A DNA stretch of 64,000 nucleotides from Botryllus schlosseri (GCA_051294905.1 CM119373.1:2978001-3042000), one strand, 5' to 3'. Counted from the first letter of the stretch, positions 1-64,000 are shown. Made by a program: numbers and translations. Notes: a model not told the origin generated them from the sequence alone.

Positions 1-399
1 TTCGAAAATGTTCCGTGGTCCAGTTCAAAATTTGATGAGCTGATTACTTACTCATGGTCTATTTTGGAAGCTGATTACGTTCAAGATGTTCGCGAACCAC
101 ATAATAAAGGCAAACTACCCCAGGTTTAGAACCTCTATATTTGAATAAAGCATCCAAATGGCCTAACCCGAATCTATGAATATACCGTTATTTTTTAATT
201 GCGATTAAATAGACTCATTTTTGTAAATGAATGTTATTTTTATTTAATTTTGATCGCAGTTTTGCGAGGATGTTATAGTTCCCATATTAAATCCAACATA
301 CAGTATACTAAATCGCGCGCAGCGCGAAGAAAAATTTCATGTGGCATAAATCTGCCCAAAAGTAATATTGTTTATGCTGATTTACGAAACAATTATGAG

Positions 400-519
400 C
401 TCACTTCAAGCCGTCAAAATTCCGGACATTTAGGCATATTTTAGAAATTCTTCCCGGACGCAGTTTTGACAGTGAAATTCCGGACATGTCCGGGAAATTC
501 CGGACGTATGGCAACCCTA
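400..519 (+). mobile_element. Right end of a hAT-type MITE (left end not located, possibly outside the window)
   Basis: Clustered TCCGGAC subterminal repeats ending in the TIR-like TGGCAACCCTA. Confidence 0.55.
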
Positions 520-2238
520 CTGTAAGTATAACTGCCAAGCATAACCGGCCGATTCAGTCGATCCCTAGAACCTTCAATACTTCACTATATACTACAACTT
601 GGGTCCAATAAGATCACACAAAGTATAGTGTCATTGTTAAGCTTTATATATTTGTATTCACTGATGGTGGATCCGTACTGAAACGGTGAATTCGCTCAAC
701 ACTTGCATAAACGCCTTTGCTTTCTCTCGATGAAAACACGACATGTAGGCTTCAGCCGTTTCCTTCACAATGAAGCAGTCATGCTGTAAAAACTTCTGTG
801 AAGCAGGTGTTGTTTGTTCATCATGTATTTCGTACTTCAACATGTCCTGAACTAATCTTAAATCATCACCTGCCAAACTACTAACAATGCGCACTCAGAA
901 TCCCCGCCGGTAGCAGACTTATTGAACACCTGACCAGCAAGTTGCTGCTGCCGTGGTCATTGAAGCATAGCCGATTAGCCAATCAAGAGCCGTGGTTATT
1001 TGATTACTAGTCTTCTCGCCGTTCTATGGTCAGAGGCACGCCCATTTTTGAGCAGCTACTTTCAAACGCTTTGACCGAAATCTTAACGGCTTTCCTGTAA
1101 GCTTCTTTCAGGCTAATTGTTGTTTTTTTATCAATAATCTATAGATTGAGACACAATCACGGAGACTTTTTGAGATTTTCCAAATTTTGGACAACCCTAA
1201 TGTGCATGAAATATTCTTATAGTAGTTTGACATAGCCTGCTCGAAATTTACAGGCTGAAACGAATATCATGAGAATACTGACCCGAAATCGAAGACTATT
1301 GCTGATTCAATTGAGGTCAGTATGAAGGGATACTGAAATTGTGGTGAGCTTCAACCAACACATCCCCCACGAAAAATCAAAACTTTTGAAATTGATTGGA
1401 TCAAAACTATATATGAGTGGACTGCTCAACACATAGAATTATCCTATGATTTCCATAAATCCTGACATACCGTCATTCTCAGCTCGACTTCCTTTTCGGG
1501 TGCGCAATGGTGTTCCCCTGAAAACGAATGAGTAATCTTTAAATGGGTCCTTAAATTGAATTACTGTTATTACTAAATTCCGTTTTATCTTTACGTTACA
1601 GCTAGATGATGTATAGATATAACACTATTGGATGCAGCTAATTGCCTCAATTATTCAATCGGTTCTTGTTTTAGAATAATCCATGCCTGTAAACTCAACC
1701 GAAACTGAAGCGAACGCAGCTCATAATTTTCATATAGTTAGAGAGTTGGCTCTTCACATTTAATAACTTTGCGAACACTGCAAGCTTTCGGCGACCCCAT
1801 ATATTCGCATATTCACAAAAATCTATTACATTACACATCTAGTACATTACTTTGTACTATACTAGAGCACAAAATTAACTGCGCATCAACAACAGTGTTA
1901 AAAAAAAGCAATTAAAACATGGCTGTCACACAAAACGAAAACATTATGATGAATATTTATTGGAAATCCGAGTGAATTATGTTTTATTACTCTGGTGTGA
2001 GTCTGGACCTCCAGCGAACTCCTAGGGCTCGTATGAACCCCGGCTGCGAACCACCGATTTAGAAGTATGATGAGCATTGGTTGAATAGGATTGTTTCCTT
2101 ATTTGAATTGTCATAATCGTTAATAAGCATTGTCGGTGTATCATGAACACTGGGTGTAAACACGACATTGTGTCTCTATGGATGTCAGATTGACACGCCG
2201 CACTGGTCGTTTCGACATCCTTTTATAAACAGCTTCTT

Positions 2239-2497
2239 AGAGGTACAGAACTTCAATATACCATTCAATAGTACATTCATATTGAAATGAATCGGCTGAC
2301 ACTCGTCAGGGGTAATCGTCAGCAACTAGTAGAGAATTGGAAAGAACACTGTATGTCGGCAATCGTATCACAAAATAAGACGTCACCAGCATGAAATTTC
2401 GACTACGAGAGCGTTTAACGCATTATTTTTAGAAGGTACACGAGCTTCTCTTGCAGATAAAGCCTTGGCTGGTGTATTTTGATAAAAGTAAGTCGAC
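2239..2497 (-). mobile_element. Penelope-like element 3' remnant
   Basis: Reverse-complement similarity to 54630-54900, including CAAAATACACCAGCCAAGGC and CCCTGACGAGTGTCAGCCGA; the hammerhead GAAA/UH segment is deleted in this copy. Confidence 0.6.
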
Positions 2498-4749
2498 TTA
2501 TTGTGTCTTGTTTATCACATTGTTCGTGTGGATGAAAATAATAGCATCCCTGGTACATATGTTTCCGAAAATTTGCACTTCATGGGACAGTACTGACGAA
2601 ATGATTTTGTAAAAATAGCGTACCACGAATTCCAAACGAGTTCGTCCCGAAAAGCAAGAAAATGTACGATATCCAGTGGGCGAACATCGCGGATGTCATT
2701 AGTTTCCTGTCGAGAGATAAACAATGATTTGATGATTATATTATAGGTTCAGTCTGGAAATATCATATACATAAAATAAACGTAGTGTAGATTCCTTGTG
2801 TTAGTAATTAAGTTTGGGCAAAATCGAGTGACTCTGTGATTTGATTCTTAATCGAGCAGTGTGCGTCGAGTAAAGAATTCTAGTATATCTTATTATGACG
2901 TCATAGCATGATGGAAGATGTGGAAAGCTCATACAAATACCTTTTACGCGACCACGAAGAACGCAATGCCACTTCTACATCACATTAAAGAATATTTGAT
3001 ATTTTTCAACCATGAATATTTCGTTGCACTTTGCGAAAATGATGCGGATTGATCACGAGCTCACAGATATGACATTACCAGTAACGTACGTAGCTTTGTA
3101 CCACTAAACTAACTACAGGATTTGTATGCTGTGGTACGACCAGTCGAGGTTTCAAGGCTTTCACAGTAGATATGTATTTCCAGCACCTAATCCCATTATT
3201 TCCGCACATATGATTTTATACACATATGCACATATATCTACATATACCCCAGCAAACACAAAACCGTAAAAGGATCATCCGGGATCATCTCGATTAGGTT
3301 CTGATTTTCTAAGTGTCGAGGGAATGTCTAAAATACGTAGTAGGATGGTCTTGTGGTTATATTCAATCAGAATAAATTCATACTCGGTGTTGTTCCATCT
3401 CATGCATTAGGCTTCGTTATATCCGGTAGTTAACCTAATAATGCAAATTTTCTATCTCTCGCGGGTACGACTAAAATACGTAGAAAGGATGACTTTGTCG
3501 GTACATTCAATCACGATGAATTCTATCCGGTTTTGTTCGATCTCATGCGGTAGCTTCGTTCTATCCATTAGAAAACAATGTTCTCCCTTCGTTTTATTGC
3601 GTGAGGATGTTACCGGTGTTGTATATTCGTGTTGTTGCTCTAAGGTCGAATAGTTTTGTTTTCCTCTGATATATATGATCTTCATTATATATATATTCGC
3701 TCTTTCGGTAATCTCGCATGTTCAACGAGTATGGTTAATAGTTTTATTCAGAGAACAACTAAATAAGTGATATGTTGTACGTTTAGGAATATGATTATCG
3801 ATGCGTGACTTCTAGAATATTTCGGCGATTCAAATTTTACGTCATCGCGCCATACAAAGATTTGAAGCGCAACAGGTCGCAGCCAGGCATAGTTCGCTCT
3901 TTCTGTATGGTAAATGCCGTAAATATATAGGAATTGTGACTGACTGAGGTAGCGGGTTAAAGGTATATATGCAGTAGCATATAGCTTATGGGGTATTTCG
4001 AATTGCCTGTAGTATATGACGCCTAGAGCTGTTTGACTTTCTGCAAAACAGGTGTAGACAACTATAGAAAAGTTTCAGCTTTTCCAGGTTAGAATTAGAG
4101 CTAAACCGTTTTTCCGAATTAGATTACAATTATATTGCTGGCATTTCGCTCTAATTTAGTGAAATTAGACCACTATAATTCGCTTCAAACATCTGAATTA
4201 CCGGTACCTATACCTACGGTATATCATAATATTTATGCTTGAATTTTCTAGGTATATAAGTCATATAGATACATTCCTGTAGAACACTGATTCATGATTT
4301 TATAAAAGTTGGTGCAAGAATGGAAATTTTCAACTTGATGTTGATTAATGGAGCAAAATTTGATATTTGAGTGCAATTATACCTCGAATCCAGTGACAAG
4401 ATTATTAATCGTTGAAACCAAACGCAGCTTGATTATGTTGGCCAGAGAATTTGGCTAGCCAGACCATATTGATGGAATATGGTCACAGTAAGATAATATT
4501 TTGGGCTATTTTACATGAACTTTCCAACATTTGATTTGATATGTCCACTAAAACAGTTGTTATTCTGCTTTCGAATAAGACCTTAATTGCTGGTTTCAAT
4601 GGTAACTGTGTTTGTCAAAGGCTGCAAAGGTAATTTCTTTTCCTTGTTAGATGTTTATTTGTTTGTTTGTGGTGTTCATGGTGGTGGTTCGACTACACTG
4701 GTCATTTTACACCAGGCCGGTTCTTATTATTATTATTCCGTATCTGCCC

Positions 4750-5639
4750 GATTACCAGTGAACTCGGCACTTGGTGAATTCGGCCGCACAAACTCGGCAC
4801 TTGGTGAATTCGGCCGTGGTAGATCTCGTAGCGGTACCGGTCACCATGATTGGTTACTGGAATGTTTGCCGGTGAACTTGGCACTTTGAGTGGTTGTCAA
4901 TGTTGTACGGTGGTCAGGGCATGCGTAGATCACACAGTCACGGCGTGATTAGATCACAGATTGCGTAATTGCGGGAAATAACGCGACGCTCTTCACTTGG
5001 TGAACTCGGCCCTTGGAGGAATTGGCACTAGAACACCTTCGCATTAGAAATGCATTTAGTATGAATGAACAGTATCAAAAAGGAAATTTAAACGTGTCGT
5101 GGCTCGTGGTAGATCTCGTAATCTTGGGATCCTTCAACCGTGTTATCGAGACACCCTAATCCCAGAGTGGAATCGTCTCTCCAAAGGCAAAAAATAATTT
5201 ATTTTGACGTGATCATGCGAAACATTTGTTGATGAGGAACACTGGCTTGTCGTGATCGATAAACGAAGAAGCGCCGCTTGATGTTCCACAGTTTTGATCT
5301 CACATACAACGCCAAGATCCATCTTCTCAAAACTTACACGACACAGGCCCGTGACTCACGCCATCGATTCCAAGCAGACCGCGCGTGGTCGGTATATGAG
5401 CGCTGTGTTATTTCCCGTGGCTACGCAATCCGTGATCTAATCACGCCGTGACTGCGCGATCTACGGATGCCCTGATCTCCTTACAAGATTGACGAATCAC
5501 TTGATAATACTATTATTAGTTTGATAATTCATATTAATAGCTGTAAATACACTTCATTTCAAAATTTCCCGAGGGCCGAATTCACCAAGTGCCGAGTTCG
5601 TGCGGCCGAATTCACCAAGTGCCGGGTGCATCGGCAACC
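4750..5639. mobile_element. Non-autonomous TIR element (Mutator- or Merlin-like)
   Basis: Long degenerate TIRs with paired AACTCGGCACTTGGTGAATTCGGCC repeats; inverted match continues to about 4990/5398; 8-bp TSD ATCTGCCC at 4742-4749 and 5640-5647. Confidence 0.75.
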
Positions 5640-6272
5640 ATCTGCCCACTTACAGCACGGCCCACTCCTAGGCTTTTTAAGACATGGCTATGCGAATCAG
5701 ATGGCGAGGAGGAGCCTAGATAAACGGCCAACACTTCGGTAGGAATTATGGAGTCGACGTGTCATGCTCGAACCCGCAATTCATTGGTGTTTAGCTATAA
5801 TGGAACGTACCACTACGTTTCCTCGCCATACCTTGTAAAATGAGACCGTAGCATTTGGCATTTCGTGTGGCAATTGACTTTTGTGTGGAAAATTGTGTTC
5901 GTTTTAGAACTTATCCGAAACTTTTATTCCGCCATAGATTGTATATGATAAAACAATATCGGAATTGATCCTAGAAGAATTCCAAAGCAACTCACCACAA
6001 AGGAGGATTTAAAGAAGTTTGATGGAAAATTGAATGAAAGCAAAAGCCTTTGCAAGAGATGTGGTATGTTGAATCTGTTTTGGTATTTTTAAATAGGTCT
6101 ACTTTGTTGTGCCGATAGCAGACAGTATATATAAATGTAAGATGTGGAAGCTATCAAGGTGTTTTTAGAAATTCAGTCAGTCAAAGTGGACGATCGTATT
6201 GCTTGGATTATATTTAGGCTTATTTTAGCATCTTTGAGATGCAACTCTAAAAGTGGACGGTCATGAACAGTA

Positions 6273-6934
6273 GGGCTCTTCAAAAATGACTTTTTTTCTC
6301 AAATCGTACTGGCTACTTGATAAAATTGTTAGGTTACCTAATTTAAGCCTACAAACAAAATATGGTTCAAATCCAGCCAGTATCCGCTTTGCTACAAGAG
6401 AAGAAAGTTCCTATTTATTATATAAAAATGAATAATAAAAAATTTGAAGATTTTCTGTTAACCCCATGAAAGTGTTAGGCTGTCTATAGAAACGATGCTC
6501 ACCAAATTTGGTTCAATTCCAACCAGTGGAAGCGGAGTTATTGCTGTCGAAAAATTTGGATTTTAATAAAATAGTACTTACGGTGAGCACAACTTTAATA
6601 AGTAAACAAAGAATCGGTCACCGTAAATACTATTTTATTCAAATCCAAATTTTTCGACGGCAATATCTCCGCTTCCACTGGTTGGAATTGAACCAAATTT
6701 GGTGAGCATCGTTTCTATAGACAGCCTAACACTTTCATGGGGTGAACAGAAAATTTTCAAATTTTTATTACCTATTTATTTTTATATAATAAATAGAAAC
6801 TTTCTTCTCCTGTAGCAAAGCGGTTACTGGCTGGAATTGAACCAAATTTTGTGTTTAGGCTTAAATTAGGTAACCTAACAATATTATCAAGTAGCCAGAA
6901 CGATTTGAGAAAAAAAGTCATATTTTAAGAGCCC
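6273..6934. mobile_element. Foldback MITE flanked by TA (Tc1/mariner-like)
   Basis: Nearly whole-length palindrome, GGGCTCTT...AAGAGCCC, with TA on both sides. Confidence 0.8.
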
Positions 6935-9900
6935 TAATGTCCATGTGAGAGAAACGTTTTAGGGTAGGCCTACTCATATGTCTCGCAGCGTTCTCTACAT
7001 AATTGTCAATTGCGATACCAACTGTTTGCTTGTATTGGTAAAGCCATCCAACTTCGAATTGTAAAATGTTGGGAGTCTTGATATCAAATTTTTGAAAGGT
7101 GCACTTTGAGAAGATTTCGGAATCTGTCAAATTATACAAAAATTTAGCAAATTCTTTGACATATTTCATCTATTTGGGACTCGATCAACGTAAAAGAATT
7201 GGTAATCATTTTATACAATGTATTGTATTTGTAGTTGAAGTATAGTAATAATTCTTATGGTTACCGCACTTGTAACGATTCACGGCCATAACTGGAATAA
7301 TTAGAATGATGTAACTTTCAAATTGTCATGCATTTTGCAACCACATTGTTCTCAATTTTCAAGGTGCTGACCATTCGAGGAAGAATCACCCACCGGGAAT
7401 TCACGATCCGTAAACGCGGCCGACTGTTTCTCTCCTCAAGCGGAAGCGACAGAGAAGAGGAACGAAGAGAAAAAAGGAGCAGAAATAGCAAGAGTGTGAC
7501 AAGTCGCGTCCGTTCGCTTTAATGCGTATTTCCATCCGCGAAGTAGTAGGTGGGAAAACTAATGGGCGTTTGGTTAGGGCTTATATAAGGTTGACTCCAG
7601 CGCTGTATTTGCTTAATGTTGCTATGAAATAGGGGTGGTGTCATTTGGTATCAATATTGACTATTGAAAGACCATTTGTTAGTGGTCATGGATTTGTTCG
7701 GCCAGTATGCAGTAATTTCTGATGGTCACTTCCCGGGCTTCTGTTCTCTAACCCCTCATGATTGTTATTCTGCTTCTAGTAAGACTGTCGATTCTAATGT
7801 TTTATCGTATCATTTGTCGGAGGTTTCGCTCGCTTTATTTACAACGTTTTGCTCTCTGCTAGGTCAATTACTGGCTGAGTATCACTACAGCCTAAGAAAC
7901 TGCACTAATTCTCATTTTAATGTCTTGCTGGTTATCTTGCTGTCAATTCTAATAATTTATTAATGTCTATACCAGTGCCGCCACTCAAATGTTTTGTTCT
8001 CTGTACACAATATTGTTAGGTCTTCAGCTTTCCAGGCAGAGTATCATTCCACTTTCTAGACTTGAGTATATATCTCTCCAACTAGCTGCCAAATAACTGA
8101 TTCATTTGGATTGTTGAATTGATCATTTTGGACAGAATGTGAAGAAATTTTAGTCAAGAATTCTTTTTGTGTTAGTGGCTGTTTTCAAAGAGTGCTGAAG
8201 TAGTCATCGTTGATCTTGATAATCAAGTAGAAGTGACGATTGAAGTCAGTTCTCTAGTCATATAATATTAAAAAATATAATAATAAAACTTGAAAACTTC
8301 AGTGGAAATAGTTCAGAATCGAATCCATTTTAGTAAGTAGGGCGAAAAAAATGTAGGAGTCATTCGTTAGTCGCTACCTCTGCCATTTTTGCAGTACGAA
8401 TGTCTTAGCTATTAATCATCATTTTCATTTTATTTCTGCAGGGTGTTGAGAAAAAAGGCCGCATGCTGGTTATTTAACTGGCTCATCAGAAGATGAAACC
8501 TGATGATAAGGACTGTTTTCACTTTCTTTCTAAAGACATTCGTTCGTTTGTTCGTTTTATTTTTTACAACGGCATTATTGCCAATTCGTTTGAAATTAAA
8601 TTATCACAAATGTGATTAATATGTAGTAAATAATGTGGTGTGTGTACGCAGCCGTGATCAGGTTAAGCCCATAGTGGTAGAAAACAGGTTATTATATCAG
8701 GATCTTCTTCTTCTAACGTAGGATCTACATTCTACTCACCATGTTTAAAGGCTGTAGCATCTGCATAATATTTACATTATTGAAGGACATGGAAAAGACG
8801 TTGAATTGAGTCGACACAAAATCCCCCTTTCTACGACCTGCCGAGATCTAATATCTACTATATCGGCTCGGCTTTTCTACATCTTTGGTCTGTACTGTGT
8901 TTGCTGGGATACCTTATTCCAAGATATACGATGATTCTCAAATAAAAACGTGCAGCATATGCAAGTATTTGAAGTGATGCGTCTACGGCAAGATATTGCC
9001 TAACAAAGCAGTAGTTCTAACAGTGTTATATATGTATTACGTGTGGTAGAGGTAGTGGTAGTCTTAACTTCCGCGTTGTAATGACTATCGAGTACACACG
9101 GTTGCACAGTGGCTTTATGAAAATGACAGTCATTGATGCGGGGACAGTTTGAAACTCCGCTAATACTTTCAATGCATAAGCATAATGTAATCCACACTAT
9201 ACCACCATGCCGTCAACTCAAAGGCCTCCGGCGGGCATTATTCGATGAACATTTTACCAGCAAGCTGTATTTTGAATGAAAAGGCGGTAATTCTGCTACA
9301 TATTTATGACAAATTCAATGAAAGCCCAATGCAACCCATCGGTCGTCGCTAAGTAAATTATGATCCCTCCCACATGCAATTCAAATGAACGCTAACAGGC
9401 CAGTATGAGTTTTCTGATATGATACATGATGCATGCATTTGAATAAATTCAATGTGGGCAAGTTGTGAACCAATGTGTACAAATATAATCACCGACTGGG
9501 AACTACCTAGAATTTATGGTCACTCACTTGACCGCGACGAGAAAGTGTAACAGTGAAGGAATGTGTGCCAGAAATTTGGCGAAAAGAAGCAGTGACGCGC
9601 CAAGTCGATATCATGCAGATCGATGAAATGGCATATATTTTTTCGTGAAAATATTTTAGCTGCAGTTTCAATAGTGGCCGTTTGGCCATGCTGGCGTGGT
9701 ATCTTCTATCAGCTAATTGCTATTTGCTAGATACAACAAACTTTACGTACCGAATTAACCATGGCTGAAACTCCTGACAGATCTTGGACACATTACGAAA
9801 CCAGGAATTTTTTTATTATTGCAGCCGATGTGAAATTAGTCAGCGGTTTGGATACCACTTCTTGATGGTAATATTTATTAAAGATATGAAGTTCTTACAA

Positions 9901-10937
9901 TGAAAACCAACTAAAATCATATGCAATTGCTTGCTAATATCTTATCCCAACAATCGCTTGTCATGCAAAACCAGAAATAGTTTATTTTTTCTTCTTCTGT
10001 TTAGGCCAAACGGGTTGTTTGATTGAATGCCCGCTACAAGTCGTCTCGGTGCCTTCCTATCGAGTCATTTAATCACAATCTGTTGATGTGATGAAATGGT
10101 GAAATTATTAATGAGTAGGTATGCCGAAAACGTCATCGCGAACGCTTCGCCCTCCTAGTTTGGTCAAGTCACGGTCGGATTACGCCTGCTCATGGAAACA
10201 CGGTCGACATGTACAAAGCATGCGTCACAGCATTTTGGTCGTACATATACTGTTCTGTACCAATTAGTTTTCCGACAAATTCGGACAAAGCCGTTTCGTC
10301 GCTTAATTCATCTAAAAGTGAGCGAAACGAAACTGCTCTTACTCATCGGAATAGACTTTATATTTAAGACGATGAAATGTAAATGACTGTCCACTTTGGT
10401 TTGACGACTTGCAGCATAATACTGTGTTTGTAACATGCCTTGGCAAATCATTCATTTGGCATATATGGGCGTCACCTTAGCGATAGTAATCAATCATTAC
10501 CTTCTCAAATTTCTGATTCCAACTTCCTGGAATCGCAGATACCTCTTCTTTGCTTCTTTTGTCGCTATACTTCGACGGTAGAATACACCATATAGTTTGA
10601 ATATTATCTGATATGTTCTAGCAGGCAGGCCCTATCGGTACGAACGAGTATATGCTTTAGTTCCGCGTTGTTATGAGTATTTGCAGAGTGGACTATGGGT
10701 ACGTTAAAAGTCATTCGCACACCAAAATTGTTGACGTAGTTATTACGGAAATACGCAATCAGGTATAGTTGCAGCTTTTGTGCTCCAAGCGGCAACGATT
10801 TCGAAGGATTTTTCGTTTAATGGGGATTCAGCAGTATCTGTCGCAATGAAATCATCTTGTTATCGCATTCATACTGCGAAATTCCAATGCAATATGAACG
10901 TATGCATACTACATACCATTTAATAACACAGTAATTA

Positions 10938-11174
10938 TGTGACAGCCCACCCATTATGGGTGTATGTGATGATTGTTAGTTACTATTGTGATGGTACTGT
11001 TATTTCTAGGGCCGCCAAGTGTCTAGCTCCGACTCCGTTAAATGGACACTTGGTGGACCTATAACAATGCATGCCCTTCTTGTCGGAACTTGCTGCCGTG
11101 AGGACGCGGAAATAAAGCTGTCTGAAAACCATTGTGAATCTCTTTACATCGACTATATTAGGAGGTCTTCCACA
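10938..11174 (+). repeat. 5' LTR
   Basis: TGTGACAG...TTCCACA; no differences from 16600-16836 seen by eye; AATAAA at 11111. Confidence 0.95.
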
Positions 11175-12659
11175 ATGGCGAGCACGCCGAAAAACAAAGT
11201 CGATACTATATCCTCGTCAAAGGAGAGTTATCTGGAGGCACGCAACAGATTTCTAGTGCTTGACACGATTTCGGATTCGGATGATGACTCTGCTGATACC
11301 AGTACCGGTGTGGATGGAAAAGTCAAAGAAAGCTTGGCGAGATTGGAGAAAATTATGGAAGGTATTCCGCGGAATATGGCATACGAAGCGAAGCGTCAGG
11401 CTGCGGAATTGATGAATTCGGTCAATGGGGATGTAGCTGCTCTCCACTCACAAGTTCGGGCATTTGAAGAAAAGTTGCAGCTGATGAACAGCGGATTTGA
11501 AGAAAAGTTCCAGTTGATGAGCAGTGGCATGGGTGACATAAAAGGTATGTTGGCTTCTGTGGTGAACTCGCCTACGGTTGATGCCGACAGCAATGGGGAA
11601 TTAGGTTGTGATCCTGTAAGTAGGCCCAAGGTTGGATTTGCGATAGATTCTTGTGGAGATGAGACAGCATTTGTCCCTCCTTGTAATGGTGCTCAAAGTA
11701 GTCCTAAAATGATGAATGTGGGTCCTTTCCATTATGGTGCGTCTGATTATGTTAAAATGGCCCCCGACACATTTGATGGTGCTAGTGGTACTTCTCTGGA
11801 GGAATACCTCGGTCATTTTGAATTTACTGCTTTGTGTAATGAGTGGAACAATGAACGTAAAGGTTGCTATTTGGGTGCTAGTTTGCGTGGCCGAGCTTTG
11901 TCTGTTGCGTGCGAGTTATCAGCTGAGGTTCGTGTGCAGTATGTGCGCCTCGTTGAACATCTGAGAAAAAGGTGTAAAACTAGTTCTCATGGCTCACTGG
12001 TTTATCGTAATTCCTTCACCACTAGAAAGAACTTGCCAGGGGAGTCACCCACAGCTTTTGCTGCAGCCCTGCGAAGTCTAGCCCATAAGGCATATCCTCA
12101 AATGTCCGACCAAGTTTGCGAGCAGATGGTAATACAGCAGTTTTGCCATGGTTTCTCAGACCCCCATGTGTGTGCTTTACTTAGCTTGCAAGATTCGAGC
12201 AATTTGGATGACCTGATTAAGGTCGCAGAGGTTTACGAAGGCGCTTTTTCGAGTAAAGTAGACCAAGGCAAGGTGGCCAAGTCTTTGATTAAAACTGGTG
12301 ATGGTTATGACTCTGATGGAAATTGTACGTCTAGTAGTGGAGTGTGTTCTGGTGTTTCTGATCTTCGCAAAGACTTGGAAACTTTGTCTTTGGAGGTTAG
12401 GAAACTGGTGAAATCGATGGAATCTGCCCCAGTTAGGTATTCAAAACCAGAACGTCGTGTAATGCCGAAATGTTACCGGTGCGGTGATCCGTCCCATTTG
12501 ATACGTAATTGCCCGGTTCCTGTTTGCGCGAGGTGCCGTGGAGCGGGTCACGTGGCCGAGCAATGTCAATTCCAGTATCCTGCTCCGAACCAGATGTACG
12601 GCCCTGTGTTTAATCAAAATGTGCCTGCTCAACCGACCCATCAAGCTTTAAACCATTAG
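11175..12659 (+). CDS. gag: Gag polyprotein with two CCHC zinc knuckles
   Basis: First ATG after the LTR; capsid-like region (PDTFDG...EEYLGHFE...NEW); knuckles CYRCGDPSHLIRNC and CARCRGAGHVAEQC. Confidence 0.92.
   Translation: MASTPKNKVDTISSSKESYLEARNRFLVLDTISDSDDDSADTSTGVDGKVKESLARLEKIMEGIPRNMAYEAKRQAAELMNSVNGDVAALHSQVRAFEEKLQLMNSGFEEKFQLMSSGMGDIKGMLASVVNSPTVDADSNGELGCDPVSRPKVGFAIDSCGDETAFVPPCNGAQSSPKMMNVGPFHYGASDYVKMAPDTFDGASGTSLEEYLGHFEFTALCNEWNNERKGCYLGASLRGRALSVACELSAEVRVQYVRLVEHLRKRCKTSSHGSLVYRNSFTTRKNLPGESPTAFAAALRSLAHKAYPQMSDQVCEQMVIQQFCHGFSDPHVCALLSLQDSSNLDDLIKVAEVYEGAFSSKVDQGKVAKSLIKTGDGYDSDGNCTSSSGVCSGVSDLRKDLETLSLEVRKLVKSMESAPVRYSKPERRVMPKCYRCGDPSHLIRNCPVPVCARCRGAGHVAEQCQFQYPAPNQMYGPVFNQNVPAQPTHQALNH
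11176..11188 (+). promoter_or_regulatory. Primer-binding site (tRNA identity not determined; resembles tRNA-Arg-type PBS)
   Basis: TGGCGAGCACGCC one base after the LTR CA end; TGG is complementary to tRNA CCA. Confidence 0.75.
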
Positions 12660-12687
12660 TAGCGGATCATTGGTCCAGTGATACCGC
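12647..12687 (+). promoter_or_regulatory. Programmed -1 ribosomal frameshift signal
   Basis: T TTA AAC slippery heptamer in gag frame two codons before the stop; the -1 frame is open into pol; downstream hairpin GCGG-ATCATTG-gtc-CAGTGAT-a-CCGC. Confidence 0.8.
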
Positions 12688-15600
12688 GGATAACACCAGT
12701 GCTATGGACAAATCTTTGGATAGGGTGTTAGAACATGATTCTTTGGTTTTTTCGTTAGCTTTATCAACTAATTGGTTTGCGATTGTGAGTGTGAATGGTT
12801 TTTCGATCAAGTTTCTTATTGACACGGGCATTGCGATTACAGTTATCGATATTTCTGTGTGGGAGGATATGCCTAACAAAGGTGAGCTGTTTCCGTATGA
12901 GAAGTCGTATAAAGTTGCCAATGGTGGATGGCTGAACGTGTTAGGTGGGAGTAAAGTGGAAATATGCATTGAGTCTGTGTGTGTTGTCAAGGAAGTGGTT
13001 GTTGCGGAGCTCGGCGCCGCTGTTGGGATTTTGGGTTATGATTATTTTAAAGAGTATGATTGTGTGTTGTATGCAAAAGACGAATGCATGGAAGTGTTGG
13101 GCCAAAGGGTCAATCTTAAACCGTCCGCTCCATCAGTGCCCTGCTGTAGAATCTTTTTGGATAGTGATGTAGCTATATCTGGGTACAGTGAGACGATAAT
13201 ATTTGGTAAACTTAATGAGACTTGGCCCCAGTTGGATGGAATTGCGGTTATTTTCGAACCTTCAGGCAATTTCGTGAGTGAATATGAGTCGAGCGGTCTG
13301 TATTTGGTCCCTGGATTGGTAGACCCAGAATTGGATAGGATACCCTTGCTGTTGGTTAATTCTGGCGGTGAGGACATTATTTTGCCAGCTGCCTTGTTAC
13401 TGGGAGTTTTGTGTCCGCAAGAGTGTCAGCCTGTGGAATTTTGCTGTCCCACGCTTGTTCAGGATGTCCCTCATTATTCTGGATCTCTACCTGAGCATCT
13501 GGAGTGTCTGGTAGACGGTGTGGAAGGTCTCTCTGATTTCCATCAAGAATCATTGCGGAACCTCCTGATTGAATTTCAGGATGTTTTCTGTGGCCCAGAT
13601 GGTCGCTTGGGTCGTACTTCTGTGATCAAGCACAAAATTGTGACTTCCTCGTCTAAACCAATCAAAGTGCCTCCGCGACGGTTGGGCTGGGCCAAGCGAA
13701 AGATATTGGACGCGGAGATTGATAAGATGCTGGATCAGGATGTTATTGAGCAATCGGACTCCCCATACAATACACCGTTGTTGTTGGTACCTAAGAAAGA
13801 TGGGTCATCTCGTGTTGTTTTGGATTTTCGAAAACTGAACGAAGTTACAGTGAAAGACGCCTATAGCCTGCCAAGGATTGATGACATTTTGGACTCGCTC
13901 GGTAATTCCACTTGGTTTTCTGTTTTCGATTTAGCCAGTGGTTTCTGGCAGGTGGAGATTGATGAGAAGGATCGCCACAAAACTGCTTTCAGCCTTCCTG
14001 GGAGAGACCATTACCAGTTCAAGGTTATGGCTTTTGGATTGGCCAACTCGCCACCTTTGTTTCAAAGATTGATGGAAAAAGTTCTTGCTGGGATTTTATA
14101 CAAGAAAGCTCTGGTATTCATTGATGATGTCATGGTATATGCCGGGAGTTTCGAAGAGGAAATTGCAAATTTGAGGGATGTTTTCCTCAGGATTCGTTCT
14201 GCAGGACTGAAATTTAAACCGTCCAAGTGCAAATTGTTCAGAAAGTCGGTGGAGTATTTGGGCCATGTTATCACGTCGAACGGTGTTTTGTGCTGTGAAG
14301 AGAAAGTGAATGCGATCAAGGAGTGGCCAGTGCCTTGTAAATTGAAGGATTTGCAGGCATTTTTGGGCACGGCAAATTATTACCGACAGTTTGTGCCGTT
14401 TTTTGCATCGGTGGCCAAACCGTTGCTGCGGCTCACTAAGAAAGGTGTCAACTTCAAATGGGATGAACAGTGTCAGATGGCATTTGATCAATTGAAAACA
14501 AAACTGACCTCAGCTCCTATATTGGCGTTTCCTTTGGAGGATGGTGGTGCTTTTATATTGGATTCTGATTGTTCGGGTTTTGGTGCAGGAGCAGTGTTGT
14601 CACAGCTTCAAGATGGCAAAGAAAAGGTGATTGCATATGCAAGTAAATCTCTTTCAAAGGAACAGTCCAACTGGTGCGCTACTTTCCGAGAGCTGTATGC
14701 TTGTAGATGGGCAGTTGAACATTTCAAGACTTATCTCTGGGGTCGAAAATTCATTCTGCGGGTTGATCATGCTGCGCTTAAATGGCTGATGAATTTTCGC
14801 GAACCAGAAGGCCTGGTAGCACGTTGGATATCTTACTTGAATACGTATGATTTCACGGTCGAGCATAGGCCTGGGAAGCTTCATGGCAATGCGGATGGCT
14901 TGAGTCGCAGACCTCGGCGACGTTGCAATCGTGTAGAGTGTGGCTCATGTGCCCCATTTTTGCCTTCCGAAGGTGGGAAAATTGTATCTGCAATTGTTGC
15001 TGGTATTTCTGACGATAGGACTACTAATTGGTTGGGATCTTATACGTTATCTGACATCCGTCAAGCGCAAGCAGAAGACGCGGAACTTAATGTGGTCATA
15101 CAGTATAAAGAGAATCGTACGGACCGTCCCACATCTGAAGAATTGTTGTTTCAGCCGCATGTAGTGCGTCAGCTGTGTATGCAGTGGTCTGTGTTGTCGC
15201 TGTGTAATGGAGTGCTGTATAGAAAGTATTCGAAGGCAAAGCCTGGATGTCCCGTAACGTATCAACTGGTAGTGCCAAGATCATGGCGCAGGGAACTTTT
15301 CAATCACCTTCATACTCTTCGTACTGCCGGTCACCTTGGACGTGACAAGACTTACTGGAAGATGAGAGAACGCTACTACTGGCCCGGTATGAAACGCATG
15401 GTGGAGCACTGGGTAAAATTTTGCAAGACTTGTACGGCTACAAAGTCACCTCATGGTATTCACCAAGCTGCTTTGTGCAAGATGCTTTGTGCTGAACCTT
15501 TAGATAGAGTGTCGCTTGATTTTGTTGGGCCATTGCCTGAGACTGACGAGGGGTATTTGCACATGTTGGTACTTACTGATTACTTTTCGAAATGGGTTGA

Positions 15601-16507
15601 AGTGTATCCGATGCGTGTTAAATCTGCTCAAAATACTGCAGAAATTCTGGTGTCCCAATTTTTCACAAAATATGGGTGCCCACGAATAATTCATACTGAC
15701 CAAGGGGGACAATTCGAAGGGGAACTTTTTCAGCACATGTGTTTGCTCTTTGATATTAGGAAGACTCGTACCACCCCCTATCATCCCCGTTCGGATGGAC
15801 TCTGTGAGCGTATGAACAGAACGCTGCAGCAAATGCTCACTAGTTTTGTTGATGATTCTCGGTCTGATTGGGCTGACCATTTGCCCTATATTTTGATGGC
15901 TTATCGCTCAACAGTTCATCATTCGACTGGTTATACCCCAAATCGCCTGTTTCTGGGTCGTGAAATATCACTTCCTACTGATATCATGTATGGTCGGCCC
16001 CCCAGTAATGACAGTGCTAAATGCTATGTGGATTATGTCAATTGGTTTCGTGATGCTTGTTCAGATGCTTTTACTTTTGCTCGGGAACGTCTATCCAAGT
16101 CTGCAGTGAGGCAGAAACGTGATTTTGATAGTGCGGTGAGACCGCTGGCTTTTGCCGTGGGTGACTATTGTTGGTATTTCTATCCTCCTAGAAAGAGAAA
16201 ATTGTCCTCTGGATGGTCAGGACCCTATGTAATTGTTGAGCAAATTTCAGAGTGTGTTTACCGCATACAGAAAGTTGGAACTCAAAATTTTCGCAAGTCT
16301 CATGTTGATTACCTGATGCCTTATGATCGTGACGATGGGGAAAGTAGTGATGTTGGTGTTTTTGAACCAGTGATTGCTGATGTTTCTGATCATGGTGATG
16401 AGATTTTTGATATTGTGAATGACCAGGACGTTCCTGAAACTGCATACACTACAAGGTCGAAACGTTTTGTTAGGCGTCCCAGGTATTTGTTGGATTATGA
16501 GTCATGA
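12647..16507 (+). CDS. pol: Pol polyprotein (aspartic protease, reverse transcriptase, RNase H, integrase); first ATG at 12704, probably made as a Gag-Pol fusion
   Basis: FLIDTG protease motif; RT motifs DLASGFWQ and FIDD; RNase H LDSD...RELYA; integrase HHCC (H..AGHLG...CKTC), D-D-E (LDFVG, HTDQG, CERMN) and GPY motif; 1267-aa uninterrupted ORF. Confidence 0.97.
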   Translation, partial: FKPLVADHWSSDTADNTSAMDKSLDRVLEHDSLVFSLALSTNWFAIVSVNGFSIKFLIDTGIAITVIDISVWEDMPNKGELFPYEKSYKVANGGWLNVLGGSKVEICIESVCVVKEVVVAELGAAVGILGYDYFKEYDCVLYAKDECMEVLGQRVNLKPSAPSVPCCRIFLDSDVAISGYSETIIFGKLNETWPQLDGIAVIFEPSGNFVSEYESSGLYLVPGLVDPELDRIPLLLVNSGGEDIILPAALLLGVLCPQECQPVEFCCPTLVQDVPHYSGSLPEHLECLVDGVEGLSDFHQESLRNLLIEFQDVFCGPDGRLGRTSVIKHKIVTSSSKPIKVPPRRLGWAKRKILDAEIDKMLDQDVIEQSDSPYNTPLLLVPKKDGSSRVVLDFRKLNEVTVKDAYSLPRIDDILDSLGNSTWFSVFDLASGFWQVEIDEKDRHKTAFSLPGRDHYQFKVMAFGLANSPPLFQRLMEKVLAGILYKKALVFIDDVMVYAGSFEEEIANLRDVFLRIRSAGLKFKPSKCKLFRKSVEYLGHVITSNGVLCCEEKVNAIKEWPVPCKLKDLQAFLGTANYYRQFVPFFASVAKPLLRLTKKGVNFKWDEQCQMAFDQLKTKLTSAPILAFPLEDGGAFILDSDCSGFGAGAVLSQLQDGKEKVIAYASKSLSKEQSNWCATFRELYACRWAVEHFKTYLWGRKFILRVDHAALKWLMNFREPEGLVARWISYLNTYDFTVEHRPGKLHGNADGLSRRPRRRCNRVECGSCAPFLPSEGGKIVSAIVAGISDDRTTNWLGSYTLSDIRQAQAEDAELNVVIQYKENRTDRPTSEELLFQPHVVRQLCMQWSVLSLCNGVLYRKYSKAKPGCPVTYQLVVPRSWRRELFNHLHTLRTAGHLGRDKTYWKMRERYYWPGMKRMVEHWVKFCKTCTATKSPHGIHQAALCKMLCAEPLDRVSLDFVGPLPETDEGYLHMLVLTDYFSKWVEVYPMRVKSAQNTAEILVSQFFTKYGCPRIIHTDQGGQFEGELFQHMCLLFDIRKTRTTPYHPRSDGLCERMNRTLQQMLTSFVDDSRSDWADHLPYILMAYRSTVHHSTGYTPNRLFLGREISLPTDIMYGRPPSNDSAKCYVDYVNWFRDACSDAFTFARERLSKSAVRQKRDFDSAVRPLAFAVGDYCWYFYPPRKRKLSSGWSGPYVIVEQISECVYRIQKVGTQNFRKSHVDYLMPYDRDDGESSDVGVFEPVIADVSDHGDEIFDIVNDQDVPETAYTTRSKRFVRRPRYLLDYES

Positions 16508-16587
16508 TTACTGTTTGTTTTGATAATTTTTGTTAGTTTTTGATTTGACGTGAGAGTGAATTTTTATTATGTAATTCCCTCTATTTT

Positions 16588-16599
16588 GGGGGGGAGCAG
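16588..16599 (+). promoter_or_regulatory. Polypurine tract
   Basis: GGGGGGGAGCAG immediately before the 3' LTR. Confidence 0.85.
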
Positions 16600-16836
16600 T
16601 GTGACAGCCCACCCATTATGGGTGTATGTGATGATTGTTAGTTACTATTGTGATGGTACTGTTATTTCTAGGGCCGCCAAGTGTCTAGCTCCGACTCCGT
16701 TAAATGGACACTTGGTGGACCTATAACAATGCATGCCCTTCTTGTCGGAACTTGCTGCCGTGAGGACGCGGAAATAAAGCTGTCTGAAAACCATTGTGAA
16801 TCTCTTTACATCGACTATATTAGGAGGTCTTCCACA
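16600..16836 (+). repeat. 3' LTR
   Basis: Direct repeat of 10938-11174. Confidence 0.95.
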
Positions 16837-17271
16837 ATTAGATGTCGCCAGGGCTGTGGAGTCAGTCAATTTCACCACAGACTCCGGCTCTGACTGCACA
16901 TGTGTATGAGTCAGCAACTATACAGAGAATGAACTTACTAATTTTCTAATTACACACTATACTGATTACAAGCACACACACTCTTACTTACTAATTGACA
17001 TTGGTCATTGATGAAATTCAGTTATTAGTCAAATACCACAGCCTATGTCTAGTCTACATTTAATTATTCTCAGGTATTCCAGGACTGGTACTTGCAGTCT
17101 TTCTTCATCATTTGTTCGACCCAAACAGCTAAGCTACACTACAAATATTTTTAATTTTGTCAAGTGGGAAGCATCGTTTGGTTATATTTACATCAATTTT
17201 ACAAAACCAGCCGATGCATTTGCTCTGTCACGGTATCATGGTATAATTCCAAAAATTGCATGAATTTTGAC

Positions 17272-18552
17272 TAGAGCCCGACCGATTATCGGCTCGCCGA
17301 TAATATCGAGTCGATATCACGCTTGGAGAGAAATATCGGTATCGGCCATTGAAGTTTAAAAAATATCGGCCATTTTCGTGACGTCACAACATGGTGGCAG
17401 GGAGTCAGAGAAGTCGATAGAAGACGTGAGGACGGTAAATTATAAAAATAAATGGCTAAGCTACATAGTGCATATAGTGCATACTGCATACAGGGCAGTA
17501 GGTGTGCCTATCTGAAAAATATCATAGATTACTAACCACCGTTATGCCCCACTGACTTCGTGGGAATCCCCCTGCAGTAATCGATCACTAAAGACAAAAA
17601 GCAGCTGGATGGATACTGGATAGTTGTCTTCAGAAGATTGTAATCAGTAAGAGAAATGAGAACTTCAATCATGCTGGACTGACCCTCGTGATGATAGAGA
17701 AAAGCGTCGCGTCGAAACATTTCTCTGAAGATAGTGCTATTGGTTCGGTACCAACAGAGATAATTATACCAGTAATGCATGACTGAAGCCTGCGGGCCCA
17801 CCATGACAGGAAATATGCGAGCATAGAGGGCAAGAAAATCAAGCAAACGTGGAGTAAAGCCAATAATTTAAACGAAAATTTTTGATTCCGTGATGACATT
17901 GGCCAATTCTGACGAAAGAGCGTGAAATATTGATCAATTGATTGTTGAAATGCTGGTCATGATCAAGACCCAAGGGGGATGGGTGGAGCAGTTGCAGACG
18001 TTGACAATTTGAGTTGTTTTGCACATTCTCTTCAGCTATTTGTTAATGATGTGCTGAAGGCTTCAGGTGCACTGCCAAAAGAATATCAATATTAATATCA
18101 ATATTTGGTGAAACCATAGAAGGAAAGATCCTCTGCAAGGGAGCGGTGGAACCGAAATGAAGAAAGATTTCCAATTCTTGCTGTGCCACTAGCTATGGTA
18201 CCAAGTGTCAGACTGCTCACTGTGTTTAGTACTATACACCATTTGTGGATGACCACAGAGGTTCAGTCCTTGGAGAAAGGCCCGAGAAATTGTGCTTCGT
18301 GAACTGTAATCTGCAACTGCTGGATTGGTGCTTTTGATATATTTTTACAGCCCCAAGATCATTTCTTTCATGTTCAAGCATATCAATGGCTGTAAAGTTG
18401 TTTAAATAAATGCTCTGAGGTGTTAGATATGGGCCTTGAGCTAGATTCCATATCTTTTGAATATCGGCTGAATATATCGGGGTTATCGGTGGAGGTACTG
18501 GATATCGGTCTTATCGGTATCGGCTCAGAAATCCAATATCGGTCGGGCTCTA
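17272..18552 (+). mobile_element. Internally deleted hAT element with transposase C-terminal remnant
   Basis: TIR TAGAGCCCGACCGAT / ATCGGTCGGGCTCTA; ATATCGG repeats; 8-bp TSD ATTTTGAC; degenerate dimerisation-domain peptides WNRNEERFPILA and EKLCFVNCNLQLLDW near 18145-18330. Confidence 0.88.
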
Positions 18553-20152
18553 ATTTTGACTGCATCGCGAAAATGCATATTGCGATTTTCTTCCTATATG
18601 CAACTGAATTATAATTTGCAAGTAATTTCTAATTTCATCAATATCAGGGGTGGCCAACTTTTTCGGCCAAAGGGACACGTGAGATTTAAAAACCATTGCG
18701 CGGGTAACTGGAATGTTGATAACCTTTTTTTAGTCGTCCTATAAGAGCAAACCGAATTGGGTAACGTTGCAAACAATACTTATATTACTACGCTCTAAAA
18801 TTGATAACAATGAGGTCATGCAACTGTGCAGTGTGCAAATATGCCCTGGTCGCGCCAAGCGCGAAATTTTTTCAAAGGTAATGACTGAATTCTATCAATA
18901 AATATGTTACTAGCAAATATTGGAGGTCACATCTGTATACCACTGGGCTCATCTGGCAAGGATAGGTTCATTCGACGTTTAGAAATAGCAATATCGACGG
19001 TTTCGGTGAACATGCCTCTATCATTTTGTGCAAATATTTCTCCCAATTGCGAAAATAGTGAGACTCAATTCTATAAATAACGTGTAGGCCTATTTATAGT
19101 TTTCAAAAGGGGCGCCAATACCGAATGTAAGAAATCTAGTGACAATAAATCATGCGAAATGCTGATATTAATTTCAAGTCGATATATCTGCTATGAAATA
19201 TTCTACTTTATGGTCATATACGAAGATCTGCGATAAATGTGGCTGGCCCGCGGATACGCCAATGCGTCAGAACTGATGTTTTAGTCATCATCAAATTTCG
19301 CGGTCAGGCTAATCAAATTTTGGTTAGCCTTGCAATTTTACCTGATGTTATAGATAATTTCGAGAATTACCTCGCATGCCACACAAAAGCTTCTCATGGT
19401 CTTCAATTTGGCCTGCGTGCCACGGGAGTAGTATAGTCGATCGCTCTGGGGGTGGCAGGGGTTCTTATGGCGGGGTGGCGATTCGCCTGGAAACCCGGGG
19501 TGGCGAATCGCCTCTTATCTCTTATGGCGGGGCCGCGATTCGCCATGTGTTCTTATGGGTGCGGTCGTGATTCGCCTTTTCGGGTAAAGGCCGCGGTCGT
19601 GATTCGTCGTGAAAACTCGTGGTCGTGACTCGCCTTTTTTGCTATAGGCGGTGGCGGCGATTCGCCCGTCGCACTTTCAGACATCTCTCGCGTGGTGTTG
19701 AATATGTACGAGTCACCAACAATAACCGCGCGGACGGAAACGTGGCTTGTTGTGAGGATTAAGCAGTGCGACCTATATTTCGAATGACCTGCGCGCTGAA
19801 TTGTTTCCGTGCAGTTGTGTGCTACTATCGATTATTACACTAGACCGGTCAGTGTGAAATAGTTTGATCGTAAATTATGATATATGATGTCGTAGTTTAG
19901 TCGTGTCAAATGACCGATCGTGTTCTCTTTTCTCGCTATTGATTGCTACCTGAATAATACTTTCGGCTTATTCACACCGCTGTTTCGCGCCTACAGAATA
20001 GTCTGCTGTTCACAGTCACAACTTCATCGCGATAGCACAATTTTCACACCTCGATCAGTAGAACAACACCGCACTAACCCAGTTGTCGAATCACATAGGT
20101 CATACATTTTACGCGAAATGAAATATTGTATTGTGGTATACAAATAGGCAAA

Positions 20153-20788
20153 CTATTCTTTCAATTCGACAAGTCTAGTTGACGAATCGATTTTCAAGCT
20201 ACCGACACAGTTTTTAACACGAGTGAGTTGATATTTCTTCCCGGGTACGAGCGAGGCTTTGTTCCATTGATCCAAAACCACCTCACCAGTATCATCCTTC
20301 AATGTAAAACTGTGTAATTTCAACTCCTTTCCGGCACCAGAATTGACCATCTTCTCCTCTCGAGAAACACAAGTAGCGGCGATCGAGACGTATTCATCTT
20401 TATTTCCGTATACCGATTCACAGGTCAATAATGGGTATTCTTCAGTCGTATGTCTCGATTTTCCATGTATGGTTACTGACGAAGCCCGTCCCAGTAATAC
20501 AGCAGGTTTTCCAGTAAATTTGTCAATTTGGATCCAACCGGATTTGACCATGAGTTTTTTTCGTCTGGAGAATGCTTTCTCAACGACCCCGAACAATTCA
20601 CGATTGAAACACGTGAAAGATATCTCTTCGTTATTACCGTCGATGAATATACCTTTGATATATTGACTAACGCTACCTCTTTTGGGTGATGAGACGAATT
20701 TGACGCCGACGTGAAAATTTGAAGCGGCTCCGACTTGCATACTGCTGACGCTGTTCGATGTCATATCGTTTGGTAAAGTGAGAGTCAT
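20153..20788 (-). CDS. Tandem OB-fold ssDNA-binding protein, RPA-like (left-arm copy)
   Basis: 211-aa ATG-started ORF with two OB-like repeats: FHVGVKFV...KGIFIDGNNEEISFTCFN and YVSIAATCV...FTLKDDTGEVVLDQWN...LVPGKKYQL. Confidence 0.75.
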   Translation of the reverse strand: MTLTLPNDMTSNSVSSMQVGAASNFHVGVKFVSSPKRGSVSQYIKGIFIDGNNEEISFTCFNRELFGVVEKAFSRRKKLMVKSGWIQIDKFTGKPAVLLGRASSVTIHGKSRHTTEEYPLLTCESVYGNKDEYVSIAATCVSREEKMVNSGAGKELKLHSFTLKDDTGEVVLDQWNKASLVPGKKYQLTRVKNCVGSLKIDSSTRLVELKE

Positions 20789-21243
20789 CAACAAGGTTTG
20801 AAACCTTACAACTCGATCAGTGATTTTTTATTCAACTGTGAAATAAGTTAATATTCTGTAAGACACAACAATTATTGCTCGGGTAATGTGACATTGAGAT
20901 TAACAAATTGTATATTGAGTATACGAGATTTGAATGTTTGACTAGTGATAGACTGAAAAATATCTCGCAAGAGAATCCATGTGTTATAATGCAGGCTATC
21001 GTTATACAAACAAATTCAATACGGAATACCTATTAACCAATTGGTCCACAACCCGAGATTCGAGTGTTCGATCAGTGCGCCATAAAAATTATTTTCATGC
21101 ATACCAACTCTTGCGCTGTGGTGAAGGGTGTTATGATATGAGTAAAGTTTTAATAAACACCAATATCAGCACCCTGATTGAGAAAAAACTTGATTCGTAT
21201 GTATGAAAAGTGTTTGATTGGGAATTTATCTATTTCTCACAAT

Positions 21244-21360
21244 CCCGCCACTGTTTTGAGGACTGGTGTTATATGATTATTAAATAATATTTCACAAACT
21301 CAAGCCGCTGTTTTGAGGACTGGTGTTATCTGATTATTAAATAATATTTCACAAACTCAA
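21244..21360 (+). repeat. Two-copy ~57-bp direct repeat inside the arm (mirrored at about 30549-30665)
   Basis: CTGTTTTGAGGACTGGTGTTAT.TGATTATTAAATAATATTTCACAAACTCAA occurs twice. Confidence 0.8.
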
Positions 21361-23869
21361 CCCTAATCGTAAGACTTGAGAGAAATCACGTATTCGCTTG
21401 ATGATAACACGCATGCGACAAAAAACATCACCGCGATTTTGTAAACTGATCATACTAATCAGGGTATTTACCATCACGCCTCTAGAATAGGATTGACTAC
21501 TAAAGGTAAATTAAGATAATCCAAAATGAAATATCTCAACTTTGACTTTGACTCTGAATTGAAATAGATTGACAAGCATAACTACCAACTTTCACCCACT
21601 CACATTTCGAAATTATACGCACATTGATTTGAAACAAGTAATGTAACATTACAACTCTACTCCCGATCCAGCTTTCCGTATGTCAAAGAGACATTTCAAC
21701 ATCTTACCATACTCAAAAGAATTATTCATAACATTAACAAGTGTTTAAAACCTAGTTTTCACTTACTTGACTATATCACTACAACTCGCAAACTTGAATT
21801 AATTCATCCTGGTGGTATTCGTATGACCGATAATTTTTATCCAACTGTAAAAGTCGTTACTAATCTATAACACAAAGTAATCACTACTCGGTGCATACGA
21901 CGAGATTTGAATACTCGGTCTATGATAGCAATTCGCACAAGTGAATCCAAGACATCGGGCTGTGAGAAATCTTCACGATGTTGTTATTGCCACATTGACC
22001 TACTGCCTTATCCAACGTACTCAAAGTAAAGTAGACACGATTTCAGTCATATACACAATCATTACAACTGTAAACTATACTAATCAATCTCGGTCGTATT
22101 CACATATCACAGACCTGTTTTTTTTTTATTCCTTCAGTAAAATGTAGTCGTATTAACCTGATGATAACGTGCACACACAAGAAACATCACCGCGATTTTA
22201 TAATTGATCACCCGACTTAGAGTACCAAAAAAAATTACCGGGATTTTTATAAACTAGCCATATTACTCAATACATCTATCAATATCAGAACGCAAGGTCC
22301 AATACCAAAAGAAAAGTACTTTTTTAGTTTAATAAAAATCAAATCATTCGTCTTCATCTTGTGAATTGTCACACACCCAACTAATATCATACCAAATAGT
22401 TATTTACAATAACCAAGACACAGGAAATTTGTTTTGGACGTTTCGATTTTTTTACTAGAGGTACTCATCACTTCGCTTAATACGATCTTGATTTAAACAC
22501 CATCGAACCTTTGGTGTCTATCGTTTTGCTGGATACGAATTATGTTAGTCTAACAATAAACAATTTTCACTATCTTGGGTTATGAACTCAGTGTGTTAGC
22601 GGTCATTCAATATTTTGTAGTGTCAACTAGTTACTTTGTAGGATACGAATGATCATCCCCACAACTCTTACAAAAGTACGAAAGATATTTACATCACACA
22701 AAGTAATCAACTTTACTTGATATTCTCACATTACGAAACTAAAGAATGGTCAGTTTGACTCTACAAACTGTTTCGTTACCTCAAGAACTTTATTGTCTGA
22801 ATGGTTGTTCATGTGTCTCAAGAACCAAATAGTTCAACACAGAACTAGTACTAACAGAAACATCAGAGTTGTTTACACAAAAGTTTGTATGTGTGCAGTA
22901 TGCGAATACCACGTGTAAGTCCAGCACAATTGCAGTATCCATCCGAGTTTAGTTAACACAAATTTATTACAACGGAGCCACGTAAACTTTCGTGAAAGAA
23001 AAGCATACTCACTTCTCGAGATTCTGTCAATGTCATAGCAATAAACCAGCTACTCCAACAACAGAGTACATACGTTTTCTAGTAACGACTCTCGAATCTT
23101 ACACACAGATCAATCTACTTTGCTAACGAAAAGCGCTGAGTCATCACATGATTATCCTCACAACAACCAGTACATGGAGCTGTATTAAAATGTTCCTATC
23201 CCTCTGCACACCAGTGACGAATTGTTTTGTGAATCGAGTTGTTGTTCCGCGTCAAGTCTCCATGTTGAAGCGTACAATAAACAGCGCAATCCAATTAAAA
23301 CCATGAATCTATTTTCATTTCCTCACAAACTGTCACATACAGAAAAATAAATTTAATTCCACCAAAAACATACTTGTAACCAATCGCTTTCATTAAACAC
23401 ACAACACCATAAAAGTATTTACTTTCTACAACATATACATTCCGATGTAGTCAAGAAATATTTTTATTAATCAAAATCATCGACTTCTGTTTACGGTGTT
23501 GGTGTGTGCATTTCATACATGTGGGGCCCGTATTAAAATGGACACGACACGACTGAATGTAAGGAGATAGAAGTCTATCGCATAGATTTACATGTGGTCT
23601 TCGCTACGGTTTCAAAAACGAATCATCTCTTTTGCATTGATCGAGACCGAACAAGTTAGTTACATGTATTCGCGGTCATGATTGTGTTTGTCATACGCGA
23701 ATGATAGGGTTACTGTCAAATCTACATACAACAACCTTCTGACACTCATAATAGTGTTTCCATTCTCTCCCTTCTTAATTGTAGATTCACGAAAAGTATA
23801 TTGTACAACTGGACAACTACGTTTAACAAGACCAACGACACTGAACACACACCTCTTACCCTAGTAACA

Positions 23870-24735
23870 ATATCATTTTCACTTGGTGATCTATCCTTTC
23901 CTAGAGTAACAAACCCTTGTCGTTTACAAATCTATTTTTTCCTACAGCAAAAAACTATTTTCACTTGGAAAAATACTTTTACCTAGAGTAACTAATCATT
24001 TTCTTTTGGAAATATATTTTCTCCCTGGGTAACAAACCCTTTTCGTTTGAAAAAATATCATTTACCTGAGTACCAATACCGTTTTCACTCGGAAATCTAT
24101 TTTTTCCCTGGGTAACAAACCTTTTTCACTTGGAAATATATTTTTTCCCTGGGTAACAAACCTTTTTCACTTGGAAATATATTTTTTCCCTGAGCAACAA
24201 ACCTTTTTCACTTGGAAATATATTTTTCCCCTCGGCAACAAACCATTTTCACTGAGCAACAAACCATTTTCACTTGGCGGGTCGTCGTTTACCTAACTAA
24301 AATACCATTGTCCTTTGGAGATTTATCGTTTACCCAGTGTAACAAACCCCTTTTCACTCGGAAATCTATTTTTGCCCTGGATAACAAACCCCTTTTCACT
24401 TGGAAATCTATTTTTTCCCAGAGTAAGAAACCTTTTTCACTTGGAATTCTATTTTTACCCTGGATAACACACCTTTTTCACTTGGAAATATACTTTTTCT
24501 CTGGGTAACAAACCTTTTTCACTTGGAAATATATTTTTTCCCTGAGCAACAAACCATTTCACTCGGCGGGTCGTCGTTTACCTGAGTAAAAATATCATTT
24601 TCCTTTGGAGATCTGGCGTTTACCCATTGTAACAATACATTTCACTTGGAAATCTGTCGTTTACCTGAGTACCAATACCGTTTTCACTTGGAAATCTATC
24701 TCTTCCCTGGGTAACAATACCATTTTCGTTTTGAA
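23870..24735 (+). repeat. ~41-bp minisatellite in the left arm
   Basis: Unit CTTTTTCACTTGGAAATATATTTTTTCCCTGGGTAACAAAC, e.g. starts at 24121 and 24162. Confidence 0.9.
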
Positions 24736-26112
24736 AACTGACAACCACACCGGTCAATTTGATATTTTTTGTATATTGTTACAACAGCCAGCGACAAAAT
24801 ATACACCAACAACGACTCCGATACATTTGTCTAATCAAATATTCACTTGCTCTGATGCATCCCATCAAAATCATTGGTTACTCACATACAATAACAATGT
24901 GCTGTTGTACATCGACATGTATGTTTTCGGAATTGGTGAATAAAGGGGTTTCCGATATGTCCGTGATGTCCGGGTTCGTGCTTTGGATTTTCCAGAGTCA
25001 AAATGTCTGAATAAAACACCTCCTCGACTTTGGTAACTGGTTGATACACGGATAATGGTGTTCGGAAAACGGATGAATTTATGTTCCCCATCGCGCTGAC
25101 AACATCGGGTTACTTGTGAGTTTCCTCGGGTCTGTTTACTATATTGTGTCTTTACTGGTCAATACATGTCGCTCCAGTCAGCTGAAACCGGATCACTAAT
25201 ATGAGAAAGTGTGGGGCCGGATCCGGATATTCACTCATGACCCAACGACCGATATTCAAGTAAACATGTTACAGACCGTGTTTTGTCTCCATGAAAAATA
25301 CCTATGCATACACCATCACATCAAGTACGTCACGATTGTTCACAAGTATTTGCGTAAACGAGGTGTATATACAATGTGTCGATGCACAAACATCATGGGA
25401 CACAAATTCACGTTCTCAAGTCTCATCATGCGACGACTCTGTACATTCAATGTGGGCATAGATGACTTGGGGACAGGCAAGCAGCCATATTTGGACGTAA
25501 CATGGTCTTAGTATGAACCAACCTCCACCCAACTTGTGAAATATCAATCTCACACAAGTATAACCCTTTCACGGGTTCACACCTTGATTTTGCAAGATTG
25601 TTCGGATTCTCAGGTAGACTTGCATCGTGATCAAGACTCGACATAATCGTGTTGCGTAACTCGCTCAATCCCTGCGCATTGTTGGTCATAACCTGCTAAC
25701 TTTTTCGCCGAGACCGCAGTGTTTCACCCGACATAATGTATTTGGCGATCACCATCGTTATCAATCTTTCACGCGATGAATATGTTAGATGTCGCTACTC
25801 CCACACAACGACTCCAGCTAAACATCGTGAGCAGTGACTCCGCATTGAAATCGTAAACATGGACTCTGTGTGTGTGTGAATCTCGAGTTCGATTACGATT
25901 TGATAATGTAATCCAAGGTGAATCTCTGCGGGTCGAAGACTGATTTCGTGTTAATCACGCCACAAGAGGGTGCTGTCTCGTAATTCTACAGGTCAACATA
26001 AACCGCGGTTGGAAACTTTTGGTCTAGTTGATCCAGCTGCGTATTGAAACGGTGTACCCACGCAGACCACTGAGAAAACGTTGTCGTTACCTGACTATAT
26101 CCACGAGTAATT

Positions 26113-26388
26113 ATGGGACTACGCGTAACGTTCCATAGATTCCTCTGGCCCCACACCGTGGTTTTACGACACAGACAAGATGCAGCGGTGGAAATATTGA
26201 AAATGAAAAACGATACCTTGGTGACATTTGATTTGGATTTTAAACCTGATGAACCATACACTCGATTGGTACATTGGGCTGACAACTCTATCGTCGAGGT
26301 CAAGGGAAAAGAAATCTACAGATTTGTTGGTGTTGTGGATATTCAGCGAAAATCAGGGTATATGGTTGTGTATGGTTCGCATATTTGA
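26113..26388 (+). CDS. Hypothetical 91-aa protein in the unique spacer of the palindrome
   Basis: ATG-started, protein-like composition, beta-rich looking; no family recognised. Confidence 0.3.
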   Translation: MGLRVTFHRFLWPHTVVLRHRQDAAVEILKMKNDTLVTFDLDFKPDEPYTRLVHWADNSIVEVKGKEIYRFVGVVDIQRKSGYMVVYGSHI

Positions 26389-27170
26389 CTGAGAATATAT
26401 CGGTATGCATAATGCACTATCCATTGTATCATGTCGTGTGTCATCTATGCCCACATTGAATGTACAGAGTCGTCGCATGATGAGACTTGAGAACGTGAAT
26501 TTGTGTCCCATGATGTTTGTGCATCGACACATTGTATATACACCTCGTTTACGCAAATACTTGTGAACAATCGTGACGTACTTGATGTGATGGTGTATGC
26601 ATAGGTATTTTTCATGGAGACAAAACACGGTCTGTAACATGTTTACTTGAATATCGGTCGTTGGGTCATGAGTGAATATCCGGATCCGGCCCCACACTTT
26701 CTCATATTAGTGATCCGGTTTCAGCTGACTGGAGCGACATGTATTGACCAGTAAAGACACAATATAGTAAACAGACCCGAGGAAACTCACAAGTAACCCG
26801 ATGTTGTCAGCGCGATGGGGAACATAAATTCATCCGTTTTCCGAACACCATTATCCGTGTATCAACCAGTTACCAAAGTCGAGGAGGTGTTTTATTCAGA
26901 CATTTTGACTCTGGAAAATCCAAAGCACGAACCCGGACATCACGGACATATCGGAAACCCCTTTATTCACCAATTCCGAAAACATACATGTCGATGTACA
27001 ACAGCACATTGTTATTGTATGTGAGTAACCAATGATTTTGATGGGATGCATCAGAGCAAGTGAATATTTGATTAGACAAATGTATCGGAGTCGTTGTTGG
27101 TGTATATTTTGTCGCTGGCTGTTGTAACAATATACAAAAAATATCAAATTGACCGGTGTGGTTGTCAGTT

Positions 27171-28037
27171 TTCAAAACGAAAATGGTATTGTTACCCAGG
27201 GAAGAGATAGATTTCCAAGTGAAAACGGTATTGGTACTCAGGTAAACGACAGATTTCCAAGTGAAATGTATTGTTACAATGGGTAAACGCCAGATCTCCA
27301 AAGGAAAATGATATTTTTACTCAGGTAAACGACGACCCGCCGAGTGAAATGGTTTGTTGCTCAGGGAAAAAATATATTTCCAAGTGAAAAAGGTTTGTTA
27401 CCCAGAGAAAAAGTATATTTCCAAGTGAAAAAGGTGTGTTATCCAGGGTAAAAATAGAATTCCAAGTGAAAAAGGTTTCTTACTCTGGGAAAAAATAGAT
27501 TTCCAAGTGAAAAGGGGTTTGTTATCCAGGGCAAAAATAGATTTCCAAGTGAAAAGGGGTTTGTTACACTGGGTAAACGATAAATCTCCAAAGGACAATG
27601 GTATTTTAGTTAGGTAAACGACGACCCGCCAAGTGAAAATGGTTTGTTGCTCAGTGAAAATGGTTTGTTGCCGAGGGGAAAAATATATTTCCAAGTGAAA
27701 AAGGTTTGTTGCTCAGGGAAAAAATATATTTCCAAGTGAAAAAGGTTTGTTACCCAGGGAAAAAATATATTTCCAAGTGAAAAAGGTTTGTTACCCAGGG
27801 AAAAAATAGATTTCCGAGTGAAAACGGTATTGGTACTCAGGTAAATGATATTTTTTCAAACGAAAAGGGTTTGTTACCCAGGGAGAAAATATATTTCCAA
27901 AAGAAAATGATTAGTTACTCTAGGTAAAAGTATTTTTCCAAGTGAAAATAGTTTTTTGCTGTAGGAAAAAAATAGATTTGTAAACGACAAGGGTTTGTTA
28001 CTCTAGGAAAGGATAGATCACCAAGTGAAAATGATAT
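27171..28037 (-). repeat. ~41-bp minisatellite in the right arm
   Basis: Mirror of 23870-24735. Confidence 0.9.
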
Positions 28038-31000
28038 TGCTACTAGGGTAAGAGGTGTGTGTTCAGTGTCGTTGGTCTTGTTAAACGTAGTTGTCCAGTT
28101 GTACAATATACTTTTCGTGAATCTACAATTAAGAAGGGAGAGAATGGAAACACTATTATGAGTGTCAGAAGGTTGTTGTATGTAGATTTGACAGTAACCC
28201 TATCATTCGCGTATGACAAACACAATCATGACCGCGAATACATGTAACTAACTTGTTCGGTCTCGATCAATGCAAAAGAGATGATTCGTTTTTGAAACCG
28301 TAGCGAAGACCACATGTAAATCTATGCGATAGACTTCTATCTCCTTACATTCAGTCGTGTCGTGTCCATTTTAATACGGGCCCCACATGTATGAAATGCA
28401 CACACCAACACCGTAAACAGAAGTCGATGATTTTGATTAATAAAAATATTTCTTGACTACATCGGAATGTATATGTTGTAGAAAGTAAATACTTTTATGG
28501 TGTTGTGTGTTTAATGAAAGCGATTGGTTACAAGTATGTTTTTGGTGGAATTAAATTTATTTTTCTGTATGTGACAGTTTGTGAGGAAATGAAAATAGAT
28601 TCATGGTTTTAATTGGATTGCGCTGTTTATTGTACGCTTCAACATGGAGACTTGACGCGGAACAACAACTCGATTCACAAAACAATTCGTCACTGGTGTG
28701 CAGAGGGATAGGAACATTTTAATACAGCTCCATGTACTGGTTGTTGTGAGGATAATCATGTGATGACTCAGCGCTTTTCGTTAGCAAAGTAGATTGATCT
28801 GTGTGTAAGATTCGAGAGTCGTTACTAGAAAACGTATGTACTCTGTTGTTGGAGTAGCTGGTTTATTGCTATGACATTGACAGAATCTCGAGAAGTGAGT
28901 ATGCTTTTCTTTCACGAAAGTTTACGTGGCTCCGTTGTAATAAATTTGTGTTAACTAAACTCGGATGGATACTGCAATTGTGCTGGACTTACACGTGGTA
29001 TTCGCATACTGCACACATACAAACTTTTGTGTAAACAACTCTGATGTTTCTGTTAGTACTAGTTCTGTGTTGAACTATTTGGTTCTTGAGACACATGAAC
29101 AACCATTCAGACAATAAAGTTCTTGAGGTAACGAAACAGTTTGTAGAGTCAAACTGACCATTCTTTAGTTTCGTAATGTGAGAATATCAAGTAAAGTTGA
29201 TTACTTTGTGTGATGTAAATATCTTTCGTACTTTTGTAAGAGTTGTGGGGATGATCATTCGTATCCTACAAAGTAACTAGTTGACACTACAAAATATTGA
29301 ATGACCGCTAACACACTGAGTTCATAACCCAAGATAGTGAAAATTGTTTATTGTTAGACTAACATAATTCGTATCCAGCAAAACGATAGACACCAAAGGT
29401 TCGATGGTGTTTAAATCAAGATCGTATTAAGCGAAGTGATGAGTACCTCTAGTAAAAAAATCGAAACGTCCAAAACAAATTTCCTGTGTCTTGGTTATTG
29501 TAAATAACTATTTGGTATGATATTAGTTGGGTGTGTGACAATTCACAAGATGAAGACGAATGATTTGATTTTTATTAAACTAAAAAAGTACTTTTCTTTT
29601 GGTATTGGACCTTGCGTTCTGATATTGATAGATGTATTGAGTAATATGGCTAGTTTATAAAAATCCCGGTAATTTTTTTTGGTACTCTAAGTCGGGTGAT
29701 CAATTATAAAATCGCGGTGATGTTTCTTGTGTGTGCACGTTATCATCAGGTTAATACGACTACATTTTACTGAAGGAATAAAAAAAAAAAACAGGTCTGT
29801 GATATGTGAATACGACCGAGATTGATTAGTATAGTTTACAGTTGTAATGATTGTGTATATGACTGAAATCGTGTCTACTTTACTTTGAGTACGTTGGATA
29901 AGGCAGTAGGTCAATGTGGCAATAACAACATCGTGAAGATTTCTCACAGCCCGATGTCTTGGATTCACTTGTGCGAATTGCTATCATAGACCGAGTATTC
30001 AAATCTCGTCGTATGCACCGAGTAGTGATTACTTTGTGTTATAGATTAGTAACGACTTTTACAGTTGGATAAAAATTATCGGTCATACGAATACCACCAG
30101 GATGAATTAATTCAAGTTTGCGAGTTGTAGTGATATAGTCAAGTAAGTGAAAACTAGGTTTTAAACACTTGTTAATGTTATGAATAATTCTTTTGAGTAT
30201 GGTAAGATGTTGAAATGTCTCTTTGACATACGGAAAGCTGGATCGGGAGTAGAGTTGTAATGTTACATTACTTGTTTCAAATCAATGTGCGTATAATTTC
30301 GAAATGTGAGTGGGTGAAAGTTGGTAGTTATGCTTGTCAATCTATTTCAATTCAGAGTCAAAGTCAAAGTTGAGATATTTCATTTTGGATTATCTTAATT
30401 TACCTTTAGTAGTCAATCCTATTCTAGAGGCGTGATGGTAAATACCCTGATTAGTATGATCAGTTTACAAAATCGCGGTGATGTTTTTTGTCGCATGCGT
30501 GTTATCATCAAGCGAATACGTGATTTCTCTCAAGTCTTACGATTAGGGTTGAGTTTGTGAAATATTATTTAATAATCAGATAACACCAGTCCTCAAAACA
30601 GCGGCTTGAGTTTGTGAAATATTATTTAATAATCATATAACACCAGTCCTCAAAACAGTGGCGGGATTGTGAGAAATAGATAAATTCCCAATCAAACACT
30701 TTTCATACATACGAATCAAGTTTTTTCTCAATCAGGGTGCTGATATTGGTGTTTATTAAAACTTTACTCATATCATAACACCCTTCACCACAGCGCAAGA
30801 GTTGGTATGCATGAAAATAATTTTTATGGCGCACTGATCGAACACTCGAATCTCGGGTTGTGGACCAATTGGTTAATAGGTATTCCGTATTGAATTTGTT
30901 TGTATAACGATAGCCTGCATTATAACACATGGATTCTCTTGCGAGATATTTTTCAGTCTATCACTAGTCAAACATTCAAATCTCGTATACTCAATATACA

Positions 31001-31120
31001 ATTTGTTAATCTCAATGTCACATTACCCGAGCAATAATTGTTGTGTCTTACAGAATATTAACTTATTTCACAGTTGAATAAAAAATCACTGATCGAGTTG
31101 TAAGGTTTCAAACCTTGTTG

Positions 31121-31756
31121 ATGACTCTCACTTTACCAAACGATATGACATCGAACAGCGTCAGCAGTATGCAAGTCGGAGCCGCTTCAAATTTTCACGT
31201 CGGCGTCAAATTCGTCTCATCACCCAAAAGAGGTAGCGTTAGTCAATATATCAAAGGTATATTCATCGACGGTAATAACGAAGAGATATCTTTCACGTGT
31301 TTCAATCGTGAATTGTTCGGGGTCGTTGAGAAAGCATTCTCCAGACGAAAAAAACTCATGGTCAAATCCGGTTGGATCCAAATTGACAAATTTACTGGAA
31401 AACCTGCTGTATTACTGGGACGGGCTTCGTCAGTAACCATACATGGAAAATCGAGACATACGACTGAAGAATACCCATTATTGACCTGTGAATCGGTATA
31501 CGGAAATAAAGATGAATACGTCTCGATCGCCGCTACTTGTGTTTCTCGAGAGGAGAAGATGGTCAATTCTGGTGCCGGAAAGGAGTTGAAATTACACAGT
31601 TTTACATTGAAGGATGATACTGGTGAGGTGGTTTTGGATCAATGGAACAAAGCCTCGCTCGTACCCGGGAAGAAATATCAACTCACTCGTGTTAAAAACT
31701 GTGTCGGTAGCTTGAAAATCGATTCGTCAACTAGACTTGTCGAATTGAAAGAATAG
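31121..31756 (+). CDS. Tandem OB-fold ssDNA-binding protein, RPA-like (right-arm copy)
   Basis: Translation identical to 20153-20788. Confidence 0.75.
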   Translation: MTLTLPNDMTSNSVSSMQVGAASNFHVGVKFVSSPKRGSVSQYIKGIFIDGNNEEISFTCFNRELFGVVEKAFSRRKKLMVKSGWIQIDKFTGKPAVLLGRASSVTIHGKSRHTTEEYPLLTCESVYGNKDEYVSIAATCVSREEKMVNSGAGKELKLHSFTLKDDTGEVVLDQWNKASLVPGKKYQLTRVKNCVGSLKIDSSTRLVELKE

Positions 31757-32581
31757 TTTGCATATTTGTATACCACAATACAATATTTCATTTCGCGTAA
31801 AATGTATGACCTATGTGATTCGACAACTGGGTTAGTGCGGTGTTGTTCTACTGATCGAGGTGTGAAAATTGTGCTATCGCGATGAAGTTGTGACTGTGAA
31901 CAGCAGACTATTCTGTAGGCGCGAAACAGCGGTGTGAATAAGCCGAAAGTATTATTCAGGTAGCAATCAATAGCGAGAAAAGAGAACACGATCGGTCATT
32001 TGACACGACTAAACTACGACATCATATATCATAATTTACGATCAAACTATTTCACACTGACCGGTCTAGTGTAATAATCGATAGTAGCACACAACTGCAC
32101 GGAAACAATTCAGCGCGCAGGTCATTCGAAATATAGGTCGCACTGCTTAATCCTCACAACAAGCCACGTTTCCGTCCGCGCGGTTATTGTTGGTGACTCG
32201 TACATATTCAACACCACGCGAGAGATGTCTGAAAGTGCGACGGGCGAATCGCCGCCACCGCCTATAGCAAAAAAGGCGAGTCACGACCACGAGTTTTCAC
32301 GACGAATCACGACCGCGGCCTTTACCCGAAAAGGCGAATCACGACCGCACCCATAAGAACACATGGCGAATCGCGGCCCCGCCATAAGAGATAAGAGGCG
32401 ATTCGCCACCCCGGGTTTCCAGGCGAATCGCCACCCCGCCATAAGAACCCCTGCCACCCCCAGAGCGATCGACTATACTACTCACGGGTTGGCCACACCT
32501 GATCTCTATGGTTATTATAAAGGTGATTGGTGGTACATAAAAATTCTATTGAAAATCCTTTGAAAGCAATTGTTTTTATGA

Positions 32582-32770
32582 TAGAGAAGTTGGAGTCGAA
32601 GTCTGAGTCGAAGTCAGGGTCATTTTAACAAACTCCGAATCCGACTCCCAGTCGGTATTTTTCCCACGACTCCGACTCGAGCCATTATAGATTTCACGAC
32701 TCCGACTCCGACTCAAACAAGCGAAAATTAGCCAAACTCCGACTCCATCGATTCCGACTCCACAGCCCTT
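32582..32770. mobile_element. Short degenerate hAT-type MITE with GACTCC repeats
   Basis: GGAGTC/GACTCC arrays ending in GACTCCACAGCCCT. Confidence 0.5.
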
Positions 32771-33619
32771 TATGTCGCTATATATATATCCCGTATATAT
32801 GTGATACATAACTGTTACTGACCTGGGAAGTACTTACGCTAATCTTTTAGCCTTCGTGGAACCGTAGATTTTCGCTGATCATTAAAGATAACTCTACCAC
32901 GATAACCATCAAGCACATTATTATAGACGACTGGTGCACGAAATGAACTGTGCATCAACATGTTAAACGGATACAACCATTGAAATAGGATTTTCGCACA
33001 AATCGAAAACACTACGATGAATATTTATTGCTAATCAGTGTGACGTTGTTCCCTTTCAGATTCCAGTTCAGAAATGGGATGCCTCACCTTGGAAAGTGGC
33101 ATCGTATTGTTCGGTTGAAACGCAGCAGTTTGATACCCATTAGTTGCGACATTGCAACTGAACTTCCATATATTGCAGATAAAATTGGCCTTTAAGAATA
33201 AAGGCGTTTCCATTTCGTTTCCAAGATCGGCGTTTTCATTTCCGTTTCGTTTCCGAGATCCCCTACTTTGTCACTGCACATTACGTACAACCAGAACGGT
33301 CACAATTCGAATACTGGTCGAGCCTAATTGCCTACAACCAATGTGAGCCAGGTCTGACGTATCATCAGAAATCATATGTATGAGTTGATTGAGTGTCCTG
33401 GCCTCCAGTGCGCACTTGATACTGACAAAGGAAAGTTCTGGTGTTCCAGGTAACACTGCCTAAGATCCTAAGGGATCAGTGCCAGTTTTCTCGCGATGCG
33501 GTATAGCACGAAAAGATTTGTAGGTGACAATGAACGGAAGACTTGTACAGCTGGACAATAACAGACATACCTATTTGAGGCAAATCGCGTATGAGTACTG
33601 GGTTGTTCTTTGTGGTATC

Positions 33620-34173
33620 CAGTGACGTAGTAGCCACTTAGCCGCTCTGGCTCTGTGCCAGTGGCGGCAGGCTTCAAGGATGAAGCAACAGGAGGCTGCA
33701 CACTGCACACAGCACGGGGCTATGGCCATTAATGGTTGTGCCTGAAATTTTGTCTTACCATTGATGTTTCAATTGCGAGCTGTGAGAGGAGTTTATCAGA
33801 ATGATAAAGCATTTACGTTCTACCGTGAATGATGATCAGCTATAAGCTTTATCGATTCTTTCTATAGAAAGAGACTGTCACGTGACAAAACACGATTTTG
33901 AAGATGCTAATGCTTATTTTGCTTCGGCGAAAGCTCGAAAGGTTCAATTTTGATCCTTCATTTGCCTAATACGTTTGTTCTACATTTTTTTGGGGCCTTA
34001 ACGTTGAGACAGCGAGGCTTCTTCCACAAGCAATATATAAATTCTGAGACGCGGCACATTATTTGTAATTGCTTGAACGTGAAACTATTTAAACATTTGC
34101 TGCAGTCTACCTAGGGCAGCCTTTTCAATTTCAACGAAAGCCAGGGGCGGCATCATAAGCTCCTACGTTACTG
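33620..34173 (+). mobile_element. Deleted hAT element retaining the transposase C-terminus (ZMYM1-like)
   Basis: TIR CAGTGACGTAG / CTACGTTACTG; TSD GTGGTATC/GTGGCATC; degenerate peptides VSIASCERSLS, LRSTVNDD, LSILSIE and FASAKARKVQF* at about 33750-33953. Confidence 0.8.
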
Positions 34174-35326
34174 GTGGCATCAGTGGGGTTTTCCGACTCC
34201 ATGGTTATTAACACCAGGCCGATATTCTTTCTCGTGATTTCGTAGTTTTCAACTGACAGCCGCACTATCCACTTCTAGGCTTTATCAGACACCGCTTACG
34301 CAGATCAAAATACCAGGAGGAGCCTAGATAAACCTGTAGCAGTTGGTAAGGGATTCTGGTGTCGACCTCAGTAACCTATTGGTGTTGCAGCTGTGGACCA
34401 TACCACTACGCTATCTCGTCACGCCACATGTGAGTACAGTGTGTTTATGGTTTACCAACCGTCAGTCCAGAGTTAAGTTGCCCAGGGTGACAGAGAAGCA
34501 ACTTGGCGTGCACGAAGCCGGACTAAAGAAAACAATTCAACGCCAACCTATCGCCATTGTGACAAATATCGACAAGTTAATACAACATTTAATTAGTGGC
34601 CGTAAATTCAAATACATATGCCTTCTAAATTACATTTATATGCATTGAGCAATAACACTTCTGCTGAGTAAGAAACAATAAGTGTCTCTAGGCCGACAGG
34701 GTTAGTTTTAGTGCTGGGAATCAAACATTGGAGCATTTCAACAAAGAAGTGAACTCCGATTTTCATCACCAGTAAATTCAACCGTACTGAAAAGTGTCAT
34801 CACCCAATGTTCATTCTGGCTACGCTTATACCTTTGTAATAAACGTTTTTTGATTTTACACAATTCGTATCGTGATGAATATCATGGTGTGAACACATCG
34901 CACTTCTACGGTAATATGCTTTCGTCACAGCTGAGCACGAGACAAACATTTTCAACCGCTGCTAATATTTGTATCTGATCTGCTTGATAGCGCTCTCTCG
35001 CGAGTTGAGCTGCCGAATTGCTTGCATCTGTTGTTACTTTCGACGAATGAATATGGAGATACCGTGTTATTTACGGTTCTCCCACCGGATTTCATCCATT
35101 GATATATGAAAACAAGGTGCAAATATTATGTAGTGAAACTTAACTTCGAAGAATGTGGCCTATTTGTACAATGAACAGTCTGGTAATTCGTCCCATGCTT
35201 AACGTAACCCGTGTTGTTGGTGTCTGATTCCATAGACTACTCCAAGTCGCTTCTATACACCTTCCTATATTTTCATTGTACCTCATTTCTGTGGTATATT
35301 GAACTGATGAAATTGCTAATTAACCA

Positions 35327-35353
35327 ATGATGATGATGGTGATGATGATGATG
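35327..35353 (+). repeat. (GAT)n microsatellite
   Basis: ATGATGATGATGGTGATGATGATGATG. Confidence 0.8.
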
Positions 35354-36189
35354 TGAAAGCGGCAAGTTTTACAATTTTGCAATTAAGCGGTATACAGTAG
35401 GCTATCTGTGGTGTGGTAATGTTGTTTGTAACGAGATTTAAAGTCTGAACTCTCGGTTCATTCTCATGGGAAATATGAATATTGCGAAGGTTCGGATCGC
35501 GCGTTCACGTTGAGTAACAACGTCATTGATAATGGTCAACTTCGTGTTGCCAGGCGAGCTTCCAACATTGTCGTGTTTAGGTCTGGACACAATGGCCCGT
35601 ATTCAAGAAACCTCACTCAGTGCTCAAACTCACTTTGCGTCAAAATTGCGTAACAATCGGTATTCAGAGAGCGCAACTCAATAATGAGTTTGAGCACGGC
35701 TGGAGTCGGACTTCGCGGTCTGTGGAGCTCGACTTCGAGCTGTTTGGTATTCAGAGACGATGCGCGGTAGCTGGCGAGCTGAGAATTTGGCAGTCGAGTG
35801 CGCGTTTTCCGAGTCAAGCCGGGGGCTGTCTCGAGGCTTTACTCGAACGCTTTGCACTGACTTTTCTGATAGTATGCTGCGGGATGATGGGCTGTGCACA
35901 TATATTAATCGTATTTATGATCTTAATGGTAAACTATACCGGTATAGTACATTGTAAAGTCCACAGAGTTCGATCATTTTCATGTAATATCGGGCTTTAA
36001 TAAGCTGTATAATAGTGTACTGTATATCAATGAAATGGTAGTTGTGAAGTATGGCAGTGATATGGTAGTATTCATACAAGCCATGCTTTTTCGCAGTTTT
36101 CTCGATATGTCTGCCACATGATAATGTTTAGGAAAGCAAACTATAATGTTGGATTGCAACAGAAACATTTTTCCAGTTACAGATATGTC

Positions 36190-37511
36190 AAATTAAGGTT
36201 TAGTTAGGCTGACAAGAGCCGTCTTATGACTTTTGTAAGTGCAAAGCTGGATGTACTTGAGGATAAAAGAAATGATGGAAATTCTATCCAAAGGAAAAAT
36301 GCTGCATGGGAAGATCTTGCCGTTCAATACAATTCCTTCCCGGATGCTCAAAATGTATCATCCAAGCAGCTTAAAAAATGTTGGAATAACATGAAGGCGA
36401 GGTAAGATTTTTGATGAAATTCTAGGAATATGCCGAGGCCAGTTCTAATGCGTAGCGTATGCATTTCAACAGATCGAAAGAAGAGATAACAGAGGAACGT
36501 TCCCACCTGGCTGCAACTGGCGGAGGTCCTCCAACCAAGGCAGTACCAGAGATGTCACAGATGATCCATAGCATGATACCGGAACAATTCGAGCCACTCC
36601 AGAACGATTTTGATTCTGACCAAGTGGTGTTTGTGGACGTTTCCGTAGCATCGACATCTTCAGGTACGGTATTCCATAATAATGGACACTTGATTGATAA
36701 AAGCACCATATCAAGCAGTTATCCCCGCTATTAGTAGTCAACGGTATTCGCTGTTGATATTTGAGCATCGCTGTCTCTGGTTATGTAGGTTTTGCTGCGT
36801 GTTGGGTTACCGCTTAGCTGCGATTCCTGTACATACCAAATTTGTGCCATACCTCCAAAATCGCTCCGACGTATAATAACTGTAAAACCTTATATTCGCA
36901 AACCCGAAAGCTAACACTGACCAGAATTAGCACTGCGCATTGATTGATAGTCATGAGGACCATAGCCAGTCAATGGTTATCAGGGTCTGGGGCATATCCA
37001 CGATGTGATGTTGACATCGATATTGTTTATTATTAATGAACGTTAACTAAAATCTGTGTAAATATATACAGATACATGACTAAAATTCGGAGCAAAGCTT
37101 TATAAGCATATATAAGTTATTTAGAATTTATACGCATTTGCTATGCAATGAGTGCTTTCTATATCATATATCCCAATTTCAGATGTAAGTTTCACGACTG
37201 CAACTCCTGCTTCAAGGCCGGTGGTAAAAGAAACGGAAAAGACAGAGATGCCAAGAAAGAAACCAAAAAGAGCTGAAGTTAACAACTTCATATCGGATGC
37301 CATGTTCTTGGAGCATGAGTTGAAAGTGGAAAAGATTAAATTGGAAATTGACTGCTTGCAACAGCAAAGGCTCTTAGTAGAGAAGCAGCAGTCCGTTGCT
37401 GATCTGCAGTCGGTACTTGTGACCAAGCAGCTGTTGATAGCAGATGCAAGGCAAAAGCTTGAAGGCTTGCCTTCACCAGTCCCACTAGAAACTGGTCTAC
37501 CTACTTTATAA
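36190..37511 (+). pseudogene. Harbinger Myb/SANT-like DNA-binding protein, 3 exons (about 36190-36401, 36473-36663, 37183-37511)
   Basis: KNAAWEDLAVQYNS...QLKKCWNNMKAR / SKEE...AATGGGPP / C-terminal coiled coil; GT-AG introns 36402-36472 and 36664-37182 keep frame; in-frame stop near the N-terminus (FS*ADK), although an ATG at 36226 follows it. Confidence 0.85.
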
Positions 37512-37534
37512 AAGCTTTCAATTTAAGATTCATT

Positions 37535-38460
37535 GCTTCTGCTTGCAGCACCGTGATGCAAATATTTTTTGTGCCATTTACCTGCGCATTATTGATGTTA
37601 CTATGCTTGTACTTGCAGCAATGTGACATGAATGCTTTCCTTCTGCCATACCCATTTAACTGTGGATTATTGATGGTTACTATGCGTGTACTTGCAGCAA
37701 TGTGACATGAATGCTCCCCTTGTGCCATACCCATTTAACTGTGGATTATTGATAGTTGCTATGCTTGTACTTGCAGCAATGTGACATGAATGCTCCCCTT
37801 GTGCCATACCCATTTAACTGTGGATTATTGATAGTTACTATGCTTGTACTTGCAGCAATGTGACATGAATGCTTTCCTTGTGCCATACCCATTTGACTGT
37901 GGATTATTGATAGTTACTATGCTTGTACTTGCAGCAATGTGACATTAATGCTTTCCTTGTGCCATACCCATTTAACTGTGGATTATTGATAGTTACTATG
38001 CTTGTACTTGCAGCAATGTGACATGAATGCTTTCCTTGTGCCATACCCATTTGACTGTGGATTATTGATAGTTACTATGCTTGTACTTGCAGCAATGTGA
38101 CATGAATGCTTTCCTTGTGCCATACCCATTTAACTGTGGATTATTGATAGTTACTATGCTTGTACTTGCAGCAATGTGACATGAATGCTCCCCTTGTGCC
38201 ATACCCATTTAACTGTGGAGTATTGATAGTTACTATGCTTGTACTTGCAGCAATGTGACATGAATGCTTTCCTTGTGCCATACCCTTTTAACTGTGCATT
38301 ATTGATAGTTACTATGCCTCTAATTACAGCACCGTGACATCAATACGTTCCTTTTGCTATGCCCGTTTATTTGCATAAGCCTTGACTTGCAACACCGCAC
38401 CGTGATATTTATGCTTTTTTCGCTGTGCCTATGTAACCGTGGATTATTGATAGTTACTGT
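37535..38460. repeat. 79-bp tandem array inside the Harbinger element
   Basis: ACTTGCAGCAATGTGAC recurs at 37611, 37690, 37769 and onward; about 9 conserved units plus degenerate flanking units. Confidence 0.95.
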
Positions 38461-38559
38461 TCCACTTCTTTTCTTTCTACACTGTACCATTTCGTTTGGT
38501 TCCATACAAGTGATACCGCAGTTTCTTTATTTCTGATAACAAATTGAATTTCATTCGTA

Positions 38560-39335
38560 AAGTGGGTTTCTACGATCCGTCTTCTCCGAGCTAGGCCTCT
38601 CAGGGAGCCTCGTACATCTCTCGGTGCCTCTATAACTTCTTATGGGATGACAGGGAAATCAGTTTCATTGTTGATGATGCACCTAAATTTGAAGGGAGTT
38701 GAGCGCTTGATATTAAAAAAATCAAGAAATATATTACCTGTGCTTTCTTGCATAGTTGTATAAAACTGCTGTTAACATCAATCACAGTCATGGATGTGTC
38801 GCCCGTAGACCCAGTGATAAGCAGGGGAACACGCTCTTCCACACTCCAAAAGTCCTCTCTATAGTTATTCTGGAGGATATTAGAGCCTTGTTCAGCAGCT
38901 GTTTGTCGTAAAATCGTGTGGCCTCATTGGCTGCGACTTCAACTTGTGGGAATTTGATGTATGTTGAAGCTGAGCTTTTATGAGCTATGGCCATACTGTC
39001 CAGCTTCACCAATCCACCAACCAACGGTGAGCTTGGAGACATCTTCCAGTTCCCCAGCAACAACTTGAAAGCTTCCTGTGGCGTAAAAGCGCAAAACAAC
39101 AAGGAACTTCAACAACGGGGGCAGGGGCAGGCCTTTGTTGGATGGGCTGGTAAGGTTATGTAGGATCTCCATAATCCACTAACACAGGCTTTCGTAAGCC
39201 TATAGCGATCAGAACACAGTTCCTCAGTGATGTATTCCACGGGATTATCAAAATCTGTAAGGTACTTCCGTACTTGCTGCAGCCTGTTTCCATTCACTTG
39301 CATGTATTATTCTAACATATCTATGTCAATAGCTA
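38560..39335 (-). pseudogene. Harbinger (HARBI1-like) transposase, frameshifted with catalytic core deleted
   Basis: DRYRLTK, VLRFYATGSFQ..GE...VS..TV, YIKFP, then directly R..IERTFGVWK..FPCL; no GxIDGTH segment seen. Confidence 0.88.
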
Positions 39336-39631
39336 TTTTATCTGAAAGGAATGAAACGCGTACCGTATACCTATCTCTGATCGTAACAGTTCATACCGAG
39401 CGAGCGCACAGCGCACAGTTGCGAACGATGCCAGACGTGTCGAGTAAGACTCGAAACTGAGCAAAGCTAGAAAATGTCTTTGAATACCAAGGAGCTACTC
39501 CAATGGAGTTGAACTCCGCCTTTACTCCGTCGAGCAAGCCTTGAGTTTGAGTTCGAGGCGTCTCTTTGAATACGGGCCAATGATTGGAGTACTCGAATCT
39601 GAACCGATGATTTGTTTATAGTAGTGAAGTG

Positions 39632-41850
39632 AGTAGTAGTATAGATCGGTCGTGATTTGCCTGGGGCTCTTATGGGTGCGGCGGCATGGTGCCGTGAAAC
39701 TCGTGGTGGCATGGTGACCCTTTTGACCCCCCCCTCTCGGTCGCATGGTGCCGTTGTGTCTTATGGGTGGGGTGACATGGTTACCTTTTCGGGTATAGGC
39801 TGCGGCGGCATGGTGTCGTGAAAACTTGTGGTGGCATGGTTACCTTTCAGGTATAGGCGCGGCGACATGGTGACCCTTCAGGTATAGACAGGCCGTGTTA
39901 TTTTTGGCATTTCAGGTGCCAGATGCCAAAACTGCCAAAAATAAAAATTTGAAAATGCCAAAAATAAGCAATTTTTGGCATATGCCAAAAATAACACAGC
40001 CTGCCAAATAGTGTATTTCTTTCATGGTGTTGTGTTAACAGGACTGCGTTACAAGCGAGAAGAGCGTTTGTGAAAGGCAGGTTTCTTAATCTGGGTCCAG
40101 CCCATCCATTAGGGGTGAAAGCACAGTGAAATTGAACGGCTGACTGCATTTGGTTTACGTCATACTTTCCATTTGTCCAAAGGCAATTTTACGACCATTT
40201 TTGACCGGCTTGTTGAGCGCTAAATTTGATAAAACTGGTATCAATGAGAAGCTGCCGCAGTACTGATTATTGAAATATAAATTATATTCTGCTCATGGAA
40301 CTGGAACCCCCCAAATCAACCACGATTTGTGCATTGTGATCGAGTTGAACATTGTGACGCAACAAACTGTCTGGCTATTTCTGAGCTGGATAGTCTCGTT
40401 TTGCCAGACAGTCTTGTTGCGTCAATGTTTTTAAACAAGCTAACCTTCCCAGGACTTTTCCATGCGAGTTGGTAATATTAAAGCCACTTGAAGTGACAAA
40501 AGTCCTCCGAAAATATATCGGTAGACTGAAGGAGAAATGATAGTCGGGCTACTAAATAGAATGTGTTGAGAGACAACACAGGAAACTCCTGGAAAAGGAT
40601 CGGGAAGAAAATTCTTTCCGCGATGAGTTCGATGGCACTGGCGAAGTGATCTCTTTTCATGATGAATGGAAGCCGGTTCGGCCCTTCAAAGATTTTGAAG
40701 CTCTGTAACAATCAGCTGTTGAGCGTGTTTGTTAGACTTTTCTTTCTTTTTTTGCTTATTGGCACCGATTCCGATGGATACTGCACATTTTGTGGTTTCG
40801 TTTGGTATTAATAACCTATGAAATCGTTAGGTTTTTTCTTCTTATTATTGTTTGTTGGCACTGATTATACGTGGATGCTGCACATTTTGTGGTGTCTTTT
40901 GACAAACTAGCCCAAATAAAGCGTTTTTGTGACTAATTCGAGGCTAAAACTATCTATTTAGAAGGCGATGCCAAAACTGCCAAAAATAAAAATCGAAAAA
41001 TGCCAAAAATAAGTTATTTTTGGCAGTTTTGGCATATGCCAAAAATAACACGGCCTGGGTATAGACAGTTGATGACTTGGCTAACGTTGTGGGTATAGGC
41101 TGCGGCGGCATGGTGTTGACGATGTATCAAGCATGATAAATAGTCACGTGATTGGTTCTTAGTTAATGTGTATATCCCAAATTATTATATATGACCGATT
41201 CGAGTTAATTCTAACGTTCACGGTGAGTGCGACAATGATATATCGTTATTCTTATGGGCGCGGTGACGATTCGTACTTTCAGGTATAGGCTGCGACGGTG
41301 TCTCGTACTTTCAGCAAAAAGGTGTGAAATAGTTTGCTAAGTCTAGGAATCAGTCGCTTGGTAATTAGTTTGCCACAGAGCCGGCATAGATGGCGATTCT
41401 AATATCAACAATAACCACTCTCACAAACTAACACTTCAAATAGGTGTGAAATATATTACAAACCCCGCGATCGCTGACATCATAATGTCTCGGACGTAGC
41501 CATCTTTCGTGACTTGGTGTTACAGGCATCCCGATCGCTCACGCAGTGAAATTTTAGTAATCAGTTTGTCACAGAACTTGATTTCGCTGGTAAGATCTAA
41601 TAAGTAACGAATAACAGAAACGTCGCAGACGGTGATTCGAATACCGACAAGTTCTCACTTATTTCTGATCCAATCCTAATCCTTTGCGAAGTTAACTCTT
41701 ATTCAAAAAGGTGTGAAATAATTTTGAAATCATACGACCGCCCACAGGGTAATGCTTCAGACATACCGATCACTCACAAGGTAATATTTCGGTAATTAGT
41801 TTGTCACAGAGCCGTCGCGGACGGTGATTCGAAAACCAACAATTTGACAC
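39632..41850 (+). mobile_element. Truncated left end of a second Polinton/Maverick-like element
   Basis: Starts AGTAGTAGTATAGATCG; shares the terminal scaffold with 19427 and 57587; 41130-41840 is homologous to 58040-59000; no partner end seen. Confidence 0.75.
39889..41057. mobile_element. hAT MITE inserted in the subterminal array of the second Polinton-like copy
   Basis: TIR CAGGCCGTGTTATTTTTGGCA / TGCCAAAAATAACACGGCCTG; GCCAAAA repeats; perfect 8-bp TSD GGTATAGA. Confidence 0.9.
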
Positions 41851-42059
41851 TTTCTGGTGGTCGCTATATGTTTTGACACTTCGGAACAGTGGTTGACTTT
41901 AGTTGCATGATAAGAATCATGAGAATATTCAAGCAATGTGTCAATTTTTCAACTTGAAATGATACTCACTACACAAAACCAGGACTGCCATGACAGGTAT
42001 CTCACTGCAAGAATATAATAAGAAGAAGAATATAAAGTTACTGCCCTATTGGTATTTCA

Positions 42060-42390
42060 TCTATGAGTATCAATACTTGAAAAATAAGACTTGAAACTGT
42101 TACGAGTAAGGAAATTTACTATATTATGAATGTGGGGTATTCCATATCACCTAATCATAGTTGTAGAAAGTGGCTTGAATATGACTTGAACTCGAAACTG
42201 AACAGTGATCACAATGACTTGGACTCGGACTCGATCGTCAATGCTATGACTCAGACAAGGCCTTCTGCTCCCCGACTCGGGCTCGGACTTGACTCGGTGA
42301 TGAACTGAAAGTGACTCAACTTGACTGGAGTCAAAAATAGAAAAGTAATATTACTTGTGAATCGAAACCTTTAGCTTGAGTACAGCCTAT
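42060..42390 (+). mobile_element. Decayed right half of the GACTCGAGTC hAT MITE family
   Basis: Similar to 50370-50699 (e.g. CAATGACTTGGACTCGGACTCG, GGACTTGACTCGGTG). Confidence 0.65.
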
Positions 42391-45300
42391 AGGTTGCCAC
42401 TGCTGAAACTACCTATTCATTTATTCCCCGTCTGATTTTTCAGTTAAAAGGTCACTGTAAATCCGCAAGGTCGTATTGAACACTTCATAACACTTTTTTC
42501 TGCGTACAGACACACTTTTTGGGCATATAAACGCATTGGGCCATTATCGTCGCAACGCTTCTGCGTATTTCTCCGTTTACATGTAACACTTCGCCACTGC
42601 GGCTTATTTTCAAGAAAATTGATACTTGGTAATTTATCATCAATTTTGCATTCATAAACCATCGGTACGTTTGGAGATCACATTAAATCATGGTATATGT
42701 AAAATAATATTACTCACTTGACCCAACACTAAGTTTAAGGGTAATATTTCAATGAAATATACATATTTCCCTGTGAGGCAGAGGGGTCACCACCTTCGTT
42801 ACGGTAGAGCGCGCTCGTTTTCAGTTTGGATTTGAATTAGTGGTTCGTCAGGCTTCAGGCAGAGAGTAGGGTACACGAAAAAACTTGGCGGAATGGATAT
42901 ATTGAAGCAGTTTCTGCTACCTGATGGCGTAAAGGATCATAACATCCATGTACTGTAAGGTATGGAAATGCGGTAAATGTTATTGAATGTATGTAATGTG
43001 AGAATAGTCATAAAATGAACTCGTTTTGACATTGCAGTAACGTCGTTTGTTTTAGATGTTTTAGTAGGCTACTGATATCCCTTATACATATGAATGTTCT
43101 TTAGATGTTTTGTAGTATATGATTCGTCTGATATTATTGCTGGATGATCGAGCTTCGAATCTGATAATATACCAGGCTGCGAGCAGGTCCAGTACTACGG
43201 TACTGATGGGAAACTGCTATAAAAGTAACTTTTTTGACATATGGATAAAGGGATGTTCTCTCTATCCACACTGAAATATCACTATGCATGTAGGCGATAT
43301 TGTGGTCCATTGTGGACAAGTACTGCAATGTCAACAATTGAATGCCTACATGACAGTCATGCAACGGTTTTGATTGTTTTTCAACTGCAACACATTTTAC
43401 ACTGTACTGTTTATTCCAAGTGGTAAGGTGTTAACTAAAGCGATTTTTTTGACATGTCAAAATAGGTCAAAATTTTGTCAAAATTGTACCGTTACGTCAA
43501 AAATCTTTACAAAATAAAATTTGGATGGCAACTTGCATTTCGTTTGTATCATAGATGATTGCACTGTCGGTGAACTTATCATTTCACAATTTACATCTTG
43601 TAGCCTACTTTATAGTCCTACCGTTGTAGACGGACCATCGTCTGCTCATTGTGAATCATAAACTGTCAAATGAAACAAATACTCAACGTAGCCTATTGCA
43701 CTATCCTAACTGAAGCAAGACTGCGTGGGCATTGGTTCTTCTATTAGAAACCGTGTGATGAAATATTGCGATGTAGACAACTTTGTCATAATGAGATTCG
43801 AGAGAGAGTGCAGTGTACGCACAACTTCAGTGTTGCCGGCCAACAACTGCAGCTGGTGAACGTTCTTTCTTCATTCTTGCCAAGCTACTTAGTTAGGACA
43901 GACACTTTCTACCCGAAAATGTAGGAAAGTATCTTTCGTTGTACTACAACAAATTTTTAAGTATTTCTACCATAATACGAGATGTAACTAATACTGAATT
44001 ATTCATGGGTCCAGATTTCGATAAAATAAGTTCTTTTTCATGTAAAAATTTGTCAATATTCATGCTAAAAGATTTTTTCAGGTCAAATTACTTCGGAAGA
44101 ACAGACAGCTCCAGCCAGAAATAAAGATAAGTTCCGGTAATACAATTCTAACACTATGTGAGAAACACCTAATTTAAGTACATGGGGTCAAAATTAAGTT
44201 TTTCATCATCAAAATATGTGTGAATTTGAATTCTTTAGTCAAAATCTTACCTTTTTAGGTCCAAAAAATCGCCCCAATAATAGCACAGCCAAACAAACAA
44301 TCTTTTCAACAAACCATGGATCACAAGGGGTAGTATTTGTTTTGCCCAATCCCCAAATTTGACTTTTCTGAGTTTATTGTGATACGGTAACTGAACTAAA
44401 CTCTATTTTGCAGGTAGTATGTATTGAACTTGGCACCTTTTTTGAAATGCATTTGCTGTATGGAATACTGGTAAGCATCACGGTGTTTTGTAATTGAACT
44501 GGTATATCCTTAGAAAATGAATTTGATTCTGTTGCAATCGGTTATCTTTGTGATAAAGATTTTTATGAATGTTTGCTGATAAAATTTCACAAAAATTGTT
44601 AACAATTCAGGAAGTATACTAACTGTGCCAGAGTAAAATTGGTGGTAACGTCATGTGCAACTTTCCATTCCATTACTTAATTATTCTATGAAAGACACCC
44701 TTCTGTCACGCACAACCTATTGCAGAAAAAAAAAACTGTATCCAGTATGATATCTGCGTGACTACTGAGCAGTTCATTTGTATTGCGAATTTTGGCAACA
44801 AATATTTCTTTTCAATAGTCTTGGACTGATCCTCAAATTCGTTCAACTGATGTCCACTCTTTGAAAAGAGCCCCCTGGGTCTACCGTGCCTGCGTTATCA
44901 GACAATGTTGACAGTGACGTGAGGAGTCGTTCGTAACGGGTTTTGTGCCGGCACAGTCATCTTATGTGATACAGTCCTTTGTCTCAAGAGCCCATGGATA
45001 CATGTGATTATGTAAGCCTATTTATTCATTTTATATATCACCATTGATTATGTAATTTGCTGGTTTTTGCAGTCCTACTTTTCTCACGAACTATCTCGCA
45101 GAGTAGCTTACGGGCTATTCGATATGAGCTGAAAAAGGCTTCATCTGTGTACACTGTACAGTGTACCCTGAACTGTGTATACTGAACACTGAACAGAGAT
45201 GTAGTTGAACGTAATGAGCTCGTGTAACTTGTACTTTAACTATTGCTTACTGAACTATATTGGGCTAGGTCAGTGGTTCTCAACCTGGCGGGCTGAGCAC

Positions 45301-45594
45301 CTCTCCTGCGCTTCTGTAACCTATCTGTGTGAAATATTTATATTTACTTCTGCATCAAATTTACAATTTTCCTTTGTAATGTTTCGTATTTTCTAGGAGA
45401 AGCATTTGGATTTGACCAGTAAAAAAATATCCGCCATGGCACGCCACAAATCAAGGACTCATCAAGCCTGGGTTGCGGCTGATGGAAAGAATATGAAAAA
45501 TGCCCTAAGGTGCAGGTAGTATGTATTGCAATTGGCACCTTCTTGAAATGCATTTGTTGTTTAAAATACTGGTGAGCATCGCGGTGTTTCTTAA

Positions 45595-46084
45595 AGGGGC
45601 ACTGCGCTCTAAAATTGATGTGGTCTCAAATTGAAGGTAAAAGCGAACAAAAATTTTTGGCCGCGGCCATTTCCTTCAGAACGCCACCGTAATGGAGCTG
45701 CAATTTATTGAAATTTCTACAAGACCAGCTGCCGCGGCTGCTTAACCCGTTACATGGCACGATATCTTCACCGCCGCACTTGCTCGACGCGATTAGGCAG
45801 TCACTCAGAGAACGGATTTTAGATAGTTGTCAGCCGATGTTATGAAGGAAATGTGTCTAAGTTTCGTTCTCTGCGTCACCGCCTTATTGCGTCGAGCAAG
45901 TGCGACGATGAAGACATCGTGCCATGTAACGGGTTAAGCAGCCGCGGCAGCTGGTCTTGTAGAAACTTCAATAAATTGCAGCTCCATTAAGGTGGCGTTC
46001 TGAAGGAAATGGCCGCAGCCAAACATTTTTGTTCGTTTTTACCTTCAATTTGAGACCACATCATTTTTAGAGCGCAGTGCCCCT
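45595..46084. mobile_element. Kolobok-like foldback MITE
   Basis: AGGGGCACTGCGCTCT...AGAGCGCAGTGCCCCT; ~200-bp TIRs; TTAA on both sides; AGG rather than CCC termini. Confidence 0.82.
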
Positions 46085-46328
46085 TTAAGTAAACTGGTAT
46101 ATCCTTAGATCATGAATTTGATTCTGCTGCATTCGGTTATTTTTATGAATGTTTGCTCATAAAATTCCACTAAAATGATTAGCAATCCAGGAAAGTATGC
46201 TACTCGTGCTGGAGTAAAATTGGTGGTACGGTCACATGCAACTTTCCATTACAATAATTATTTGTTCTATGAAAGACACCCTTTTGTCACATACAAATGT
46301 ATCCAGTCTGATATCTGCGCAATACTGA

Positions 46329-46510
46329 ATGCTGGTGACGTCATATTTTGTGATACGATTTTTGATGTACAACGTTCTTTCGAGTTCTCTACTAGTTGCT
46401 GACGAGTCTCAGCCGAAAATATTCGGGCTCATTTCAATATGCATATACTATTCAATTTTATATTGAAGTTTTGCACCTCGAAGAAGCTGTCCGAATATTG
46501 AATAGTTCCC
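46329..46510 (+). mobile_element. Penelope-like 3' remnant with degenerate hammerhead motif
   Basis: CTGACGAGTCTCAGCCGAAAATATTCGGG; similar to 54730-54910. Confidence 0.6.
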
Positions 46511-47954
46511 TTGTATTGCAAATTTTTGAAACAAGTATTTTATTTTCAACAGTCTTGGATTGATCTTCAAATTCATCCAACTGGTGTCGACTCTTCGAAA
46601 AGACCCCCTGGTTCTACCGTGCCTGTACTAACAGACAATGTTGATAGTGACGTGAGGAGTCATCTGAACGGATTTCGTGCCGGTGCAGTCATCTTTTGCG
46701 ATAATACTTTTTGCCCCAAGAACCCATGGAACCATGTGGTTATGTAAGTCTATTTATTCATTTCATATATCACCATTGATTATGTAATGTGCTGGTTTTT
46801 GCTGTCCTAATTTTCTCAATAACTATCTATATATGCGATATGAGCTGAAGAGAGGCTTGATCTGTGTACATTGAACAGAGGTGTTCTTGAATGTAAAGAG
46901 CTGGGATAACTTGTATTTAAACTACTGCTTACTGAACTATACTTGGAACATCAAATTGAGATCATTTCCCATGTCGTGCTAATTCCAAATAATTTCGTTA
47001 ATTGAATTTAATCAGGAAGGAAGGATTTGAAAGATTGAGAACAATTACAATTACTGCAATGAAGGAAAAGTATTCAACACCTTCGATAAGATGTCACAAA
47101 GTTTTTTGTACTAAAGACAATCAATGTGTCCTTTGTCTGGTATATTTTCTCGTCTCAATTCAAAGCAGCTATAAAATCTTAGAATCGAAGTTGTATGTAA
47201 AGCCTACCGTATGTCAATTATTGTGATGGAAATCCAAACCCATAGGAATAACGATTCTACTATATTTATTTTCGGATCTTGTTTGCGTTCAATTACATTT
47301 TCAGTAAAACGAGGTTGATGAAGTCAACTGTCTTCTTATCCAAGCCAAATTGAGAGACAAGCTAATACAATCCAAGACCCAAGCGCATGTCTTATTGAAA
47401 CAGGTATCGTAATCTTTCTGTTTTGTGGACCATACAAATTTACATAGACCGTTCGTAGACGTACATAGACGTTCTGCTATAAATTTCATTCTGAGCTACA
47501 GTTCTGCATTCTCACTGTGGCCTGTGCGTCTGAATGTAAATGTAAATGTCAAAATGGCCGAATTGAAAAAAAGGCAGACCTAATTCAAGATATTTTTATT
47601 AGTCGTTATGCGAATTTTAGTCCTTCTCAGTGATAGGATTTCACATTTACGCGAGCGCCTTTCCTGCGCTTGTGTAACCTGCATGTGTGAAATATTTATA
47701 TTTATTTCTGCATAAAATGTAGAATTTTCATTGACATATTCAAAACTTTGGAATTTAATCACATTTTCAAGGAGCGCAACTTGGAGTCGACCAGTAGAAA
47801 AGAAGCAAACACCATGGCACGCCACGAATCAGAGATTGACCGATCCTGGATCGCAGCTGATGCCAAGAATATAAAACTGCTTCAGTGAAAATGGAGTATT
47901 CAGAAATATTGTTGACGTTTTGAGCTACTATGCATTGGATTGTCATACCCTGAA

Positions 47955-48240
47955 GGAGTGGTTTTCAAACAGGAGAAAGCATTTGAAGGGGCGTGAAGCT
48001 GCTGTCAACTAAAATCTTTTTCGCACATGGCAGCTTCTACTTATCTCTCTGTGTATGGTCAGAATTTAATATTTGAATATTCTCTCATCAACAACTATTA
48101 CCGTTACTGCCATCCAACTGTCAGTTGGGATTTCTAGCGTTCTTGTTGCTTTTTTTAATTTCATGATACGACGATAAGGGGTGTGTGAAATTTTTTTGCT
48201 ATCATAACGGGGCATGTCCAAAAATGTTCAAGAACCAGTG
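47955..48240. mobile_element. Degenerate hAT (Charlie-like) MITE
   Basis: AGTGGTTTTCAAAC...GTTCAAGAACCAGTG; similar to 55965-56290. Confidence 0.5.
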
Positions 48241-50104
48241 CCCTAATGACTTCCAGATTTCATATTTTGCAGCAGACTGGTAAATAACAACAAAATCTTT
48301 TCTGTAAATCTGCAAAATTTGTATGGACTCAAAGAAACGACTTCTTTGTTATTTAAACAAAAGTGATTGGCATTAACCTGACATAAATACTTGTAATGCA
48401 AGCCCAAGAATATTTTTGATGCCTGGTTAGCAGGCCCAAATTCATTAAGAGTGAAAAATACTTTGTTACTTGTTTATCGTGGTAGTGGTAGTGAAACTGA
48501 TACATTCATTGTTTGTTTATTTACAATAAAATTAGAAATTTACAAGCCATAATTTGATCAATTTTAAATAAGTTTTAAATATTTGTGTTGATCATGTTTC
48601 CGTTAACGGACGTAACCAATGAATTTGATTCCATGCCATTTTCACGAAAGTTAAAGATACTAAATGATATTTTGTTATCGCTATCCCTAATTCCCTATGC
48701 ATTCATTTTCATGATTGAACGAGTTGCATGATATTTGTAGTGAGTTTGCTCTTGATCATTTATGATGTTCGTGATTTCATGGACTATTCCGGAAACGGTT
48801 TCAACTGCTGATCTGAATTTATGAAACCCTGTCACAGCAGCTATTGGAAATTTCAATGTTTGCACGTATTCCATCACCCAGGTTGGGTATTATAAGCGTC
48901 ATCTATTCATGAATCAATAAAATCTGATTTTATTTTGAGCCCTGCGTTCCGGTGACTAGTCAACTAGCCACTTTGAGGCTGAACACTTTTTAGGTAAACA
49001 GTTTTAATTTGAACACTTCGCAACACTTCTAGGCGTTCAATTTTTGGATCACGTTTCGTGTTCAATTTTCCGGGTTGAGCAACACTTCAGAATTTACAGT
49101 GGTGTTTGCGGTGTAAAACGACCTTCTTTAGTCTTCGGGCTGCTTCCTATTAGGGAGAATCACGGTCGGTCCAAATATCGACTGAAGTGGTGCGCGAGAC
49201 GATAAAGATTGGGAAGCACTGCTCAAACTTATTAATATTATAACTGATGAAAAGGGGAGTGACGCTTTTCGCCTGTGAGGCCAGGTGCGTCACGGACTAG
49301 AATGTGCGGTCGGTATACCAAAATGTGGGCAACAACCGATTTACATATGTACCACACGATAGAACGAACTCTGCAACATGGGATAACGTTGATACTTGAC
49401 ACTCGTTATTTTGCTCGCTTGTAGCTACGCTGATTATCTCGCTCTTTCAAAAGCATCAATAACAAGACATTCGCTGCTTCGAAGTCACTGTTTTGACGTT
49501 CGTTATTTGGAACGAGGGCCGGATGCGTGATATCCTGACCATATTGGTTAATTAATATCAATTCATATGCTGTATCTGATTCATAATACCTGACCTACAT
49601 TCCACGTCCGGCAATTTTCCTAGTGGTGATCCTGTTGCAGTATTCGCTTCTATATACTTCTAAATATTTTTTGCAGGCGTCAAGCACTCGTAAATCGGCC
49701 GTATACTTTATTCTTGTGCAATTAAAGACTAATCGTATCAAGGAGATGCAATTTAAGGCGGAAATCCACAATAGCAGTGAAGCAAAATCTGGATATATTA
49801 CCATTTAAATTATAAAATATTACAAACAATCATGCCCACATTTACAACTAATATTGTTTTTGTTTTCAATACGTTAAGTCGTTGTAGAAACAGCATATTT
49901 AAAGATTAGGCACTGATTATATACTTATTTTCCATATTTCTCACAGTAATTGTTAAGATTGATGCAACACAACATACCCAACCCATTCACCAAGACTTGT
50001 CTATATAGTATGTCTATAGGGGCCCATATCACGTCAGAGTGCTCAATGGGAATTCCAAATATTGCGTTATAGCGATATTATATATCACAGGCGTATATGG
50101 TATG

Positions 50105-50699
50105 CAGGGTTGTATGACTCGAGTCATGACTCGACTCGAGTCTGACTCGAGTCACGATTTTCCGATGACTCGACTTGACTCGAGTCATTTTCTCAAAATA
50201 CGGAAATGACTCGACTCGAGTCAATCAATCTGTGTATTGACTCGACTTGGACTCGAGTCATTCCACATGACTCGAACCAAGTCATATGACTCGAGACTCA
50301 GACGGCCAATACTTACATTTCATTGTAATTTTGAAGAATATTACAGTAACCATACTATTAGAATTTCGTCTATGTGTACTGGTACTTGAATATGCGACCA
50401 GAAACTGCTAAAAGTGGCGAAAATTATTATATTATGAATGTTAACCATTCGATATCACCAAACAGAGTTATAAAAAGTGGGTTTAATAAGACATTAACTG
50501 GAAACTGAGCAGTCAACACAATGACCTGGACTCGGACTCGAGTCACAATACCATGACTCGGATTCGACCGTCTGCTAACTGACTTGGACTCGGACTTGAC
50601 TCGGTGGTGAATCGAAAATTACTCGACTTGACTCGAGTCAAAACCATAAAAGTGACATTGACTTGTGACTCGGAGCCTTGTGACTTGGTTATAACCCTG
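50105..50699. mobile_element. hAT MITE with GACTCGAGTC repeats
   Basis: TIR CAGGGTTGTA / TATAACCCTG; perfect 8-bp TSD ATGGTATG. Confidence 0.9.
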
Positions 50700-51960
50700 A
50701 TGGTATGTAACTTTTCCGTATTTGTTGTGTGTAATCGGCACTCAGTCTACAAAGTGTGTAATTGAAGAGGAAATAATATTCAAATCAAATATGACATCAA
50801 ATAAAATATATGTGCCTTAATATACAAGCCCTAAACTTCACACTAGAACTGATTTTCAATGTCTCCTGGCTGCACATTACAACGTTAAATTGACTCAGAT
50901 TTACTTTGCACCTCGGAAAACAGACGAAATCCCTATCACGGGCCACTCAGAATTAATTTTCCCCTACATGGCACGCATTTAGGGCTCACGATTACGTCGT
51001 CTAGTCAACAATGCGATGAAACATTATGGTTCTATAGTATGTAATATCTTGAGTCGACATGTAAGCATATACACCATACAAAATATATTTGCAGTTCAGA
51101 TGATGAATCCAGTATACAGAGGATGAATTCCTATTCGCAAGATTACTGATGTCTCTCATATTGAGGCGTGCCCTTTTCACTGTTCGGTTTCATGGAGTCC
51201 GACACAATACCCCGTTTGTCATTACATTCGAAGATCCGTGTTTCCATCCATAACTCATACATTCTCTCTTTCCGCTTTTAACGGTGTAATTCATGTAAAT
51301 ATATAGGTAGGCATTTGCGTCATCACGATGGGGACTAGTCTGAAAAGATTCACATGAAAAGCAGATAAGGTATCAGTGCGACTCAATATCTTATTATAGT
51401 CACATTTTACAAAGGTCACGGCATTTTCTACACGTCATTGGATTCTCCTATCGGTTAGCAATCACTCAGCCCTCGCATGCATGTAATACACATTATCGTG
51501 ATCAGACGAATTTGCAGCCATTTTAAAATATCGATCCTGTTACGCGGCATGAAGACATCAAGAAACCCTTCTAGCTTCGTGGCGTGAGGAGAGTGAATTC
51601 AGACAATGGTTTCAATATGAGCTCGACCATATTTCCGTGTATCTGGGCCGGACTTGTGCAAACCAGAGTTGGATCAATTACATCAAATCAGTACAATTAC
51701 AATTACCGATGCTAAAAATATAGAATTACTATTGCAATTACAATTACTGTTAAACCTGTATTGATTAATCATAAATTCAACTTCAGTAGATTTATACTGG
51801 GCCCCTGAGTCATGGTGCAAAATGACTTCGTAGTCGGTGCACCAATTTCCCCTTATCCATCCAACCAACTTCGGTAGAGAGGTGCGCTTTGACAACCGTA
51901 ACGACGTAATTAGCAGCAATCAGAAGCTATTCATGTTTCATTCATGATACCTACAATATA

Positions 51961-52877
51961 CAGGACCGTAACTGCCGCACCCCAAAACCCCCAATTGGGG
52001 GGGGGCGAGCTGGAAGGGGGCCCAAAATTATTTCGTGAATTAGCATAAATTATAGAGTATTTTTTGAAAATTTATTACTAGGTGCCAAATATCATGATTC
52101 TTAGGTACTCCTCTCCCAAAAAAAGAACACGAAAGATTTTTAGAAATGGACATATCGGCGTTGGTCAATACCGCTACATGACGCACCAAGACATATAACT
52201 ATTTAGGACATATTACATGCGACTCCAAGAAGTGTGCCAGAACGATCGGCAGCGTAAAAACCTTGACCGAAAAGGAGTGCCCTTACGCTGACCGAAAACT
52301 TCGTTATAGATACAAAATACATATAGCTTTAATTGTCCATAGCCTAGGCGCCTAAATGACTGGCGCCGAGTGTTCATATCTTGGCAATCTGAACCTCAGA
52401 AGACGAATTCCATCCCGCAGGGGAAAATTATACGCCAGTGAAGAAAAACCTATTTGAAATCGTGCGTGTCTTTTAGATTAGTACGTTTGCCCGATTCTAT
52501 ATTTTTTGATATAGCAAACAGGAGGTCACGGAATAACATCATGTAACGAAGTCAAATCAACGGGTCCGCCCGCCGAAGATGTTTAATTATTCTTTACGGG
52601 CCCTACAGTTTCCAAGACACCTCACTCAGCTCTACCGGTACATCCGATAAAGTGAGCAGAGAGGACAAGACATTGATACCAATATATATGCAATTCCCGA
52701 TCTTATTGACCGATTGTATCATTAATTATAGAATATTTTAACGCTTCGCGCTGGCTCACTAAACAGTACGGCTGATTTCGTGGCAAAAGCGATCAACAAG
52801 ATGAATGGGGGGGGTCAGTGGGGGGCCCATGACCAACGTTTGGGGGGGGGGGCTGACGAAGTGCTGTTACGACCCTG
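51961..52877. mobile_element. Non-autonomous TIR element with 8-bp TSD (hAT-like)
   Basis: CAGGACCGTAAC / GTTACGACCCTG; perfect TSD ACAATATA; G/C-run subtermini. Confidence 0.85.
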
Positions 52878-53245
52878 ACAATATACCCTTTAATTAATAA
52901 AAAATAGTTGAACGTTTTCGAACTCTTCCTAATCACGAGTACGGAAAATACAAACACAGAAAAAAATTTAAGCGACTGACTGAGTAGTTCTAGTTCTAGT
53001 TGCGCTTCTGAAAACCCAGTAGTTTGCAAAAGTCTGATCTGGGTTCCCCACGACATAAAGTCTTTAAAATCGCAAAAGAAAGAGATCGCCGCGCTCGAGG
53101 CTTTTGGTGCAAATTTACAGTAAGATGGAGGCGTAGAGTGAAAGAGAATGAATAGCAGAGATGGACATCAGCTATCAACCGTTGCACAATAGCAGCGGAA
53201 ATCCATTAACCCTTTTGACACTATCGATGTGACTATTGTGAGTCA

Positions 53246-54545
53246 CAGAGGTGGTCAAAGTAGTCAACATATCTACTCAAGTAAAAGTAGAAGTAGTTAC
53301 GGAAAAATCTACTCAAGTACGAGTAGAAGTACTTCTTCCATAAGCAACACAAAACTACTTGAAGTAGAAGTAGAATTGACTGACTTTAAAAGTACTCAAG
53401 TAAGTAAGTAGCTATGAAAACGATCATAATTCGTTCGCATGATTTGTAAAAAGATGCAAATTGAGCTATGCGATATAGGTGACGAGCTTGATTCATATTG
53501 ATGCATACCAGCAGGTATCCAATTTTCGATAGCATAAGTATTCGTCCACATCATGGGATGAAAATGATAGTATTGATGTGGAAATGAGATGCTAATCCTC
53601 TGTTTTCTTGAACAGCACGTTTTAGAAATAAATCATGGTATGGCGCCATTCCCCATATTATAAGGCCCGTAGTTTAGTCGAAGAGCCATACGGAGAAGTT
53701 GTATAGGATACGATGTAAACACTTTGCGCGATTAGTAAACGTTAATAAAAATATGGTGGACCGTAAAAATGCCATATTGTGTAGTTTTATTTTCAGAAAT
53801 TAAAGGCATTACTACACTTGCTTTTATATCTCAGCATGTATATTACCCAGACAAAAGAAATGATATTAATTAGAACTCAAAGTAGATGATACAGGGAATT
53901 GAAAGTGAAATATAAATACTACTTTTAAAAGCAGAAAATGTATTTCATATTTTTAGTCCAGAAAGTTTCAAAGGTGGTATGCTAAATAGCTATAATACTA
54001 AAAAAAAATTCAGAGTCCACTTTTTCAGATTTGGACACGCCATGGACATGCTAGATTACGATATGACAAGTATATGCTAGATTGAGAAACATCAGTTTCA
54101 AGCGTTGTGATGAGCCATATATACTGTGATGAATTATTTGATATGGACGGAGGGCGACAATGTGGTGTGAACGGAACCACGCCAACCCTCTACCTAAATT
54201 ATATTCACCGATACTTTCGTGAAATCACACTGGTCAGTCCGTATGCAGCACTGCGTGCGAAGCGCGACGAAAAGTCTGGGCTTTACTAAACTTTTACGAA
54301 AATTAAATGTTGATACTCCGTGAAAAAAGCCCCGAAATTCCTCAGGCTGTCTTCCCGATTGAACGATTGAACTACTTCTACTTGACAAACTGAAAATATC
54401 GAAAAGTAAGTAAGTAGATCACAAAATATTACGAAGTAGAAGTAGAAGTAGCCAAAATCAGATTACTTGAGTAAGTACCGGAAGTAGAGGAAAACTACTT
54501 GAGTACTTCGAAAAAGTATAAGTACTTCGTTACTGACCACCTCTG
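53246..54545. mobile_element. hAT MITE with AGTA/TACT subterminal repeats
   Basis: TIR CAGAGGTGGTCA / TGACCACCTCTG; perfect 8-bp TSD GTGAGTCA. Confidence 0.9.
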
Positions 54546-54553
54546 GTGAGTCA

Positions 54554-54915
54554 GGCAACAATATACAAGACGACACATTTCGCATCGTTTGGAGGCGCCG
54601 TTCAAACTTTCATTTGCGTGCCTTGGAGTCTACTTTTGTCAAAATACCCCAGCCAAGGCTGTGTCTACTAAAGGAGTTCCATGTGCCATCTAAAAATACT
54701 ACATTGAACGCTCTCTTATTCGAAATTCCATGTTGGTGTCGTCATATTTTGATGTAAAGTGTTTTTCCCAATTCTCTGCTAGTCGCTGCATGACGATTAC
54801 CCCTGACGAGTGTCAGCCGAAAATATTCGGGTTCATTTCAATATGAATTTGAATACACTATTCAATTGGATATTGAAGTTCAGTACCTCCGAGAATCTCT
54901 TCAAATATGGGTAAA
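54554..54915 (+). mobile_element. Penelope-like element 3' end (GIY-YIG endonuclease tail plus pseudo-LTR)
   Basis: Translates to FRIVWRRRSNFHLRALESTFVKIPQPRLCLLKEF, matching the F.I.......L..LE...I....P.L pattern of PLE C-termini; followed by a hammerhead motif. Confidence 0.7.
54799..54832 (+). ncRNA. Minimal type I hammerhead ribozyme motif
   Basis: ACCC-CTGACGA-G(tgtcagc)C-GAAA-atat-TC-GGGT: complete core, 4-bp stem I, palindromic stem III. Confidence 0.7.
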
Positions 54916-55414
54916 ATACCAGCAAGTCGATAATAATATTTGCGTGATTGCTCGCACAAAATCATTTAGACATCCTCCTATCTGTTCACACAGTGTATGT
55001 GGAACGGATAAATATATCAGAACATTGTTTCTTAACCAGGATGTCCACTGACTAATTATTTAAGTGCTCACAACAGGTGACAATAGCCGTACGGATGAAA
55101 TGGACACTAAAACCTTAATTTTCTCATCAGGTAGCTTTTTAGTCATCAACTAGACCAGTTGCAAATGCAAATTAGGTCGTGATTAGGACTAGGTCATAGT
55201 TACGACCTTATTTAGTCGCCATCTCCCAACATATCGGGGTTAGGGGTCCGTGTAACCACCCAGAAAATTAGGGACCGGCGCTAAAAATAGACTGAGAAGT
55301 CTCGGACTTTAACGAATGAATTATTGTTATTAAGATTGATTCCGTTGATACAAATTAATCTATTCTACTGTCTCGCGAGCATCTTTTGAAGTGTTTCATA
55401 TTATTCGAACTCAC

Positions 55415-55611
55415 TTTTGCAGTCCATATTCCAACATTTGACGACTCCGTCGAATCCCAGTTTTCTTCGGCCAAATATGTGCACATCCTATTTACAATAC
55501 TGTACTGGAACCACTGAGTTGAAATTGTAGCTATTACTGAGTTTTTTTCTCTGCAAATTTCCTTCGCTTGTTCGAAATTGAGGTCTGACTTCGTTCGTAG
55601 TTCGATCAACA
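55415..55611 (-). CDS. Isolated exon encoding the N-terminal half of a C-type lectin-like domain
   Basis: LNFEQAKEICREKNSVIATI...GIWTAK; bounded by a TTTTCCAG acceptor and a GTGAGT donor. Confidence 0.55.
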
Positions 55612-55786
55612 CTGGAAAAAATGTTTACAAGTTTACAAGTATCTCCCCTGTAAACTTTAAAATGAATTTTCGATGACATACCGGATAACTGTGCGTGGTT
55701 GGTAATGATACTTGTTAGGCTGTGATATCACCGTAATCTAGCATTATAACAGTGCTCTTCAACCGAGGTTTTCATACACCCTAGGG

Positions 55787-56984
55787 CCGGGGTGGGCAAA
55801 CTACGGCCCGCGGGCCGCATGCGGCCCTGCACACCGTTCTGTGCGGCCCGCGAGAGTCTAAAGAAAATTATTAAAAATATTGATAAAATGCGCACTAAAA
55901 ATCGAATTAATGCTGGGACTTGATTAACATTTTCTTAGTATATCTCACCATGATAATTCTAAGGTAGCGGTTCTCAAACTGGGGGCGCACCCTTTTTTGG
56001 AGTGATGGTGAAAGCATCTGAAGATGGGCGCGAAGTTGAGCTCTAATGAAAATTCTTTTCGCGTTTCACGCGATCTACATCCATTTATACTTGCTGCTCT
56101 GTATTTTTAGTGTGAATTTCAAATTTAAAAATATCTCACCCACAGTCGTAACCTTCCATGCCATATAACTATCTGTTAGGTTTGCTAGCATCCTGGTTGG
56201 GTTTTGTGATATGACGATAAGGGGGGTGCGAACTCTTTTACCATCATAAGGGGATGGGGTGGCCTGTCTTAGAAAGTTTGAAAACCAGTTTTCCAAGGTA
56301 AATACTTCCTATATCATTTTTATGTTTAATTTCTGGCGCGACATCCCGATCTCAATGCCCCCCGCATGTTGGAAGGTTTCGACTGCTAAACATCACAGAA
56401 ATCCTAAACGAGGTTGACATAATTCGGATCACTAGTGTGATTTCAGATTGGCCAATCCAGTTTTAATTATTTCAGTGATGTGTTTCAAAAAGACGATTCG
56501 CGCGTGCCTTAGGTAGATTCGTTCTGTGTATGTCAGAATTAGGGTTTTTATATTTCATCTACACATAGTGGAAGCGTGTTTGAAGCTAACATGGTTATGA
56601 GATGCTGTCAGCATTGTGTGTACTGGAACTGATCCAAAAGTGGAATTAGTAAAGCTATGAAGGGATCGCTGCTCACAGATTTAAATTTTAATTCTGTTCT
56701 AAGTATCGAGACAATCGACTTTCATCTCCATAGTTTTGACAAATTCGTTATTGAGGTCGACCAGCCTGTGAAATCTTGCCACTGTTTCTGACGCGTGTAC
56801 GATATCATCAAAGCAATGTTTAGATTGTTTTAAATAAGCATATATATATTATCTCTTTGTCCACACTATATAATCAAATACCTATATGGCGTTTTGGTTT
56901 ACAATCCAAATTTTGTATAGTGCGGCCCGCGAATGGATTCAGATATTGAATGCGGCCGCGAGCTTAAAAGTTTACCCACCCCCG
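55787..56984. mobile_element. hAT (Charlie-like) MITE with GCGGCCC repeats
   Basis: CCGGGGTGGGCAAAC / GTTTACCCACCCCCG; TSD unclear. Confidence 0.65.
55965..56290. mobile_element. Nested small hAT MITE
   Basis: TAGCGGTTCTCAAACT / AGTTTGAAAACCAGTT; flanks TTCTAAGG/TTCCAAGG. Confidence 0.65.
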
Positions 56985-57586
56985 CCGTATAGGGTGTACC
57001 AGAATTTTCAAAGGTTGTACCACTCAGATGGGGTGTACAGGGGTGTACCAGATCCGAATTACAATGAGCCGATGGCTGGCTATCACAAAGGCAGGTTTAT
57101 GCGTCAGTACAGGTTGACGCACTGGTTAATGAGCAATGTCGCAGTCCTCTTCAACCGAGTGTTTCGTACACCCCACGGTGTACCTTAATTTGTAAATGGT
57201 GTACCACTCGGATTGGGTCTACAGGTGTGTACCGGATCCACAGTATGAGGAACCGATGATACGATGACTATAGCTATCAGATCACAATAAATACGCCAGT
57301 GTATGCTTCAAAACAGATTGACTGGAGGTGTGATATCGTACAATGTGATGTCATAAGCAAATGTTTCTAATCATTTAACCTTTGGCAATGGACTTATTAC
57401 TTCCTTTCAGAGTAGAGTAGGGTTGAGTTAGCATGTGTTCAGCTTACGATATATGTCTGATGATCCTCGAGGAAACCACCGCAACAGCTCGGACATTTTG
57501 AATTGGTACTTCCTGCGGCCAGCTTATGAATAGCGCAGAATACATGCTTGCGCAGCCAGGGGGTCGAGTTTGTGAATCACTGCGTT

Positions 57587-60500
57587 AGTAGTTATATAGA
57601 TCGCTCGTGATTTGCCTGGGGTTCTTATGGGCCCGCTCGCACGCGGCTGGGAAACTCGTATTGGCACGCGGCTCCTTATGTCTTATGGGCCCGCTCGCAC
57701 GCGGCTATTGCGTCTTATGGCCCCTCTCACACGGTAACTCTTTTCAGTATAGGGATCGCTCACACGCGGCTGGGAAACTCGTGTTGGCATGCGGCTCCTT
57801 ATGTCTTATGGGTGCGTTGGCATGCGGCTATTGTGTCTTGTGGTCGCGCGGTAACCCTTTTCAGTATAGGGATCGGTCGCAAGCGGCTGGGAAACTCGTG
57901 TTGGCATGCGGCTCTTATGTCTTATGGGTGCGTTGGCATGCGGCTATTGCGTCTTGTGGTCGCGCGGTAACCCTTTTCAGTATAGCTCGCAAGCGGCTTC
58001 GTTGTTGGCATGTTGTACTTCGTGTTGAATATGTATCAAGTAAATAGTCATGTGATTGGTCCTTAGGTAATGTGTATATTCCAAATTACGGCGAGTACGA
58101 CAATGATATATCGTTATTCTTATGGACGCGGCGATGATTCGTACTTTCAGGTATCTCTCGCGCGGTGTTGAATATGTACGAGTCACCAACAATAACCGCG
58201 CAAACGGAAACGTGGTTTGTTGTGAGGATTAAGCAGTGCGTGCGACCTATATTTCGAATGACCTGTGCGCTGAATTATTTCTCGTCCAGCCGCTACTATC
58301 GATTATTACACTATTCCATTCAGTGCGAAATAGTTTGCTAAATCTAGGAGTCACTTCCGAGGTAATATTTTGGTAATTAGTTTGCCATAGAACCGGCGTA
58401 GACGGTGATTCGAATACCAACAATATCCGCGTTCACAAACTGACGACGATTCGAATACCAACAATAACCGCATTCACAAACTAACACTCCAAAAAGGTGC
58501 GAAATATTGGTAAAATCCCGCGATCGCTCACAAGATAATACCTAAGACATAACCATCGCTCGCGACTCGCTGTTACATACATACCGATCGTTGACAATGT
58601 AATATTTTGGTAATAAGTTTGTCACATAACCGGCGTAGACGGTGATACCAACAATAGCCGCGTTCACAAACTAACACTTCAAAAAGGTGTGAAATAGGTT
58701 GCAAATCCCACGATCGCTCACGAGATAACACCTAAGACATAGCCATCCCTCGCAACTTGTTGTTACATACATTCCAATCGCCACAATGTAATATTTTGAT
58801 AATCAGTATGTCACGGAACTGGATTTCACTGGTAAAATTTAATAAGTAACGAATAACAGAACCGTCGCAGACGATGATTCGAATACCGACAAATTCTCAC
58901 TTATTTCTGATCCCACCCTAATCCTTTGTGAAGTTGACGCTTATTCGAAAAGGTGTGAAATAATTGTAAAACCCTACGTCGCTGACAGGATAATGCATCA
59001 GACATAGCGATCTAGTTATAGCACGGGTCGGAATCCATTCGGGTTCTATAGGTAAATTGAGATAATCCGAAACCGAATATTTTGACTTTGGCGTAGTGTG
59101 AATTGAAATAGGATTGACTAACAAGACTACCAAATTTCAACCCGGTCATATTTAGAGATTATACGGATATTGATTTGAAACAAGTAATGAAACCTTACAA
59201 CTCTATTCACGATCTGGCTTTCCGTTTGTCAAAGAGACATTTTAACATCTTACCATACTCAAAAGAATTATTCATAATATCAACCGGTGTTAAAAATATA
59301 GTTTTCACTTACTTGATTATACCACTACAACTCGCAAACTTGAATTAATTCATCCTGGTTGTATTCATATGACCGATAATTTTTATTCAACTGTAAAGGC
59401 CGTTACTACACTGCAAGACAAAGTATTTACTAATCGGTACATATACGACTTGACATAACCTATTACATTTTGAGTATACGAGATTTCAATGTCTGAACAA
59501 TAACTGAGAATTAAATGATCACGAGTGAATCCGTATATTACAGCGTAAAAGATGTTGGAATGTCAGCAACTCTGTACGGTCATAGTTACTACCACTAATT
59601 TACCCGGCCAACTCGTCATGATCATTCCTGAAATCTACACAATAACATGACCACTGACTAGAGTTAACCACAAAATAGCATCGAGTTTTAAATCCAGTTG
59701 TAGCTTACGTATTATTTGAATGCGGGTTATGTTTTGTTATAATTGGGTGTACGGATAAAGTATTAGGTCTCGACATTTTAACATTTTGCCATACTCAGTC
59801 AATCACGAAAACATTGTCAAGTAAATCCGTTAACCGACCAACTCAACAGTATCAATATGAAAAACAGCCAAACATACACGAATCCATACAAGCACTAAAA
59901 CCTAAAATCCATAACAAGCCTGGTTGTATTCATATCCCTACATGTCTTTTTTATTCAACTTGAAAAGTCGTTACTATTCTGTAAGACAAAGAAATTACTA
60001 TGCGGTATATTTTGTAAGATAAAAGTAATTACTTCTCGGTGCCCGCGACTTGAGATTAACATAATATGTTTGAGTATGCGAGATTTGAAAGTCTGCCCAA
60101 CATGTTGAGAATTCATTTCTTACAATCGAACGCAGGTGTTATATTGAAAATTATCATGATGTAAACATAAGGATTGACACATTGATTTGACATATGTAAT
60201 AGTTGATCATGACTTGACTATTAAATTATTTGCGTTAATTAGACCCGGCGTTGTGGTAAAGATTATTGTGACAGCAACAAACTTTTCAGTACCGTTGTTA
60301 TTAACATATTGAGTTGTAAACTATGTGTGTCTAAAATGTTCTCGATTGGAAAATTATTCAGCCTTGGTACAAACCACGCAGAGTATTGTGGATATCAGGA
60401 AATATTTTACAAATGTCTAAAAGACTAAAGATGAAACAACAATTTCCTTTGTTGAACAATAACCGGGGCAATACTTTATTATCGGTGAGAATTGAAACAC

Positions 60501-63500
60501 TTTCGCGCATTACCTGGTGTCAAGATATCACACTAGGTGAATTGACATACCACCATTTGATTAATGCTTAATCCGTTCGCATCATTTCACACTCACTTTG
60601 ATCATTACAAAAGTAAATTGGAATATGTTTGCTAGGCACCACCTATTCAACTATACTTGAGTAATACAGAAACCTCTCAGCATTAATAAAATCGAAATGT
60701 GCGCTACACTGAAATCTACAAAAATGTGTTTGTATTGCTGTTTGTAGTAGCGATATCGATTTGAACCTCCATCATCGAACCAAACTACTGAGAGTCGTTG
60801 TCAATTTACATGACGTTCACTGATTACATACTAGAACTATTTCTGCAGCGCACACGATCAGAGAAATTGGACATTTTTCCATTGCCATTCGTCAAAGTAA
60901 ATGTCGTCACAATAATCAGTCACTAAAAGACCATATACTTGTATGTGATTGAATCGCCGACAATTAACTCGGTAAATCAAACCCCTGAGAAATTTCACTC
61001 AGTCATTGGATAGGAAACAGCGTCGCTTAATCGGTGTGAGTCGTTTTTTCTAAATACTAATCATATCTGTCCAGCCAAGAACAATTTTCACTCACTTGGG
61101 TAACGAAACCAGTGTCCAATATCAATACAAGATATTTTCGTCACACAAAAATGATCAACTTCACTCGATATTCCCGTACTACGAAACTGTACAAAGGTTA
61201 CATGTTTTTGTATGACATGGAATTAATACCGATCGAAGTAACCGTATTGGAGATAACTTTTAAACAAACACACTCTACGTGGTTAACATTCTCGTCGATT
61301 CTATTGTGATTAATGTATACTTCATGTGATCTGGATTCATTTCGATATGGCTAAACATTCAACCTCGACGGATACGAATTGTCACACACTCAAGTAATAT
61401 CATACCAAATAGTTATTTACAAGACACAGAAAATTTGTTTTGGTCGTTTCGACTTTATTACTGGAGATACTCATCACTTCGCTTAATACAATCTAGATTT
61501 AAACTCCATCGAACCTTTGGTGTCTATCGTTTTGCTGGATACGAATTATGTTAGTCTATGAGTACACAATTTTCACTATCTTGGGTTATGAACTCAGTGT
61601 CTTAGCGATCATTCAATATTTTGTAGTATCAACTAGCTACTTCGTAGGATACGAATGATCATCCTCACAACTCTTACAAAAGTACGAAGGATATTTACAT
61701 CACACAAAGTAATCGACTTTACTCGATATCCTCACACTACGAAACTGAATGGTTGGTTTGACTCTACAAACTGTTCTGATGTCACAAGAACTTTTTCATA
61801 AGAATGGTTACGTATCTAAATATTCAAATAATCCAACACACGACTATAGCACTTACAGAAATATCATAGTTCATGTAACAAAGTTGTATAAGTATAATGT
61901 TTATCGTAAGTCCGACATAGCCATGATATCCGTCCGAGTTTGACTTTTAGAAAACATTATACCGACATCGCGACATCTTTCAAAATTAAAACCACGGTGA
62001 CTGCTTCAGAGACCTACCAATGATATTGCAGTAATACAGTTACTTCCACAAAAGAGTATGTATTCGACTTACTTACCACAAATCTAACGCACAAAACAAT
62101 TTACTTTACTAACGAGAAGCACCGAGCCTCACATCAAAACAACTAGAAAGTGGAACTATATTAAAAAACGTCGCTAACCTTTGTGCACCAGCTGTAAATC
62201 ACACAAGCAACATGTTTCAAGATTCTGGTTATTGAAAAACGTTAAAGTGTTTCTCCTGCACCAAGTCGTTATGTTGACGAAAGCGTATATTGTAATACCA
62301 TGATCGATTTGCATTCGTTGGTCACAAACTGTCACTACTCAAAATAATTATTTTTCACTCAAACACAAAAGCATACTTGTCGCCAATCGTTTTCATCAAG
62401 CACGAGTTCAAGAAGCTTACTTACTACGACATGAATTGTTATTTTTATGTTGTGTAAATAGGTAATAATTTATTTTAGTAACACTACATCAACATCATCG
62501 AGTTGTGCGAATAGATTTACATGTGGTTTCAATCGAAGTACACAGCACGGTCTAATGTAGATTCATATCTATTGTACAGCAACTCGGTAATCGAAATGCA
62601 TTAACATTTAAACAACGATCTTGGTTCGTCACGCGAAAAATATCTTTACTGTCGCAACACTCTGATACTCTGCACAAGATGTGTAAATCGTTTTCACACT
62701 CATAATAATACACTAACGGGATACCGATGTCAAGCAACAACGTTTAACAACATCACCGACACTGAACATACGATACCTACCCAAGTAAAAATATCATTTT
62801 CACCAGGAGGTCAGTCGTTACTTGTGTACAATTACCATTTTCCCTTGGGAGTTTAGCGTTACCCGAGTAACAAAACCATTTTCACTTGGAAATATATGTT
62901 TTCCCTCAACAACAAACGTTTTTCACTTGGAAATATATTTTTTCCCTGGGTAACAAACCCCTTTTCACTTGGAAATATATTTTTGCCCTGGATAACAAAC
63001 CTTTTTCACTTGGAGATATATTTTTTCTCTTGGTAACAAACCTTTTTCACTTGAAATATATTTTTTCCCCGATCAACAAACCATTTCACTGAGCAACAAA
63101 CCCTTTTCTCCCCAGGCAACAATCCCTTTTCGTTTGGAAAACTATCATTTACCTGAGCACCAATACCATTTCACTTGGAAATCTATCTTCTCCCTAGGTA
63201 ATAATACCATTTTCGTTTTGAAAACTGACACACACACCGGACAATTTGATATTTTTTGTATATTGTTACAACAGACAGTGACAAAATATACACCAACAAC
63301 GACTCCGAAACATTTGTGTAATCAAATATTCACTTGCTCTGATGCATCCCATCAAAATCATTGGTTACTCACATACAATAACATTGTGCTGTTGTACATC
63401 GACATGTATGTTTTCGGAATTGGCGAATAAAGGGGTTTCTGATATGTCCGTGATGTCCGGGTTCGTGCTTTGGATTTTCCAGAGTCAAAATGTCTGAATA

Positions 63501-64000
63501 AAACACCTCCTGGACGATGGTTGGTATGTGGATAACGGTGTTCGGAAAACGGTTGGAATTATGTCACCCATCGCGATAACAACTCCAGGTCGAGTTTTCC
63601 TCCCGCATGTTTACTATATTGTGTCTTTATTGGTCAATGTATGTATCGACATTCAGTTTGAAATCGGAAACCCTGATAAAGTACGTAACCGGATCCGGAT
63701 ATCAACTGTGAATCGATAAACCAATGAACAATATTCAAAGTAAACATGTTACACCATGTGTTTCCACGAAAAAATACCATCCAGACATACGTCGCGCTTG
63801 TTTGCCCACACCAGTATACGCGCAAATGGAGGTGTGTGACATTGCATGCAATGTGTTGGTATACAAACATCGATCCACAGACATTATCATAGCCGGTAGT
63901 TTTGATGTAGATCGAATGTCACCCGATAACAATACCAATAAGCCACATTGCAATGACTCTGAGTTAATCTGAAGCATGACATACAGACACACAAACATGG
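57587..64000 (+). mobile_element. Third Polinton/Maverick-like element, running off the window
   Basis: Starts AGTAGTTATATAGATCG; collinear homology blocks with the left arm of 19427 (58150/19680, 59070-59400/21530-21860, 61395-61790/22380-22790, 62750-63700/23830-25230). Confidence 0.8.
62790..63220 (+). repeat. ~41-bp minisatellite of the third Polinton-like copy
   Basis: Same TTTTCACTTGGAAATATATTTTTTCCCTGGGTAACAAAC unit as 23870-24735, with fewer copies. Confidence 0.88.

Follow-up and report, generated by a model that had tools for sequence, protein, structure and literature searches.

The window, a stretch of 64,000 nucleotides of Botryllus schlosseri DNA (GCA_051294905.1 CM119373.1:2978001-3042000), contains a palindromic, non-autonomous Maverick/Polinton element of 13,056 bp at 19427-32482, which starts with AGTAGTATAG at 19427 and finishes with CTATACTACT at 32482, giving AGTAGT...ACTACT ends, and is bordered by a 6-bp target-site duplication, CACGGG, at 19421-19426 and 32483-32488. 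The left arm (19427-25466, 6040 bp, plus strand) and its mirror image, the right arm (26440-32482, 6043 bp, minus strand), make up 92.5% of the element and enclose a centre, or loop, of 973 bp (25467-26439) that is single-copy within the element and a conserved component of the family. An inverted-repeat search recovers the arms as three blocks over 19423-25466 and 26440-32486, and global alignment places their complementarity at 99.90%, short of perfect owing to three substitutions (20147/31762, 23867/28040 and 24359/27547) and two changes in poly-T length (+2 near 22120 and +1 near 23940). So few differences, three substitutions in 6 kb, could simply reflect a very recent insertion of this copy. 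A repeat of 6 kb at 99.9% identity rules out chance.

The site without the element is also represented in the genome. In all three fetched paralogues of the host repeat that flanks the element, among at least 40 listed, the left and right flanks are contiguous and share one CACGGG, so that insertion is shown independently, confirming that 19427-32482 is a real 13-kb Maverick/Polinton-ended mobile element, nearly all of which is one inverted repeat. The first-pass annotation, made from the sequence before this analysis, had described the same ends and duplication and the same arms around a 973-bp spacer, and the global alignment returns identical figures; its assignment of the ends to Polinton/Maverick agrees with the published end motif and 6-bp duplications and with the homology of 1.37 kb to elements bearing PolB and integrase. 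Its description of the spacer as unique holds within the element but not genome-wide, as full-length copies with 92-99% identity, at least 40 of them, are present elsewhere (40 of 1072 candidates scored).

The arms are composite, and their parts are given here on the plus strand of the left arm together with their mirrors in the right. The Maverick end itself is the terminal motif AGTAGT-N-GATCGSTC (19427-19446, mirror 32463-32482), found four times in the window where 0 were expected, followed by seven subterminal 14-mers of the pattern GGYNGYGAHTCGYC, spaced 25-32 bp apart (19474-19666, mirror array 32243-32435), which are presumed to be protein-binding sites of an origin or end complex. Both lie in a region whose homologue in autonomous elements is the PolB-side end, comprising the terminal inverted repeat (TIR) and a terminal gene (19427-20794, mirror 31115-32482). 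Further in are a non-coding block kept among palindrome subfamilies at 83-87%, or 68% in one (21498-21897, mirrored in the right arm), a conserved block (22764-23166) carrying an invariant 19-mer at 22871-22889 (mirror 29018-29036), and arrays of a 41-bp tandem repeat (23856-24727, mirror arrays 27179-28033). In nine of nine palindromes each arm contains the 19-mer once, whereas three autonomous elements have it 0 times, and the 41-bp unit is likewise common to all nine palindromes. The centre is 88% identical to that of locus L051 and shows partial homology, at 74-79% over stretches of 225-262 bp, with those of L031/32, L035/36 and L039; element centres are thus conserved inside subfamilies and in part across them. 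The palindromic form, its centre included, has thus been passed on in diverged subfamilies instead of being re-made at random points. Inward of the ~1.4-kb end, the arm is non-Maverick DNA, with a pair of non-coding blocks, both conserved, then the 41-bp tandem repeats and the centre, which is conserved as well.

Each arm retains one intact gene. In the left arm it is an open reading frame (ORF) of 224 aa from stop to stop (20153-20827, minus strand, stop codon included in the coordinates), with a likely ATG at 20764 that gives 203 aa, and a second, identical ORF occupies 31082-31756 on the plus strand of the right arm. The first-pass annotation had set the longest ORF at 213 aa, a figure slightly exceeded but of the same order. 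It had also reported no core genes, which stands for PolB, rve integrase, ATPase and capsid, none of which finds a match in 19427-32482 by tblastn (or, for PolB, also by blastn), protease being absent likewise, but overlooks this Maverick gene: one of ten ORFs of at least 150 aa from an autonomous relative matches the element, in two places (tblastn). While no Pfam family scores above threshold on the retained ORF, its neighbours in a protein language model carry RPA-type OB families, and the best Foldseek match of its structural model (mean pLDDT 67.6, with 72-91 in the C-terminal domain, hence of middling confidence) is RPA70 DBD-A/B (1jmc_A, E 3.5e-8 over 210 columns, TM only 0.42). In VIA, the C-terminal domain aligns across 91 residues with an RPA-type OB domain from an archaeon, at Z 12.2 and an rmsd of 2.1 A, and the product is predicted to be a tandem OB-fold DNA-binding protein. 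Palindromic and autonomous copies of the protein share 91-96% amino acid identity, with dN/dS mostly 0.2-0.5 (range 0.05-0.73, 21 pairs). In one bulk RNA run, 126 reads are concentrated on 20145-20909, and at diagnostic positions they carry the letters of other members (17 of 17 at 20314 and 15 of 15 at 20468); the gene is therefore transcribed at the family level, by reads that match other family members. A marker for the gene occurs 266 times in the genome, against 3 for its control, and since only roughly 100 of ~760 palindromes contain the gene, it is dispensable in cis.

Ten relatives were fetched, of which seven are long palindromes (arms of 4-6.9 kb, 99.0-99.98% alike) and three have TIRs of 617-801 bp. 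Coding-complete Mavericks of the same genome measure 15.4-16.2 kb, have TIRs of 617-801 bp and share their ends with the palindromes. One of the three elements with such TIRs, L037/38, encodes both PolB (in L038; PF03175, E 3.6e-8) and an rve integrase (in L037; PF00665, E 2.6e-16) with a chromodomain (E 2.2e-9). In it, an ATPase-like ORF gives weak Pfam hits only, no protease gene was recognised, and an ORF of 432 aa is likely the capsid gene, as a double-jelly-roll domain is present in the Atlas clusters nearest to it, this being a lead only. By blastn, 19421-20794 matches L038 at 89.1% over 1408 bp and 19669-20794 matches L043 and L046 at 95.6% over 1126 bp, while the arm past 20794 has zero matches to autonomous elements. 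Over the outermost 245 bp, identity with the three autonomous copies examined is only 72-81%, and the 40 candidates scored include no autonomous element above 81%. The autonomous PolB/integrase element with the same terminal ~250 bp that had been anticipated at first pass is thus found as far as homologous ends are concerned, but not as an element with closely matching outermost sequence. Given that PolB and integrase are absent here and present in related copies, the element is a non-autonomous derivative and not an autonomous member, and the comparisons support its derivation from the resident Maverick family. Both arms have the PolB-side end and the terminal gene, that is, both termini come from the same helper end; the palindrome L039/40 has the opposite Maverick end on both sides.

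The family is large. A census of the 495-Mb genome with exact patterns and matched control patterns counted the terminal motif 1157 times in forward and 1154 times in reverse orientation (controls, 2 and 5), corresponding to about 1150 Maverick-ended elements, and the first-pass proposal thus withstood the possibility that no other element has these ends. The arm marker occurs 784 and 770 times on the two strands (controls, 18 and 15), the PolB marker 59 times (control, 0) and the integrase marker 64 times (control, 1). There are accordingly several hundred palindromes (arm marker ~760 per strand), about tenfold more than the ~60 gene-carrying Mavericks, and by arithmetic (~760 x 13-14 kb) the family takes up roughly 2% of the genome. 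Arm pieces 95-99% alike also occur under a second species label. Among 98 arm markers listed on contig C1, 39 convergent pairs and 20 unpaired markers were found, and among 36 terminal pairs at least 12 show arm markers at equal distances from the two ends. The 6-bp duplications are perfect and all different in nine of nine elements checked, namely seven relatives with both ends visible, a sister copy and the window copy; five other palindromes (four relatives and the sister copy, which is 99% identical and has the duplication AACACA) have their own distinct ones. The distinct duplications of the relatives and the hundreds of symmetric palindromes agree with the earlier suggestion that such elements are mobilised in trans and integrated as finished palindromes.

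Two properties of the family bear on how it propagates. First, over a 619-bp block the two arms of an element are 99.2-100% alike in eight of nine elements, whereas between elements the same block has a median identity of 77.4% (144 pairs). Likeness of ~99-100% within and ~77% between elements suggests that the arms are homogenised during propagation, beyond mere youth. In the ninth element, L049/50, the arms diverge from each other across some 1 kb, with 70% identity in the test block, so strict arm symmetry is not obligatory. Second, the lengths cluster: of 36 terminal pairs, all on one contig, 21 span 12.5-15.6 kb and two are under 10 kb, and the units that make up a triple nest measure 13.1, 14.0 and 14.7 kb, which hints at a packaging limit. 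Common descent could partly account for length clustering.

Taken as a whole, the element is probably a helper-dependent, defective-genome-like palindromic Maverick satellite. What such a satellite would need in cis at each end is the AGTAGT terminus, the seven subterminal 14-mers and ~1.4 kb of the PolB-side end. Copying and insertion would be supplied in trans by the protein-primed PolB and the rve integrase of coding-complete Mavericks, the helper integrase making the 6-bp duplication. A displaced or excised single strand would snap into a long hairpin, an extreme form of panhandle, after which the arms would be homogenised by heteroduplex correction, or one arm re-synthesised from the other. 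The lengths of ~13-15 kb are about 80-95% of the 15.4-16.2 kb of the helpers, a clustering to be expected if the DNA, like that of a defective or satellite genome, has to fit the helper capsid. The OB-fold protein may act as a DNA-binding accessory of strand-displacement replication, and a putative origin of the palindrome by template switching or snap-back is plausible. TIR panhandles serve as origins in protein-primed replicons, according to the available part of one account (PMC4046053). A more specific version, which we advance tentatively, treats the palindromes as encapsidated, defective-interfering-like Maverick genomes that have become integrated. Every cycle would include a single-stranded hairpin in which one arm is regenerated or corrected from the other, only genomes of ~80-95% of helper length would be packaged and spread, and the two expressed copies of the replication DNA-binding protein kept in some lineages would favour the copying of those lineages; a hairpin in each cycle would account for identical arms in lineages that lie more than 20% apart.

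The same non-autonomous derivative, moved in trans, could have arisen with no special replication or capsid limit, its arms being alike through young insertion and through ordinary intrachromosomal gene conversion in master copies, and the lengths clustering through descent from one ancestor of ~13 kb. The window arms differ by just three substitutions, other copies range down to 99.0%, as expected from post-insertion drift, one element tolerates a 1-kb asymmetry, and the architecture is colinear in all palindromes, so that length could be inherited. This account is nevertheless doubtful, as subfamilies stand ~23% apart (median) where arms are 99-100% alike, and they also differ in many indels and unrelated segments yet measure 13-14.7 kb even after subtraction of nested inserts. 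Moreover, that only two of 36 terminal pairs fall below 10 kb would be unusual for DNA transposons free to shrink.

Selection by the host is another consideration, for any read-through transcript of the 6-kb palindrome would fold into double-stranded RNA, and 1.4 kb of arm is identical in kind to helper sequence. The palindromes might then persist partly as sources of long hairpin RNA for small-RNA silencing directed against Maverick ends and the OB-fold gene. RNA reads do lie over the gene in both mate-orientation classes, but the library may simply be unstranded, and the depth of 0-2.7 per bin outside 20145-20909 means that read-through transcription of the arm was not seen in the one bulk RNA run, making such a host-side benefit unlikely.

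Foldback elements typically consist of tandem-repeat-rich long inverted repeats, a description that also suits the inner 6.8 kb here (~22559-29350, comprising the 41-bp repeats and the centre). This part could be an independent foldback-type transposon that entered a Maverick and nucleated the palindrome once, with inner copies elsewhere moving on their own; the inner arm and centre are indeed far commoner than window 20830-22559, and inner copies often occur in inverted pairs with 3-7 kb between them. L051, the single 'inner-only' locus that was fetched, lacks defined ends or a duplication, and both its outer part and its left flank show homology to arms of palindromes with Maverick ends, pointing to a truncated family member. 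In addition, at least 12 of the 36 terminal pairs have arm markers lying symmetrically 3.9-4.5 kb inward of the Maverick termini, and the 19-mer and 41-bp unit are present in nine of nine Maverick-ended or derived palindromes. An independent foldback origin, weakened by this one inner-only locus, is thus quite improbable. Long perfect palindromes are a known class of artefact, but an assembly or amplification chimera, or a chromosomal inverted duplication after normal insertion, is scarcely credible given matching duplications on two different unique-order flanks that are contiguous in three of three paralogous sites, the same architecture hundreds of times with symmetric markers, five other palindromes with their own duplications, and the 95-99% alike arm pieces under a second species label.

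The satellite reading can be set against several known systems. Deletion derivatives of the MITE type likewise keep their ends, lose their enzymes and outnumber an autonomous partner, whereas the present elements have not shrunk (21 of 36 at 12.5-15.6 kb), have an interior that is replaced rather than deleted, and are palindromic throughout. With foldback transposons (Drosophila FB, Galileo and Tetris), as portrayed in the available parts of their descriptions, they share long inverted repeats, internal tandem repeats, a short centre, mostly non-coding content and high copy number; they differ in having Maverick termini and the first 1.4 kb of a Maverick, a 6-bp duplication, and a PolB/integrase Maverick as partner instead of a cut-and-paste transposase element. 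Identity as an FB-like transposon was rejected on the Maverick termini and the 6-bp duplication, with the inner-only L051 as a truncated member. Defective adenovirus genomes carry an inverted duplication of one genome end, depend on a helper and approach its size, and their inverted terminal repeats are repaired through a panhandle. The palindromes resemble them in having both ends from one genome end and a near-helper size and, on the satellite reading, would also be helper-dependent, protein-primed, strand-displacement replicons with panhandle-kept repeats; they differ in being represented here only by integrated chromosomal copies with duplications and in having arms composed mostly of sequence that the helper lacks.

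Nearer relatives are the Mavericks themselves. The vertebrate signature, in the consulted portion of the source, is (AGT)2...(ACT)2 ends with perfect 6-bp duplications, and published TIRs range from 46 to 1,447 bp (PMC8097293). To judge from that portion and from a partial account of the anole Polinton (PMC3014272), autonomous Mavericks/Polintons share end motif, 6-bp duplications and TIRs with the element, which in contrast lacks PolB, integrase, ATPase and capsid and has 6-kb arms in place of TIRs of 46-1,447 bp. In butterfly polintons, as covered by the available text (bioRxiv 10.1101/2025.02.07.637071), a normal core lies between TIRs of ~2 kb that contain hexon and adenain, and polinton-related variants that lack polB and carry a LINE as cargo occur as polymorphic insertions. 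Gene-holding TIRs, with two gene copies per insertion, and polB-less polinton-ended variants are therefore common ground, as far as that text extends; here, unlike there, nearly everything is repeat, only the OB-fold gene is retained and copies number in the hundreds. The words 'palindrom' and 'hairpin' are absent from that text in its available part (bioRxiv 10.1101/2025.02.07.637071).

The ~760 helper-dependent palindromes, set against ~60 gene-bearing copies, amount to a natural experiment on the cis sequences sufficient for mobilisation, on the hairpin or panhandle step of replication and on the packaging size limit. Mavericks/Polintons are regarded as viruses with protein-primed replication, and to our knowledge non-autonomous Maverick derivatives have rarely been described. 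Maverick virions and replication intermediates have so far been unseen, according to the consulted portion of the source (PMC8097293). If the palindromes are indeed integrated forms of encapsidated genomes, they would represent the first satellite or defective genomes of a Maverick known from nature and would offer a direct readout of Maverick replication and DNA packaging, never yet observed.

The element at 19427-32482 is a Maverick-ended, gene-poor palindrome flanked by a 6-bp duplication, and it is one of hundreds at separate sites in the genome. It starts with AGTAGTATAG at 19427 and finishes with CTATACTACT at 32482, as read from the sequence, and CACGGG lies immediately outside both ends (19421-19426 and 32483-32488). 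An inverted-repeat scan returned three abutting blocks that jointly cover 19423-25466 and 26440-32486, and global alignment of the arms, which are 6040 and 6043 bp long and make up 92.5% of the 13,056-bp element, gave 99.90% identity, the differences being 3 substitutions and two poly-T length changes (+2 and +1). The arms enclose a centre of 973 bp (25467-26439), and the longest ORF, present once per arm, is 224 aa from stop to stop. The first-pass annotation had the coordinates and architecture right, including the ends, the duplication, the lengths of both arms and the size of the centre. Its description of the arms as one inverted repeat stands for nearly the whole element, falling short of perfect identity by the changes just listed, while the spacer that it called unique is not unique genome-wide.

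The element's left flank is part of a different dispersed repeat (at least 40 copies, 90-92% identity), and in three of the three copies of this repeat that were fetched the left and right flanks are contiguous, overlapping by exactly one CACGGG. These copies are a paralogous empty site: the element was therefore inserted, duplicating 6 bp, and is very unlikely to be an assembly chimera. The host copy of the repeat hit by the palindrome occupies 19200-19426 and 32483-32640, and at first look the repeat had 2472 candidates. Elsewhere in the window, a stretch on the plus strand (11010-16507) with raised G+C and positive GC skew contains long ORFs, one of 549 aa and a second of 1297 aa whose RVT_1, RNase H, Integrase_H2C2 and rve domains identify it as the pol of a Gypsy-type LTR retrotransposon.

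When the terminal 474 bp was used as the query against the 495-Mb host assembly, 79 matches were obtained among the 40 scored of 2248 candidates, typically as facing pairs 13-20 kb apart. Ten facing pairs were fetched as halves, and the structural classes described here are based on these 10 complete elements together with pattern counts and a single partial locus. In three of the ten, the terminal inverted repeats (TIRs) are of ordinary size, at 617, 789 and 801 bp, and the elements are 15.4-16.2 kb long. In one of the three, the autonomous-type Maverick L037/38, a protein of 1300 aa matches DNA_pol_B_2 (E 3.6e-8), a protein of 359 aa is an rve integrase carrying a chromodomain, and an ORF of 217 aa is ATPase-like, with weak AAA and A32-type matches. 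A further ORF, of 432 aa, has language-model clusters with a double-jelly-roll domain as its nearest neighbours, which is a lead only. Perfect 6-bp duplications, all different, flank seven of the seven elements with both ends in view (4 palindromes and 3 autonomous), a check that left out three fetched pairs whose ends fell outside the sequence. Vertebrate Mavericks are described with (AGT)2...(ACT)2 ends, perfect 6-bp duplications, TIRs of 46-1,447 bp and lengths of 12.7-24.6 kb (PMC8097293), and an anole Polinton has a TIR of 584 bp (PMC3014272). The earlier assignment of the ends to Maverick/Polinton is borne out, as the termini and 6-bp duplications are as published and, by sequence comparison, the ends are common to PolB/integrase-bearing elements of the same genome. 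An autonomous element matching the outermost 245 bp of the studied element, a partner that the first-pass annotation proposed to search for, was not among the 40 scored candidates.

The remaining seven of the ten fetched elements are palindromic, with arms of 4.0-6.9 kb at 99.0-99.98% identity, and all are colinear with the studied element, sharing blocks of ~68-87% identity with unrelated stretches between them. The small ORF of the studied element's arms also occurs in both arms of three of them (L033/34, L041/42 and L047/48; the right-arm copy is interrupted in L041/42), and three others (L031/32, L035/36 and L049/50) are without any ORF of at least 140 aa. In L039/40 (G000:C4:4510500-4530500), both ends come from the Maverick end opposite the PolB side, where a 188-aa ORF lies, and the inner blocks are homologous to the studied element all the same, so that ends and interiors appear to have been exchanged between lineages. 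A sister copy, L055/L056 (G000:C12:24606698-24621177; 14,480 bp), is 99% identical over 20830-23800 and is inserted elsewhere, flanked by the duplication AACACA; its different length, a centre just 93% identical and different outermost ~60 bp suggest modular exchange even among close copies.

Further members and ends were noted along the way. Another member of the palindromic family starts with AGTAGTTATATAGATCGCTC at 57587 and runs to the window's end (57587-64000), its right part lying beyond; it is colinear with the studied left arm to 63787 at 74-87% identity, which places it in a separate subfamily. On the plus strand at 39632-39651 there is a further Maverick terminal motif, AGTAGTAGTATAGATCGGTC. 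A partner end is lacking in the window, and the sequence behind the motif shows no homology to the studied element over 150 bp or more. The motif may be a solo or truncated end. At G000:C1:16768420-16810257, three Maverick-ended elements are nested with spans of 41.8, 28.7 and 14.7 kb, giving units of 13.1, 14.0 and 14.7 kb after subtraction, with symmetric arm markers. Moreover, when the sequencing run X13, which carries a second species label, was compared with 19227-23800, it yielded DNA contigs with 95-99% alike pieces of the subfamily's low-copy arm part (e.g., 20792-21293 and 21860-22407), so the subfamily is common to two species labels, through descent or transfer.

Only the outermost part of each arm is recognizably Maverick. 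The segment 19421-20794 matches the PolB-side end of L037/38 (half L038) at 89.1% identity, and 19669-20794 is 95-96% identical to the corresponding ends of the other two autonomous-type elements, L043 and L046; past 20794, there is zero match to any of the three. Among the ten ORFs of at least 150 aa in L037/38, a single one, the 218-aa ORF adjoining the PolB-side end, has a match in the studied element, once per arm and at 91% amino-acid identity. The outermost arm part also contains seven 14-mers of the form GGYNGYGAHTCGYC at 25-32 bp spacing. The other 4.7 kb of each arm is without a Pfam, Rfam or tRNA match, although two blocks within it (21498-21897 and 22764-23166) are kept among subfamilies, and 41-bp tandem repeats occupy ~0.9 kb of each arm. 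No Pfam family was found for five of the five arm and centre ORFs at E up to 0.1, and no Rfam family or tRNA in 19000-33000. As PolB, integrase and capsid genes were not found in it, the element is classed as a non-autonomous Maverick derivative rather than an autonomous member.

Copies of the centre and of the inner arm part are far commoner in the genome than copies of 20830-22559, an excess that first hinted at an independent foldback element. The 'inner-only' locus L051 is palindromic over 6.8 kb, with arms of 2916 bp that are 99.1% identical, and has neither a Maverick end nor a duplication. The arms of Maverick-ended palindromes share homology with its outer 430 bp and even with its left flank; on this homology, at one such locus, a separate foldback transposon was judged very unlikely, and L051 is read from its sequence as a truncated family member.

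The abundance of the palindromes was estimated from exact-pattern counts over the genome, each with a reversed-pattern control. The terminal motif was found 1157 times forward and 1154 times in reverse (control 2 and 5), and the invariant 19-mer arm marker (22871-22889), allowing up to 2 mismatches, 784 and 770 times (control 18 and 15). The 20-mers for genes gave totals of 59 for PolB (control 0), 64 for the integrase (control 1; every match with 2 mismatches, the pattern being wrong at its 3' end) and 266 for the small ORF retained in each arm (control 3). The arm marker occurs once per arm in nine of nine palindromes and is absent from the three autonomous elements. On contig C1, the 98 arm-marker matches listed form 39 convergent pairs, 32 of them spaced 4.4-6.6 kb, and 20 are unpaired, a figure that is an upper bound because exact matches alone were listed first. 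Taken together, the arm-marker and gene-marker counts place the palindromes in the hundreds, up to ~760, or ~10 times the gene-bearing copies, and by arithmetic from the PolB and small-ORF counts, ~100 palindromes would carry the small gene twice. A variant of the terminal pattern, AGTAGTTTTGGTCGATCGCTC, is repeated (e.g., at G000:C1:162774, 801816 and 1060359) and accounts for 7 of the first 100 matches listed. All seven lie on the minus strand without a partner, and the variant is probably a repeat unrelated to the family that fits the pattern.

Among 5.8 billion protein clusters, the retained ORF (20153-20827 on the minus strand and 31082-31756 on the plus strand) has a single near-identical relative, and a search of 1.84 billion representatives gave three matches, of which two are remote and lack Pfam families; the ORF itself matches no Pfam family at threshold. 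RPA-type OB families are found among its language-model neighbours. A single-sequence AlphaFold model reached a pLDDT of 34, and a model from a 7-row alignment a mean pLDDT of 67.6, with the C-terminal domain at 72-91. Its top Foldseek matches are RPA70 DBD-A/B (1jmc_A, E 3.5e-8), Teb1 AB and HIN-200 domains, with baculovirus LEF-3 lower in the list, and VIA-align superposes the C-terminal half on an archaeal OB domain (Z 12.2, rmsd 2.1 A, 91 residues). The ORF is therefore read as a predicted tandem OB-fold DNA-binding protein, whose obvious role would be to assist strand-displacement replication as a DNA-binding accessory. Across 21 pairs of 7 ORF copies, palindrome-to-palindrome pairs included, dN/dS is 0.05-0.73, mostly 0.2-0.5.

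One bulk RNA run of the same species label, ~6% of it read, was compared with 19227-23800; run X15, labelled 'RNA?', was left out since it covers all bins and may be DNA. The 126 RNA reads obtained are concentrated at 20145-20909, where depth is 8-11 per orientation class vs 0-2.7 in other bins. Four reads run past 20776 into loose-end letters that we take to be the reverse complement of a template-switch oligo, which they resemble. If so, these four reads would tentatively put the 5' terminus of the RNA 12 nt ahead of the ATG at 20764, which would in turn fit the N-terminus of the ORF's one near-identical database relative. At diagnostic positions, the letters are those of other copies in 17 of 17 reads (20314), 15 of 15 (20468) and 15 of 15 (20470), so the reads are evidence of expression at family level rather than for the studied copy.

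The likeness of the arms was followed in a 619-bp block around the 19-mer in 9 elements. In eight of the nine, an element's own two arms are 99.2-100% alike, the exception being L049/50 (70%), with ~1 kb of different sequence in one arm. Identity between elements has a median of 77.4% and a range of 59-99% (144 comparisons), and for 17 of the 18 arms the nearest relative is its own partner. The centres fall into two classes, one of ~900-973 bp shared by the studied element, L051 (88%) and L031/32, L035/36 and L039 (74-79% blocks), and one of 332 bp in L033/34, L047/48, L041 and L050 (91-99%). Such sharing across lineages indicates that palindrome and centre have been inherited through 10-25% divergence, and despite this divergence between lineages the arms within each have not diverged from each other. 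For the studied copy by itself, with its 3 substitutions, youth would suffice to explain the likeness. For the family, the pattern points to arms homogenised during propagation, or to one arm regenerated from the other.

Length appears to be constrained as well. Of 36 terminal-motif pairs lying within 21 Mb of the start of contig C1, 21 span 12.5-15.6 kb and just 2 are shorter than 10 kb; the largest spans (23.7-41.8 kb) mostly contain nested or asymmetric inserts. Palindromes available for measurement are 13.0-14.6 kb long, against 15.4-16.2 kb for the autonomous copies, and replacement of the interior without shrinkage suggests a lower size limit, which, on this one-contig sample, packaging in a helper capsid would supply.

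The closest known analogue is a defective adenovirus genome in which one end is duplicated in inverted orientation; a literature search on defective adenovirus genomes gave no paper on point. The nearest printed description found is that of butterfly polintons, which have ~2-kb TIRs with hexon and adenain, along with polB-less polinton-related variants (10.1101/2025.02.07.637071), and in the accessible text of that source the strings 'palindrom' and 'hairpin' are absent. No description of palindromic or hairpin-like Mavericks was found in the literature searched, subscription journals and Repbase entries being outside its scope.

A mechanism can be proposed in which a helper's protein-primed polymerase would copy the element from its two identical ends and the helper's integrase would insert the copy. 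Folded on itself, the single strand would form a hairpin whose stem is ~6 kb long, an extreme version of the panhandle, the structure that serves as an origin in protein-primed replicons (PMC4046053). Correction or re-synthesis across this stem would keep the arms alike, and spread would be restricted to near-genome-length molecules. The first palindrome may have had a snap-back origin, as the first-pass annotation proposed, and the occurrence of palindromes on either Maverick end suggests repeated origin, or end exchange between lineages. Known here from integrated copies, the studied element would work much as the satellite or defective genomes of protein-primed viruses do.
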